In this document: in pieces, positions 1 through 43,151 of the stretch
Numbering within the stretch: position 1 is the stretch's first letter
Layout: every line of letters begins with the position of its first letter
Assembly: GCA_030698575.1 (NCBI GenBank)
Contig: JAUYMQ010000519.1
Coordinates: forward strand, 1 to 43,151
DNA length: 43,151 nt
Source: Deltaproteobacteria bacterium
Lineage (GTDB): Bacteria; JAUYMQ01
Reading direction: 5' to 3'
The notes under the pieces: generated by a model
The model's database searches: none
Told to the model about the DNA's origin: nothing
What the model saw: the letters and a program-made list of their open reading frames with translations, nothing else
Translations under genes and position numbers: made by a program

Positions 1-821
1 GTCGCCAGAATCGCGCCGCCCACGCCGGTCGTGTTACCCAATCCGCCGGTGATCGTGACACCACCACCCGCGCCGGTCGCTTCGCCCGCTGCGCCGCCCA
101 CCAGGGACGCCACACCGCCCGTGCCGGAGCCCATGCTGCCCCCACCCGTGACGCTCGCCAGACCGCCCGCCGAATCCCCATCGGTGGCCGCCCCGCCTGC
201 AAGGACCATCGCCCCGCCTGCGCCGGAAGTCGCCCCACCCGCGCCGCCAGTGACCGCGATCGCGCCACCCACGCCGGTCGCGCCGCCCGCGCCGCCCACC
301 AGGGACGCCGCACCGCCCGCCGCGCTGCCCGCGCCGGCACCGCCTGTCGCGCTGATAAGCCCGCCCGCACGGTTTCCACCGCCGGCCGCACCACCCGCCA
401 TGACGGCCGCGCCGCCCACGGCATCGTTACCACCCGCCCCGCCCGTGACGGCAATCGCGCCGCCCGCGCCGGTCGTATTCCCTGCCCCGCCGATCAGCTT
501 GGCCGCCCCACCAACGCCCGTGGCCGCGCTGCCCGCGCCACCCGTGACCGTCGCCACACCGCCCGTGCCGGACCCGGTGGACGCCCCACCGGTCACATCG
601 ACCGCGCCGCCCGCCGTGGCGCCCGCCGAGGCCGCACCACCGATAAGTTTGGCCGCACCACCCGCGCCGGAGCTCGATCCGCCCGCGCCGCCAGTAACCG
701 TGACCGCACCGCCAATGCCGGTTGCGCCGCCAACGCCGGGTGTGATACCCAGCGCCTCTCCGGCGCCCGAGCCGCTACCCGCGGCGGTCTTGATGTCGAG
801 AACAGTGATGATGACGGACAT
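1..821 (-). CDS. Glycine/alanine-rich repeat structural protein, N-terminal part (ORF runs off the left edge)
   Basis: Hand translation of the minus strand. The ATG at 821-819 has AAGGAA 6 nt upstream. The product starts MSVIITVLDIKTAAGSGSGAGEALGITPGV, followed by at least 14 tandem 16-17 aa units such as GGAVTVTGGAGGSSSGA, GGAAKLIGGAASAGATA and GGAIAVTGGAGGNDAV. The frame is open for 273 codons down to position 3. It is missing from the ORF track because there is no in-window stop. The track shows only its antisense shadow, 31..978. Confidence 0.75.
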   Translation of the reverse strand, partial: MSVIITVLDIKTAAGSGSGAGEALGITPGVGGATGIGGAVTVTGGAGGSSSGAGGAAKLIGGAASAGATAGGAVDVTGGASTGSGTGGVATVTGGAGSAATGVGGAAKLIGGAGNTTGAGGAIAVTGGAGGNDAVGGAAVMAGGAAGGGNRAGGLISATGGAGAGSAAGGAASLVGGAGGATGVGGAIAVTGGAGGATSGAGGAMVLAGGAATDGDSAGGLASVTGGGSMGSGTGGVASLVGGAAGEATGAGGGVTITGGLGNTTGVGGAILA

Positions 822-845
822 AGAATGTTCCTTGCGAAAAAATTA

Positions 846-1061
846 CTACGATGGCCAATTCACAACGCGAAGCTCGCCGTCAACGGTCACACCCCCGTCG
901 ATGGTGAAACTCGAAAAAAGAGCGATCTGCGTATTCGTCGCCACGGTCAAAAACCGGGCAGTCGGCACGGTCGAATAGTTCGCGGCCAGACCCAGGAATT
1001 CGTCTACCTGTCCCTGCTCCGCATTGACCTGCGCCAAACCCCCCGGAAATGTCCGAGCCAT
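846..1061 (-). CDS. Hypothetical small structural-module protein (71 aa)
   Basis: ORF track. The ATG has GGGGGA upstream. It is tightly packed between the 167-aa gene (stop at 1071) and the Gly-rich gene (start at 821). Confidence 0.55.
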   Translation of the reverse strand: MARTFPGGLAQVNAEQGQVDEFLGLAANYSTVPTARFLTVATNTQIALFSSFTIDGGVTVDGELRVVNWPS

Positions 1062-1070
1062 GAATCCCCC

Positions 1071-1574
1071 TTACAACACGAATTCCACGCGCATCGCGAT
1101 CGTGCCTGCACCCGTGCCCGCGGTGACTGCCGTCAGGCAAATGTCGTACTCGGTGTGCGGATCGGCCGCGAGGCCCAGCAACTCCCACACCCGCTTCTCG
1201 ATATCCGCGATGTCGGTCTGGTCGAACGTCACCTCGACCGGCACCGTGTTCCCTGAACTGAAATCCAGCGCGTCGCCGAACAGGTTGTCGTCCACCACCG
1301 CGCCCTGCCCGGTGTAGGCCGGCTTGTAGAGGCCCAGGTTGTAATCCGTGCCGCCGGCTATTGCGTCTGACAGCAGCTCAATCTTGTGAACGCGCGCCCC
1401 CGAAGAGATGCGCACCAGCCGATACACCGAGGTGTCGTCGTCGGCGGCCGCTACTTCAACCTTGCCAACCGCTATCTTGGCGTCACCCCGCTCAATCCAG
1501 CTTTGCGTGTAGGCGCGGGGCTGCGTCTCGTCGGCGTTGGTGATTGCCGTGGATTTCGTATTGACAATGGACAT
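1071..1574 (-). CDS. Putative capsid decoration/cement-like protein, paralog A (167 aa)
   Basis: ORF track. Clearly paralogous to 1781..2293 (shared GAVVDxxxF, LWExxGLxADP, TxGTGA blocks). Position just downstream of the major capsid gene suggests a capsid accessory role, but this is an inference. Confidence 0.65.
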   Translation of the reverse strand: MSIVNTKSTAITNADETQPRAYTQSWIERGDAKIAVGKVEVAAADDDTSVYRLVRISSGARVHKIELLSDAIAGGTDYNLGLYKPAYTGQGAVVDDNLFGDALDFSSGNTVPVEVTFDQTDIADIEKRVWELLGLAADPHTEYDICLTAVTAGTGAGTIAMRVEFVL

Positions 1575-1580
1575 GCGCGC

Positions 1581-1769
1581 TTACGCCGGAGCGTCACCCT
1601 TCTCGATGTAGTTGCGAATCGCCTCGATGCCGTTCAGCATTTCCTGCTTGGTCATGCCGGTGCCCGTCTCGATCCGCAACTCGATCGCCTCGCCCGACGT
1701 GGACGTGTCAGTGGTCACTTGGGAGTCGTCCTGCTCCCCGTGGACCACACTCCAAAAAGTGTCAGCCAT
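1581..1769 (-). CDS. Hypothetical protein (62 aa, acidic)
   Basis: Internal ATG of track ORF 1581..2129 (MADTFWSVVHGEQDD...), with a G-rich SD upstream. It starts 12 nt after the stop of the upstream gene. Confidence 0.5.
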   Translation of the reverse strand: MADTFWSVVHGEQDDSQVTTDTSTSGEAIELRIETGTGMTKQEMLNGIEAIRNYIEKGDAPA

Positions 1770-1780
1770 GAGGCCCCCCG

Positions 1781-2293
1781 CTACGCGACGTAGCTGGCGT
1801 CGAGCTTCACCGCGCCGGTGCCGGTCGTGACATCGGTCGTGACCACGGTCAGCGCCAGGTCGAGCGTGCCGCCCGGATCGGCGGACAGCCCGGCCGCTTC
1901 CCACAACGGCTGCATCTGCTTCGCAGTCGTGTTGGTCGTGGACTCGTTCAGCACGTCGGTCTTGACAACCGCCGAGGCGCAGTCCACGGCGGACGCGAAA
2001 AAGTCCTGGTCCACCACCGCGCCGCCATCGTCGTTGTTCCGATACACGCCGATGTCGAACTTGCCGGCGGTCTGCGCGGCCGACTGGAAGTACAGGTCGG
2101 TGATGACCGCGTTCGACGGCACCTCGCACATGCGGATGATCGAGGTGATCGACAGCGACGCCGGGACCGAAGCCAGGTAGCCCGACACGTGCTTCTTGAG
2201 GCCCTGCCCGCCAGCCCCCGGATTGGAAAGCGTCGGGGGCGAAGCTTCGCGCGCGGTGATCGAGACGGATTTGAGAGTGAGATCGATAGCCAT
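1781..2293 (-). CDS. Putative capsid decoration/cement-like protein, paralog B (170 aa)
   Basis: ORF track. GGGGG SD upstream. Starts 13 nt after the capsid gene stop. Paralog of 1071..1574. Confidence 0.65.
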   Translation of the reverse strand: MAIDLTLKSVSITAREASPPTLSNPGAGGQGLKKHVSGYLASVPASLSITSIIRMCEVPSNAVITDLYFQSAAQTAGKFDIGVYRNNDDGGAVVDQDFFASAVDCASAVVKTDVLNESTTNTTAKQMQPLWEAAGLSADPGGTLDLALTVVTTDVTTGTGAVKLDASYVA

Positions 2294-2305
2294 GTGTACC
2301 CCCGA

Positions 2306-3202
2306 TTACGCGCGATACGATTCGATGTTGAACACCTTCTCTTCGTCGAGCCGGGTCGCACCGATCGTGATGTAGACGTAGGCTTGCCAGGGTTCGCCCT
2401 GCAAGTCGTTACGCTTGGAAATGCTGGTCTGCACGTCGTTCCAGAGGCCCAGGTGCATACCGGACTTCGCCCACACCGGCACGTTGACTTCGTTCGTCCC
2501 CGTGGCGACCGACTCGATCAGCTCACAGTAGATGAAGTTCATGCCGAGAAAGCGTTCCAGCTTGCCCTCGCGCAGTACGGGCATATCGGCGCCCGAGTAG
2601 TCGCGGTTTGAAATCTGGATTTCCTTCAGCAGCGCCGACTCGTCCTTGGCGGTGAGCCCAACGTAGATCGGATCTTCGTCCGGATCGATGTGCTTCGACC
2701 GAATGAGTTCCTTGACCGAGTGCAACTTCTGCACGTTCAGCCGGGAATTCGACCCGCCCACAGCCACGTCAACCTCGTTACCGGCGGTGAAGCTGGTGTT
2801 GGACGCACCCGCAACGCCGGTTTTCGCCGTCGCCTGGAACGCCGTGATGATGACGTTGTCCATCTTGCGGCCGGCCGCGAACACCGCGTTCTGAACGTAC
2901 TGCGATTCCGGGTCCGTCAGCATGCGCAACTTGTCGAACTTGTCGATCAGTTGCGGCAGATCGTAGTCGGTGGGGAAAACCCAACGCCGAGCGGTCGCCG
3001 CGTCAATACGGGGCATCGCGCCGAAGCGGGTCGTGACTTGCTGCATTTCCACCGAGTCGATCTGATCGACCGGGGACGCCTGATCGCCGACGTACGAACC
3101 GACGGTGACGGCGCCGCGCAGCTTGCTTCCCTTTTGCTGCAGAAGCAATTGGACGTTCGTGGAATACTCACGAACGTAATGGGTGGGGAGATTGACGGAC
3201 AT
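2306..3202 (-). CDS. Major capsid protein (HK97-fold type, BPP-1/epsilon15-like podovirus family by eye)
   Basis: Track ORF 2306..3256. I prefer the internal ATG at 3202 (MSVNLPTHYVREY...) because GGAGGG lies 4 nt upstream. The size (~298 aa) and position after the scaffold gene are typical. Confidence 0.8.
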   Translation of the reverse strand: MSVNLPTHYVREYSTNVQLLLQQKGSKLRGAVTVGSYVGDQASPVDQIDSVEMQQVTTRFGAMPRIDAATARRWVFPTDYDLPQLIDKFDKLRMLTDPESQYVQNAVFAAGRKMDNVIITAFQATAKTGVAGASNTSFTAGNEVDVAVGGSNSRLNVQKLHSVKELIRSKHIDPDEDPIYVGLTAKDESALLKEIQISNRDYSGADMPVLREGKLERFLGMNFIYCELIESVATGTNEVNVPVWAKSGMHLGLWNDVQTSISKRNDLQGEPWQAYVYITIGATRLDEEKVFNIESYRA

Positions 3203-3432
3203 AGAGCCCTCCAAGAATCGAAAAACGAATTTTTCGAAGGGCTTGCCCGTTGACACGGGGCCGACTTCTTCGCCAATACAGACCTGGCGCGAGTCGCAGT
3301 ACTATTCACTGCCGTCAACCGGACTGCGAACGCAGCTTCCCGGTAAACCGTCCTGGTCCCGCCGGGTTCCCTTTGCAGGCCCGGCGGAATTCAAGATATT
3401 GCGATTATCCGCCGCGGTTGCGGAAATGTCAA

Positions 3433-4308
3433 CTACAGCACCGTGTCGCCCGGATACGCCAATTGGTGCAGCTTCTTCATCTCGGCGCGCGCCTCGGAAT
3501 CCCCCGTCGCAAACCGCTTGACAAAGCTCTTGTCCTCGCGCAACGCCGCGATCCGCGCCTTGGCCGCCTCGGGCGTGCTGAACGACGTAGCGCCAGGCTT
3601 ACCATCCCCGGTGACGAAATCGCCCTCCACGCCCAGCTTCGAGCCGATCGAGTGCATGAACTTCATCGCGCCCGAAGGCCCCATGACTTCCTTCAGCGCC
3701 CGGAGCTGATCCTCGGTCATGCCGAAGGTTTTCGCCGCAGCATCGACCACCTTCACGTTGTCATCGAACTTCGGACCCCAATCGGTTTTTAGCGCCTTGC
3801 CGGCCTCGACCTCGGCGGCGGCGCGAACATCGGCCGCCTTCCTCGTCTCGTCGACGACGTAGGCGTTCCACTTCTCAGCGACACCGCGAGCCGCCTTGCC
3901 CGACACCCCGAACTCGTGGAACCAGTTGGCTGCGACTTCGTGAAAGCCGCTCTTGTCCCCCTCGGGCACCGGTAGGCCGTAATCCTTAGCCTCTTTCGGG
4001 CGGCCCATCTTCTCGTAGACCGGCGCCCACGACTCAGGCTTGTCGTCTTTTGGCAGCCGCACGATCTGGTCGGCCGGCACGCCCAGCAGTTTCTCCTGGT
4101 TGAGCGCGGTCTGGGCAAGCGCCGCGGGATCCTTGAACCCCTTGGCCGTCACCCAGGTTCGCACCCCCTCGTCGGTGATGCCCGTGTTCCAGTCGAATGC
4201 GGCAGGCGCGCCGGCCCCGCCAGCCCCCGTTGCGCCCGCGCCCGTACCGTCCGACCCTGTGGCGCCCGCGCCGTCCCCGGCACCCTGTCCCGCGCCTGCT
4301 TCAGCCAT
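3433..4308 (-). CDS. Scaffolding protein
   Basis: Track ORF 3433..4326, taking the ATG at 4308 (MAEAGAGQGAG...). It has a Gly/Ala-rich N-terminus followed by a helical, charged body. It lies between portal and capsid. Confidence 0.65.
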   Translation of the reverse strand: MAEAGAGQGAGDGAGATGSDGTGAGATGAGGAGAPAAFDWNTGITDEGVRTWVTAKGFKDPAALAQTALNQEKLLGVPADQIVRLPKDDKPESWAPVYEKMGRPKEAKDYGLPVPEGDKSGFHEVAANWFHEFGVSGKAARGVAEKWNAYVVDETRKAADVRAAAEVEAGKALKTDWGPKFDDNVKVVDAAAKTFGMTEDQLRALKEVMGPSGAMKFMHSIGSKLGVEGDFVTGDGKPGATSFSTPEAAKARIAALREDKSFVKRFATGDSEARAEMKKLHQLAYPGDTVL

Positions 4309-4406
4309 GGCTGTTGACCTTTTCAAAAAATAATGGGAGAATCACAATCTTCATGGTGCGTTCTCCTGTGTAGGCTATTTCCCCCGGGGTCAACTCGGGG
4401 GATTTT

Positions 4407-4577
4407 TTATTCCTCGCCAAAATCCATTATCTCGCACAGCGCAATCATCACTTCTCGGCGTACATACTCCTTGATTGCCTCCCCCGGTGTATCTGTGTGC
4501 TTGTGCGCCCGGTTGTAACCTAACGCCACACCCTCGTCCACCGCGCGCTCAACCACGGTGTAGGCTTTGATTCTCAT
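4407..4577 (-). CDS. Hypothetical small protein (56 aa)
   Basis: Track ORF 4407..4601, taking the ATG at 4577 (MRIKAYTVVERAV...). The upstream gene stop is 1 nt away (TAATATG). Local GC is lower. Confidence 0.5.
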   Translation of the reverse strand: MRIKAYTVVERAVDEGVALGYNRAHKHTDTPGEAIKEYVRREVMIALCEIMDFGEE

Positions 4578-4578
4578 A

Positions 4579-4857
4579 TTATTTTTCACGATCAACACCA
4601 CCGTATAGCCGGTAGAGTTCGGCCGTCGTCAAGTTGAGATGCTGCTGAATCCGCAGCCATGTCTCGCGCCGACCATCCAGGCGTGCGGCAACGTAGGGGT
4701 CGGCGTGCGCGGTCGATCGGTTGGCCCGGCAGAACCGCGCCAAGTCCGCCAGCACCACCCGAACATCCCGATTTGCCGGATTGAATGCGCGCCGGTACGC
4801 CAGTGCGCGCGACGTAAGAAACTGCAACGTCCTCTCGTACAGGTCAACGAGCGCCAC
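4579..4857 (-). CDS. Hypothetical protein (92 aa)
   Basis: Track ORF 4579..4950. The N-terminal Arg-rich part overlaps the portal 3-prime end, so I prefer the GTG at 4857 (VALVDLYERTLQFL...). Confidence 0.5.
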   Translation of the reverse strand: MALVDLYERTLQFLTSRALAYRRAFNPANRDVRVVLADLARFCRANRSTAHADPYVAARLDGRRETWLRIQQHLNLTTAELYRLYGGVDREK

Positions 4858-6496
4858 CGGCCGGCATCCCCGCCTGTTTTGCGACGGACGCCATCGCGGG
4901 CGCCGCGTCCACCATCTGCTGCTCGGCGCGCGCCTGCGCCCGACCATCACGAATCGCCTTGACCTGCTCGGCGGAATTTTGCCACCGGGTCGGCACCGCC
5001 TGAATATCCATGATCGCGGGCACCGCCTCGTCGAAGTTGATGTGATCCAGCGGGCTCGGGTCCTGCGTGATGTTGATGGCCTGCGTCAACCAGTCCACCG
5101 TGCGGAAAAGCCCGGCGGCATTCTCGGCCTTCTGCGCCCGGGACAGCGGAGAGTCGTACTCGATCTGATACTCGCCCTGGGCGTCACGTAGCATCGGCGG
5201 CATCGGCGGCAGTAGTCCCTGCTGCGCCAGCACGTCAAGCTCGCGCTCGATCAGCGGCCCCAGGAACTCGGATTGCTGCCGGCCCATCGTCGGCGACAAG
5301 AGCATCCCCTTCTCACGAGTGCGCTCGAGCACCTCGGTCGCGGTCATCTGCGGAGTCTCGACGAGAATCTGGAACAGCGTAATCAAGAACGCATCGTTGA
5401 TGGTGAACCGCTCGGCGTCCATCATCTCGCGGGCAAGCGCCAAATTACCCACCGGCAACGCATGCACCAACAGCTTGCCCTCGTCCGTGACACCACCGGC
5501 ATTGACCGCCCCGGGCTTCAGACTGAGCGTGTCAACCACCCCGTCGTCGTGCGCAAGCAGCACCGGATCGACAGCCCTGTGACCCTGCTTCAGCACCGTG
5601 CGCTTCTCTTCGTTCAGGGTCTTGATCGCGGGCAGCGCCAGCATGGCAGGACTGCGCCCATAGAGCTCGCCCGGCGCCTGCACATAGCGCCCAATCGGGT
5701 ACGGGAAGGTGTTGTACCCCTCTTCCTTCACCGTCACCTTCTCTTCGAAGTTGACGTACTCGGAGGCGAAGGCCATGCCCGCCAGATCGTACCGACCGGC
5801 GTCATAATCCTCGCGCGGCTTCACGCAATGCACGAACCAGAATTCTTTGTCCTGGTCGGCGGGCTTGTCGCTCGCCAGCGCGGTCTTGATCTTGCTCGGC
5901 AGCCGCTCTTCGCCGAACCATTGTCGGGCCTGGCGCGCGGTCAGCGGGAACTTACGAAACGCCGTGTCGATGATCCCCTGATGATTCTCGATAAAGAAAA
6001 TCTCGCCCAGGTGGATCGACCGATACCGGATGCCCCCCTGCTTCAACTTGTCGACGAAAAGCGTGCCGGTGCCGAACGCCCCGAGCGATTGATACCCCTC
6101 GAACGCCTGTGCGGCAAAATTGGCCCGCGGAGCGTACCGGTAGTTGAACAGGATGTCGGTCGCATCCTCAAACCACAGGCGCGTCATCCGGTTCTTGAGC
6201 AGCGCCCGGTCGGTCGGCACCAGCCGATGCCAGCGCGACGAACGCGGCGTCAACATCGACTCCATCACACTCGCGAACTTGGGCAACGCCAAAGCCGCGG
6301 TCGCGTCCACCATGTCCTCGGTGCGCTTCTCGCCCTGCGAGCGCGTCATACCCTGCGACGTAAACGACCCAGAGTAGTTGGGTAGAACGCGCTTGGCGAT
6401 CTCTTCCCAATGCGATTCCCAATTCCCGCGCAGGCCGACGGCGTGCTCGAACCGCCGAATGATGCCCTCGGCCGCGGAATCGGTGACCATCGGCAT
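4844..6496 (-). CDS. Portal (head-to-tail connector) protein
   Basis: ORF track, 550 aa. Position between terL and scaffold. By eye the sequence resembles T7-type head-tail connector family members. Confidence 0.8.
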   Translation of the reverse strand: MPMVTDSAAEGIIRRFEHAVGLRGNWESHWEEIAKRVLPNYSGSFTSQGMTRSQGEKRTEDMVDATAALALPKFASVMESMLTPRSSRWHRLVPTDRALLKNRMTRLWFEDATDILFNYRYAPRANFAAQAFEGYQSLGAFGTGTLFVDKLKQGGIRYRSIHLGEIFFIENHQGIIDTAFRKFPLTARQARQWFGEERLPSKIKTALASDKPADQDKEFWFVHCVKPREDYDAGRYDLAGMAFASEYVNFEEKVTVKEEGYNTFPYPIGRYVQAPGELYGRSPAMLALPAIKTLNEEKRTVLKQGHRAVDPVLLAHDDGVVDTLSLKPGAVNAGGVTDEGKLLVHALPVGNLALAREMMDAERFTINDAFLITLFQILVETPQMTATEVLERTREKGMLLSPTMGRQQSEFLGPLIERELDVLAQQGLLPPMPPMLRDAQGEYQIEYDSPLSRAQKAENAAGLFRTVDWLTQAINITQDPSPLDHINFDEAVPAIMDIQAVPTRWQNSAEQVKAIRDGRAQARAEQQMVDAAPAMASVAKQAGMPAGGAR

Positions 6497-6726
6497 TACG
6501 CGCCCGCCCCGAGAAGAACTTTCCTGGCGGACTTCGACTCTTCCTCATCCAGCCCACCAAGGCCGGTCAGCACGGTGGACGCACGGCCCCTGCCTGATCG
6601 CCGGCGCCGCTCATCCTCGGCCGCCTTCGTCACCGTCTCATCGGAGATAGCCGGTGCAGGCGGGGGTGCGGGCGGGGGCGTCGGCGCGCTACCGCCAAGA
6701 CCAAACGCCTTCGTTATGAAACCCAT
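6496..6726 (-). CDS. Hypothetical small protein (76 aa, Pro/Ala-rich then basic)
   Basis: ORF track. GAGGT SD 6 nt upstream. Its stop overlaps the portal start. Confidence 0.5.
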   Translation of the reverse strand: MGFITKAFGLGGSAPTPPPAPPPAPAISDETVTKAAEDERRRRSGRGRASTVLTGLGGLDEEESKSARKVLLGAGA

Positions 6727-6759
6727 GCGAATACCTCACGCCATTGTGAACTCAACATT

Positions 6760-8307
6760 CTACTCTCCGTGCATATTTTCTTCAACGCCGTCGGCGATCC
6801 GCGACCGGCGCATACCCCGGCGACCACGCGAGGCAGCATCGCGCCGAGAAACCTTGGTGGCGAAAGTCAACGCCAGGGCGTCGCCATCGTCCGGACTGTC
6901 CAAACCCCGCTCGCGCAAATCCTCTTTGCTCTCGAGCTTGATACGCTCATTCGCCTTGCCGACCCGCCGCTTCTCGCGGGAAATCAGGTCGCGCTCGAGC
7001 GCCGGGTCATTGTCGATCGCCCCGCTCGGCAGCCACCCCTTCATGTCCGCCCACATCTCAGTCGCCTTGTCGTCCCACTGCGGATCGCTCGACGCCGAGC
7101 CAAACATGATTTCGTGAACCTTGTACCCCTTGTCCTTCAGGATGTCGCAGATCGCCCCGCCCAGGTCGCCGCCGTCGATGTTCACGCAATCGGGATCCTC
7201 GTCGTTGATCGCCTGCGCGATCCAGTCAGCGAGCTTCACCGAATCGCGCTCCATGCAGCGCCGGGGCGGCAGGCTGCGGCCATCGCGACCCTTGCGGAAA
7301 CGGATCACGCTCTTGTCCTTTCGGCCGCGGGAAAGGTCTACGCCCATGATGAGCGCCGCGCCCATGTCAAGGGCCACCTCCCGCTCACGCGCCCCCTGCA
7401 CATACTCGGCCGGGATGAACTGCATGTCGCCCTGATTGGGAAACTGCCCGTAGACCTCGACCCGGGCCTCGTCGGAATCCGGGCCGTGCATGTCGATGAT
7501 CTTCTGATACCGATTCGGGTCGGTGCCTTCTACGGTACGCGCATCCAGGCATCGCCGCCGCCACATCCGCGCGAACTTGTGGTGCGTATCGTAGAAGGCG
7601 CCGGAGTTGCGCCGGCCGTTCGAGAACACGAACCAGAAGCGATCCAGCACGGGCTCGGTGAAAAACCCCTCGCAAACCGTCCAGATCGGGGGCGGGATGC
7701 CGCTCGCCTCGTCCATCAGCAGCATCAGCCCGTGCGGGTTGTGCGCCCCGGCGAAGGCGTCAGGCGCCTCTTCGCGCCAAAGCTGCGCCTGGGCGTAGTA
7801 GTAGCCGGTGTCGATCTTCAAATCGCGCTTCACCGCCTCGGCAAACCACGCCTGCGGGCGCAGCGATGTTGCCTGATAATCGAACCAGTGCTCGTTGATG
7901 GAGAGCGTGTGCCACTTGCCCACCTCCGGCCATGTGCGCGAACGCAGTTGGGGCTCGCCGTTCGCCGTCACGATGACCGTCGAGCCGATGCGGGTCGTGG
8001 CGAACCAGTGCACCAACCAACTGACCTCCGCGGACTTGCCGGGTCCGCGGCCGGAAACGGTGGATTTCTGGAACACTTCGGGCAACTGGTCGAGCGCGAG
8101 GCGGCCTTTGTTGTCCTTGATGTGCTGGCTGATTTCGTCCAAGTCCTCCGCTTGCCACTTGCGGGGGCCGTTGATGCCGGCTAGAGGCGTGTTTGCCTTG
8201 CCCCAGGGGTAGACGTAGCGCACGAAGGCGAGCAAGTCGTCAGTGATCGCGGGCGTCCACAGGTCGCGCATCAGTTCTTGCTCTTGCTGGGGAGAGTGCT
8301 TCATCAT
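6760..8307 (-). CDS. terL: Terminase large subunit
   Basis: ORF track, 515 aa. Has a Walker A-like VSGRGPGKSAE and a C-terminal nuclease-like region. Position upstream of the portal. Confidence 0.88.
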   Translation of the reverse strand: MMKHSPQQEQELMRDLWTPAITDDLLAFVRYVYPWGKANTPLAGINGPRKWQAEDLDEISQHIKDNKGRLALDQLPEVFQKSTVSGRGPGKSAEVSWLVHWFATTRIGSTVIVTANGEPQLRSRTWPEVGKWHTLSINEHWFDYQATSLRPQAWFAEAVKRDLKIDTGYYYAQAQLWREEAPDAFAGAHNPHGLMLLMDEASGIPPPIWTVCEGFFTEPVLDRFWFVFSNGRRNSGAFYDTHHKFARMWRRRCLDARTVEGTDPNRYQKIIDMHGPDSDEARVEVYGQFPNQGDMQFIPAEYVQGAREREVALDMGAALIMGVDLSRGRKDKSVIRFRKGRDGRSLPPRRCMERDSVKLADWIAQAINDEDPDCVNIDGGDLGGAICDILKDKGYKVHEIMFGSASSDPQWDDKATEMWADMKGWLPSGAIDNDPALERDLISREKRRVGKANERIKLESKEDLRERGLDSPDDGDALALTFATKVSRRDAASRGRRGMRRSRIADGVEENMHGE

Positions 8308-8357
8308 CGATATGTAAAAGGCTACAAAAAATAAAGATTTTTGCGTGGCGGATGGGG

Positions 8358-8372
8358 TTGCGAAAATCGCAA
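8358..8372. promoter_or_regulatory. Perfect 6-3-6 palindrome TTGCGA-AAA-TCGCAA in the terS-terL intergenic gap
   Basis: Read directly from the sequence. It lies about 50-65 nt upstream of the terL start in an AT-rich tract. Confidence 0.35.
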
Positions 8373-8403
8373 TAAGTTGTTGAAATTATTAAAAAATTTT
8401 ATA

Positions 8404-8464
8404 GGAGTAGCACGGGGCGCTTGCGCCACTCCCCTACAACATGGCGGGCGGCGGAAATCCGCCC
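8404..8464 (-). terminator. Two GC-rich hairpins followed (on the minus strand) by an A/T tract; possible attenuator or terminator between terS and terL
   Basis: First hairpin: GGGCGG(8446-8451)/CCGCCC(8459-8464). Second hairpin: GGAGT(8404-8408)/ACTCC(8428-8432) with an inner GGCGC-TT-GCGCC. The minus-strand RNA then reads UAUAAAAUUUUUU. The U-run does not directly abut the stem. Confidence 0.3.
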
Positions 8465-8525
8465 CCACCCCCACCCGGCGCCCCCCGGTCGCGCCTGGCC
8501 GACCGCACCACCAAATAAACTCGAG

Positions 8526-9038
8526 CTAGTCAAATGGATTCACAGCCGGCGAGGATGCGACGGATTCACTATCCGTTGTCACGCTTGGCGCTATCATCGT
8601 GTATTCAGCGTCTTGCACTGGCAGTGCGGGCGCTAGGTCGCAGCCCGGTAGCACCGTACGCTTGCGCGCCTCGATCAGCGTGCCACCCAAATCAACACGT
8701 TCGGTGAGGGTCATGTCGATAGCCTGGCCATAGTCCTTGCGGTTACGCCGCTCTGCAGCCCATTGCCGGGCCGTGATCATGTTACGAGCTCGATGCGGCT
8801 CGATAGTCTCATCGTCCGCTATGGCGATCGACTCATCGATCAGAGTGTGCGCACCCTCGGCGCGCGCTGAAATGTAAGCGCTTTCAAATAGAGGATGTAA
8901 GCGCTTCCATTTGTAGATAGTCTGCCGGGTAATGGATAGCTCATTAGCTATCATTATCAAAGTCTTACCCTCGCGCAACCCGGCGCAAACATACTCGCCA
9001 AGATCATCAGTAAACGGTGCCAGAACGCCTGCAGTCAT
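8526..9038 (-). CDS. terS: Terminase small subunit (HTH-containing)
   Basis: Track ORF 8526..9101. Contains an HTH-like segment, LIMIANELSITRQTIYKWKR. Position upstream of terL. The ATG at 9038 is preferred because the GTG at 9101 lies inside the iteron array. The start remains uncertain. Confidence 0.6.
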   Translation of the reverse strand: MTAGVLAPFTDDLGEYVCAGLREGKTLIMIANELSITRQTIYKWKRLHPLFESAYISARAEGAHTLIDESIAIADDETIEPHRARNMITARQWAAERRNRKDYGQAIDMTLTERVDLGGTLIEARKRTVLPGCDLAPALPVQDAEYTMIAPSVTTDSESVASSPAVNPFD

Positions 9039-9089
9039 TTGGTAAATACTATCGACGCCGTGAAGCCGATAGTATACGCCTATCAGCGG

Positions 9090-9154
9090 GTTAGTAAACA
9101 CTCACGTTAGCGATCACTCACGTTAGCGATCACTCACGTTAGTAAGCACTCACA
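9090..9154. repeat. Tandem 16-bp iterons: CACTCACGTTAGCGAT x2, CACTCACGTTAGTAAG x1, plus partial copies at both ends
   Basis: Copies at 9099-9114, 9115-9130 and 9131-9146, a partial copy at 9147-9154, and a preceding GTTAGTAAA at 9090-9098. They sit in the divergent region between late (terS) and early genes. Confidence 0.9.
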
Positions 9155-9191
9155 CAGACCGTTTGCGGCACATTGTGACAATTTCGGGCAC

Positions 9192-9207
9192 GTTAGCGTC
9201 CGCTAAC
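9192..9207. promoter_or_regulatory. Inverted repeat GTTAGCG-tc-CGCTAAC using the same core as the 16-bp iterons
   Basis: Read directly from the sequence. The GTTAGCG core is shared with the iterons 45-100 bp away. Confidence 0.6.
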
Positions 9208-9261
9208 CGGCTCAACTACCCGCGTTGACCCTGTTTCGGCTTGGCACGCTTCATGCATGCA

Positions 9262-9290
9262 TTGCGTTTACCGCAACATTGCGGGACAAT
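9262..9290 (+). promoter_or_regulatory. Candidate sigma70-like early promoter (TTGCGT-17 nt-GACAAT)
   Basis: -35 at 9262-9267 and -10 at 9285-9290, about 25 nt upstream of the AAGGAG SD and the ATG at 9316. Moderate match only. Confidence 0.3.
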
Positions 9291-9315
9291 CGCACCACCA
9301 ACCAAGGAGCAAACC

Positions 9316-9498
9316 ATGCTACGAGGCACATACAGAATTGACGGATCTTGGGTAGGGTACGACTACGATCGGCAAGCCTGGATTGATACGTCCCCGACCG
9401 CATCGCGAAACCCGCAATTCGCCGCGGGGACCGCAAGCAACCCGCTACCGGAGAAACCCGCCGTCGACGAGTCCACCCGAGTTACCGACATCAATTGA
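9316..9498 (+). CDS. Hypothetical early protein (60 aa)
   Basis: Track ORF 9241..9498, taking the ATG at 9316, which has AAGGAG 6 nt upstream. Confidence 0.55.
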   Translation: MLRGTYRIDGSWVGYDYDRQAWIDTSPTASRNPQFAAGTASNPLPEKPAVDESTRVTDIN

Positions 9499-9515
9499 CA
9501 ACAGGAGCCCACACC

Positions 9516-9995
9516 ATGAAACGGATCACCCTCACTCACTTACGCGGCGCGTGCCGCGATCAACGGCGACTGTTCCAGCAGTTGTTCCCCGACGGCGCGC
9601 CGGTCACTGTCCGCGCCGCGCGGAAGGCCGTAAAGGCGCGGTTGGATATTCAGTGGCTAACGCGCTTGCTACCCGCCGACGCGCTGGCAGTCTACCGCGA
9701 GGCCACCGCCACCGCGTGGGCAGCCTACGACGAAGCCACCACCCCCGCGTGGGCAGTCTACCGCGAGGCTACCGCCCCCGTGCGGGCAGTCTACTGCGAA
9801 GCCACCGCCCCCGCGCGGGCAGCCTTCGACGAAGCCATCGCCCCCACGTGGGCGGCCTACGACGAAGCCGTCGCCACCGCGCGGGCAGCCTTAGACGAAG
9901 CCATCGCCCCCGCGTGGGCAGTCTACCGCGAGGCTACCGCCACCGCGCTAGTTAAGGCGCTCCGCGCAGTCCCTGAAAAGGATTCGGCACCATGA
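9516..9995 (+). CDS. Protein with 8-9 tandem 11-residue repeats (AxxWAxYxEAx)
   Basis: Track ORF 9495..9995, taking the ATG at 9516 (AGGAG 8 nt upstream). The N-terminal domain (MKRITLTHLRGACRDQRRLFQQLFPDG) is followed by ADALAVYREAT, ATAWAAYDEAT, TPAWAVYREAT, APVRAVYCEAT, and so on. Confidence 0.7.
   Translation: MKRITLTHLRGACRDQRRLFQQLFPDGAPVTVRAARKAVKARLDIQWLTRLLPADALAVYREATATAWAAYDEATTPAWAVYREATAPVRAVYCEATAPARAAFDEAIAPTWAAYDEAVATARAALDEAIAPAWAVYREATATALVKALRAVPEKDSAP
9675..9971 (+). repeat. Tandem 33-bp coding repeats (about 9 units)
   Basis: These correspond to the 11-aa protein repeats in CDS 9516..9995. The units are diverged but stay in register. Confidence 0.8.
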
Positions 9996-10426
9996 CAAAA
10001 CTTAAGATAGCCCCTTACACGAACTTGCACGGCGCGGACTTGTACGGCGCGGACTTGCACGGCGCGGACTTGCACGGCGCGAACTTGCGCGGCGCAAAAA
10101 ACATACCTGCATATATCATTGCCAATACAACGATATGCGCGGAGGGCGCCCTTACGGTCTACAAAAATACACTGGACGGAATTGTTACGTTGCACATTCC
10201 GGCCGCCGCTGCGCGGTCAAACGCGACCGGTCGTAAATGCCGCGCTGAGTTCGCACTGGTGTTGGAAACACCCCAGCATAAGCCCGCACAATCGAAACAT
10301 AACCCCGCCTTCCTGTACCGTGAGGGGGAAACTGTGCGCCCGGACACGTGGTGCGCTGATCGTTGGCAAGAATGCGCGGGGGGCATCCACTTCTATTTGA
10401 CGCGTTACGAAGCGGAAAACAATTAA
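9992..10426 (+). CDS. Pentapeptide-repeat protein with a C-terminal CxxGIHF-type domain
   Basis: ORF track. The N-terminus reads NLHGADLYGADLHGADLHGANLRGA (A(D/N)Lxx pentapeptides). The C-terminus contains WQECAGGIHFYLT, which I recall from DUF5758-like domains paired with pentapeptide repeats. Confidence 0.7.
   Translation: MTKLKIAPYTNLHGADLYGADLHGADLHGANLRGAKNIPAYIIANTTICAEGALTVYKNTLDGIVTLHIPAAAARSNATGRKCRAEFALVLETPQHKPAQSKHNPAFLYREGETVRPDTWCADRWQECAGGIHFYLTRYEAENN
10021..10095 (+). repeat. Five tandem 15-bp repeats (GRACTTGYRCGGCGC) encoding the pentapeptide repeats
   Basis: Units at 10021, 10036, 10051, 10066 and 10081, read directly. Confidence 0.9.
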
Positions 10427-10446
10427 AGATCGCAGAGGGCAACACT

Positions 10447-10623
10447 ATGAGTTCCTACCTTGACCACAGTCGAGCCTCAGACATGCTCACGTTGCACGCC
10501 GATCTCGAGCAACTAGTATCAGACGTACTCGCCGGCCGGCTTGCTGATGATTGGCAAGCCTGGCGCGAGCGGGCCGAACAATGCCTGAACGCGCTGGACG
10601 CATCGCGCGGCACGTTGGGGTGA
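10447..10623 (+). CDS. Hypothetical protein (58 aa)
   Basis: Track ORF 10363..10623, taking the ATG at 10447, with a GAGGG SD upstream. It starts after the stop of the previous gene. Confidence 0.5.
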   Translation: MSSYLDHSRASDMLTLHADLEQLVSDVLAGRLADDWQAWRERAEQCLNALDASRGTLG

Positions 10624-10629
10624 GCAACC

Positions 10630-10731
10630 ATGCGCCACAAAACCCGAACCGCACTGCGCGAAGTCTCCTTAATCCTGGCGGCGTTCATTGCCGCTTGGAT
10701 CCTTTGGCTAGTTAACAACCTTTGGAGGTAG
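10630..10731 (+). CDS. Possible 33-aa single-pass membrane peptide
   Basis: Hand translation gives MRHKTRTALREVSLILAAFIAAWILWLVNNLWR. It fills the gap between flanking genes exactly. Too short for the ORF track. Confidence 0.35.
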   Translation: MRHKTRTALREVSLILAAFIAAWILWLVNNLWR

Positions 10732-10735
10732 CACC

Positions 10736-11032
10736 ATGAAATCGAAACTTAGAAAATTTACGCTTTGGACATACGACGTTTGGGGAAATGCCCGGGATGG
10801 TTTCGATGTTAACGACCGATACAAACACGGCGATATAGCCATACGATGCAAGCGCGAGGTCTTCAACGCTGGCACGCCCTGTGAGTTTGAAACCTTTAAC
10901 CCGACTGACCTGCAGTTATCCCGCGCGGCCGGCTTCAGCCGCGTATCGTGGGAAACCCACGGCGACGGGTATTACACTGCGACAACGGCGAACGGCCGTC
11001 CCGTCGGTGAACTGGTGGAAAACACAGACTGA
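10736..11032 (+). CDS. Hypothetical protein (98 aa)
   Basis: ORF track. GGAGG SD 6 nt upstream. Confidence 0.6.
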   Translation: MKSKLRKFTLWTYDVWGNARDGFDVNDRYKHGDIAIRCKREVFNAGTPCEFETFNPTDLQLSRAAGFSRVSWETHGDGYYTATTANGRPVGELVENTD

Positions 11033-11043
11033 CGAAAGTGAAT

Positions 11044-11068
11044 CGGCGCCCATCGCGGCGCCGGTTTT
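11044..11068 (+). terminator. Rho-independent terminator candidate
   Basis: Stem CGGCGCC(11044-11050)/GGCGCCG(11057-11063), a 6-nt loop, then G TTTT(11065-11068). It lies 12 nt after the stop of CDS 10736..11032. Confidence 0.55.
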
Positions 11069-11088
11069 CCGCCGCAACCGCCCGCCCA

Positions 11089-11132
11089 TCATGCTTATAG
11101 GTCGGCCCGTTCATGCTTATAGGTCGGCCCGT
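11089..11132. repeat. Perfect 22-bp tandem duplication TCATGCTTATAGGTCGGCCCGT x2
   Basis: Copy 1 at 11089-11110 and copy 2 at 11111-11132, identical by direct reading. Confidence 0.95.
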
Positions 11133-11415
11133 CTGTTCCAATCATTGATTAGAACATTCATTTTCTTTGGAACATTTTATCTCTTTGTTTTATATATATT
11201 GTTCTTATTGTTCTAATTGTTCTAATTAAAATATAACATACTGTACATATAAATATATAACGCCGGTCGCACTGGTCATTAATTAATTTATGCAAATGCG
11301 CGCCCGTTTTTCCCGCCGTAACCGGCAAAAATCAACTAGAACAATTGGAACAAAACAGCATCAAGGACTTACAATCGGAACTTAAAGTGCCGCAATTGGA
11401 ACAATTGGAACAAAA
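11133..11415. promoter_or_regulatory. AT-rich iteron region (candidate replication origin or regulatory hub)
   Basis: GC drops sharply here (about 30% by eye). ATTGTTCTT/ATTGTTCTA/ATTGTTCTA occur in tandem at 11198-11224. Inverted copies TAGAACAAT (11337-11345) and CAATTGGAACAA x3 (11342, 11393, 11402) are present. TGTTCCAAT is at 11134-11142. A very AT-rich core lies at 11225-11262. Confidence 0.5.
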
Positions 11416-11501
11416 GTCGTCAAAAGGCCGTTTTAAGCCACAATATAGGCGACGCCGACGCTACTGCGTGGGGGATGTTTGCTGCAGGTTTAGCACAACG
11501 C

Positions 11502-11530
11502 TTGACACGTTGCGATTTCTACAATACGAT
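11502..11530 (+). promoter_or_regulatory. Candidate sigma70 promoter TTGACA-17 nt-TACGAT
   Basis: -35 at 11502-11507 and -10 at 11525-11530. The in-frame GTG at 11537 sits about 7 nt downstream, which could mean a leaderless start. Confidence 0.35.
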
Positions 11531-11536
11531 GCGCCC

Positions 11537-11812
11537 GTGGCACCTACGAATCCTTTCGATGACCCCCCGCCAAGCCAGGCCGAACGTATCATCGCCAAGT
11601 TCGGCGGCGTGCGCAACCTGATGCGGGCATTGCAGCGTCTCGATCCGGGCAAGCACCGTGATCCAGTGAGCATTTATCGCTGGACCTACAGCCGGGAGCG
11701 AGGCGGGACTGGCGGGCTGATCCCTACCGCGGCGATTCCGGACGTGATGGAAGCGGCGCGGCTCGAGGGCATTTTTCTGTCATCCGACGATTTTGACCCC
11801 CGGAGAAAATGA
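11537..11812 (+). CDS. Putative small DNA-binding regulator (Cro/YdaS-like HTH by eye)
   Basis: This is the C-terminal part of track ORF 11345..11812 (AERIIAKFGGVRNLMRAL...VSIYRWTY...GGLIPTAAIPDVMEAARLEGIF). The N-terminal extension would translate the iteron region, so it was rejected. The start is uncertain (GTG 11537 or TTG 11510). Confidence 0.5.
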   Translation: MAPTNPFDDPPPSQAERIIAKFGGVRNLMRALQRLDPGKHRDPVSIYRWTYSRERGGTGGLIPTAAIPDVMEAARLEGIFLSSDDFDPRRK

Positions 11813-12315
11813 TGGCGGTTCTCGGTATCGATCCTGGTTTGGACGGCGCCCTGGTTCTCTACGGCGGGGACGACGACATTTTGTTGTTCGACATGCCAAC
11901 AGTTGAAACCGTTGTGCACAAGAAAAAGAAACGCCAGATCGACGCCTATCAGGTGGCCAATATGATTGAGCGGCATCGAGATCGCATCACGCACGCCATT
12001 GTCGAGCAAGTCGGATCCATGCCCGAGCAAGGTATCACCAGCGCATTCAACTTTGGGTATGGCGCCGGCGTGCTTTACGGCGTGTTGGCGGCCAACGTGG
12101 TGCCCGTGCAGTTCGTCGCCCCGGCAGTGTGGAAGCGGCAGTTCGGGCTGATCGGCAAGGGCAAGGATGCAAGCCGGATCGCCGCCTCGAGGATCGCGCC
12201 GCACTTTTCCGGCTACTGGCCGCTGAAGAAGCACGATGGGCGGGCGGAAGCCTTTTTGCTGGCCGCCTGGGGCATGCTCCGGGGCGTGCCGGCTAACTTT
12301 GGAGGAACTGACTGA
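11809..12315 (+). CDS. RuvC-like Holliday junction resolvase
   Basis: ORF track. Has VLGIDPGLDGA at the N-terminus and the size is typical. An ATGA overlap joins it to the upstream gene. Confidence 0.75.
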   Translation: MMAVLGIDPGLDGALVLYGGDDDILLFDMPTVETVVHKKKKRQIDAYQVANMIERHRDRITHAIVEQVGSMPEQGITSAFNFGYGAGVLYGVLAANVVPVQFVAPAVWKRQFGLIGKGKDASRIAASRIAPHFSGYWPLKKHDGRAEAFLLAAWGMLRGVPANFGGTD

Positions 12316-12494
12316 TGACCGATCTGGATTTCACGCATTTCCCCGCGTCAGCCGGCGCGTACAACATGGGCGGCGTGGGTATTTTCCTCGCCACGAAGCC
12401 AAGCGCATTTCACCGCGCCGCCGTCAAGTTCTTTTTCGGCTGGGTGTGGGTGGACAACACCATCAACGTTGCCGCCGCCCCTGACGCGCAATGA
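12315..12494 (+). CDS. Hypothetical protein (59 aa)
   Basis: Hand translation gives MTDLDFTHFPASAGAYNMGGVGIFLATKPSAFHRAAVKFFFGWVWVDNTINVAAAPDAQ. GGAGGA lies 8 nt upstream. ATGA overlaps occur at both ends. It is below the ORF-track size cutoff. Confidence 0.5.
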   Translation: MTDLDFTHFPASAGAYNMGGVGIFLATKPSAFHRAAVKFFFGWVWVDNTINVAAAPDAQ

Positions 12495-12838
12495 GCGCCC
12501 TCATCCAGTGGATATCCCCCGCCGCGTTGTGGGGTCTCGCTGCCGCGTTACCTGCAGTGTTCGCCGAGTACATGTACCGCACGGTCAAGGGTCCGTGGTG
12601 GGAGTGGCTGTGGCTGTGGATTCCGCTGCAACTTGCCATTGGCTACTGCATCTACCGCCTCGTCACGATCCCGAATACGACGCTACTCGACGCTTTCGTG
12701 ATCTGGGCGTTCTCGACGACGTTCATGCGGGTCATCATTTCGGTGACGATTCTGCATGACGACATCAAACCCGGCACGTGGTTCGCATTGGGGCTGCTGC
12801 TGATGGCGCGTATCGCGCAAACTTTTTGGGGACGATGA
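12491..12838 (+). CDS. Hypothetical multi-pass membrane protein (115 aa)
   Basis: ORF track. Has 3-4 hydrophobic segments rich in Trp and Leu. Confidence 0.6.
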   Translation: MSALIQWISPAALWGLAAALPAVFAEYMYRTVKGPWWEWLWLWIPLQLAIGYCIYRLVTIPNTTLLDAFVIWAFSTTFMRVIISVTILHDDIKPGTWFALGLLLMARIAQTFWGR

Positions 12839-13140
12839 TGCCACTCCCATCCGATTCGAAAGCACGCAAGAACCTGCCACTCGCTCGGGGGTTGCTCGAC
12901 TACTTCCCCGACGCGCTGGTCGCTGTAGCGGAACTCTCCCAGCGGGGCAACGACAAGCACAATCCGGGCGAAGCCCTCCACTGGTCCCGCGAGAAGTCCA
13001 ACGACCACGCGGACTGCATCGTGCGGCACCTGATGGAGCGTGGTGTCGTGGACCCCGAGGATGGGATTCTGCACGATGTCAAGGTGGCCTGGCGGGCGCT
13101 GGCGATGGCGCAACTGGCGATCGAGGCACGGCGCGATTGA
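12835..13140 (+). CDS. DUF5664-like protein (dATP/dGTP diphosphohydrolase N-terminal domain family, by eye)
   Basis: Track ORF 12778..13140, taking the ATG at 12835 (ATGA overlap). The pattern KNLPLARGLLDYFPDALVAVAELSQRGNDKHNPGEALHW...RHL matches my recollection of that family. Confidence 0.55.
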   Translation: MMPLPSDSKARKNLPLARGLLDYFPDALVAVAELSQRGNDKHNPGEALHWSREKSNDHADCIVRHLMERGVVDPEDGILHDVKVAWRALAMAQLAIEARRD

Positions 13141-14533
13141 AACGCTCTTCCCCTTCCAGCAAACCGGCGCCGACTGGCTTTCCGGCAAACGGGTTGCGCT
13201 CTTGGCTGACGAGATGGGCCTTGGCAAGAGCGCGCAGGCGATCACCGCGGCCGACCAGATCAACGCACAGAGGATTCTAGTCATATGCCCGGCGAGCGTG
13301 AGGATCAACTGGCTCCGCGAGTTCGAGAAGTTCTCAACGCGCGGATTGATATGTGGGCTCGTCTTACAGAGTTCGGACTTGGAAATTTGCTTACGGAAAA
13401 CGGTTGCCGGCGGTATCGTAGCCTGCTCTTACGACTTAGCGACGCAAATCGACGTCAATTTGAAACTGAGTGCGTGGTTAACCGCCGGTACGACATCTAT
13501 ACTCATACTCGATGAAGCGCATTTCCTCAAAAGCACGACAGCCAAGCGCAGCCACGCGATTCTGGCCAAAGGTGGACTCGTTCATCAGGCCGCTCGGGTC
13601 TGGGCTTTATCTGGCACGCCTGCCCCGAATAACCTCGCCGAACTCTGGCCGATGCTCCGGGTATTCGGGATTTGGAACAAAAGCTACGACGCATTTGTTT
13701 CAAAATTCTGCCAAACCCGCCACACCCCGTACGGGCAAGCGATCAGTGGCCACCAAAACATCCCGGAGTTTCGCGCGCTCATCAAGCCGATCATCCTCCG
13801 GCGCAAGAAGGCGGACGTGATGCGTGATCTGCCAAAGATCATGTTTGCCGACGTAACGGTGCCCGCCGGCCCGGTTGATGTAGAGTTGCTATTCCCCGAG
13901 TACTACATCTTCAAGCGGGACGCCGAGTTCCGCGCCGACCTGGAAAAGCAGCGCCGGCTGTTGACCGCCGCCGTGGATCTGGGCGGAGGTGGCATGGGCG
14001 GCTTGAAGATGCTCGAATCGCTGACGATGACTCAGGTCGATCAACACAAGATATCGACGCTGCGGCGCTACACCGGGGCGCAGAAGGTGCAATCCGTTGT
14101 CGACTTGGTCAAGGACGAGCTGGAAAGCGGTCTCGAGAAGATCGTGCTTTTCGCGGTCCACAGGGACGTGATCGAGGGGCTGCGCGAGGGGTTGAAGGAT
14201 TATGGTCCCGTGGTGGTTTACGGCGGCACCAACCCAACCCGGCGGCAGCGCAACATCGACAAGTTCCAGCGCGATCCGAAAACCCGGGTGTTCATTGGGA
14301 ACATCCAAGCGGCCGGCACCGGGATCAATCTCACGGCGGCGCACCACTGCTTGTTCGTTGAGCAGGATTGGGTGCCGAGCAACAACGCTCAGGCCGCAAT
14401 GCGGTTGCACCGGATCGGGCAGACGAAGCCCGTGACCGTGCGGATTGTGCTACTCGAGGATGACGAGCTCGACCGGCGCATTCAGATGACGCTACGGCGC
14501 AAGACAAAAGACTTGGTGGCCGCTTTTGACTGA
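13076..14533 (+). CDS. SNF2-family helicase/ATPase
   Basis: Track ORF 13040..14533. Motifs seen: LADEMGLGKSAQAI (I), ILDEAHFLKS (II), SGTPAPNNLAELW (III) and QAAMRLHRIGQ (VI). The start is uncertain (ATG 13076 overlaps the upstream gene by 65 nt). Confidence 0.85.
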   Translation: MSRWPGGRWRWRNWRSRHGAIETLFPFQQTGADWLSGKRVALLADEMGLGKSAQAITAADQINAQRILVICPASVRINWLREFEKFSTRGLICGLVLQSSDLEICLRKTVAGGIVACSYDLATQIDVNLKLSAWLTAGTTSILILDEAHFLKSTTAKRSHAILAKGGLVHQAARVWALSGTPAPNNLAELWPMLRVFGIWNKSYDAFVSKFCQTRHTPYGQAISGHQNIPEFRALIKPIILRRKKADVMRDLPKIMFADVTVPAGPVDVELLFPEYYIFKRDAEFRADLEKQRRLLTAAVDLGGGGMGGLKMLESLTMTQVDQHKISTLRRYTGAQKVQSVVDLVKDELESGLEKIVLFAVHRDVIEGLREGLKDYGPVVVYGGTNPTRRQRNIDKFQRDPKTRVFIGNIQAAGTGINLTAAHHCLFVEQDWVPSNNAQAAMRLHRIGQTKPVTVRIVLLEDDELDRRIQMTLRRKTKDLVAAFD

Positions 14534-14548
14534 CATGGAGACCGAGCG

Positions 14549-15121
14549 ATGAGCGATACGCCGAGAACGCCTAGTGGCTATGAAACGGCTGCACGGCTAG
14601 GCAACGAGATCGACCTGCTCCGGTGCGAACTCAGCGAGTTGCGGGAGGATGCCGCCGTCGGCCGGAAGTGGCGCACTAACTCAAGCCTCGAAGAGTGGTT
14701 TCCGCTTAGCGCCGAAGAAATAGTGAGGCTCCGGCGCGAACTCGCCGACGCTAAGGAGCGCATCACGGAATTGATTAATGAGGTCCTACGTCGAGCAGAT
14801 AGTTACCATCACTGGCGACACCACTTTGAGCGCGCGGAGAAAGCAGTGGCCGCCCTGGCCGAGCGCGATGAACAGTTGCGGGCGTCGAGGGAGGGAGCGT
14901 ATGGCCTGCTGAAGATTGCCGAGCATCAACGCGAGCGCGCCGAGAAAGCCGAGGCCGCGCTAGCCGCTGAGTGGGAGCGGGCGCGAGAGGAGTGTGCGAG
15001 GGTATGTGAAAGCCGCTGGCACGGAGGGGGCTATCGAAATGAACACGAGCGGTTTGGCGCCAATCAAGAGCTGAGCGCGTGCGCTTCAGCCATCCGCGTC
15101 CTCAAGCGCAAGGAGGCGTGA
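14549..15121 (+). CDS. Coiled-coil protein, Ea22-like by eye
   Basis: ORF track. It is long, helical and rich in Glu/Arg/Ala, with a Cys-containing C-terminal part (ECARVCE...ACASAIR). Confidence 0.55.
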   Translation: MSDTPRTPSGYETAARLGNEIDLLRCELSELREDAAVGRKWRTNSSLEEWFPLSAEEIVRLRRELADAKERITELINEVLRRADSYHHWRHHFERAEKAVAALAERDEQLRASREGAYGLLKIAEHQRERAEKAEAALAAEWERAREECARVCESRWHGGGYRNEHERFGANQELSACASAIRVLKRKEA

Positions 15122-15399
15122 TGAGAAAACGTGCCTACACAAAACCGTATCGCGGGGAACTGCCTAGCGCCATGACCCCGTACGAAGCGCGGGCCTTATG
15201 TTTTTGGGCCGCAATAGGGATTGCAAAATCCGATTCTGGAAGTTATCCCGATGCGGCGGGGGTGGGCACAGACGGCGATATGGGAATTGTAGACTCTTGG
15301 GCGAGAGCACTTAAACTTAAATTGCCGATTCAACCGCGATTCGGTGAAGCTAAAAGAAATGCCCGCTACACAGCCAAGCGCAAGGATATCGAGCGATGA
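15121..15399 (+). CDS. Hypothetical protein (92 aa)
   Basis: Track ORF 15079..15399, taking the ATG at 15121, which overlaps the upstream stop (TGATG). Confidence 0.5.
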   Translation: MRKRAYTKPYRGELPSAMTPYEARALCFWAAIGIAKSDSGSYPDAAGVGTDGDMGIVDSWARALKLKLPIQPRFGEAKRNARYTAKRKDIER

Positions 15400-15420
15400 G
15401 TGATGACCGGGAGTTGCTGA
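15382..15420 (+). repeat. 39-bp gene-junction repeat, copy 1 (AAGGATATCGAGCGATGAGTGATGACCGGGAGTTGCTGA)
   Basis: 36 of 39 positions are identical to 15873-15911. It spans a stop/start junction (..KDIER* / MSDDRELL..). Confidence 0.9.
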
Positions 15421-15890
15421 GACGAGTCTTACTGTCGGCCGATCCCGATTGGGAAACTCGGAAGCTCGGGCATGATTGGCCGGAACTTATACGAGATATT
15501 CGCACCGCATTGACCCACGAACCCGCCCCGCCGCAACCCTCGACTGCCAACCAATCGTCTGCGCCCTCTCCCGAGGGCGTAGGGCAGGGAGAGATTGCGG
15601 AAGGGGGCGGGCCTACGTCGAGAACGGACGCGGAGGAATTCTGGTCATATGAGGCGTCAAATATCAAATGTGTTCGCGCCGAGTTTGCCCGCAACCTTGC
15701 ACTCAAACTGCGCAATGCGGAGAAGGACGCAGAACGGTATCGCGCCAACCGTGAACGATCATACGAAAACCTGTGCGCGCATGCTCGCTCTATGGGGCCA
15801 CAAATGCAGACGCCGGATCGTGATGCGTTCATCCGCTATTACGATGATATTGCCGACCGCGCCCTCGTGCGCAAGGAGATCGAGCGATGA
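15396..15890 (+). CDS. Hypothetical protein (164 aa)
   Basis: ORF track. ATGA overlap with the upstream gene. Confidence 0.55.
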   Translation: MSDDRELLRRVLLSADPDWETRKLGHDWPELIRDIRTALTHEPAPPQPSTANQSSAPSPEGVGQGEIAEGGGPTSRTDAEEFWSYEASNIKCVRAEFARNLALKLRNAEKDAERYRANRERSYENLCAHARSMGPQMQTPDRDAFIRYYDDIADRALVRKEIER

Positions 15891-15911
15891 GCGCTGACCG
15901 GGAGTTGCTGA
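15873..15911 (+). repeat. 39-bp gene-junction repeat, copy 2
   Basis: AAGGAGATCGAGCGATGAGCGCTGACCGGGAGTTGCTGA spans ..KEIER* / MSADRELL.. and is followed by only a 25-codon ORF (15887-15964). Confidence 0.9.
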
Positions 15912-16006
15912 ATCCTGAGAGATCGCGCTCTCAAATGCAAGGACTCGGTCTTGTGATTTTCTAAACGGGATGCTAATCTAGCGCCCATCAACCCGGAGAT
16001 AAAAAC

Positions 16007-16423
16007 GTGATTACACTGAAACTGACATTCAACACCATCGAAGAAGCACTCGTTTTCCTGCAGCCCAAGATCAATGCTACGGCACCGGTATCGGCCGGCC
16101 CCGACAAGGGATCACCGTCCGTAGAGGGGGACAAAGATAAAGTCCTAACCTCCATGCCGGCTGCTGTGGCCCCCATCACGCCCGCCCCGGCGCCCAAGAA
16201 TAAGCCCGGACGGCCCCGGAAGCCCGCCGCTGCTGCCGCCGCCGCTGGCCCGACGGAGGCGGACGTTCGCGCCGCGCTGATGAAGGTGAACGACAAGTTC
16301 GGCGCCAGTGGACTTGCCAAGGTCGCCGAGGTCATCAAGCCGTTCGGTGTGACGCGCGTCGGGGAACTGAAGCCCGTGCAATACCTCGAGGTGATCGCCG
16401 CTGCCGACGGTGCGCTGGCGTGA
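16007..16423 (+). CDS. Hypothetical protein with an AT-hook-like GRPRK motif
   Basis: ORF track (GTG start, GGAGA upstream). Contains KNKPGRPRKPAAAAAAA. Confidence 0.55.
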   Translation: MITLKLTFNTIEEALVFLQPKINATAPVSAGPDKGSPSVEGDKDKVLTSMPAAVAPITPAPAPKNKPGRPRKPAAAAAAAGPTEADVRAALMKVNDKFGASGLAKVAEVIKPFGVTRVGELKPVQYLEVIAAADGALA

Positions 16424-17607
16424 TTAAACCTCAGAAAACGCATTCCGCGATAGGTGCGTCAAGCATGCACCGCTGGGCTGCGTGCCCGGGCTCGGTCGCC
16501 CTGTCCGACGGCATTCACGCCCCGACCAGCCGCTACGCCGCCGAGGGTACCTGCGCGCATGATCTGGCGGCGGGGTGTTTGATTGCCGGTGTAGATCCGG
16601 ACGTTTATTTCGGCGCCAAGCGGGCCGCCGACGGCTTCGAGTTTACAGTCGACGAGGAAATGGTTGACGGTGTGCGGCTTTACATCGAGGCCGGTGCCGA
16701 TCTTTTCGACAAGGCCGCTGGTGACGAGATGCACGTCGAGCGCAAGTTCGACCTGTCCCATGTCTACCCAGGCCTGTACGGCACCAACGACCGCATCATC
16801 TGGAAGCCGGCGCAACGGCGCCTGATCGTGGACGACTTCAAGTACGGAGCGGGGACGCCGGTCGAAGTCAAGGGCAACAAACAATTGCGATACTACGGTT
16901 TGGGCGCGGTGCTGACGCTGAATCTGCCGGTGATGGAGGTCTGGAATCGCATCATCCAGCCCCGATGCCCGCACCCGGACGGCCCGATCCGCGAAGAGAA
17001 GCTGAACGCGCTCGATCTGCTGGACTTTCGGGGCGAACTCATTGCTGCGGCCAAAGCCACCAAGGCCGCCGACGCGGGCTTGGTTGCGGGCGACCACTGC
17101 CAATTCTGCCCCGCGGCGGGCGTGTGCCCCGAGCTCGCGAAAAAGGCGCAGCACGCTGCGGCGCTCGCGTTCGAGAACGTAGTGCCGCCGACGCCCGAGA
17201 ATCCGAAGGGCATTGACTACGACAAGCTAGCCGAGGCGCTGCGCCTTGCGCCGGTGGTCAAGTCCTGGGCGACGGCGGTGGATGAACTTGCCTACGCCGA
17301 GGCCGAGTCGGGCAAGACGATCCCCGGCTACAAGCTGGTCGACAAACGGGCGAACCGCACGTGGGTCGACGTGGCCAAGGCCGAGCAAACGCTGAAGGAA
17401 CTCGGCTTGGGCGAGACGCAGATGTACCCGCTGCCGGTGCTGAAGTCGCCGCCGCAGATCGAGAAGGTGCTGGGCAAGAAAGAATTCGCCGTGATCGCGC
17501 CCGGTCTGGTGGAGCGGAAGTCGTCGGGTCATGCGTTGGTGCCCGACTCCGACAAACGGCCGGCAGTCACGAAGCAGAGTGCCGCCGACGTGTTCACTAA
17601 CGCTTAA
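16420..17607 (+). CDS. PD-(D/E)XK (Cas4-like, DUF2800-type) nuclease
   Basis: ORF track. Has IVDDFKYG..EVKGNKQLRYY (D..D/ExK core) plus an N-terminal Cys and C-terminal CQFCPAAGVC (four-Cys cluster pattern). It is adjacent to DUF2815-like and PolA genes, as in known modules. Confidence 0.75.
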   Translation: MIKPQKTHSAIGASSMHRWAACPGSVALSDGIHAPTSRYAAEGTCAHDLAAGCLIAGVDPDVYFGAKRAADGFEFTVDEEMVDGVRLYIEAGADLFDKAAGDEMHVERKFDLSHVYPGLYGTNDRIIWKPAQRRLIVDDFKYGAGTPVEVKGNKQLRYYGLGAVLTLNLPVMEVWNRIIQPRCPHPDGPIREEKLNALDLLDFRGELIAAAKATKAADAGLVAGDHCQFCPAAGVCPELAKKAQHAAALAFENVVPPTPENPKGIDYDKLAEALRLAPVVKSWATAVDELAYAEAESGKTIPGYKLVDKRANRTWVDVAKAEQTLKELGLGETQMYPLPVLKSPPQIEKVLGKKEFAVIAPGLVERKSSGHALVPDSDKRPAVTKQSAADVFTNA

Positions 17608-17627
17608 CGCTGAAAAGGAAATTTGAA

Positions 17628-18191
17628 ATGCTCGAAAACGTCATTACATCGCCGTTCCGCGTGTCGTACCCGCAGGTGTTCCGGTCCAAACACAACGACC
17701 TGAACGGCAAGGATGAGTACTCCGTCGTCGCGCTCTTCCCTAAGGGCGCCGACCTGTCCGTGCTGCAAAAGGCCGCGAACGACGCCATCGTGGATAAGTG
17801 GGGTGCGGACAAGGCCAAGTGGCCGAAGCCGTTGCGTTCGCCCTTCCGCAAGCACGAAGAGAAGGAAAAGGACGGCAAGCTGCCAGAAGGTATGGAGCCG
17901 GGGGGCATTTTCATATCCCTGCGCTCGATCCAGCGGCCCGGCCTGGTGGACGGCGACCGGCAGCCGGTGATCGACGAGACGGGGTTCTACGCCGGGTGCT
18001 ATGCGAGGGCGCAGGTCCGGGCGTATGCCTACGACATGAAGGGCAACAAGGGCGTCGCCTTCGGGCTGCAGAACTTGCAGAAGATGGCCGACGGCGACCC
18101 GTTGAGTGGGCGGCAGAAGGCGGAAGATGCCTTTGAGCCGGTGGCAGGCGTGGCGGCGGACGCTGACGCCGGCGATCCGTTCGGCGCGTAA
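17628..18191 (+). CDS. DUF2815-type phage ssDNA-binding-like protein
   Basis: ORF track. The N-terminus (SPFRVSYPQVF) and acidic C-terminal tail (ADADAGDPFGA) are reminiscent of SSB tails. It sits in a conserved position before PolA. Confidence 0.65.
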   Translation: MLENVITSPFRVSYPQVFRSKHNDLNGKDEYSVVALFPKGADLSVLQKAANDAIVDKWGADKAKWPKPLRSPFRKHEEKEKDGKLPEGMEPGGIFISLRSIQRPGLVDGDRQPVIDETGFYAGCYARAQVRAYAYDMKGNKGVAFGLQNLQKMADGDPLSGRQKAEDAFEPVAGVAADADAGDPFGA

Positions 18192-18213
18192 GCACTGATG
18201 CGATGAACCTCTG

Positions 18214-18237
18214 CACCGCCCTTCGGGGCGGTGTTTT
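18214..18237 (+). terminator. Rho-independent terminator candidate
   Basis: CACCGCCC-TTCG-GGGCGGTG followed by TTTT, 23 nt after the SSB-like stop. Confidence 0.7.
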
Positions 18238-18242
18238 CCCGA

Positions 18243-20243
18243 ATGACCGCCTACCTTCACGTTGACTTCGAAACCCGCAGCACTCTCGACCTGCGCAAAG
18301 TCGGGCTGCACAACTACGCCCGGCATCCGACGACGGATGTGTGGTGCTGCGGGATGGCGTTGGGGGATGGCAAGATCGGGATGTCCACGCTGGCCGATAA
18401 GCATTGGATTCCGCCCGATTTTGCTGTGCATGTTAAATCGGGTGGCACAGTCGTTGCCCACAACGCCGCCTTCGAGCTCACGATCTGGAACGAGGTCATG
18501 GTGCCGCGCTACGGCTGGCCTGTTCCGAAGCCCGGGCAGTGCCAATGCACGATGGCGATGGCTTACGCGATGGCGCTGCCGGGCGCCCTCGAGAACGCGG
18601 CTGCGGCTGTCGGGCTCGACGCGCGCAAGGACATGGCGGGGCACCGGCTGATGCTGCAGATGGCCGCGCCGCGCTCGCTCGATCCGCTGACGTGGTGGGA
18701 CGACCCCGCCCGCTTAGAGCGCCTGTACGACTACTGCAAGACTGATGTGGAGGTGGAGCGCCAGCTTTACAAACGGCTCTTGGCGCTGCCGCCAACAGAG
18801 CAAGCACTGTGGCTTCTCGATCAGCGCATCAACAACCGGGGCGTCTACGTAGATCGGGCTGCTGTTCAGGCAGCGATCGAGATCGTGGAGTCCGAGCAGA
18901 CCCGGCTCAACCAGGAAATGCGCCGTGTCACGAACAACGCCGTCGCCACCTGTTCCGCCGTCGGCCAGTTGGGCGACTGGATCCGGTTCCGGGGCGTAGC
19001 GATGCCCGGCGTGGCGAAGGCCGACGTGCTGGACGCGCTCACCGACGACACGTTGCCGCCGGATGTCGCCAAAGCGTTGCGATTGCGACAAGAGGCAGCA
19101 AAAACCTCGACGGCGAAGCTGAAGAAAATGATGGAGTCGGCGTCCGGGGACGGCCGGCTGCGCGGCATGTTCCAGTACCACGGGGCGGGCACCGGCCGAT
19201 GGGCCGCCCGTAAGGTGCAATTGCATAATTTACCCCGCCCCAAGATTGGGCAGCCGGAGATTGACGGGATTTTCCATATCCTGAGCAAGCCCGATCCGGC
19301 GCCGCACAAAGCCCGCCTGATCGACATGATGTACGGGCCGCCGCTCGACAACATCTCGTCCTGCCTGCGCGGCATGCTGACCGCCGGCCCAGGCAAGCAC
19401 TTGATCGCGGGCGACTTCGCCAATATCGAGGGGCGGGGTATTGCGTGGCTGGCGGGCGAGCAGTGGAAGCTCAATGCCTTTCAGGCGCATGACAACGGTG
19501 TTGGCTCCGGCATTTACGAGCTTGCTTATGGCAGAGCCTTCGGAGTGGATCCCGCCGAAGTGACGAGTGAGCAGCGTCAAGTCGGCAAGGTGATGGAGCT
19601 CGCTCTGGGGTATCAGGGTGGGGTGGGCGCATTTCAGATGATGGCGAAGGGGTATAACGTCGCCGTGCCCGACGCGCAGGCCGAGGAATTCAAGCTCCGC
19701 TGGCGCGAGGTGCACCCAGCAGTCGTGAATTACTGGTACGCGCTCGAGGCCGCCGCGATCGACGCCGTGCTGCATCCCGGTGTCGTGACGACCGCCGGCC
19801 CGGCCGAGTGCGAAGTGAAGTTTCGCGTCAAGGGGTCGTTCCTGTGGTGCAAGCTGCCGAGCGGCCGCAATCTCTGCTACCCCTACCCGAAGATGAAGCC
19901 GCGGGAAACCCCGTGGGGTGAGATGAAGGACCAGATTCACTACATGACGGTGGACGGGCAATCGAATAAGTGGGTCGAAACGCACACCTACGGCGGCAAG
20001 CTCTCCGAGAACATCACCCAGGCGATCAGCCGGGACATCTTGGCGCACGCGATGAATGAGCTTGAGAAGCGACATTACGATATCGTGCTGCACGTTCACG
20101 ACGAAGTCGTAGTCGAGGTGCCCGAGGATGCGAAGCCATCGACGATGGAGAATGTCGCGCGAATCATGGAGCTCGTGCCGGAGTGGGCGTTTGGGTTCCC
20201 GATCAAGGTCAAAGCGTGGCGTGGGGTGAGGTACCGCAAGTGA
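18243..20243 (+). CDS. Family A DNA polymerase with 3-prime-5-prime exonuclease domain
   Basis: Track ORF 18231..20243. The ATG at 18243 is preferred because the GTG at 18231 lies inside the terminator stem. Motifs seen: HVDFETRS (ExoI), HNAAFE (ExoII), DFANIEGR (motif A), RQVGKVMELALGYQGG (motif B) and VHDEVV (motif C). Confidence 0.9.
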   Translation: MTAYLHVDFETRSTLDLRKVGLHNYARHPTTDVWCCGMALGDGKIGMSTLADKHWIPPDFAVHVKSGGTVVAHNAAFELTIWNEVMVPRYGWPVPKPGQCQCTMAMAYAMALPGALENAAAAVGLDARKDMAGHRLMLQMAAPRSLDPLTWWDDPARLERLYDYCKTDVEVERQLYKRLLALPPTEQALWLLDQRINNRGVYVDRAAVQAAIEIVESEQTRLNQEMRRVTNNAVATCSAVGQLGDWIRFRGVAMPGVAKADVLDALTDDTLPPDVAKALRLRQEAAKTSTAKLKKMMESASGDGRLRGMFQYHGAGTGRWAARKVQLHNLPRPKIGQPEIDGIFHILSKPDPAPHKARLIDMMYGPPLDNISSCLRGMLTAGPGKHLIAGDFANIEGRGIAWLAGEQWKLNAFQAHDNGVGSGIYELAYGRAFGVDPAEVTSEQRQVGKVMELALGYQGGVGAFQMMAKGYNVAVPDAQAEEFKLRWREVHPAVVNYWYALEAAAIDAVLHPGVVTTAGPAECEVKFRVKGSFLWCKLPSGRNLCYPYPKMKPRETPWGEMKDQIHYMTVDGQSNKWVETHTYGGKLSENITQAISRDILAHAMNELEKRHYDIVLHVHDEVVVEVPEDAKPSTMENVARIMELVPEWAFGFPIKVKAWRGVRYRK

Positions 20244-20842
20244 AATATACGACTGTCGTAGCGGACCCACCATGGCCCATTGAATGGGTAGGCGGGGGCG
20301 CGTACCGAACGAATGGCAGGGGTGAAAAACACCTAAATGCGAAGTTCAAAGCCCCTCTCCCATACTCCACTCTTAGCATCAACGACATTTGCGCTTTCAG
20401 GGTTATTGATTTTGTGGCGTCAGATGCGCACCTGTACTTGTGGGCACCAGACAAGTTTTTGATTTCGGGTGATGCTGCGCGCGTTGCGATAGCGTGGGGG
20501 TTCAAACCGCTGCGGTTGTTTGTGTGGGCAAAAAACGGTTTTGCTCTCGGTCGTTTTCCACGGCCGCAGCACGAGCAGGCTTTGATTTGCCGACGGGGAA
20601 ACCTCGCCTTCCGGGTTAACAATGTTGGTAGCGTGCAAACATGGAAGATGCCGTACGCCCGAAGTGGGCGGTCATTTGCGCGGGTGCACTCTCGCAAGCC
20701 CGATGAATTTCTGGATCTTGTAGAACGCGCCAGCCCAGGGCCGTATTTGGAACTATTTGCACGGCGCAATCGTCGTGGTTGGGCTGCGTGGGGGAACGAG
20801 TGTCATTCAGAAAATCTTGACATGACGGGTGTTTTTCTGTGA
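20240..20842 (+). CDS. MT-A70-family N6-adenine DNA methyltransferase
   Basis: Track ORF 20183..20842, taking the GTG at 20240, which overlaps the polymerase stop (GGTGAGG SD). Motifs seen: VVADPPWP and SRKPDEF..LELFARR..GW..WGNE. GC is visibly lower than in neighbouring genes. Confidence 0.8.
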   Translation: MKYTTVVADPPWPIEWVGGGAYRTNGRGEKHLNAKFKAPLPYSTLSINDICAFRVIDFVASDAHLYLWAPDKFLISGDAARVAIAWGFKPLRLFVWAKNGFALGRFPRPQHEQALICRRGNLAFRVNNVGSVQTWKMPYARSGRSFARVHSRKPDEFLDLVERASPGPYLELFARRNRRGWAAWGNECHSENLDMTGVFL

Positions 20843-21036
20843 GCGACATCGCTGACCAAGGCAACGACACCGCCGAGATGTTCCTGAGTGCCAGCCTGCG
20901 TAATCTGAAGCCGGTCCCACCGGCACACGGAATAGGGATGTGCCTCAACTGCGGGGCCGCCGTGCCAGGCGAGCAGCAGCGTTGGTGCGACATCGAGTGT
21001 CGGGAGGATTGGGAACGTGCGAATCATCGTCGGTGA
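20839..21036 (+). CDS. TraR/DksA-type C4 zinc-finger protein
   Basis: ORF track. Contains CLNCGAAVPGEQQRWCDIEC. Confidence 0.6.
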   Translation: MSDIADQGNDTAEMFLSASLRNLKPVPPAHGIGMCLNCGAAVPGEQQRWCDIECREDWERANHRR

Positions 21037-21062
21037 CGTGCCGCTGAGATGGCGCGAAAGAG

Positions 21063-23267
21063 GTGCGCGTGACCAAAACTAAACTCGACCACGCTCTCGA
21101 ATTGGCGGCGCAGGGCTTCTACGTTTTCCCCATCGTGGCGGGGAAGAAGGCCCCGCCCTATTTTAAGGAGTGGCAGAAAATTGCAACAAGAGACACCACT
21201 ATTTTAAGGGACTGGTGGGCGAGTCGTGATTTCAACATCGGCATTTCAACGTCCACTTTCGCGGAGGGGCAAGCCCTCCTTGTCGTGGACGTGGACAATA
21301 AAGGAGACAAGCATGGAGATGAAACCCTGCTGCGGCTTGAACTTGAAGGTCGGGAACTGCCCCGCACTTACTGTCAGCTTACGCCAACGGGCGGTCGGCA
21401 TCTTGTATATCGATGTGACACACCCGTGCGCCAAGGCGCAAACGTACTCGGTTCGGGGCTCGATATCCGAAGCCGGGGTGGCTACATTGTCGCTGCGGGA
21501 AGCCAGGTTCCCGTCGGAACCTACGTGGTGGGACTGCCCGGAGACGTTTCGCGCGCGCCTGCATGGCTCATTGACCGATGCGGTCGGCCCCGCGAACGGG
21601 TTCGGCAAAATCAGCCTGCCCCCGCCGGAGTAGACGCCGCGAGTGCAATCGCGCGCGCCAAACACTACCTCGAGTACGAGGCACCTCTGGCCGTTGAAGG
21701 ACAAGGGGGCGACGAGACGACGTACAAAGTCGCTGCGCGGCTGAAGGACTTTGGCGTGTCCCTCGATTGCGCTGACGATTTGATGGCTTTGCACTGGAAT
21801 CCTCGCTGCTCTCCCCCGTGGGATCCTGACCCGATGTTCGAAAAGGTCAAAAACGCCTACGCCTACGGGCAGGATCCGCCGGGGGTCGCTGCGCCCGAAG
21901 CGGTGTTTCCCCTCGTAGACGTGTCACAAAAAGACCCCCAAATTGAGGGCAAGATCACGTCCAAAACCCACCCTTTCGACAAACTGAATCAGGAATTCGC
22001 CTTCACTATCGCTGGCGGCGGGTCGCACATCTTGTGGGAAACAACCGACGCCAAGGACCGGCCAGTGTTGCAGCACCTTGACACCGGCACGTTCCACAAA
22101 AAGCATGCCGCGTGGAAGATGAACTTGGGAAAGCGCGACGAGCCTGTGACCGAGCTCTGGATGCAGGCGCCCCGGCGGCGCAGCTACGACGGCCTGGTTT
22201 TCATGCCGGCGCAGAAAGCACCCACCCGATTCTACAACCTTTTTCGAGGATTCGCATATGAACCTGCCAGCCACCGATACGAGTCTCACCCCGCCGTCGA
22301 AGCCTGGTTGGAGCATGCCCGAGTTAACATCTGTCGAAATGACGGCGCGCTATTCCGATGGTTCGTCGGGTACTTTGCACATTTGGTTCAACGCCCCTGG
22401 GAAAAACCCCTCGTGGCACTGGTGCTTCGCGGGGGCAAAGGAGTTGGAAAGAATGCCGTCATCGAAAGAATTGGCGCTCTTCTCGGCGGCCATTTCCTAC
22501 TGTCGTCGAATCGTCGGTATCTAGTCGGCAACTTCAACGGGCATCTGGAAAACTTGCTCCTGTTCGCGCTTGATGAAGCGTTCTGGTCGGGCGACAAGCA
22601 GGCCGAGGGACAACTGAAGGACTTGATCACGGGGAACTGCCATGTCATCGAGCACAAAGGTAAAGAGCCGTACACCGTCGAAAACCGCACCCGCATCGCC
22701 ATCATCGGGAATGAGACATGGCTTGTCCCCTCTACGCACGATGAAAGGCGTTTTGCCGTATTCGATGTGGGTGACGGACGACGGGAAGATCGTGGGTTTT
22801 TTGATTCAATGCGGCGGGATATGGAGACCGGCGGATACAGATCACTGTTGCGTTACCTTCTCGACTTCGATGTTGAAGGACTTGATTTCAGCCACGCCCC
22901 CAGCACGACCGGCTTGCTTGAGCAAAAGCACGCCAGCCTCGAACCGCTCGAGCAATGGTGGCTCGATTGCCTTACCGAAGGACGAATTGTGGCGGGCGAT
23001 TTCGCACACACCTTTGGGGCGCAGGTTGAGTGCGAACGTTTCCGGCAAGCGTTCCGGCGTTACGCGCGGGACCGCAATATCCGCAGCCGAATTGTTGATG
23101 ACAAAACCTTCGGTCGAATCATGAAGAAGGTGTGCCCGATCATCGTGCCAGGCAGGATGCGCGAAGCCGGGGCGCTGATAAACACCTACCGCCTGCCGTT
23201 GCTGAAAGAAGCGCGGGCGTGCTGGGACACATTCATTGGCCATAAGGTGGAGTGGCCCGCGGAGTGA
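21063..23267 (+). CDS. Bifunctional primase-polymerase / P4- or D5-type helicase
   Basis: ORF track, 734 aa. The N-terminus is prim-pol-like (GFYVFPI..LVVDVDNK..GGRHLVYR). Walker A is LRGGKGVGKN and Walker B is LLFALDEAFW. Confidence 0.85.
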   Translation: MRVTKTKLDHALELAAQGFYVFPIVAGKKAPPYFKEWQKIATRDTTILRDWWASRDFNIGISTSTFAEGQALLVVDVDNKGDKHGDETLLRLELEGRELPRTYCQLTPTGGRHLVYRCDTPVRQGANVLGSGLDIRSRGGYIVAAGSQVPVGTYVVGLPGDVSRAPAWLIDRCGRPRERVRQNQPAPAGVDAASAIARAKHYLEYEAPLAVEGQGGDETTYKVAARLKDFGVSLDCADDLMALHWNPRCSPPWDPDPMFEKVKNAYAYGQDPPGVAAPEAVFPLVDVSQKDPQIEGKITSKTHPFDKLNQEFAFTIAGGGSHILWETTDAKDRPVLQHLDTGTFHKKHAAWKMNLGKRDEPVTELWMQAPRRRSYDGLVFMPAQKAPTRFYNLFRGFAYEPASHRYESHPAVEAWLEHARVNICRNDGALFRWFVGYFAHLVQRPWEKPLVALVLRGGKGVGKNAVIERIGALLGGHFLLSSNRRYLVGNFNGHLENLLLFALDEAFWSGDKQAEGQLKDLITGNCHVIEHKGKEPYTVENRTRIAIIGNETWLVPSTHDERRFAVFDVGDGRREDRGFFDSMRRDMETGGYRSLLRYLLDFDVEGLDFSHAPSTTGLLEQKHASLEPLEQWWLDCLTEGRIVAGDFAHTFGAQVECERFRQAFRRYARDRNIRSRIVDDKTFGRIMKKVCPIIVPGRMREAGALINTYRLPLLKEARACWDTFIGHKVEWPAE

Positions 23268-24382
23268 GCCACCGGGCGTACTACAACGAGATCGATCCTT
23301 ATGCGGCCGAGTGGTTGCGAAATCTCATGCGCGAGGGATTAATCGCGCCGGGGGATGTTGATGAAAGATCCATCCGACAACTACACCCGATCGATCTTAT
23401 CGGGTACACCCAATGTCACTTCTTCGCAGGAATCGGCGTCTGGTCCTACACGCTCAGGCTCGCTGGTTGGCCCGACGACCGCCCCGTTTGGACCGGCTCT
23501 TGCCCCTGCCAGCCGTTCAGCGCGGCGGGGAAAGGGAAAGGTGCCGCCGACGCCCGGCATCTGTGGCCTGAGTGGTTCCGGCTCATACGAGAGCATCGCC
23601 CTGTCGCAATCTTTGGCGAGCAGGTTAGCGCCGCGATTCGTCACGGCTGGCTCGACCTTGTTTCAGCAGACCTGGAAGGTCTTGACTACGCCATCGGGGC
23701 GACAGTTATGGGCGCACACAGCGTCGGGGCGCCGCACATCCGGCAGCGGCTTTACTTCGTGGCCGACTCCCAATGTGCCGAACGGCGGTCGATCGATCAC
23801 GCACGCGGAAACGAAGGGCAACACGGCATATTTCAACGGGAAGAAAGTGCAGATCGGATTGGAAGCCGTATCGAAACTAGCATCGGGGCCGACGCCATGC
23901 CAGCAGGACGGCCCGAACGGCGGCCCGGCGCAAGGGACGGACAGACTACCGGGAGCGGCTGCGCTTGCCGGCTGGAACACGCCCACGGCGCCGGTAAAGA
24001 CGAACGGCCACCAAGCGGGCAACAATCGCTTTGTGACGAACACGGTGCGTGCGGTGTCGCCCAGGGCGACACCGAGCAGCCGGGATTGGAAGGACACGGC
24101 GGGCATGGCGTTGACGGGAACCAACCCGGACGGATCAGAGCGCATGAGGCTGGATCAATTGGCGCGGCAGGCGCAGTTGGCGGATTCTGGCGAGACGCCG
24201 ACTGGATTTACTGCCGAGGATTCGGAACCATCCCGCCCAGTTACCGACCCGTTGAGCCCGGATCATTCCCGCTGGTTGCAGGGATTGCCGCCAGAATGGA
24301 CAAGCTGCGCGCCTTTGGAAACTGCATCGTTGCTCCGCAAGCAACGGAGTTCGTCCGAGCCTACTGCGGCGTGACGGATTAG
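23252..24382 (+). CDS. DNA (cytosine-5)-methyltransferase, frame-0 ORF (the central ~420 nt looks non-coding in this frame)
   Basis: ORF track, 376 aa. Motifs seen: GSCPCQPFSAAGK (IV), IFGEQV (VI), APHIRQRLYFVA (VIII) and LRAFGNCIVAPQ (X). Between 23765 and 24190 the translation is low-complexity R/G/E/H text with lower GC3. Confidence 0.7.
   Translation: MARGVSHRAYYNEIDPYAAEWLRNLMREGLIAPGDVDERSIRQLHPIDLIGYTQCHFFAGIGVWSYTLRLAGWPDDRPVWTGSCPCQPFSAAGKGKGAADARHLWPEWFRLIREHRPVAIFGEQVSAAIRHGWLDLVSADLEGLDYAIGATVMGAHSVGAPHIRQRLYFVADSQCAERRSIDHARGNEGQHGIFQREESADRIGSRIETSIGADAMPAGRPERRPGARDGQTTGSGCACRLEHAHGAGKDERPPSGQQSLCDEHGACGVAQGDTEQPGLEGHGGHGVDGNQPGRIRAHEAGSIGAAGAVGGFWRDADWIYCRGFGTIPPSYRPVEPGSFPLVAGIAARMDKLRAFGNCIVAPQATEFVRAYCGVTD
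23760..24374 (+). CDS. +1-frame segment of the methyltransferase locus with WPTP-type repeats and RWLQGLPPEW; its status is unresolved
   Basis: This is part of track ORF 23355..24374. It reads SWPTPNVPNGGRS, SGPTPCQQDGPNGG, AGWNTPTAP, ATPSSRDWKD, RLDQLARQAQLA and SPDHSRWLQGLPPEW. By hand count, GC3 here is about 72-77%, against 50-61% for frame 0. Confidence 0.5.
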   Translation, partial: WPTPNVPNGGRSITHAETKGNTAYFNGKKVQIGLEAVSKLASGPTPCQQDGPNGGPAQGTDRLPGAAALAGWNTPTAPVKTNGHQAGNNRFVTNTVRAVSPRATPSSRDWKDTAGMALTGTNPDGSERMRLDQLARQAQLADSGETPTGFTAEDSEPSRPVTDPLSPDHSRWLQGLPPEWTSCAPLETASLLRKQRSSSEPTAA

Positions 24383-24418
24383 CGGTAAATGGAATCATGT
24401 ATATAATTCCCAATTATT

Positions 24419-24468
24419 TGGTAGGCGGTGGGGGACTCGAACCCCCGACCAACGGATTAAAAGTCAGG
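24419..24468 (-). other. tRNA 3-prime-half-like segment (anticodon-loop-like, T-arm, acceptor 3-prime strand, CCA); putative attP core
   Basis: The minus strand reads ..CTTTTAATCCGTTGGTCGGGGGTTCGAGTCCCCCACCGCCTACCA. The T-arm is GGGGG-TTCGAGT-CCCCC. No matching 5-prime acceptor strand (AGGCGGT) or D-arm lies upstream. The integrase gene is about 0.9 kb away. Confidence 0.7.
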
Positions 24469-24600
24469 TGTTGTGCTTTCCGCATCAACCACTTGCGAAA
24501 GGGCTTGCGGAGAAAGTGATATTGCGTTACGGTAGTAACTGCGTGTTGTGAAAAGCAAAACGGTGAAATCGAAAAACTGCTACCCAGGAGCGACCTGACC

Positions 24601-24903
24601 ATGAAAACGGAATGGATTAGTACGAGAAAACAAATGCCCGCGCCCGGTCAGTTTGTGTTGGCCTACGGTGACGCTTGTGAAGGGAGTTATATGATTGACA
24701 AACCCAATAACCTAGGCCCACTATCTGGCCGACAGGCCGGTATCGAAGCCGCTTACTTGCGCTTGCGTGGCTTCGCTTTCTTCTTCGCCAGCTCCGTCCG
24801 TTCCTTGGGCGGTGTGGCGAGCATCCGCCGTGCCAGTTCTTCCAAAGACATGGGTGGCTGCTGTGGCTTGGGGTTAGCGGTCATGGGGGGGTCCTGTGGC
24901 TAA
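24601..24903 (+). CDS. Possible DUF551-like remnant ORF (only the first ~35 aa look protein-like)
   Basis: ORF track. AGGAG lies 10 nt upstream. The N-terminus (MKTEWISTRKQMPAPGQFVLAYGD) resembles DUF551 starts. The remainder is Cys/Gly/Ser-rich and is antisense to a plausible small ORF. Confidence 0.3.
   Translation: MKTEWISTRKQMPAPGQFVLAYGDACEGSYMIDKPNNLGPLSGRQAGIEAAYLRLRGFAFFFASSVRSLGGVASIRRASSSKDMGGCCGLGLAVMGGSCG
24753..24884 (-). CDS. Possible 43-aa basic-tailed protein
   Basis: Hand translation gives MTANPKPQQPPMSLEELARRMLATPPKERTELAKKKAKPRKRK. It looks more protein-like than the overlapping plus-frame text. The SD is weak. Confidence 0.3.
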   Translation of the reverse strand: MTANPKPQQPPMSLEELARRMLATPPKERTELAKKKAKPRKRK

Positions 24904-25159
24904 CGATAAATCAATCGAAGCTATTGCGACCGAAATAAATAACGCGGCCAATGATGCCCTATGCGGCATGTTGGACATTGAGGGCGGTGTCATGGCTACG
25001 GATTGGACGTCAACGAGGGTGGCACTTGGTGTATTACGAGTTTTGGCGCGTTATGAACTTGGAAATCCTGAAGTGCTTGAGAGAGTGATGCAATCCTGTC
25101 AACAACCTTTTGCACATCTTGAGGAGTTAGATCGCATGCTTCCCGGAAAGCATTCTTAG
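24896..25159 (+). CDS. Hypothetical protein (87 aa) in the low-GC att-proximal region
   Basis: ORF track (GTG start). An overlapping minus-strand ORF (24996..25484) is an alternative. I could not tell the two apart. Confidence 0.3.
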   Translation: MANDKSIEAIATEINNAANDALCGMLDIEGGVMATDWTSTRVALGVLRVLARYELGNPEVLERVMQSCQQPFAHLEELDRMLPGKHS

Positions 25160-25383
25160 TATTCCCGTGCAGCGTATTCGGAAATCTATGGAGAGCATGC
25201 TTATCATTCCCTGCGGCCCACGTAGCGTGAATGTATGCATTTCTCTCGTGGCTCGCCGGGAAGCACGGAAGGCGCATCGCGACATGCTGCTGTTCGGGAC
25301 GGGCGTCGTGTGGTGCCCTAATGACGGTGGCGATCCAAAGCACATCCCAATCGAGGAATTTCAGTGGCCGGTCGGGGTGTCCC

Positions 25384-26526
25384 GTGGCGACTAAAACACT
25401 GACGGACTCCGCGATCAAGGCGCTTTCACCAGGAGAAACGGTATGGGACAAGGCGGTGGCGGGGCTGCACGTGCGCGCCAGCAAGACGGCGAAAAGTTTC
25501 TACCTCTTTTTCCGCACCAAGGCGGGCGTCTCGAGGCGGCCGAAGCTGGGTGGCACCCGTATCTTGACCATCGCGCAAGCGCGCGAGATCGCCCGGGCGC
25601 ACCTGGCAGCGGTGTCGGCCGGCCAGGATCCGGTGGCGGAACAACGGCAATCTCGGGGCGAGCCGACGGTATCGGTGTTTTTCGAGAGGTGCTGGCGTGA
25701 GCACTGGTCGTGCAAGAAGGATGCTCGGAATGTACGACGACTCTACGAGAGTCGTGTTGCCCCCCGGCTCGGTCATCAACGAGTGCGTGAACTATGTTAC
25801 CGCGACATCGCTGGGCTTCATTCTGCGCTTGCAGCTACCCCCGTCGAGGCCAACCGGACTCTTGCTTTGCTCAGCAAACTGCTCAATCTGGCCGAGCGAT
25901 ACGGTGAACGAAATCTTGGTACAAATCCCTGCCGACATGTACCCCGATACCCTGAACTGAGCCGGCGGCGCTTCGCCACGGTCGACGAGCTCGCCCGTCT
26001 CGGTCCCCTGCTCGACGCATCGTGGGCTGTCCTGCCCGATTCCGTGGCCTTCATCGGCCTTATGGTGTTCACAGGGATGCGCCCGGGCGAGGTGGAGGCG
26101 GGCCGGCGGGAGTGGATTCACGACACCATCCTGCGCCTTCCCGACAGCAAAACAGGGCAGCGCGACATATACCTGCCCCCACAAGCCTTAGCGATTCTCG
26201 AGCGGTTGCCGGCGCCACCCAAAGCGCCTGACGGGTTGATCCCGCTGGTGGGCGTCAAATATCCCCGGACGCTGTGGGAACGGTTAAGGGACGCAGCAAA
26301 GTGCCCGGATTTGCGGCTATACGACCTGCGGCGCACCTTCGCCACGGTGAGCCTGGCCGGGGGCACATCCATCAGTCTGATCGGGGAAATGCTGGGGCAC
26401 AAGACGGCCCAAACCACGAAGGTCTATGCGCGCCTCATGAGTCAGGCAGCACAGGGGGTGGCGGCGGACACCGGGCAGCGGATGCAGGGACTACTTGGCG
26501 GCCCAGATAAACCCGACATTGGCTAG
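25384..26526 (+). CDS. int: Tyrosine integrase (P4-like)
   Basis: Track ORF 25231..26526, taking the GTG at 25384 (VATKTLTDSAIKALSPGE.. matches the usual N-terminus). Catalytic-region motifs: FTGMRPGE, LYDLRRTFAT and LGHKTAQTTKVYARL. Confidence 0.88.
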   Translation: MATKTLTDSAIKALSPGETVWDKAVAGLHVRASKTAKSFYLFFRTKAGVSRRPKLGGTRILTIAQAREIARAHLAAVSAGQDPVAEQRQSRGEPTVSVFFERCWREHWSCKKDARNVRRLYESRVAPRLGHQRVRELCYRDIAGLHSALAATPVEANRTLALLSKLLNLAERYGERNLGTNPCRHVPRYPELSRRRFATVDELARLGPLLDASWAVLPDSVAFIGLMVFTGMRPGEVEAGRREWIHDTILRLPDSKTGQRDIYLPPQALAILERLPAPPKAPDGLIPLVGVKYPRTLWERLRDAAKCPDLRLYDLRRTFATVSLAGGTSISLIGEMLGHKTAQTTKVYARLMSQAAQGVAADTGQRMQGLLGGPDKPDIG

Positions 26527-26634
26527 GGCGTAGGCCGCGAACACCAGCGCCATGCCCGGGTTGTCGTGGCTCAGGTAGCGCGCCCCGACGCTGAGGTATA
26601 GCACCCCCGCAAGGGCGAGCTCCCACGGCGTCAT
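26491..26634 (-). CDS. Small two-helix membrane protein (47 aa), last gene of the late operon
   Basis: Hand translation gives MTPWELALAGVLYLSVGARYLSHDNPGMALVFAAYALANVGFIWAAK. GC3 is very high. An ATGA overlap joins it to the upstream lipoprotein ORF. It overlaps the integrase 3-prime end convergently by 36 nt. Confidence 0.6.
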   Translation of the reverse strand: MTPWELALAGVLYLSVGARYLSHDNPGMALVFAAYALANVGFIWAAK

Positions 26635-26750
26635 AGGTCAGCGGCCACGCACACCTGCACAGGGCCGGTGACAGTCACGGTCGTAATGTGCGTGACAGTG
26701 ACGCAGCCGGATAGCAGCAGGATACTACAGAGCGTAGCGATCGATTTCAC
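26631..26750 (-). CDS. Mini-lipoprotein (39 aa; lipobox LLSGC), o-spanin-like or exclusion-type candidate
   Basis: Hand translation (GTG start) gives (M)KSIATLCSILLLSGCVTVTHITTVTVTGPVQVCVAADL. It overlaps the end of the hydrolase gene by 26 nt. The SD is weak. Confidence 0.5.
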   Translation of the reverse strand: MKSIATLCSILLLSGCVTVTHITTVTVTGPVQVCVAADL

Positions 26751-27309
26751 GGCGTGCTCGGCTGGCGATCAGTGGGTGCCAGTAGAACTTCTTGGCAAAG
26801 AGGTCGGAGTGCCCGTGGGCGGGGGCTCGACCGCGCCCGCAGTCATAGTTCCGCACGCGCGGGTCATCGCCCGTGTGTCCGCGGGCGCCCATGTCGCCCC
26901 ACAGTTTGTTCAGGAAGTCGGGAATGATTTGCGCCCAACGTACCGCCCGGTCCCCTTTGTTCCAGTACACATGGATCCACTTCAGTTGCGGGGGAAAATT
27001 GATGTCGTGGTCCAGGGCCGGATTGATGAGAATCAGACCCGCGAACATGGCGGCTTCGTAGACCGCTGCCCGGACCAGAACGGTGCAGCCGTTCGAGTGC
27101 CCGCACCCGATGTCCCCGGGCTCGACATGGTCGGCGATGCCCCGGGCGATTACTGGATTACCGAACCACGCGCCAAACAGGCCAATTGTGCCGTAGTCGT
27201 GCTCGAGTGTGCTGAACCCCTCTTCGTTCAGGTAGGGGATGAGCGTATCCGTAGTGCCCGCCCCGCCATCGTGGACATTGAATCCATGCACAAGATGTAC
27301 GGTGGTCAT
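26725..27309 (-). CDS. Alpha/beta-hydrolase (esterase/lipase-like, GHSNG nucleophile elbow)
   Basis: Track ORF 26725..27351, taking the ATG at 27309 (ATGA overlap with the endolysin stop). Motifs seen: VHLVHGF, GCGHSNGC and a C-terminal HGHSDLF. Confidence 0.75.
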   Translation of the reverse strand: MTTVHLVHGFNVHDGGAGTTDTLIPYLNEEGFSTLEHDYGTIGLFGAWFGNPVIARGIADHVEPGDIGCGHSNGCTVLVRAAVYEAAMFAGLILINPALDHDINFPPQLKWIHVYWNKGDRAVRWAQIIPDFLNKLWGDMGARGHTGDDPRVRNYDCGRGRAPAHGHSDLFAKKFYWHPLIASRARREIDRYAL

Positions 27310-27857
27310 GCTTGCGCCTCGCTGGCTATGATGAACAGACGTTTCAGCCACCCCGGTCCGAACACGTCAAAATTCCGGGTGCCGGTGTAGCGCAGCACCC
27401 GCCGGGTCATGAATACGGCGCCGAGCTCCTGCTGCTCCGCGCGGGAGATCGACACCAGAGCGTTGTTGCTCAATACGCCGTCCTGCGGCATGCGGGCGGC
27501 TTGCTGCAACATCTTCACGGCCGGCTCGACCCCCTGGTTCACCGCGCCGTCGAACACGTACAGGGCCAGCGGCCAGGGCAGCATGTCGCAACGGGCGGGC
27601 AGCCAGTACGCCTGAGTCAACCGCTCCCGCGCCTGTGCCAGCGTGGGCTCGCCGTTCTCCCACAAGTCCGGGTGATCCCTGAATGTGACGCCGTAGCAAG
27701 TCTTGCCGCCGGGGTCGCGCGGGTGATCGGCGCATTCCTTTTCGATCACCCGGATAACAATGTCCAAGGCACGTGCCAGAGGCGACTCAGGCACGCCGGT
27801 ATTCCCGGAAAACAAGGTCACGGCGCCTGCTGCGAGAAAGGTGCGGCGAGTCCACAT
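27306..27857 (-). CDS. GH108-type endolysin with an N-terminal Tat-consensus/SAR-like signal
   Basis: Track ORF 27306..28133, taking the ATG at 27857 (TAATG overlap). The N-terminus (MWTRRTFLAAGAVTLFSGNTGV) matches (S/T)RRxFL. RDPGGKTCYGVT and the C-terminal region resemble GH108 plus PG_binding_3 lysozymes. Confidence 0.75.
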   Translation of the reverse strand: MWTRRTFLAAGAVTLFSGNTGVPESPLARALDIVIRVIEKECADHPRDPGGKTCYGVTFRDHPDLWENGEPTLAQARERLTQAYWLPARCDMLPWPLALYVFDGAVNQGVEPAVKMLQQAARMPQDGVLSNNALVSISRAEQQELGAVFMTRRVLRYTGTRNFDVFGPGWLKRLFIIASEAQA

Positions 27858-28183
27858 TAATCGTGCTGGCCACCCAGCAAGTGCAGTACCTCGTGGCCGA
27901 GAATCATCAGCGCACGCCGGTCGTTGAAGTCTTTCGGCTTGGGCGTCACGATCAGGTCGGTGCCACCAGTGGCGCTTTCCAGGTAGCACGCGCTGCCGGC
28001 GCCGCAGTAGCCGTCCGCCCCGACGTTCTCCGTCTCGGTCCAACGCACTTGGAAGCAGGCTTGCTCCTTGTCCGGCGCCCGGTAGAACTTGTAGGGAATG
28101 GCCTCGTCGGCAGCACCCGCAAGAGCGTTCCACAGCAGCATCAGCACCAGAAGGGCGACAATGACCCAGCGGTCGCGGGTCAT
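27857..28183 (-). CDS. Secreted mini metallopeptidase-like protein ending in HEVLHLLGGQHD (HExxHxxGxxH)
   Basis: ORF track, 108 aa. The signal peptide is MTRDRWVIVALLVLMLLWNALAGA|AD. The metzincin-type zinc motif is at the extreme C-terminus. An ATGA overlap joins it to the protease gene. Confidence 0.6.
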   Translation of the reverse strand: MTRDRWVIVALLVLMLLWNALAGAADEAIPYKFYRAPDKEQACFQVRWTETENVGADGYCGAGSACYLESATGGTDLIVTPKPKDFNDRRALMILGHEVLHLLGGQHD

Positions 28184-28905
28184 GGTTTATCTGCGACGGG
28201 ATTCACTCTCATTAAGTACGACTTGTAATTCGCAGGTGTTGCAAAAATTACCGGCAGCCCCACGAACGCTTGATGGGCCGCCACCAAAATCCCGATGATT
28301 TCCCCGGTAGTTTGGTCAATTACCGACGAACCACTGGATCCCGGACTGCCGAAAATCTGTAGCGTGAGATACCCATCCAATCCCGAGCCGGGACGTTCCA
28401 GACGCCCGGACACGATGCCGCTGTAGCGCACCTTTGTTACCCCCAAAGGAAACCCGACGGTGACGATCGGCCGCCCGGGCGCCACATTCGTATCGCTTCC
28501 AAAGCGGAGCACCGATACGTTGAGCGGTTCGTCAACGGCGAAAAACGCCAAGTCCACATCTGGTGTGCCGAACGCTTTTCGATATTTTTGCGGGTCCACT
28601 TCCCAGCGGGGTACACTCCACACTCGCGCGGCGTAGAATTGTTTTCCGTCGAAGCTCACTAGGTACGAAACGTCTTTTTCGACGCAGTGATACGCCGTCA
28701 CAAGTAGGGTTCTGTGTTCAGTTTTTTCCGCGGCTGTGGTCGAACACAAAAATCGCAATGACCCGTTATTCTCCTGTGCGTACAAGGCAGCCACGGCGGG
28801 TGATGTGCGCTCAAACATCGATTCCAGAGACTCGGCGGCCCGCACCATTCCGGCGGCGCCCATCAGCAAAGCTGCGGCGAGAAGCAGTAAGGGTTTGATC
28901 TGCAT
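28180..28905 (-). CDS. Secreted trypsin-like (S1/PF13365-type) serine protease
   Basis: ORF track, 241 aa. The signal peptide is MQIKPLLLLAAALLMGAAGMVRA|AE. Triad context: AYHCV (His), DVDLAFF (Asp) and GSPGSSGSSV (Ser). Confidence 0.8.
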   Translation of the reverse strand: MQIKPLLLLAAALLMGAAGMVRAAESLESMFERTSPAVAALYAQENNGSLRFLCSTTAAEKTEHRTLLVTAYHCVEKDVSYLVSFDGKQFYAARVWSVPRWEVDPQKYRKAFGTPDVDLAFFAVDEPLNVSVLRFGSDTNVAPGRPIVTVGFPLGVTKVRYSGIVSGRLERPGSGLDGYLTLQIFGSPGSSGSSVIDQTTGEIIGILVAAHQAFVGLPVIFATPANYKSYLMRVNPVADKP

Positions 28906-28922
28906 GATGTGATTTCCTCAAG

Positions 28923-30140
28923 TCATCCCGCGAACGAAACCCACGCGGTTTTGGGCGCCGCCCGCTGGCGGTCGACGTACACGGGCATTCGATATGTGAT
29001 TTTATACTTCGGATGCGTAATCCACAAGGCTTGTTGCGGATGCTCGAACGGGAAATTGTAGTTGTAGGCGTACTCGTCATAGCCCTTGAGCGAGCCGTTG
29101 ACAATGAGACGTGTTAAGTGGATGTACTGGTGCCAGTGGCCGCAGATCATCACGTCGAAGTCCATGTCGATCGCCGCGTTGCGGCTCGCCTTCTTGTGGC
29201 TGCCGCGGGTCAGTGGACCCAACGCGCCAATCATGGAATCGCCACCCCGGAACTGGTCGCCATGCGTGAGCAGGTAGCGATGCCCGTAGACACGGTAATA
29301 GGCGTCGGGACCGTCGGGAATGTAAAAGCGAATACGCGCATCGCCTTCGAAGCTCTTGGCGAGGAAACGGTAGAGCAACCAATCGAACGAGGTATGGTGC
29401 CGGTCCTTCGCCCAAATCTTGTGCGTGTCGCGCCCGTGGTTGCCGGTGACGCAGGGCAGAAACACCGAGCCGAAGGCGTTGGCCAACTGCGTGATGACGC
29501 CGCGTAGCACGCCGTACAAGTCCTCAATCGCGGGCATGGAGTTGATCTCGTTGCTGGCGGTGAGTTCTTCGTGGATGTTGCCCGATATCATGTCCCCACC
29601 CAGGGGCACGACGATGCCCGGATAGTCCATCTTCGGGGAGAGGATTTTCAGCAGATGCACCGCGGAATCGACGCAGGTCTGCATGCGCTCGCGGGCAATC
29701 CGTAGATTGTATTGGTTTACCCCGTTGATCTGGCTCGGATGCACTACTTCAGCCCAATGCAGATCCGACAAAAACAGGGTGGGCACACCCGGGCTGCCGT
29801 GCTGCTTGCGTGGGTTGATAATGAACTCCGGCGGGTCCAGATCTTCGACTTTGTGCCGGATATTACCAACAACACCTTTGATGATGTCGATGTCGGCGCT
29901 TTGCTTCTCCTTCGCCCGCAGTGCCGCCTCGAGCCGAGTGATGGTGGATTTGAGTCGCCCGGGACTGTCAGGGCGTTCGATGCCGGAGGCTATGCCCGCT
30001 CGGTTAGCCGCGCGGAGCCGTTCTCTCAAAGTTGAACGGGGGATTTTTATTGCTTTTACGGCAGCGACTTCGGATCCATATTTTGCCACCGCGTCGACAG
30101 CCTCCTGCATCTTCTCGACGGACATGGGGGGTTGTGCCAT
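28923..30140 (-). CDS. Calcineurin-like metallophosphoesterase with an N-terminal HTH-like region
   Basis: ORF track, 405 aa. Motifs seen: LSDLHW, GGDMISGN, GNHG, THGD and GHWH. The N-terminus has IKIPRSTLRERLRAANRAG. AGGAG SD upstream. Confidence 0.8.
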   Translation of the reverse strand: MAQPPMSVEKMQEAVDAVAKYGSEVAAVKAIKIPRSTLRERLRAANRAGIASGIERPDSPGRLKSTITRLEAALRAKEKQSADIDIIKGVVGNIRHKVEDLDPPEFIINPRKQHGSPGVPTLFLSDLHWAEVVHPSQINGVNQYNLRIARERMQTCVDSAVHLLKILSPKMDYPGIVVPLGGDMISGNIHEELTASNEINSMPAIEDLYGVLRGVITQLANAFGSVFLPCVTGNHGRDTHKIWAKDRHHTSFDWLLYRFLAKSFEGDARIRFYIPDGPDAYYRVYGHRYLLTHGDQFRGGDSMIGALGPLTRGSHKKASRNAAIDMDFDVMICGHWHQYIHLTRLIVNGSLKGYDEYAYNYNFPFEHPQQALWITHPKYKITYRMPVYVDRQRAAPKTAWVSFAG

Positions 30141-30154
30141 CAGTGCTCCTGTCG

Positions 30155-30583
30155 TTAGAATTTGATGTTGAACATAGCCATTCCCAGCCGGAGCTCGCCT
30201 TCCTCGCAGCCGGCGTATTCGACCAGCAGATCGACATACTTGCGCACAAACCCGCGCCCGTGGGTGCCGTATCCCATCGCGTGAACCAGCTCGTGCAGCA
30301 GCACGTCGATGGTGTCGTGGCGCAGCCCTTCGTGGGTGTCCGCGCGCCGGGTGATCCTGATCTTGCTGAAGCCAACGCAGTAGGAGTATTTGACCCGCCG
30401 GGTGAAACCCACCGACGGGCAGGGCAAGCCTTTACGCCCGTGCTTCGACCACACGTTCGCAGCGATCGCGCGCAAGTCCTTGAGCGGTCGCGGGCGGAAG
30501 GCGTTATCTTGCATGAACATGCGCTCGAACTTATAAAGGCGTCGGGTCTCGACGCCGCGCAGAATGTTGGGGGCGCGGGGCAT
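30155..30583 (-). CDS. SprT/WLM-like zinc metallopeptidase-like protein (HELVHAMGYGTH)
   Basis: Track ORF 30155..30694, taking the ATG at 30583, 1 nt after the stop of the holin-like ORF. The HExxH plus downstream His pattern is present. Confidence 0.6.
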   Translation of the reverse strand: MPRAPNILRGVETRRLYKFERMFMQDNAFRPRPLKDLRAIAANVWSKHGRKGLPCPSVGFTRRVKYSYCVGFSKIRITRRADTHEGLRHDTIDVLLHELVHAMGYGTHGRGFVRKYVDLLVEYAGCEEGELRLGMAMFNIKF

Positions 30584-30584
30584 G

Positions 30585-30749
30585 CTACCGTCGGCGCCGC
30601 TTCTCGAACCAACTGAAGATTTGCAAACAGCCCCACACGATTGCCACCAGACTTGCGATAGGCGCGAGCCATGACGCCGCGGCGCTGCCACCAATGACCA
30701 GCCAGTTCAACCAGCCCGGTGTGCTGTCAGCAACTTGAGAGATAGTCAT
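30585..30749 (-). CDS. Holin/pinholin-like protein (54 aa, two TM segments, KRRRR tail)
   Basis: Hand translation gives MTISQVADSTPGWLNWLVIGGSAAASWLAPIASLVAIVWGCLQIFSWFEKRRRR. It is the first gene after the tailspike and is below the ORF-track size cutoff. Confidence 0.5.
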   Translation of the reverse strand: MTISQVADSTPGWLNWLVIGGSAAASWLAPIASLVAIVWGCLQIFSWFEKRRRR

Positions 30750-30776
30750 CGTGGCACCAACGAGTTGTGTTGAGCG

Positions 30777-32900
30777 TCAATTCACGCTTCTGGCGATTTC
30801 ATACCATGTCGATGATCGGCAAACGAGCGTCAGCGTATCCCCCGCGCTTGTGGTGAAGTTTCCGGCCAGTGACAGGTTGCTGCCATCCGTAACGGTTAGA
30901 ACACCGTCGAAGATCAGGGTCACGATGCGGCCAGAGACGGTTGACGCGGTACTGATCGAAGTGATGCCCGTTGTCCCGGAGATGTAAAAAACATTCCCTG
31001 TCGCGCTGTTGCCGCTCAGGTCCAGGTCTGCGGCGGACGCGACGGTTGCCGCAAGGGGCTTGATACCACCATACCCCACCCTTGCGGCATCACCGCTTCC
31101 GTTACTGACGGCTCTACACGCCACGGTCAGCGCACCCGAACCCATGTTGCTCAGGTCAACCGTATCGACGTTCTCCATCAGTGTGAGCTGGCTGGCTGCG
31201 TTGAACGACAGCGCCATGTTGCTATTGCGGATAATGGACTGGCTTGTGCGCAGACTAAGCGTCACTACGCCAGCCCCTTGGTTGTAAAGGGTGTCAAACT
31301 CCATCCAATCGCTCCGGTTGGTGACGTTCTCCACGCACACGTGCGCGTTGCCGGAAGTGTTGTTTGTCGTGATGTTCTTAATGCTTCCTGCGAACAGTCC
31401 GTTCGTCAGGAAGTAACGCCGTGCAGCCGCAGACACCGCATCGTTGATCTTTACCCCATCTATATGAACGCCGATGGCGTTGGTCAGGCGGAAAAAGGCG
31501 GTTGTCCCTGCGCTGGTCGTCACTTGCGATGCGCGTCCACCCCTTACGAAAATGCCGACAATTTCTGTACCCGTGGCTCCGTCAACTACCAGAAGCTCGT
31601 TCGCATCGTCGAACTCCCCGGAGAGGTTGCGGAAGTTAATGTTCGACACCCCGTCGTTAAGATACACGCCCTTTCCGCCCTGAACGTAGAAGTCGTCAAT
31701 CGAAAGCGTGTTGGAATCCGAAATCTTCATGCCGTATTGGCTCAGGTCGCCGGTAGTCTGCGCGAAAAATAATTTGTTGAATCTAGAATACAGTGCGCCG
31801 TATCCAATGGCGTCGGCATCATCCAGCAGCACACCTCCATAGCAAGTCCCCGAAAACCGGATGCGCTCGATAAATGACGCATTCACTCCCGTGCAGTGAA
31901 TGCCGTAGGAGGTCCCGCCCTGATTGTGAATCACAATGTCGTGGATATTGCTGTTGTGCATCCCGGTCTTGATCGCGCTCCCGCCGAGAGAGTTTTGATC
32001 GAAGCAGATGCCGGATATCTCCACGCCCTCGGTATAGGTGGCAATGGTGACCCCGATAGACGTGCCGCTGAGCTTTTTCAGCACCGTGCCATCAGTCGGC
32101 TCGTTCGTTACGTCCGTAACGCCAGCGCCGATCAGTTTCTGCCCGTAGGTATCCAGCGTGATGCCCCCGGACCATCCGTAGACGCCCTTGGGGAACCAGA
32201 CGTTTTGACCAGTAGCAATTGCCGCAGCAATCGCCGCAGTATCGTCCGTCACCCCATCCCCAACCGCGCCGAAGTCATTGACGCTGACAATCTCCCGCGC
32301 TTTCGCTTGTACCGTCCGCGCAACCGACCCGGTGCCGGATTGGATGAAACCGCTCAGAGCCGAACCGCCGGAGGCCGCAAGGTCAGTGCGCAGGCTGGTG
32401 TCGGTGCCGCTGCCGGCCGATGCCGACGGATTACCATCAGCATCGTACACGAAGTACTTGCTCGCCCGTGCGGCCTTCGTCGGCATCGGGTCGATATCCG
32501 TGACATCCCCGTCGGGCTGGCGCAGAGTCCTGTCCACCCGATTGTCCAGACGCTGCGCGATGAGGGTGAGCCGGTCCAACGGTTCCTCAACCTGAGTTTC
32601 CACCGCGAGTTCATCGCCGTCCACCAGGTCGACCGCTTGCGTGATGTCGGGATCCTGGTAGATCAGCAGCGTCTCGCCCGTAGCCGGCGCCGTGACCATC
32701 GTGACCGTGCCGCCGCCCGCGTCGCCCGCGCCCGTCACCGTGTAGTGCGTGGTGATGGTCTGCACCGTCTCGACTTCATCGGCGTCGACCAGCACGACAA
32801 CTATGTCGCCGTTCGCCAAGAACTTGCTCGAATAGGCGAACGCCGTGGTCGTGCCGTTGCCCGAGTACGTATACCGATTGGTGGTGGTGGAAATGGTCAT
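30777..32900 (-). CDS. Tailspike/tail fibre with a pectate-lyase-superfamily (beta-helix) domain
   Basis: ORF track, 707 aa. The N-terminal adaptor-like region reads TNRYTYSGNGTTTAFAY. VNDFGAVGDGVTDDTAAIAAAI is typical of Pectate_lyase_3 depolymerases. Confidence 0.82.
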   Translation of the reverse strand: MTISTTTNRYTYSGNGTTTAFAYSSKFLANGDIVVVLVDADEVETVQTITTHYTVTGAGDAGGGTVTMVTAPATGETLLIYQDPDITQAVDLVDGDELAVETQVEEPLDRLTLIAQRLDNRVDRTLRQPDGDVTDIDPMPTKAARASKYFVYDADGNPSASAGSGTDTSLRTDLAASGGSALSGFIQSGTGSVARTVQAKAREIVSVNDFGAVGDGVTDDTAAIAAAIATGQNVWFPKGVYGWSGGITLDTYGQKLIGAGVTDVTNEPTDGTVLKKLSGTSIGVTIATYTEGVEISGICFDQNSLGGSAIKTGMHNSNIHDIVIHNQGGTSYGIHCTGVNASFIERIRFSGTCYGGVLLDDADAIGYGALYSRFNKLFFAQTTGDLSQYGMKISDSNTLSIDDFYVQGGKGVYLNDGVSNINFRNLSGEFDDANELLVVDGATGTEIVGIFVRGGRASQVTTSAGTTAFFRLTNAIGVHIDGVKINDAVSAAARRYFLTNGLFAGSIKNITTNNTSGNAHVCVENVTNRSDWMEFDTLYNQGAGVVTLSLRTSQSIIRNSNMALSFNAASQLTLMENVDTVDLSNMGSGALTVACRAVSNGSGDAARVGYGGIKPLAATVASAADLDLSGNSATGNVFYISGTTGITSISTASTVSGRIVTLIFDGVLTVTDGSNLSLAGNFTTSAGDTLTLVCRSSTWYEIARSVN

Positions 32901-32938
32901 AGATCACCCATTATCTCAATATGATGCGGTTTTAGCAA

Positions 32939-35900
32939 TCAGGGAGCGGACGAACGCAGCATTTCCTTGCCGGCCTTCGCCAACTCGATCATCTGAAAAT
33001 ACAATGTATCAATGAGTTGCCGCTGCTCTTCCGCGGGAATATCCGGGTTTTTATTGACCAACCGGATCGACTGACTGATGACCCCCAGCGAGTCCACGAT
33101 ATCGTCAAGTTGGACAAACAAATCGGGGTCAATCTTCTGAATGCGGTCCAGCGCGTCCATGTCCCCTTTTTCGGCGGCGTGCATGTATGTGTCGAACACC
33201 TTTTTGCGCGCCGTGTAGTCGTCGTAGAAGGTCTGGATCGACGCTGCTGTTGCGGACGGATAACGCACCACGAACGCCTTTACCACTGGAATGTCGGCCA
33301 GCGTCGCCAGTGGCTTCACCGGGTCCGGCAGCACCCCTGTCTCGCGCAGCCCCTTGTCCAAAAGCTGAACGACGTAGCTGCCCAAGCCCCCGGTCCATCC
33401 GCGAATATAGTTATCGAGCAAAGCCGGCGACGTGATGGCCCGCGCCACACCCCCGGTAATCATCGCCTCTTCGTCCAGGGACCGCGGGACCACGCCGGGA
33501 ATTCGCCCGATCAGGCCCCCAACGGCCTTCGTGAGTTCGGTCGTGTAGTCGTTGTACTGATACTCGCCCAGCAGCCGCTCCTTGCTGTAGGGGATGATCG
33601 GGTTGCCGGTGAACATGCTGCGGTTGGCGAACTGGTCGATGATCGGCGAAATGAACGTCGGCACGAACGACAAGCCGAACACCTGCTCAAATGCGTCGTC
33701 CATCCGGCGCAGCGCGTCGGGGTTGTCCGTGAAAAACGATTCCAGCAGCCGCTCGGGTATGGTCCCAAACAGGACGCCGATCTCAAACGGCTTCGGGACT
33801 CGGTATACGGTGTCATCCGTCATCACGATCCAAAACAGGTCTTTCTGCCACTGCGGAATCTCGCGCCAACGCGGATCTTCGTGGTTGGCCCACCACAGCA
33901 GCACCGACGGCAACGTGATGGACGCAACCGCTTTCCCCGTAAAGTTCAGGGGATTGTCCTTGGCGGCTCGCGCGGTGCGGTCAATCCCCTCAACCCGCGC
34001 ATTCCAGAAGGCGACCAACATGTTCACCGCGCGCGTCTGCGCGCCGATGCGCGCAAAGTCCAGTGTGACTTCCCGCGACTCGAATCCCGCGGCCAGGATA
34101 TCCACCTTGGCTGCGCCCTTGCCGCCGCCCGCTCTCTTGAATTCCCCGACCCGCGTGGCGTTCTCGAACAACTCCGATGCGATGCGCAGCACCTCGATCG
34201 GGGACTTGGCTACGTTCCATCCACGCTCGAACAGTCCGGCGCTTTTGTAGGCGTCCAGACTGAACAGCCGCTCCTGCAGGTAGGCTCGGTCCATCGAAAC
34301 GAGCGTCGCGTTTGCCCCACCCGACTTTAGCCAGTTCTGGTAGGTTTCACCCGATTTGGCGATTTCAGTGACACCGCGAATCGCGTCCAGCACAGGCACG
34401 TACCCGTTCTTGGAGAATATGAACGCCGACAGTTGGTCGCGCGCTACGTTCCGCAGCATGAAGTCGGGCGTCAGCACGGCACCCGCCCGTAGCGTGCGTG
34501 CCGGCGTCGCGAGAATACGCGCCCATATCGGGGCGCTTTCCCGGTCCAAAGCCTTCATAGCCTCGGCCGCCTCAAACGGGACTTCGTAGACTTCCCGCTT
34601 GCCGTCTCGAAACACGGCGATCTGATTGTCCTTGGGGTTGAACGCATTCGCCCGGAACACAGTAAAGGATTCCGCCTGCGCCTCCGTGACCCCGTACTCT
34701 TTCAGAAGCGCCACCACTTCCTTGTCCGTGAGCTCGATCGGTTTGACAGGCGTCTTGACCCGCTGCACCAGGGCTTCGCCTTTCGGGGATTGCTCGGCCA
34801 ATTTAACAAGCGCCAACCCGGCCGCATTGCGTTCCGCGAGTGTCGAGTAGAGATAGGTGTTCTTTATGATGGACTCGATCGGGTCGACAATCGTTCGTTC
34901 CGATCCCCGGATCCCCTTGATGGGGTTGCGCACGGTCATCCCCGCACCGGCGCCCGCCTTGGACTCTCCCGGCTCCATGACCCGGAAGAGCGGCACGTAG
35001 TCCTTGTTCGCTTCCTTGATGACTTCGAAGGCGTCCCGCGACAGCACCCCGGAGTCGCGCAGGAATGTGAGCAGCGAGTCCTGATAGTCCTGCAGTTCCT
35101 TGAACACCGACTCGTACTTTTTACCGGCCTTCACCGTCTCGGCCGCCTCTTTCAGCGGCACGCCAGTTTCGATACCTCGTTTTTGCAATTCCAGCGCGCG
35201 GCGGCTGACTGCATAGGCCCGCATGCCATCGAGATCACTCTTCACAGGGTCAAGCACCTGGCGCAGCCCCTTGCCCACTGTCTTGTAGTCGCCGAATCGG
35301 TACGCCCCGTATTCAAGAAACTGGTCGGCGCGGCCGAACATCCCTCGGGTCAGCCGTGCCAGTTTGTACGGATCCTCAATCGCGGGCAGCTTCTTTCCTT
35401 CGGCCAGTTCATCTACCAACCGGCGGATCGGAAACAGATCGTCCTTGACCTGTGTGTAGAAACGGTCCAGTGTGTAGGCTCGCTCCTTTGGCTGTCCGAC
35501 GCTGATTCGGTCCAACACCGCCTGCTGCGCGGCGACAGGCTCGGCATCCGGCTTCGCTTCCGGCTCCGCGCGCGGGGGCGGCTTCGGCTCCCCGGCGTAC
35601 GCGCGCGGCACCTCGATGTTCTTGGATGCCAAGTCCTGTGAGACGGAAGGCTTTGCCTCTGCGTCCACGACAACCTGCTCCGGTTTCACTCCGAAGCGTT
35701 TGTACCCCTCGCGCAGCTTCGCCGCCCCCTTAACTGCACCCTTCGCGCCGACCAGGATCACGGCAGCGTCCACAAAATCAGTTGCCTTCGGAACTTCCCC
35801 TTCAAGCGCGCTGCCCACCGTAACAAGGGTTGTGACTTCGCTGCCCAACACCGCAGCGCCTCGCACCACGGAAGGCAACGGCTTCGCCAGCTGCGCGACC

Positions 35901-36547
35901 TTGCCCCCGACCGCTCCCGTTGCGGCACCCGTGATCCACGCCTTGCTAGTATCCCACAGGACGCCAGCAGTGCGCTCCCAAAAATCCCCAAAGCTGGTGA
36001 ACTCCCCCTTTTCGTAGGCGTCCATCAGCGTCGCACGCAATCCGGCGGGCAGCGCAAACGCGCCCCCCACGGCTGTTGCCAAAGCCAGCGGACCTCCGGG
36101 TGCGCCGCCCGCACCGCCCAGCAGCGCACCCACGACCATCGCGGGTGCGTCCCCTGCCAATGTACTCGCGTTCGACGTAATCCGCTGCGCCATGCCCGCA
36201 TCCTCGGGCATCACAACGTCGGGAGCCTCGCCCCGAGCGACCAGACCGGAAACTGAAATCTGTAGCCCCGCCTCGATCGCGTCCAACATCGTGCGCGCGG
36301 TGCGCGGGCCGTCGGTCTGCTTTGCGTCCTCGGCCGCCAGATTCTCCCGAATGAGTTGCCGCACCGGCTCCATGTTCGGCTCCGGCTGCCCGAACCACAC
36401 GTTTATATCGGCGTCGGCAAACCCGGCGGCCTGCATCTTGGCACGCTCGGATTGCTGCCACTGACCGACTTCCTCTTGCGTGAACCCGGCATCCAACATT
36501 GTGCGCGTTTCAGTGAGCCCGCTCACAGGCCGGTCCTTTTCTTCCAC
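32939..36547 (-). CDS. Large virion/internal (ejection-type) protein, 1202 aa
   Basis: ORF track. Position between the smaller internal proteins and the tailspike. It has a Gly/Ala hydrophobic segment near residue 130-240. I recognised no catalytic motif. The start is uncertain (GTG 36547 or ATG 36499). Confidence 0.7.
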   Translation of the reverse strand: MEEKDRPVSGLTETRTMLDAGFTQEEVGQWQQSERAKMQAAGFADADINVWFGQPEPNMEPVRQLIRENLAAEDAKQTDGPRTARTMLDAIEAGLQISVSGLVARGEAPDVVMPEDAGMAQRITSNASTLAGDAPAMVVGALLGGAGGAPGGPLALATAVGGAFALPAGLRATLMDAYEKGEFTSFGDFWERTAGVLWDTSKAWITGAATGAVGGKVAQLAKPLPSVVRGAAVLGSEVTTLVTVGSALEGEVPKATDFVDAAVILVGAKGAVKGAAKLREGYKRFGVKPEQVVVDAEAKPSVSQDLASKNIEVPRAYAGEPKPPPRAEPEAKPDAEPVAAQQAVLDRISVGQPKERAYTLDRFYTQVKDDLFPIRRLVDELAEGKKLPAIEDPYKLARLTRGMFGRADQFLEYGAYRFGDYKTVGKGLRQVLDPVKSDLDGMRAYAVSRRALELQKRGIETGVPLKEAAETVKAGKKYESVFKELQDYQDSLLTFLRDSGVLSRDAFEVIKEANKDYVPLFRVMEPGESKAGAGAGMTVRNPIKGIRGSERTIVDPIESIIKNTYLYSTLAERNAAGLALVKLAEQSPKGEALVQRVKTPVKPIELTDKEVVALLKEYGVTEAQAESFTVFRANAFNPKDNQIAVFRDGKREVYEVPFEAAEAMKALDRESAPIWARILATPARTLRAGAVLTPDFMLRNVARDQLSAFIFSKNGYVPVLDAIRGVTEIAKSGETYQNWLKSGGANATLVSMDRAYLQERLFSLDAYKSAGLFERGWNVAKSPIEVLRIASELFENATRVGEFKRAGGGKGAAKVDILAAGFESREVTLDFARIGAQTRAVNMLVAFWNARVEGIDRTARAAKDNPLNFTGKAVASITLPSVLLWWANHEDPRWREIPQWQKDLFWIVMTDDTVYRVPKPFEIGVLFGTIPERLLESFFTDNPDALRRMDDAFEQVFGLSFVPTFISPIIDQFANRSMFTGNPIIPYSKERLLGEYQYNDYTTELTKAVGGLIGRIPGVVPRSLDEEAMITGGVARAITSPALLDNYIRGWTGGLGSYVVQLLDKGLRETGVLPDPVKPLATLADIPVVKAFVVRYPSATAASIQTFYDDYTARKKVFDTYMHAAEKGDMDALDRIQKIDPDLFVQLDDIVDSLGVISQSIRLVNKNPDIPAEEQRQLIDTLYFQMIELAKAGKEMLRSSAP

Positions 36548-38010
36548 TCGGCGATCGACTCATCTGGCTTGCGCCGCTTGTCCTCGGCAAGAGGCTTCGC
36601 CCCGCCTGTTATGCGGCGCCGCGCCGTGGCCAACGAGTCCTGCATCGACGTGTAGTAGGCCGGAACATAATTGCCGATGAAGGCCGGGCTCTTCGGCCGG
36701 TAGAGGTCGTGGGGGTCGTCTCCCGCTTGCCGCATTTTTTCCTCTTGGTCCCGCGCGAACACCTGAAACTCGGCGAACTTGGCGGCCCCCGTCGGGTCGA
36801 GTTTGCCCATAAGGGGGTTGCTCTTGTCGATCTGCGGCTTGAATCCGTCCAGTATGATCTTGCGCCGCTCGACCAATTTGCTCCCGGCGTCCGTCCGCGC
36901 GTCCGTGAATTCTTTGCGCAGCCGATTCATGTCCTCGAAAGAAACCTGCCCCTTTTTCCCGTACAAATCCTCGATTTGCGAAATCGTCGTGATCTTACCA
37001 GATCGAATAGCCTCGAACGCGCCAGTCATCACACTCGGCACCGTTTTGATCGGTTTGTCCAGTTGCTCTTTCGCCCGGGTCTCCATCAACCGCAAAAAAT
37101 GCTCTTGGCGTTCCGCCGGCAAACCCGACTTCAACACGTCATTCACCCGCAACGGATTTCCGTCGGGGTTAAACATACGCGCGACAAACTGCGACGCGAC
37201 GGCATCCTGCTTCTCTTTCTCCGCGGCTTTCAATTCCGCCACGATTCGCCGCGCCTCGACATCCTTACCCCGAATCCCCACGGCGGCCTTGTCGATCAAC
37301 TCGGCTTTCTTGTCCGCGTCGAGATACTGGTCCCACTGCCCGCCGTCCAGTTGCCGCCTCGCCAGTTCCGGGGCGCCGTTCTGGATCAGGCCGCGCACCG
37401 CCGACATGGCCAATTCCTGCTGCGTCTGAATCGTCAGCTTCTCTCGGTCAGCGACGGGCATCTTGGCGTACACGCCCGCCGGGTCGTTCAAATCCCCGAT
37501 GGCGGCCACCAGCAACGCCTGAAACTGCGTTGGATCACTTAGCAACTCGGCGCGGCGCGCGTCCAGTGACACCAGATAGTCCTGCGACGCCTTCGCGCCC
37601 ATAGACTGCGCCTGATACACGCCCGCCTTCTCGACGAAGTGGGCCGCAAGCCCCGCTGCCCCCTTACGAAACGCGTTCTGCCCGGCACGTGTTTGCGCCT
37701 GCCCTTCAAGCTGCTGCAGGTAGGTGTTGAAATCCTCGTTGAACTTGCCCGCGAATGTCGCGTCCCCCGGAGAAGTCGCCTGCGCCCGCTCGACCAAATG
37801 CACGGTCCACTCAGCGCGGGCTTTCGCCAATTTCGCCTGAATATCAGATACTTCTTGCCGCTCTGCGGTGTCCTGCAGGAGGTCCGACACGCCGCCAATC
37901 GCCCGCCCGAGCTCCGGCCCAAGCGCAAACGAATCCCCCGGCGCCGCGCGGCGGCCCTGAATCGCGCCTTGCGCTCCGATCTGCTGCGTATATTCTCTAA
38001 CTCGTGGCAT
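36523..38010 (-). CDS. Internal virion protein (495 aa, helical)
   Basis: ORF track. Assignment rests on gene order only. Confidence 0.65.
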   Translation of the reverse strand: MPRVREYTQQIGAQGAIQGRRAAPGDSFALGPELGRAIGGVSDLLQDTAERQEVSDIQAKLAKARAEWTVHLVERAQATSPGDATFAGKFNEDFNTYLQQLEGQAQTRAGQNAFRKGAAGLAAHFVEKAGVYQAQSMGAKASQDYLVSLDARRAELLSDPTQFQALLVAAIGDLNDPAGVYAKMPVADREKLTIQTQQELAMSAVRGLIQNGAPELARRQLDGGQWDQYLDADKKAELIDKAAVGIRGKDVEARRIVAELKAAEKEKQDAVASQFVARMFNPDGNPLRVNDVLKSGLPAERQEHFLRLMETRAKEQLDKPIKTVPSVMTGAFEAIRSGKITTISQIEDLYGKKGQVSFEDMNRLRKEFTDARTDAGSKLVERRKIILDGFKPQIDKSNPLMGKLDPTGAAKFAEFQVFARDQEEKMRQAGDDPHDLYRPKSPAFIGNYVPAYYTSMQDSLATARRRITGGAKPLAEDKRRKPDESIAEWKKRTGL

Positions 38011-38015
38011 ATCCG

Positions 38016-38573
38016 TTACACCCCGTCAAACGAGTAGTCGGACGCGCCGTAGTCGCCCAACTGATACCCGGTCTGCGCCGTCTTGGCCGGCTGGCTGCCA
38101 TAATACTTCCCGGCCCCCATCAAGATCGCGCTGCCCGCCTGCATATACCCTTGACGAGTTGCAGCTTTTCCGCGTGCCCGGTCGAGCGCCGCCGTTTCCT
38201 GATAGCCCATCGCCCGAAGCTCGCCCTTGTAGAGAATGTTCTGGCGGTCAAGCTCGGCTGCCGCGGCGCTCGATTCCAGCACGTCAAGGGGCGACCCCTC
38301 GACCGTGATGCCGGATGCGCCGTAGGCCGCGCGTGCCGCGCCGATCGCGCGCAGGGTACCCCGCTTCTGCGCGTCGGCATCCCGCGCCGCCTGCTCGCGC
38401 GCAATCCCGGCATCGCGCTCGGCGATCCCGGCGTTATACTCGCTGGCTTTCCGGGCGCTCGACGCCTGACTAATCGCACTTATGACGGTAAGAGCAGTCC
38501 CGGCCAGCAGCACACCCCCCGCAACAGCCGAGCCGCCACCTACCGCGGCAAGAAAAGGAGCAGCAAAGGCCAT
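38016..38573 (-). CDS. Internal virion protein with an N-terminal hydrophobic segment (185 aa)
   Basis: Track ORF 38016..38606, taking the ATG at 38573 (AGGGGG SD 6 nt upstream). It starts MAFAAPFLAAVGGGSAVAGGVLLAGTALTVI. Confidence 0.6.
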   Translation of the reverse strand: MAFAAPFLAAVGGGSAVAGGVLLAGTALTVISAISQASSARKASEYNAGIAERDAGIAREQAARDADAQKRGTLRAIGAARAAYGASGITVEGSPLDVLESSAAAAELDRQNILYKGELRAMGYQETAALDRARGKAATRQGYMQAGSAILMGAGKYYGSQPAKTAQTGYQLGDYGASDYSFDGV

Positions 38574-38575
38574 AA

Positions 38576-39007
38576 CTACCCCCTGATCCTCACGTAGCCG
38601 ACACAATCCGTGCCGTCTACCTGAAAGCGTCGCTGCAGCGGTGCCTCCACTTCAAAACCCAGCATCTTCATCCACCTGTGCCCCTGCTCGAATCCAACAT
38701 CCACCGACGCCTCGAGCCGCCTGATCGGTAGTGCGTCCAGAAACCGCATTGCTTCGCGGTGAACTACCGCCATGTTCCGCCGGCCCACCCGGCTGCTCAG
38801 AAACGACCAAACCAGCGCCCGGTCCTTCCAGTAGAGCAATGCCCCGGCGCATATCAGCGGTTTTCCGTCATCCATCAGCGTAACCGCATATGGCCCCTCC
38901 AAACTCTTCAAGTCGGCGGCCGCCACCAACTGCCGCATACGCTCCTGCGCGGGCTGAATTTCCATTTGCCCGTAGTGCTCTGCTTCGAAAGGCACCACGT
39001 AAAACAC
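38576..39007 (-). CDS. GNAT-fold-like (acetyltransferase-like) protein in the tail/ejection block
   Basis: Track ORF 38576..39115, taking the GTG at 39007, which overlaps the upstream TAG. The C-terminal RRLEASVDVGFEQGHRWMKMLGFE resembles the GNAT beta-alpha tail. The assignment is tentative. Confidence 0.45.
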   Translation of the reverse strand: MFYVVPFEAEHYGQMEIQPAQERMRQLVAAADLKSLEGPYAVTLMDDGKPLICAGALLYWKDRALVWSFLSSRVGRRNMAVVHREAMRFLDALPIRRLEASVDVGFEQGHRWMKMLGFEVEAPLQRRFQVDGTDCVGYVRIRG

Positions 39008-41214
39008 TATCGATCCTGTGTATGCATCTGCGGCATCACCGCGACAATCGTGCCCGGACCCCCGGTATCCATGCGCCAGCAAACATAGTTTTCTGTCGTG
39101 TAATCCCCGTTCCACGCCACTTCGCGGTCCCCGGTGAACAGCGGCACCGCCGTCCCCGTCGCGTCATCAGTTTGCCGAAACGTCAAGTTGGTGAGTTTTC
39201 CGCTACCCGTAGTGTTGAAATTGGCCCCCACCTTGATACCCGCCATGTCCATGAACCGGAAAATAATCCGGTGCGACCGCTGCAGCTTGCCCTGCGCCGT
39301 GCCGTCCGCCGCCCCGGCTTCGGGCCGCAGCATCTTCCCGTCTGAATTATACCCGTATCCGACGTGTACCACCGACGCCGAACGGGCCAACGTGATGACG
39401 CCCCCGGCGGAAACCACCGCGTCCGGCTGGCTCGCACCGTCGGCCCATATTTTGACTGTCTCGCCGGCCAGGTGATCCGCGCCGGTCAGCGAGGTCGTGG
39501 TCACACCGTCGTAAGTCAGAGCGCCATCCCAGTGAACGGCATCCTCTGCCTCGTCCCCTTGGTCCCAGGCTTTCGTCATGTATTCAACATACCGTTTGCT
39601 GCCCCCGTTGATGTAGCGCCGCACAACCAGCCACACCTCGTCGCGCACCCCATCCGAAGCAGGAATTACGGCGACCGACTCCACGACCGGATCCGCAGTC
39701 TGGGCCGCGTCGGAGTAGCCGCCGATAATGTGCCGGTGCCACCCGATCACCTTCTGGTCGCGCTCGTAGGTGAAGGCCGCCAGCACGCCGTCGTTGCGCA
39801 CGCACCACAGAATTGAATGGGGATCCTGCTGATACGCCATTTCCTTGATGCCGCCCTGCGTGACGTGCTCGGCAAGCAGCGTCATGTCCGGCGACCGAAA
39901 ACCGTCCAATTCGTACACGTAGGCGAGCTCGCGCAATTTCCGGCCCGACCGCTGCACAAAGAGCGTCGCCTTACCCGCCTTGACCGGGGACACCGCCGCA
40001 CTGCCGTGGAATGTAGATTCCTTGGCCGCGACATTGGTGGGCGACAACGCTTCGCTCTGCGTGCTCGGGCGCACGATCCACTCCGAACTCGACGTGCCAA
40101 CCATCAGGCCCTTCTCGTCGTTCGTCATCCAACGGATGTACTGCACGTCGTTCGAGTTCAGCGTGATCGACACGGCATTGTCGTCCGTCACTGTGCCGTC
40201 GGCCGCTGTCGGAGCCATGTTTTCGTAGTCACCCGTTTTCGACATATCGATGCGCTGCGGGTAATCACGCGTGCCGCCCCAGCACAGCCGGTCCTCGTAG
40301 AACACCACGGTACTCGGATACCCGGTCGTGTCCGACCAGAGGCCGAGCCGCCAGTTGGCCGTCGCCGTAGTCGCGGACGCATCCGGCCCGGAGATTGTCG
40401 CCGTCACGACCGTCGTGCTGGTGTAACCCGTGATGGTCAACCATGTCCAGTTGTTGGCTCCGTCTTTCCAGCGGATGAGCCGCCCGATATCCGTCAACAG
40501 AAAGCCGTCCCCGCCGTTGATCCCGACGGTTGACGACGCCGTAACCGACACCGATCCGGTCGTGCCCCCGAGCGTCAGCGTCGTGTCCTCGGCGTTGACC
40601 GGCAGGTACGGGCCGTCGAGAAACGACAGCGTGTCCAGCGTCCACGTGTGCGTATTCACCACCTGCACTTCGCCGTTGACCGTCAGCGAGCCGCCGGGAG
40701 CGATAGTCAGCGAATCGTACGCGACCTCGATCTCCCCGATGGCGACGGTGACCGCCGAGCTGATCGTGCTGGCCAGCGTCGCCACTTTGTGGCGGGATAA
40801 TTTTCGGTTGGTGTAATCCTTGTGCGCGATATAGAGCACGTCGGCCGACTGGACATGGTTCAGTTCGAAAATGTCGGCCTCGAGGTAGGGCGTCGATATC
40901 TCGTACGCCGCACCGCCCTGCGTGATCTGGGTGTTGTTGGTGAAGAACCGGGTGTACAGATCCCCGAATTCCAGCACGTAGGCTTGCGCGATGGAAAACT
41001 CGAAGCGCACCAAACGGGTCGCCTTGGCGGAATCTTTCACTTCCGCGGCGAAGTAGGTGCCCGGGCGCCGGATGATCGGCCCCTGCACCGTTGGAATCAG
41101 GTTCAGGCAAGTAGCGAGCGCAGTCCGGTAGGCGTCAAGGTCCACCCGCCCGTACATCAAGGGCGACCACTCGCCCGAGTTGAAACTGGTCTGAATGGGA
41201 CTTACTTTGGGCAC
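39007..41214 (-). CDS. Tail tubular protein B-like (nozzle)
   Basis: ORF track, 735 aa. It directly follows the A-like gene. The N-terminal SPIQTSFNSGEWSPLMYGRVDL..RRPGT pattern recurs in podovirus tail proteins, as far as I recall. Confidence 0.65.
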   Translation of the reverse strand: MPKVSPIQTSFNSGEWSPLMYGRVDLDAYRTALATCLNLIPTVQGPIIRRPGTYFAAEVKDSAKATRLVRFEFSIAQAYVLEFGDLYTRFFTNNTQITQGGAAYEISTPYLEADIFELNHVQSADVLYIAHKDYTNRKLSRHKVATLASTISSAVTVAIGEIEVAYDSLTIAPGGSLTVNGEVQVVNTHTWTLDTLSFLDGPYLPVNAEDTTLTLGGTTGSVSVTASSTVGINGGDGFLLTDIGRLIRWKDGANNWTWLTITGYTSTTVVTATISGPDASATTATANWRLGLWSDTTGYPSTVVFYEDRLCWGGTRDYPQRIDMSKTGDYENMAPTAADGTVTDDNAVSITLNSNDVQYIRWMTNDEKGLMVGTSSSEWIVRPSTQSEALSPTNVAAKESTFHGSAAVSPVKAGKATLFVQRSGRKLRELAYVYELDGFRSPDMTLLAEHVTQGGIKEMAYQQDPHSILWCVRNDGVLAAFTYERDQKVIGWHRHIIGGYSDAAQTADPVVESVAVIPASDGVRDEVWLVVRRYINGGSKRYVEYMTKAWDQGDEAEDAVHWDGALTYDGVTTTSLTGADHLAGETVKIWADGASQPDAVVSAGGVITLARSASVVHVGYGYNSDGKMLRPEAGAADGTAQGKLQRSHRIIFRFMDMAGIKVGANFNTTGSGKLTNLTFRQTDDATGTAVPLFTGDREVAWNGDYTTENYVCWRMDTGGPGTIVAVMPQMHTQDR

Positions 41215-41217
41215 GGG

Positions 41218-41793
41218 CTATCTCCGCGCCGCGAGCCAGGGGTCCTCGGGTGCCTCTTCCGAAATATTCTCGAAGGCATTGATGCGCCGAGCCTCGGCCC
41301 GGGCGACCCTGTAATCCAACATCGCCTTCTCACCCTTGGCCTTCGACTGTGTCAGCGACTCGCTCAAATGGTCGGCGATACGGCAGGCCAGCATCTCGGC
41401 AAACAGCGCGTCGAACCGGACGGGATCTGTCACCCGGAAAATGTAGTTGACTTCCAGAGTAGCCCCGTCGTTGGTCAGAATGCTGCTCTGCCCCTCGTGG
41501 CTTTCAATGCGCCAATCGAGCCCATGCACAGCCGGCGGCAGCAGCCGCAGGCAGTCCGCCGGCAGCGGGAATGCGTAGTCGTAATCGAAGTCGGGATCAA
41601 CAGCCGACGGCGCGAGCGTCACCCGTTTGCGCGCGAAGTTCCAGTTGTGCCGGCGCAGCTCCGCATCACGCAGCACTTCGTAGCAGGCGTTGATTTCCTC
41701 CGCATTCTTGGTGTCATCCGAGAACGACCCAATGCGCGCAGCACCGAGCTTCTGCAGCCCCATGTTGGCGATTTGAACGTCGGACGTGGCCAT
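41218..41793 (-). CDS. Tail tubular protein A-like (adaptor)
   Basis: ORF track, 191 aa. GGAGGTG SD upstream. The size and position are typical of T7 gp11-like genes. Confidence 0.65.
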   Translation of the reverse strand: MATSDVQIANMGLQKLGAARIGSFSDDTKNAEEINACYEVLRDAELRRHNWNFARKRVTLAPSAVDPDFDYDYAFPLPADCLRLLPPAVHGLDWRIESHEGQSSILTNDGATLEVNYIFRVTDPVRFDALFAEMLACRIADHLSESLTQSKAKGEKAMLDYRVARAEARRINAFENISEEAPEDPWLAARR

Positions 41794-41851
41794 GTCACAC
41801 CTCCGGCGTCGGTATCGGCACGCAGATGGCGACTTTCACCATGCGCGCCCC

Positions 41852-42424
41852 TTACTGCCCGGCTTCGATGTCGATCGTGATACCGAAGGTGTTGACGATG
41901 CCGGTCGGATCCCACGCCGCCAGAGCCCGCAGAACTGCGGTAAACGTACGTGTATCATCATCCAGGAACTCGAATGCGAACCCCTGCGGCCACGGATATT
42001 GCAACACGTTGGTCGCAAGCGGCTGAACCACGTGCGCCCCGACCGCCTGAACCTGCGACGCGCCGGCGGCGACCGTGCCCAGCGGGCCGGTCCACCCGGT
42101 GTCGTCAAAGCGAAACCCGCCGACGGCCAATGCGCGCGTTGCCGCGGCGATCGGGTGCGTTACGTTGTCACCCACCGCGGCGGGCACATCGCCGGTCTTG
42201 AAAATAAGCAGTTCCAGGTCTGCGTTCGTCGTCACGACGTTGCCGGACGCCGCGGTAAAATCAAGCATCGCCGCAAAGATACGCCCGCGCCGGAACCCGG
42301 CCAAGTTGAAGGTCGCACGCACCACCGAGCCCGCCGAAGCGTTGTTCGATATCTCGTCGCCCGCCGTGTACGCCGTGGCGACTGCCGGGCGAGCGATGGT
42401 GCTACGAAGCCGGATGATCCTCAC
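41852..42424 (-). CDS. Hypothetical structural protein (190 aa)
   Basis: ORF track (GTG start, GGGGGTAGG SD). It lies between the Gly-rich gene and tail tubular A. Confidence 0.6.
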   Translation of the reverse strand: MRIIRLRSTIARPAVATAYTAGDEISNNASAGSVVRATFNLAGFRRGRIFAAMLDFTAASGNVVTTNADLELLIFKTGDVPAAVGDNVTHPIAAATRALAVGGFRFDDTGWTGPLGTVAAGASQVQAVGAHVVQPLATNVLQYPWPQGFAFEFLDDDTRTFTAVLRALAAWDPTGIVNTFGITIDIEAGQ

Positions 42425-42437
42425 TGCCTACCCCCGA

Positions 42438-43151
42438 TTAAACCGGATTCATCAGGACTGTCACGACAATGCCGTCACTCGACTGGATGGCGTTGGCGTA
42501 TTTCACTGCCAAGCGATCCCCGGCGGCCATCGTCAGCGTCGCCACGGTTGTCGAAACCGTCGCGGATTGCACCGTGTTAGCGGTCGCATTCAGATCGAAC
42601 GATCCCGACTGATGCAGACTAGTGCCGGCCCCCGGTGCAGCCGTGCCGGTGTCTTTGATGACAGTCATGGTGCTGGTACCGCCCGCCGCAACGGCGTGCA
42701 CTTCCTTGATAGCCACCACGCGGCATGCGCGCGGCGCAACGAAGAATACCGCATCCGTCGCTTCCGGCGTGCTTCCCCCGACGTACGACGCGGCGAAGAT
42801 GCCGGACGCGCCGTTAACCTGCACCTCGCCCGGAACCCCGGTCGATACCGCAGCACCCGGAACCAGGTCCACGTTGCCGCCCGCCGCCGTGCCGCCCGCG
42901 CCGTCGCCGCCCGTGATCGTGACATCCGAACCAGCACCCGCCGTCGCCGCGCCCACCGCGATATTGACCGCACCCGCCACGCCCGTCGCACCCGCCGCGC
43001 CGGAAGTGATCGTGATCGCGCCACCCGCAGCCGATCCGGCCCCGGCACCGCCGGTAAGCACCGCAGCGCCACCCGCACGATTGCCGCCCCCGGCCGCACC
43101 GCCGATCAAGCTGGCCGCACCGCCGACTGCATCGTTTCCACCCGCGCCGCC
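42438..43151 (-). CDS. Glycine/alanine-rich repeat structural protein, C-terminal part (ORF enters from the right edge)
   Basis: The frame of track ORF 42438..43109 stays open to 43151, at an exact codon boundary. It reads GGAGGNDAVGGAASLIGGAAGGGNRAGGAAVLTGGAGAGSAAGG..., followed by a non-repetitive, beta-rich domain of about 110 aa. Confidence 0.8.
   Translation of the reverse strand, partial: GGAGGNDAVGGAASLIGGAAGGGNRAGGAAVLTGGAGAGSAAGGAITITSGAAGATGVAGAVNIAVGAATAGAGSDVTITGGDGAGGTAAGGNVDLVPGAAVSTGVPGEVQVNGASGIFAASYVGGSTPEATDAVFFVAPRACRVVAIKEVHAVAAGGTSTMTVIKDTGTAAPGAGTSLHQSGSFDLNATANTVQSATVSTTVATLTMAAGDRLAVKYANAIQSSDGIVVTVLMNPV

Follow-up and report, generated by a model that had tools for sequence, protein, structure and literature searches.

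The window, a 43,151-nucleotide stretch of DNA, carries a putative phage DNA (cytosine-5) methyltransferase locus in which two open reading frames are nested on one strand in different frames, 0 and +1, and both frames are open and conserved among related loci. The locus is likely to encode a two-polypeptide methyltransferase from nested out-of-frame genes, in which the inner product (beta) would provide the small domain in trans and assemble noncovalently with the outer, catalytic product (alpha), by analogy with a characterized enzyme. The beta frame begins about 36 codons into alpha and ends 8 nt ahead of the alpha stop, so that 337 of the 376 alpha codons are spanned by an overlap of about 1 kb. 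The features of the locus are as follows.

23252..24382, + strand: alpha ORF (frame 0), 376 aa from GTG 23252
GTG 23264, + strand: start of the alpha database gene call P0121, 372 aa
23279..23764, + strand: predicted alpha catalytic (large) domain with motifs II-like, I, IV, VI and VIII, pLDDT >90
23349..23363, + strand: region of probable beta initiation, with GGGGGA followed by ATGTTG and ATG
23361..24374, + strand: beta ORF (frame +1), 337 aa from ATG 23361, wholly within alpha
23511..23756, + strand: first doubly constrained stretch, beta N-terminal conserved region over alpha motifs IV-VIII
23757..24095, + strand: four beta WxTP units, SWPTP, SGPTP, GWNTP and RATPSSRDWKD
23765..24184, + strand: alpha linker, stop-free in frame 0, amino-acid identity 0.17, about 130 residues
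24185..24340, + strand: conserved C-terminal region of alpha, with hairpin FWRDADW...RPVEPGSFPLVAG followed by motif X LRAFGNCIVAPQ and its helix
24185-24310, + strand: second doubly constrained stretch, alpha wobble identity 0.74
24252..24299, + strand: beta motif IX-like segment, LSPDHSRWLQGLPPEW

Frame +1 is without stops from 23343 to 24371, with its stop codon at 24372-24374, and a start at ATG 23355 would give a beta of 339 aa. The GTG 23264 start of alpha overlaps the stop of the upstream primase as GTGA. The gene has a GC content of 63% and is flanked by primase/helicase upstream and by a tRNA-Lys and then an integrase downstream, and it is the last gene of a phage replication module. 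No cognate restriction endonuclease was present among these neighbors, and the methyltransferase gene appears to be an orphan, not half of a restriction-modification pair. An earlier note on this DNA had described C5-methyltransferase motifs split between two overlapping frames. Recomputation confirmed the coordinates of all its features and the split itself, with motifs I, IV, VI, VIII and X in frame 0 and the WxTP and IX-like motifs in frame +1. Over 23765-24190, GC3 was 0.58 for frame 0 compared with 0.75 for frame +1, and both values fell inside the ranges counted by hand.

The note had also recorded an unverified impression that this layout recurs in homologues, which proved true in 167 related loci, comprising 87 phage or IMG/VR loci and 80 bacterial and archaeal genome loci. 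Alpha and beta co-occur in 167/167 loci, and with 3 exceptions every locus has the two frames open at once, although the loci share phylogeny and these counts are not fully independent. Among the phage or IMG/VR loci, alpha was open in 84/87, and 87/87 had a beta frame of 230 or more open codons; the third frame reached a median of 41 open codons. The exceptions in alpha (L024, L028 and L061) each carry one nonsense codon in alpha. The layout was replicated in the bacterial and archaeal genomes, where 80/80 loci had a beta frame of 200 or more open codons. Hosts include Enterobacteriaceae, Burkholderiales, Rhodobacter, Acidobacteria and Planctomycetota, with protein identities of 40-55%, and a tblastn search with the +1 peptide matched the +1 frame of annotated methyltransferase coding sequences in Erwinia, Rhodobacter and Klebsiella. 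Members with lower GC content (N15, 52%; L011, 51%) also keep beta open. No homologue was found in which a single frame holds both the WxTP region and the motifs on either side of it.

Alpha harbors the motif II-like YYNEIDPYAAE, motif I CHFFAGIG, motif IV GSCPCQPFS (PCQ at 23504-23512), motif VI IFGEQV (23609-23626) and motif VIII GAPHIRQRLYF, with GAPHIRQRLYFVA ending at 23764, and motif X follows at the far end as LRAFGNCIV (GN at 24317). FFAGIG, GSCPCQPFS, FGEQV and PHIRQRLYF lie in this one chain and are invariant or almost so among 98 homologues. PF00145 matched alpha with 62.6 bits (cutoff 22) over residues 80-174 only, corresponding to motifs IV-VIII, and phrog_363 matched at 3.9e-77; the full-length TIGR00675 model scored 47.9, below its cutoff of 100.65. 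Similarity to M.HhaI was found by sequence (1.3e-10) and by hhalign profile comparison over motifs I-VIII (2.9e-13). In the AF2 model, residues 1-190 have pLDDT >90 and the motif X helix is confident, and a Foldseek search with the model placed M.HhaI at the top (6e-8), followed by DNMT1, M.HaeIII and others. On the basis of this model, alpha is predicted to be a C5-methyltransferase large domain with the class I methyltransferase fold. PCQ, the ENV variant GEQV, QxRxR and GN are common to alpha and M.HhaI (PF00145); however, M.HhaI is one polypeptide, whereas the window has two and its alpha is without the small domain. The motif II-like segment, a weak match that resembles HhaI 37-47, sits before motif I in alpha and after it in M.HhaI.

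After motif VIII, no conserved or ordered segment was found in alpha for a target-recognition domain and motif IX. The linker occupies this stretch, with alpha residues 197-310 predicted to be disordered (pLDDT <50), and the same nucleotides encode conserved units of beta. The earlier note had an impression that a "LAD-type" peptide pattern of frame 0 recurs in homologues as well; the middle of frame 0 is instead an unconserved, predicted-disordered linker that is just kept stop-free.

Searches with beta returned more than 1133 homologues (best apart from near-identical relatives, E = 2.9e-67 and 48% identity), and its profile matched 27,287 clusters. Beta had no match in Pfam, NCBIfam or PDB, and neither its fold nor its sequence matched a solved methyltransferase small domain. 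When modeled alone it has a mean pLDDT of 61, and the only confident part is a helix and hairpin at beta aa 76-123; this N-terminal helix-hairpin is probably a docking element. The N-terminal conserved region, with SARRGK..., SQSLASRL, GSTLFQQTWK, TTPSGR and ASGRRTSG, is coded over alpha motifs IV-VIII. The WxTP units vary from 1 to about 8 per homologue and are located here at 23757-23771 (SWPTP), 23883-23897 (SGPTP), 23970-23984 (GWNTP) and 24063-24095 (RATPSSRDWKD), with RLDQLARQAQLA at 24147-24182; they are the probable target-recognition part. Two nearly invariant Trp of these units are absent from the window's beta (SGPTP and PRATP), and their loss might impair this copy. The motif IX-like end, of which SRWLQGLPPEW finishes at 24299, lies immediately ahead of alpha motif X on the DNA, and its pattern was detected in 86/87 and 75/80 loci. 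An hhalign comparison of the beta profile with M.HhaI aligned motif IX only, at residues 269-291 (KLHPRECARVMGYPDSY), with an E of 0.21 that is not significant alone. The motif pattern, the position and the analogy suggest that beta may serve as the small domain.

Separate ATG sites for beta are conserved, with Shine-Dalgarno-like sequences that are made up of alpha codons. ATG 23361 arises from the conserved Asp-Glu codons (gAT Gaa) within the PGDVDERSI of alpha and is the same in 33 of the 68 non-redundant loci (<85% nucleotide identity). In another 20/68, the ATG is six codons downstream, after AAGGAG made from alpha Glu-Arg-Ser codons (GAA-AGG-AGY). A profile search placed residue 1 of most database beta proteins at profile position 9 or 15.

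Alpha wobble positions are conserved exactly where beta is conserved, and the synonymous-site constraint by frame raised in the earlier note was observed across the 68 loci. Wobble identity in alpha was 0.44 upstream, where only alpha is conserved, versus 0.60 over the beta N-terminal conserved part (p = 2e-6), and 0.74 in the C-terminal overlap versus 0.39 past GN (p = 5e-9), with p values of 2e-6 to 5e-13 for the contrasts overall. The linker has the opposite pattern, with beta most conserved exactly where alpha is unconserved, and its WxTP units show conservation at the first two codon positions of the beta frame, with the third free to vary (identity about 0.3). Stop codons are avoided as well. 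Alpha is stop-free through the linker in 68/68 loci, compared with 4.0 expected by codon permutation or 0.6 by synonymous resampling; over alpha residues 45-171, beta is stop-free in 66/68 loci versus 4.7 expected by synonymous resampling of alpha, and the +2 control frame was open in 0 loci with 0.6 expected. Openness of both frames exceeds chance expectation in the window too. For the window alone, the probability of frame 0 being open through the linker given a coding +1 frame was 0.08 when beta codons were permuted and 0.0075 when synonymous codons were resampled, and the third frame has 5 stops over this stretch. These patterns indicate that both frames are under purifying selection.

We propose that the locus would be one transcription unit with two nested same-strand genes, each coding for part of the methyltransferase. 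Alpha would contribute the complete large, catalytic, AdoMet-binding domain with motifs I, IV, VI and VIII and the far C-terminal motif X, while the position of its small domain would be taken by a disordered linker with a sequence dictated by the other frame. Beta would be translated from the internal ATG 23361 and consist of the helix-hairpin, a variable number of WxTP units and the motif IX-like end. The two chains would join non-covalently, with beta acting in trans as the source of motif IX and of target recognition; by analogy, both proteins would be produced, bind each other and be jointly needed for methylation.

The closest precedent is M.EcoHK31I, which likewise has its beta nested within alpha in another frame, and no other characterized precedent for a nested layout was found. 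M.EcoHK31I is an E. coli type II C5-methyltransferase of two polypeptides that recognizes YGGCCR; its beta, the bearer of motif IX, is read wholly from another frame within the alpha gene, its activity requires association of both chains through the beta N-terminus, and its target-recognition domain was reported in alpha (PMC2836561, PMC3404938). The likeness is one of architecture, namely the nesting and the division of motifs I-VIII and X from IX, with the E of the IX alignment here as given above, and no database match bore the name M.EcoHK31I. In contrast to that enzyme, the window has an unconserved disordered alpha linker and conserved WxTP units in beta, its beta spans almost all of alpha, and its gene is a phage replication-module orphan, whereas M.EcoHK31I is a member of a restriction-modification pair. 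The chains of M.AquI come from adjacent, not nested, genes, unlike the window ORFs with their long out-of-frame overlap. M.AquI, named as a precedent in the earlier note, resembles the window in being a natural two-polypeptide C5-methyltransferase, with its split beyond motif VIII in the variable region (PMC3404938). It fits less closely than M.EcoHK31I, as its small subunit has both motifs IX and X (PMC3404938), whereas motif X (GN) of the window is in alpha.

Among the three explanations offered earlier, the evidence favors a two-polypeptide methyltransferase from overlapping frames. Two compensating indels, whether they mark a pseudogene or are errors of sequencing or assembly in a single-frame dcm-type gene, have in their favor that decay occurs in the family, as in the three loci with alpha nonsense codons, and otherwise a superficial appearance only. 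The comparative data refute them and leave a negligible probability: all 167 diverged loci, across distant hosts, share the two-frame layout, no homologue was found that restores a single frame, and each frame is under purifying selection and avoids stops. The +1 ORF could also be a non-coding shadow ORF, open by chance and conserved only via alpha; long shadow ORFs are common in DNA as GC-rich as this gene, and part of the beta N-terminus (TSSP.S..G over alpha HFFAGIG) is conserved simply through alpha. This reading is refuted too and has next to no chance of being correct, as beta is most conserved in the linker where alpha is not and has a beta-frame wobble pattern there, stays open at low GC, is open in far more loci than synonymous resampling of alpha predicts, and has the alpha wobble positions frozen at its conserved residues.

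Programmed recoding, with shifts from 0 to +1 near 23760 and from +1 to 0 near 24300, would yield one polypeptide with motifs I-X in canonical order, as along the DNA frame 0 supplies I-VIII, frame +1 then supplies WxTP and IX, and frame 0 again supplies X. The need for these shifts, as argued before, was not supported, and we regard recoding as very improbable. The CTT_TAC at 23750-23755 was confirmed, as was the absence of a slippery heptamer, and an X_XXY_YYZ site occurs in 0/68 loci at the junction between motif VIII and WPTP and in 3/68 at the one between EW and GN, with no frame-0 stop codon for stalling at either. About 130 beta codons ahead of the first shift, which a frameshift product would skip, are conserved and kept open, and beta possesses an ATG and Shine-Dalgarno-like signals for its own initiation, while alpha remains open through a linker that a shifting ribosome would never read. 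A fused chain would moreover leave about 6 residues from EW (motif IX) to GN (motif X), compared with 13 in M.HhaI. A somewhat more plausible, though still rather unlikely, alternative is that beta is separately made but is no methyltransferase subunit, being instead an overprinted DNA-binding regulator, anti-restriction factor or replication-module protein, and that alpha methylates alone or with low specificity. Beta is without significant similarity to known domains, its N-terminal two thirds are unlike a classical target-recognition domain, and the conserved alpha C-terminal hairpin (24185-24283) could aid DNA binding. However, alpha has no ordered or conserved segment for target recognition and motif IX, the beta end fits the M.HhaI motif IX pattern right before alpha motif X, the two occur together in every locus, and M.EcoHK31I provides a precedent.

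Among annotated phage homologues, N15 gp58, the epsilon15 cytosine methylase, K1G/K1H ORF28+ORF29 and BcepC6B gp33 (PHROGs 363, 1008) belong to the same family and have the two-frame layout. The literature search found no published description of the alpha/beta pair as a two-subunit enzyme or dual-coding region. The GenBank record of phage K1H annotates both ORFs, the +1 ORF as "putative Mte8-like protein," and annotators have therefore seen it. Annotation is inconsistent, with PGAP-style records calling alpha alone and Burkholderia phage vB_E354 having beta alone called, as "putative metabolic enzyme." The role proposed here for beta would concern a family of about 27,000 clusters that is without a Pfam model.

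We re-examined the window for the two overlapping reading frames of the methyltransferase gene, the frame-0 ORF (alpha) and the +1 ORF nested within it (beta). The earlier note had described C5-methyltransferase motifs split between these frames in the order 0, +1, 0, and all of its motif strings and coordinates proved right on re-checking.

Reading frames and motifs of alpha and beta in the window
23252-24382, + strand: alpha ORF, frame 0, 376 codons, GTG start
23343-24371, + strand: beta frame without a stop, frame +1, ATGs at 23355 and 23361, stop codon at 24372-24374
23504-23512, + strand: PCQ, frame 0
ending at 23764, + strand: GAPHIRQRLYFVA, frame 0
23757-24095, + strand: SWPTP, SGPTP, GWNTP and RATPSSRDWKD, frame +1
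ending at 24299, + strand: SRWLQGLPPEW, frame +1
24317, + strand: GN, frame 0

Between motif VIII and the C-terminal hairpin, alpha runs through a linker (23765-24184) of which the peptide SIDHARGNEGQHGIFQR is an example. Over 23765-24190, frame 0 had a GC content at third codon positions of 0.58 and frame +1 one of 0.75, bearing out the earlier hand count. The Pfam profile PF00145 matched frame 0 only, and there only residues 80-174. In the PHROGs database, frame 0 matched phrog_363 (3.9e-77) and frame +1 matched phrog_1008 (3.9e-16) and phrog_31772 (5e-13). The two frames thus fall in separate families, each labelled methyltransferase, which was the first hint that both are annotated in other phages.

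The gene closes the phage replication module as an orphan methyltransferase, in the order helicase, exonuclease, DNA polymerase, primase, methyltransferase, followed by tRNA-Lys and integrase. The TGA of the upstream primase/helicase ORF (21063-23267) overlaps a GTG at 23264 as GTGA, and this GTG is the alpha start in the database gene call P0121 (372 aa), which points to translational coupling and favours 23264 over 23252 as the start. A tRNA-Lys(UUU) gene (24419-24494, - strand) lies 37 nt past the methyltransferase stop, and a tyrosine-integrase-type ORF (25231-26526, + strand; phrog_1, 7e-45) follows; the two are a possible attachment-site and integration module. At 43,151 nt the window is as long as the entire contig recorded for P0121, and so may represent the full genome of a temperate, podovirus-like phage. 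Within the structural region, a 1202-aa ORF (32939-36547, - strand) strongly matched phrog_9854, to which no function is assigned, and its residues 691-933 weakly matched phrog_15406 (1e-16), labelled DNA methyltransferase. By these matches, its product may be a large protein, in the virion or ejected, that includes an enzymatic domain.

The peptides of both frames were searched against phage records. With tblastn, the +1 middle peptide matched 60 phage records, and the second half of frame 0 matched 193, where the matches were confined to the C-terminal 65 residues (FWRDADW...GNCIVAPQ). The +1 peptide matched in the +1 frame of the annotated methyltransferase CDS in three records, those of Erwinia phage vB_EhrS_59, Rhodobacter phage RcSalem and a Klebsiella entry. 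Public annotation of the family is inconsistent. The GenBank record of phage K1H carries both ORFs, with ORF29 as 'C-specific methylase' and the nested, +1-shifted ORF28 as 'Mte8-like protein; similar to Bcep6B, N15 and e15'; a literature search for the 'Mte8' label gave one phage-genome paper, without explanation of the term. Burkholderia phage vB_E354 (PQ789824.1, 35547-36764) and its relatives have beta alone annotated, as 'putative metabolic enzyme', while the 452 open codons of the vB_E354 alpha frame carry no annotation, and PGAP records show alpha alone.

Among 87 phage and IMG/VR loci, beta never fell short of 230 open codons and alpha was intact in 84, the remaining three having one nonsense codon each; the third frame was open over a median of 41 codons. 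A second set of 80 loci, drawn independently from species-representative genomes of bacteria and archaea and taking in Enterobacterales, Pseudomonas, Burkholderiales, Alphaproteobacteria, Acidobacteria, Planctomycetota and Nitrospira, had beta open for at least 200 codons throughout. The impression in the earlier note that the arrangement recurs in homologues therefore holds across both sets. Two compensating indels, in a pseudogene or through assembly error, had been offered as an explanation of the split motifs. This explanation is excluded, since the two-frame layout is shared throughout the 87 and 80 loci and the WxTP region was in frame with the flanking motifs in none of them. Against GenBank phages, a megablast with the 20 kb surrounding the gene gave no close relative, and the genome scan found no alpha relative above about 52% full-length identity.

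Several individual loci depart from the common form. In two IMG/VR loci (L024 and L028), alpha motif I reads GIGV*SY, with Trp changed to TGA, and in a third (L061) the PCQ motif reads PC*PFS, with Gln changed to TAG; beta is still open in all three. These loci may represent methyltransferases that have lost activity, variants in the sequence or stops that are suppressed. In one homologue, on a Logan contig (SRR9952630, about 900-1470), an insertion of ~190 codons follows alpha motif VI and precedes GWLDLV; it encodes an HNH-endonuclease-like segment (CRLCG...SLDRINSDCGYTTENV...) in the beta frame and has no stop over its full length in the alpha frame.

Selection on both frames was assessed on 68 loci of less than 85% nucleotide identity by aligning alpha codons and taking mean pairwise identity at the alpha third position, which is the second position of beta.

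Mean pairwise identity at the alpha third codon position across 68 loci
alpha residues 10-87, conserved in alpha alone: 0.44
alpha residues 88-171, conserved N-terminal part of beta over motifs IV-VIII: 0.60
alpha residues 306-355, C-terminal overlap: 0.74
alpha past GN, conserved part of beta ended: 0.39

The contrasts between segments gave Mann-Whitney p values of 2e-6, 5e-13 and 5e-9; these and the following selection statistics are pairwise rather than tree-based, come from related loci and use codon usage from flanking ORFs. The third base is essentially invariant at individual alpha codons with four-fold degeneracy, Pro117 for example. Amino-acid identity of alpha in the linker was 0.17, and the WxTP units aligned by beta codons had identities of 0.7-1.0 at positions 1 and 2 and ~0.3 at position 3. 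Alpha is without stops through the linker in 68/68 loci, against 4.0 expected when beta codons are permuted and 0.6 under synonymous resampling. Conversely, the beta frame is without stops over alpha residues 45-171 in 66/68 loci, with 4.7 expected from synonymous resampling of alpha; the +2 control frame over the same residues was open in none, with 0.6 expected. Stop avoidance in both directions indicates that translation of alpha continues through a linker of immaterial sequence and that translation of beta begins far upstream of the WPTP motif. It is nearly certain that a conserved pair of dual-coding genes makes up the locus.

The earlier note had reasoned that a canonical enzyme would need a 0 to +1 shift followed by a +1 to 0 shift. 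The beta frame instead has starts of its own, with the first ATG at two conserved sites among the 68 loci. In 33 of them, the window (23361) included, it is made by the conserved Asp-Glu of alpha (gAT Gaa) in PGxVDERSI and is preceded by a G-rich stretch, GGGGGA in the window. In 20 others, the ATG lies six codons further downstream, behind an AAGGAG at ideal spacing that is spelled by alpha Glu-Arg-Ser codons (GAA-AGG-AGY). In a profile search, database beta proteins mostly placed residue 1 at profile position 9 or 15, the same six residues that separate the two ATG sites. A slippery heptamer was found at the two supposed shift sites in 0/68 and 3/68 loci. Together, the separate starts and the absence of a conserved heptamer favour two polypeptides over a doubly frameshifted single chain. 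A hand-made fused 0/+1/0 chimera scored 233.6 bits against phrog_363, below plain frame 0 at 260.6, and the fused reading was dropped.

Alpha matched M.HhaI by sequence over motifs IV-VIII (1.3e-10), by profile over motifs I-VIII (2.9e-13) and by fold (6e-8). Its AlphaFold2 model has pLDDT above 90 for residues 1-190 and below 50 for residues 197-310, and is again confident for a hairpin (317-334) and the motif X helix (348-375). On the basis of this confidence pattern and the M.HhaI matches, alpha is modelled as a complete large domain with a predicted disordered tether in place of the small domain. The N-terminal YYNEIDPYAAE (23279-23311) resembles motif II of M.HhaI (YSNEWDKYAQE, residues 37-47; E = 0.017, single comparison); it precedes motif I (FFAGIG; 23414-23446), and between motif I and motif IV there is nothing. 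The motif order of the alpha family may be permuted to II-(III)-I-IV, which, if real, would account for the restriction of the PF00145 match to motifs IV-VIII.

Beta has more than 1133 homologues in a word-indexed search, none with a Pfam domain, and its profile matched 27,287 clusters at 50% identity, with E-values below 1e-30 for 8,933. Neither the single sequence nor the profile matched an entry in Pfam, NCBIfam or PDB. Conserved parts are an N-terminal helix and hairpin (SAALQSSL.SRL...GSTLYKLTWK..TPSGR...AS.RRTS), 1 to about 8 copies of LAGWPTP.a.D..G, and a C-terminal end, LNPAHSRWLMGLPxEW. The sole hhalign alignment of the beta profile to M.HhaI fell on KLHPRECARVMGYPDSY, which is motif IX; it is not significant (E = 0.21) and, fitting in position, is suggestive. 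Modelled alone with AlphaFold2, beta gave a pLDDT of 61, poor save for the helix-hairpin (beta residues 76-123), and Foldseek matches of this model (cyanase etc.; E > 0.2) were meaningless. A subunit that takes its fold on contact with a partner and DNA would be expected to model poorly by itself, but a poor lone model is no proof of one. In the window, Gly and Arg replace the WxTP Trp in SGPTP (23883-23897) and PRATP (24063-24074), a residue 97% conserved across the 68 loci. A relative at 88% identity (P0001) has SWPTP and PWATP at those units, so that two of only six differences in ~200 residues fall on this Trp. As judged from these substitutions, the window beta may be impaired or of altered specificity.

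The alpha and beta products probably form one enzyme. Only M.AquI and M.EcoHK31I were named as two-polypeptide C5-methyltransferases among characterised enzymes in a 2012 paper (PMC3404938). In M.EcoHK31I, an alpha chain that bears the target-recognition domain as well as motifs I-VIII and X must associate with a beta chain that bears motif IX (PMC2836561; PMC3404938). Going by these descriptions, the window shares with M.EcoHK31I the nesting and the split of motifs I-VIII and X from IX. However, in the window conserved variable-region elements lie in beta, beta covers nearly all of alpha, and the gene, which closes a phage replication module, is an orphan. Our fuller proposal, for and against which we see the balance as even, is an obligate heterodimeric C5-methyltransferase belonging to a very large family. 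Its entire small domain would come in trans from the +1 frame of the same ~1 kb of DNA, and the variable WxTP units (1 to about 8) would act as a modular target-recognition array setting specificity. Overprinting would have given rise to a part of each protein, namely the beta N-terminal helix-hairpin over the alpha catalytic motifs and the alpha C-terminal hairpin over the beta motif IX region.

The second ORF had already been annotated by others in K1H and K1G. No paper treating this phage family as a two-subunit enzyme or dual-coding region appeared in the literature searched, which is weak evidence as most subscription journals and REBASE lay outside it. In practice, gene callers give one ORF of the two, at times the wrong one, and beta, with ~27,000 clusters at 50% identity, is without a Pfam or NCBIfam model. 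The family offers a large natural data set on long same-strand overlapping genes, spanning doubly constrained regions, regions that are only kept open and an HNH-type insertion that respects both frames. If the heterodimer reading is true, few same-strand dual-coding regions in phages would be as long or as widespread as this one. Target-site choice by these phage enzymes may also become accessible through the variable WxTP array. Finally, if the family works as proposed, the nested design would be no curiosity but common in phages and prophages of many bacterial phyla.

Follow-up and report, generated by a model that had tools for sequence, protein, structure and literature searches.

Phage lambda ends its late genes with the order holin-endolysin-Rz/Rz1. 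In phage 21, with its pinholin and SAR endolysin, and in the Oenococcus phage fOg44, whose endolysin Lys44 is Sec-exported, export of the endolysin is independent of the holin and the enzyme is activated by depolarization. The gp28 protein of phage phiKT is a "disruptin." Mycobacteriophages have a third lysis gene, directed against the outer lipid layer, which codes for the mycolyl-arabinogalactan esterase Lysin B (PMC6139136, PMC6116005). No spanin can be identified in 13% of phages of Gram-negative hosts, whose mechanism is an open question (Kongari et al. 2018, PMC6139136).

The phage described here falls among these ~13% spanin-less phages (PMC6139136). We analyzed a window of 43,151 nt (the whole stretch of DNA), in which nine minus-strand genes, g1 to g9, follow the tailspike gene (Table 1). 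As in lambda, the late genes end with those for a small membrane protein and a muramidase and with an overlapping lipoprotein gene. Unlike in lambda, g8 overlaps the gene of a soluble esterase and not that of an inner-membrane coiled-coil protein, the genome has no i-spanin, and ~2.7 kb of unrelated genes lie between the holin slot and the endolysin. The resemblance with phage 21 and Lys44 concerns g1, with its charged C-terminus and two hydrophobic segments, of which the first is rich in Gly/Ala, and g6, with a predicted, weakly hydrophobic export leader at its N-terminus that would imply holin-independent export and activation by depolarization; the leader of g6 differs from theirs by a consensus twin-arginine motif and an AxA site. 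Lysin B and g7 are both α/β-fold esterases with a Ser-Asp-His triad and no signal peptide, and their genes come immediately after that of the endolysin, but there is no sequence relationship between them, and the proteobacterial hosts here (Methylophaga, Shewanella) lack the mycolic acids of Lysin B's hosts. In contrast to phiKT, no gene for a small cationic amphipathic peptide was seen in the cassette, and the candidate is an enzyme.

The closest annotated relative is the uncultured podovirus MW202713.1 (isolate ct7QV12, 42.7 kb), which is also temperate and of similar size. The two share the tail fibre, membrane protein(s), a SprT-like protein, a metallophosphoesterase (MPE, 65% identical to g3), an endolysin, a g9-like gene, and a convergent integrase. 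The relative differs by its recognized PHROG holins, its leaderless GH19 endolysin, and an embedded Rz/Rz1-type pair, and it lacks the S1 protease, the mini-zincin, the α/β hydrolase, and the g8-type lipoprotein, all four of which are found here.

Table 1. Genes at the distal end of the late operon (positions in the window)
Gene	Product	Length (aa)	Coordinates (strand)	Features
g1	Membrane protein, holin candidate	54	30585..30749 (-)	Pinholin-like
g2	SprT/WLM-like HExxH zincin	142	30155..30583 (-)	HELVH at residue 97
g3	N-terminal HTH + calcineurin-type MPE	405	28923..30140 (-)	phrog_284 "exonuclease" 6.6e-49
g4	Trypsin-fold serine protease	241	28180..28905 (-)	Trypsin_2 1.8e-18; predicted Sec export
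g5	Mini-zincin	108	27857..28183 (-)	Sec-type leader; C-terminal end HEVLHLLGGQHD (HExxHxxGxxHD)
g6	GH108 muramidase (endolysin)	183	27306..27857 (-)	Glyco_hydro_108 1.3e-14; phrog_315 endolysin 3.6e-28
g6 leader	Tat-like or SAR-like N-terminal leader	30	27768..27857 (-)	MWTRRTFLAAGAVTLFSGNTGVPESPLARA
g7	Minimal lid-less α/β hydrolase	194	26725..27309 (-)	Ser72-Asp120-His167 triad
g8	Lipoprotein	39	26631..26750 (-)	Lipobox LLSGC; GTG start; mature part 24 aa
g9	Small protein of a conserved small-membrane-protein family	47	26491..26634 (-)	Two hydrophobic segments

Genome and Operon Layout

The window comprises the genome of a temperate podovirus-like phage, complete and circularly permuted, as shown by a 288-aa ORF that bridges its ends; hence, the search for spanins covers the entire phage. 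Reading the minus strand from 26440 to 30800 reproduces the nine ORFs with all the motifs and junctions quoted in an earlier note on this DNA: TAGCATG (g1/g2), TAA followed by 14 nt with AGGAG (g2/g3), TGA followed by 17 nt with GAGGAAA (g3/g4), ATGA (g4/g5, g6/g7, and g8/g9), TAATG (g5/g6), and a 26-nt overlap (g7/g8). GC3 in the nine frames ranges from 0.62 to 0.90. In a near-identical contig from another sample (L002), an independent gene caller found seven of the nine ORFs with identical lengths and missed just g1 and g8, both of which have homologues at equivalent positions in relatives. From these three lines of evidence, g1 to g9 are genes and not chance ORFs.

The series starts 27 nt past the tailspike stop and is the distal end of a long late transcription unit. 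The single expression unit put forward in the earlier note therefore holds as regards the tight coupling, but not as a separate operon. A consensus scan of positions 24300–33200 gives 8 terminator-like sites, i.e., no excess over the 8.0 expected from shuffled sequence, and all the minus-strand ones are within coding sequence. The integrase gene and a tRNA-Lys adjoin the end of the late operon. The integrase is convergent to g9, and its stop, at 26526, is overlapped by the final 36 nt of g9. We consider this distal part of the operon to be a mosaic of four kinds of genes, and not one machine, with a probability of about 0.6.

The Lysis Core

Judging from homology and position, the lysis core consists of the putative holin g1 and the endolysin g6. 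In g1, there is a hydrophobic stretch at residues 21–48; the first hydrophobic half is rich in Gly/Ala, a second TM segment follows, and EKRRRR lies at the C-terminus. Homologues of g1 in L004 (E = 5e-6) and L006 (E = 2.7e-5) are found directly after the tail fibre gene, ahead of SprT/MPE, and the equivalent slot of MW202713 is occupied by the PHROG holins phrog_2359 (2.7e-13) and phrog_2508 (1.6e-6). The family search with g1 itself gave no family match (best phrog_7486, E = 0.025). The endolysin of L006 has no leader, and its presence together with a g1 homologue does not fit a strict pinholin role of g1.

The leader of g6 contains the twin-arginine motif TRRTFL, a weakly hydrophobic Gly/Ala/Thr core, and ARA preceding the mature domain. 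The motif and the AxA site point to Tat rather than to Sec or SAR, as far as can be read from the residues. No Tat-signal family was matched in Pfam and NCBIfam scans reporting families down to E = 0.1, and a literature search turned up no described Tat-exported phage endolysin. The best 120 homologues of g6 have ~155–160 aa, and a comparable leader is missing from all 13 that were inspected. The leader hinges on the ATG start at 27857, and the start codon is ambiguous: one database gene call uses a GTG at codon 13 (171 aa), and with a start at the TTG of codon 31 the enzyme would have the usual length of ~155 aa and no leader. If the long form is made, g6 would be exported before lysis and kept inactive or tethered; g1 would then depolarize the inner membrane, freeing g6 to degrade the peptidoglycan.

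A SprT-Like/MPE Pair within the Cassette

The genes g2 and g3 split the lysis cassette, lying between the holin-slot and endolysin genes. The corresponding genes of MW202713 are, in order, holin, holin, SprT, MPE, GH19 endolysin, g9-like gene, HNH, and Rz/Rz1, which indicates that the insertion of SprT/MPE between holin and endolysin is ancestral to the clade. A sequence scan of g2 shows neither TM segment nor signal sequence, and its matches are weak, below the Pfam cut-offs for WLM (0.007) and SprT-like (0.065) and also subthreshold for TIGR04338 (0.0027). The MPE gene has a SprT-like neighbor of the L006 type, on one side or the other, in 45 of 84 related loci. Of this neighbor, g2 is a divergent positional analog that aligns with it at the HExxH region alone. 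The MPE motifs of g3, DxH (126–128), GD (182–183), GNH (233–235), and GHxH (334–337), are invariant in the alignment; the protein has 472 relatives in metagenomes, carries no export signal, and is probably a Mre11/SbcD-like nuclease. Cyanophage S-CBS1 and Bacteroides phage BU1-1 have their homologues among genes for exonuclease VIII, annealing proteins, and DNA polymerase, and many lake-phage contigs have the SprT-like/MPE pair without a recognizable lysis gene alongside. We thus rejected g2 and g3 as envelope hydrolases, given the lack of export signals, the conservation of the pair away from lysis genes, and the place of the MPE in replication/recombination modules. The ~2.7 kb that the earlier note described between the holin-slot gene and the endolysin are there, but not the envelope-hydrolase nature of these two genes inside it. 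From their context elsewhere, g2 and g3 would act in DNA or DNA–protein processing and not in lysis.

Probable Exported Accessory Genes

The g4 protein has a hydrophobic N-terminal signal (residues 1–24) and a candidate triad, read from the sequence, of His73, Asp118, and Ser191. Its PDB matches are HtrA/DegP chains at ~1e-5, g4 itself being without PDZ domains. Its GC3 is 0.62, against 0.74–0.83 in its neighbors, and it is absent from all related loci and from IMG/VR. The g5 protein has a weak match to Reprolysin_5, under the Pfam cut-off. A word-index search with it gave nothing, and an exhaustive HMMER search gave 80 representative clusters. In the alignment, the family members have 90–130 aa and a Sec or lipobox leader; two Cys are conserved, and the C-terminal GHExxHxxGxxH, as a rule with just an Asp or Glu behind it, is invariant. 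The family has no Pfam or PDB match, and the AF2 model of g5 (pLDDT 93) has no significant Foldseek match (MMP-11 is found at E = 3.7). In other phages, genes of the g5 family have varied, non-lysis contexts, and g5, like g4, was found in this phage alone among ~85 related loci. For this reason, g4 and g5 look like accessory genes (morons). They are strain-specific and would reach the periplasm via Sec.

A Hydrolase in the Place of the Spanins

The complete genome contains neither an Rz/Rz1-type nor a unimolecular spanin, which bears out the absence of a two-component spanin noted earlier; outside an internal virion protein, no protein genome-wide combines an N-terminal TM segment with a coiled coil. 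In sister phages, canonical i-/o-spanins come behind the endolysin: in MW202713 a Pro-rich o-spanin is embedded in the i-spanin, and in L004 and L111 the two spanins overlap and the endolysin ahead of them is of the SLT type. Here, g7 is in the position of the i-spanin gene of the sister phages, and g7 and g8 together take the place of Rz/Rz1. This arrangement of hydrolase and lipoprotein is shared by L006 and L007 (60% identity). In L109 and L120 the GH108 endolysin is followed by neither spanin nor hydrolase, so that the clade may tolerate the absence of an outer-membrane disruptor.

The g7 protein has a weak Pfam match (Hydrolase_4, 5.5e-6) and neither export signal nor TM segment. It has 263 homologues, many on phage-sized contigs, in which GHSNGC, Asp120, and His167 vary little or not at all; some are anchored by a C-terminal TM segment, which suggests a substrate close to the membrane. 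Foldseek matches of the AF2 model (pLDDT 94.7) are generic small esterases and lipases alone (TM 0.5–0.6); LysB models match weakly (E from 2e-3 to 5e-3, TM ~0.4) and no better than generic esterases do. Genes of this family adjoin endolysins in ~12–14 of 62 nonredundant loci (~20%), including L006, L012/L042, L056, L061, L074, L092, Methylophaga prophages, and the Shewanella phage S0112. In unrelated phages, the neighbors are GH108, M15, SLT, and CHAP endolysins, start/stop-coupled or directly adjacent. At least six endolysin-adjacent cassettes have no credible lipoprotein within ~5 kb, and the lipoproteins beside g7 homologues are not mutually homologous. Most homologues have no recognizable endolysin alongside. 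On this sequence evidence, the family is a candidate for spanin-independent outer-membrane disruption; most of its metagenomic contigs are fragments, and a spanin could sit elsewhere in those phages.

The g8 gene starts inside g7, in an overlap that resembles the architecture of o-spanin genes, and is the sole credible lipobox ORF of the genome. Its homologue in L006 (E = 2e-4), downstream of the hydrolase, has a Pro-rich tail. Family matches are weak and limited to the N-terminal signal-peptide end (Rz-like spanin phrogs, E = 0.06–0.09; Cor, 0.054).

Alternative Explanations

The earlier note regarded the nine genes as a joint module attacking peptidoglycan, protein, and ester bonds in place of spanins. 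The tight coupling on one strand, the lack of a spanin, and the exported products agree with this (at least three had been expected, and four carry signals: Sec-type in g4 and g5, Tat/SAR-like in g6, and a lipobox in g8). However, the cytoplasmic proteins g2 and g3 are related to nucleases of replication modules, and their conservation does not depend on lysis genes; g4 and g5 are missing from all relatives, including L006 and L007, which have the same spanin-less layout; and a shared function does not follow from translational coupling, which phage late operons commonly show. Such a module is thus very improbable. The note had itself named, as evidence against it, a canonical Rz/Rz1 pair elsewhere in the genome, which is not found, and variable presence of the inserted genes, which g4 and g5 do show. 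What survives of it is the pair of g7 and g8 in the spanin slot. These might form a cryptic spanin, g8 being a degenerate o-spanin with an unusual i-spanin or g9 as noncanonical partner. The overlap of g8 with the preceding gene and the Pro-rich tail in L006 are in line with this, and other topologies could serve as spanins (Kongari et al. 2018, PMC6139136). Yet mature g8, with one Pro in 24 residues, and g9, with a short loop between its hydrophobic segments, are unable to bridge the periplasm, and the gene preceding g8 codes for a soluble enzyme without TM segment, which leaves this the least credible of the readings.

A tentative reading, somewhat doubtful, is that g7, with or without g8, provides a third lysis function, a Gram-negative counterpart of LysB that makes spanins unnecessary: after holin and endolysin, it would cleave phospholipid, lipid A acyl, or lipoprotein acyl esters. 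In its favor are the exact coincidence with the Rz/Rz1 site of the sister phages, the conserved triad, the diverse endolysin neighbors, the six cassettes without lipoprotein, the membrane anchors, and the 13% of phages without identifiable spanin (PMC6139136). But the link with endolysins is partial, the fold matches are generic, and the fragmentary contigs could hide spanins; the homologue in L070 is beside a spanin-like pair and that in L011 is inside the head-tail module, both of which argue against a simple spanin replacement. It is also possible, if likewise somewhat doubtful, that g4, g5, g7, and g8 are unrelated morons (for lysogenic conversion, superinfection exclusion, or receptor modification) gathered near the attachment site, in a phage without an outer-membrane step, shear or host envelope fragility being sufficient. 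Morons classically sit at such a place, the end of a late operon by an integrase and tRNA-Lys; moreover, the presence of g4 and g5 varies, g4 deviates in GC3, g5-family genes have non-lysis contexts, L109 and L120 do without both spanin and hydrolase, and the signal-peptide region of g8 weakly resembles Cor-type exclusion lipoproteins. On the other hand, these genes lack their own promoter or terminator and are all translationally coupled to late genes, the hydrolase is enriched beside endolysins, and a PADLOC search for defence systems gave nothing beyond generic protease similarity. Within the mosaic that we favor, the likeliest, though still doubtful, course of the outer-membrane step is that g7, a cytoplasmic Ser-Asp-His esterase, would be set free when the inner membrane and the wall give way and would then attack ester-linked lipids of the outer membrane or lipoproteins, with g8 as helper or remnant; alternatively, there would be no dedicated outer-membrane step.

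The Last Gene of the Operon

Homologues of g9 are found in 19 related loci. The one in MW202713 (E = 2e-4) directly follows the endolysin, the one in L110 is downstream of the MPE, and those in L120 and L121 are the last genes before the integrase. In lake phages, the g9 homologue closes a convergent operon.

Genome and Operon Setting

The window (43,151 bp) holds a whole phage genome in circularly permuted form, because a Gly-rich ORF runs across its ends and the same repeat families (D2 and D3) are found on both sides of the junction. The tRNA-Lys(UUU) between the early genes and the integrase probably marks attP. Among annotated relatives MW202713.1, an uncultured temperate podovirus, is the nearest. 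The large internal virion protein is similar to those found in podoviruses of Pelagibacter and Bacillus. Two other sequencing runs yielded a nearly identical phage (L002 and L003), and hence the gene order cannot have arisen in assembly.

The nine consecutive genes at issue (g1 to g9) and the junctions between them, as listed in the earlier note, are all present in the minus-strand sequence of 26440-30800. In the order g1 to g9 the junctions are TAGCATG, 14 nt with AGGAG, 17 nt with GAGGAAA, ATGA, TAATG, ATGA, a 26-nt overlap with a GTG start, and ATGA. GC3 is 0.62-0.90 across all nine frames. An independent gene caller recovered seven ORFs, all but g1 (54 aa) and g8 (39 aa), both of which have homologs at equivalent positions in relatives. 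A consensus scan for terminator-like sites gave no excess over shuffled sequence and none between the genes. The late transcription unit simply ends with these nine genes, the first of which lies 27 nt past the tailspike.

The earlier note had united them as an envelope-hydrolase operon. This reading does not hold, since g2 and g3 carry no export signals and their kind of pair lies, in many lake-phage contigs, beside no recognizable lysis gene, and since g4 and g5 occur in none of the related loci gathered through the g3-type metallophosphoesterase, or MPE (2 viral loci, 80 of 472 metagenomic loci, and the JGI contigs L006 and L007). A mosaic describes the region best. Its lysis core consists of g1 and g6, perhaps together with g9; a conserved cytoplasmic pair with a putative role in DNA processing (g2 and g3) interrupts this core, two phage-specific, predicted periplasmic proteases (g4 and g5) decorate it, and the operon ends with an esterase (g7) and an orphan lipoprotein (g8) in the spanin slot.

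Positions of the features discussed, in window coordinates
Feature	Position	Strand	Remarks
Gly-rich repeat ORF, 288 aa	821 -> 1 -> 43106	minus	crosses the window ends
Second Gly-rich gene	43109-42438		ATGA-coupled to the 288-aa ORF
Early genes	~9-24.4 kb	plus	
132-nt tandem repeats	9640-9969		seven overlapping copies, 33-nt register
30-nt tandem repeats	10020-10094		four overlapping copies, 15-nt register
Multi-TM protein, 115 aa	12491-12838		early region
43-nt direct repeat	15378-15420 and 15869-15911		93% identical, 491 nt apart
tRNA-Lys(UUU)	24419-24494		
Integrase	25.3-26.5 kb		end at 26526
Late genes		minus	
g9	26491-26634	minus	47 aa, two hydrophobic segments
g8	26631-26750	minus	39-aa lipoprotein
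g7	26725-27309	minus	α/β hydrolase, 194 aa
g6	27306-27857	minus	predicted GH108 endolysin
g6 residues 38-42	27732-27746	minus	EKEC
g5	27857-28183	minus	exported, HExxH
g4	28180-28905	minus	predicted trypsin-fold protease
g3	28923-30140	minus	HTH-metallophosphoesterase
g2	30155-30583	minus	HExxH protein
g1	30585-30749	minus	holin candidate
N-terminal-TM ORF	38016-38573		internal virion protein

Absence of a Spanin and Gene Orders in Sister Phages

The claim that no spanin is present was borne out, and it yields a narrower, testable hypothesis centered on g7. An i-spanin is anchored in the inner membrane by an N-terminal TM segment and has a coiled coil in the periplasm; its gene stands next to or around that of the o-spanin. 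When the entire genome was scanned for ORFs that combine an N-terminal TM segment with a soluble remainder, a single one was left, which is an internal virion protein (phrog_418, 1.1e-25). The o-spanin is a small lipoprotein of the outer membrane that bears a lipobox and is as a rule Pro-rich; its gene lies inside that of the i-spanin, overlaps it, or comes after it. Here g8 is the only credible lipobox ORF in the genome, all start codons having been scanned. It resembles many o-spanin genes in overlapping the 3′ end of the preceding gene, but that gene, g7, codes for a soluble enzyme devoid of TM segments. The mature part of g8 has 24 aa and one Pro, its L006 homolog has a Pro-rich tail, and its similarity to the Rz-like families of PHROG is weak (E 0.06-0.09) and confined to the N-terminal signal-peptide end. 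A unimolecular spanin of the T1 gp11 type combines an N-terminal lipobox and a C-terminal TM segment in one polypeptide; g8 stops at 39 aa with no TM segment, and the genome has no other lipobox ORF. Nor can g8 and g9 be the halves of a split unimolecular spanin, as they lie in different frames (ATGA junction) and each is too short for the periplasm. Because the genome is complete, the absence of a spanin can be stated, which places this phage within the ~13% of phages of Gram-negative hosts that have no identifiable spanin (Kongari et al. 2018, PMC6139136). How these phages pass the outer membrane is an open question (Kongari et al. 2018).

Sister phages provide the relevant comparison. Past its tail fibre, MW202713 has two PHROG holins (2.7e-13 and 1.6e-6), a SprT-like gene, an MPE, a GH19 endolysin, a g9 homolog (E 2e-4), an HNH gene, and spanins, namely an i-spanin with an embedded Pro-rich o-spanin. 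In L004 and L111 a g1 homolog, an MPE, and membrane proteins are followed by an SLT endolysin and overlapping i- and o-spanins. The contigs L006 and L007, from a sister lineage, have a 94-aa lipoprotein, a g1 homolog, a SprT-like gene, an MPE, an 84-aa secreted protein, a leaderless GH108 endolysin, an α/β hydrolase 60% identical to g7, a g8-like lipoprotein, and an integrase. From these orders, the lysis cassette of the clade is one split by the SprT-like/MPE pair, with g1 in the holin slot, and the comparison shows that hydrolase and lipoprotein occupy the position of the spanins. This genome and its sisters thus amount to a natural swap experiment, with Rz/Rz1 in some lineages, an esterase and a small lipoprotein in others, and a shared late-operon end.

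In the related loci, genes of the g9 family always close an operon and, if there is an endolysin, come after it. Its members, of 47-49 aa and with two hydrophobic segments, were found in 19 related loci (including L110, L120, L121, L145, and L151). In lake phages, the g9-family gene converges on the MPE/SprT pair.

A Family of Small Esterases in Phages

The g7 protein is an α/β-hydrolase-fold serine esterase without a lid, with GHSNG at residues 70-74 and a Ser-Asp-His triad in which Ser72 and Asp120 are invariant among 34 homologs and His167 nearly so. Its AF2 model (pLDDT 94.7) has 201 matches in PDB at E<=1e-3, all of them α/β hydrolases. As for a specific function, a PDB sequence search was negative and Foldseek against PDB and viral models returned only generic small esterases and lipases. 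We detected 263 homologs, many on contigs of 30-50 kb, and 105 matches were confirmed in IMG/VR. Phage contigs of soil, groundwater, and aquatic origin carry hundreds of members of the family, which are ~190 aa long. Bacterial genomes gave only three matches, in Methylophaga and Porticoccus MAGs, which indicates that the hosts of the family are Proteobacteria; a further homolog is in a Shewanella phage. For the host of the present phage these homologs are indirect evidence only.

Among 62 nonredundant loci, genes within two positions of the hydrolase include GH108 (4 loci), Peptidase_M15_3 (4), SLT (1), and CHAP (1), further PHROG endolysin and amidase families, and terminase large subunits (~8-10). 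A peptidoglycan hydrolase is adjacent in ~12-14 of the 62 loci, against the ~4-5 that we estimate for random placement in a genome of 50-60 genes. In L056 a TM protein, a GH108 endolysin, the hydrolase (start/stop-coupled), and the terminase follow one another; the order is GH108, TM protein, and hydrolase in L061, and in L092 GH108 joins the hydrolase through an ATGA junction. In L042 and L012 (Methylophaga) the hydrolase lies between a tail protein and a 46-aa TM protein followed by an M15 endolysin, and in Shewanella phage S0112 it precedes an endolysin and the terminase. No credible lipoprotein was found within ~5 kb of the hydrolase in these loci. The same esterase family stands beside endolysins in unrelated phages with no lipoprotein in their cassettes. 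Lipoproteins do flank the hydrolase in ~12 loci, but they are not mutually homologous and cannot be regarded as one family.

A possible reading is that the family has a role in lysis, as an unrecognized third lysis function of phages of Gram-negative bacteria, that is, an outer-membrane disruptor that would replace spanins and act here with a Tat-exported endolysin. We give this reading a probability of roughly one in four. In its favor are the spanin position in the sister-phage comparison and the excess of neighboring peptidoglycan hydrolases; C-terminal TM anchors in some members of the family also hint at a membrane-proximal substrate. However, some loci speak against it: in L070 a spanin-like pair lies immediately upstream of the hydrolase, L011 has the hydrolase within the head-tail module, and most hydrolase loci have no recognizable endolysin nearby. 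Should the esterase prove to be a moron, what remains is an ordinary operon end of mosaic make-up.

The enzyme to compare is Lysin B of mycobacteriophages, defined by homology to the LysB cutinase-like esterases and by a mycolyl-arabinogalactan substrate. The position after the endolysin is common to both, but g7 is not a Lysin B: the fold similarity is weak (E 2e-3 to 5e-3, TM ~0.4), there is no homology, and the hosts of the family are Proteobacteria. The likeness would thus be only positional and mechanistic. Our search of the literature found no such α/β hydrolase in the lysis of Gram-negative phages. If the outer-membrane role of the g7 family is true, the family would be a Gram-negative analog of LysB. 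Export by Tat, as proposed for its partner here, would be new to phage endolysins. The region also offers other leads, namely a candidate Tat-exported endolysin, a widespread family of exported mini-zincins, and the conserved SprT-like/MPE pair.

Holin Candidate and Endolysin

The g1 protein has one long hydrophobic stretch, which is Gly/Ala-rich at first and strongly hydrophobic later, and a C-terminus reading EKRRRR. It has no family match among Pfam and PHROG profiles. The g6 protein is a predicted GH108 N-acetylmuramidase endolysin, as it scores above the cut-off of Glyco_hydro_108 PF05838 (54.9 bits, cut-off 21.2), matches phrog_315 at 3.6e-28, and keeps the catalytic Glu.

The N-terminus of g6 depends on the choice of start codon. 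From the ATG that overlaps the g5 stop the protein starts with MWTRRTFLAAGAVTLFSGNTGVPESPLARA, in which one reads the elements of a Tat signal, that is, S/T-R-R-x-F-L-K, a moderately hydrophobic h-region, and an AxA cleavage site: a near-consensus twin-arginine motif (TRRTFL), a weakly hydrophobic core (AAGAVTLFSG), and ARA. By a rough estimate, the chance of finding [ST]RRxFL within the first 15 residues is ~1e-5, for which reason export is considered likely. Scans of Pfam and NCBIfam retrieved no Tat-signal family (reporting limit E 0.1). The alternative starts are a GTG at codon 13, used by one gene call, and a TTG at codon 31, which would give a normal leaderless enzyme. The best 120 homologs have ~155-160 aa, and none of the 13 inspected has a leader.

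The other route is that of the pinholin/SAR systems, which pair an endolysin bearing a weakly hydrophobic, Gly/Ala/Ser/Thr-rich N-terminal signal-anchor-release domain with a small two-TM holin. The composition of the g6 leader, FLAAGAVTLFSGNTG, fits SAR, its hydrophobicity is under the TM threshold, and its start codon is uncertain; the two-TM topology of g1 is predicted, and the g1 homologs of L006 accompany a leaderless endolysin. Judging from the leader, g6 is probably exported, by either the Tat or the SAR route. A literature search found no Tat-exported phage endolysin, and a 2018 review of phage lysis makes no mention of Tat export.

At residues 38-42 of g6 the family motif EGGY reads EKEC: the catalytic Glu is retained, but other residues stand in place of both glycines and of the Tyr, an unusual state among the homologs inspected.

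The SprT-like/MPE Pair

The g2 protein contains HELVH and has only subthreshold similarity to SprT-like PF10263 (13.5 bits, cut-off 25.6) and WLM (16.9, cut-off 26). Its counterparts in L006 and L007 carry precomputed "weak" SprT-like matches. The alignment of g2 with the L006-type gene is limited to the HExxH region, and g2 was therefore treated as a positional analog, not an ortholog. The g3 protein, with an N-terminal HTH, is assigned by its profile match (phrog_284, 6.6e-49 over residues 76-387) to a calcineurin-like metallophosphoesterase nuclease family. Its metal-binding motifs DxH, GD, GNH, and GHxH are invariant in alignment A4, and Pfam Metallophos_2 is subthreshold.

The L006-type SprT-like gene adjoins the MPE, in either order, in 45 of 84 related loci (loci L097-L176; 28923-30583 in the window). 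Many lake-phage contigs have no recognizable lysis gene beside the pair, and distant MPE homologs in S-CBS1 and BU1-1 lie among genes for exonuclease VIII, an annealing protein, and DNA polymerase. The two proteins are not envelope hydrolases; one possibility is that the pair processes DNA ends or DNA-protein adducts.

Accessory Exported Proteins

The g4 protein is predicted from its profile to be a Sec-exported protease of the trypsin fold (Trypsin_2, 68 bits, cut-off 27.6), nearest to HtrA/DegP (PDB HtrA chains at 1e-5), but it lacks the one or two C-terminal PDZ domains of that group: its 241 aa leave no room for them, and the NCBIfam HtrA models score far under their cut-offs. GC3 is 0.62 in g4 versus 0.74-0.83 in the flanking genes, which suggests recent acquisition. 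There is no close viral relative in IMG/VR, and a PADLOC scan for defense genes gave generic protease similarity only.

The g5 protein is exported and ends in HEVLHLLGGQHD. A word-index search found no relative, and an exhaustive HMMER search retrieved 80 representative clusters. Members of this family (alignment A6) are 90-130 aa long and carry either a Sec or a lipoprotein leader. Two Cys are conserved, and an invariant GHExxHxxGxxH closes the chain, where as a rule nothing but an Asp or Glu comes after it. Metzincins combine the HExxHxxGxxH zinc site with a downstream Met-turn and a C-terminal subdomain. The zinc motif is present in g5, but the protein ends one residue past the third His and so has no Met-turn; the family has no match in Pfam or PDB, and Foldseek found no significant structural neighbor of the AF2 model (pLDDT 93). 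Thus, g5 is not classed as a metzincin. The 94-aa lipoprotein of L006 (HEAGSH motif) was rejected as a relative, as BLASTP gave no alignment with g5. In other phages, genes of the g5 family occur in varied contexts, such as before terminase genes or in early regions. Both g4 and g5 look like accessory cargo.

Other Features of the Genome

The early region starts with two sets of tandem repeats, of 132 nt and then of 30 nt, and the 15-nt period of the latter points to a coding sequence with pentapeptide repeats. A 115-aa multi-TM protein of no recognized family, with no PHROG match, is encoded downstream of a RuvC-like resolvase; it could be another membrane or lysis-timing protein. A 43-nt direct repeat across a putative start codon may reflect a pair of small paralogous genes in the early region. 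The relative L120 has a tRNA-like sequence at the same place as the tRNA-Lys of this genome, beside its own integrase.
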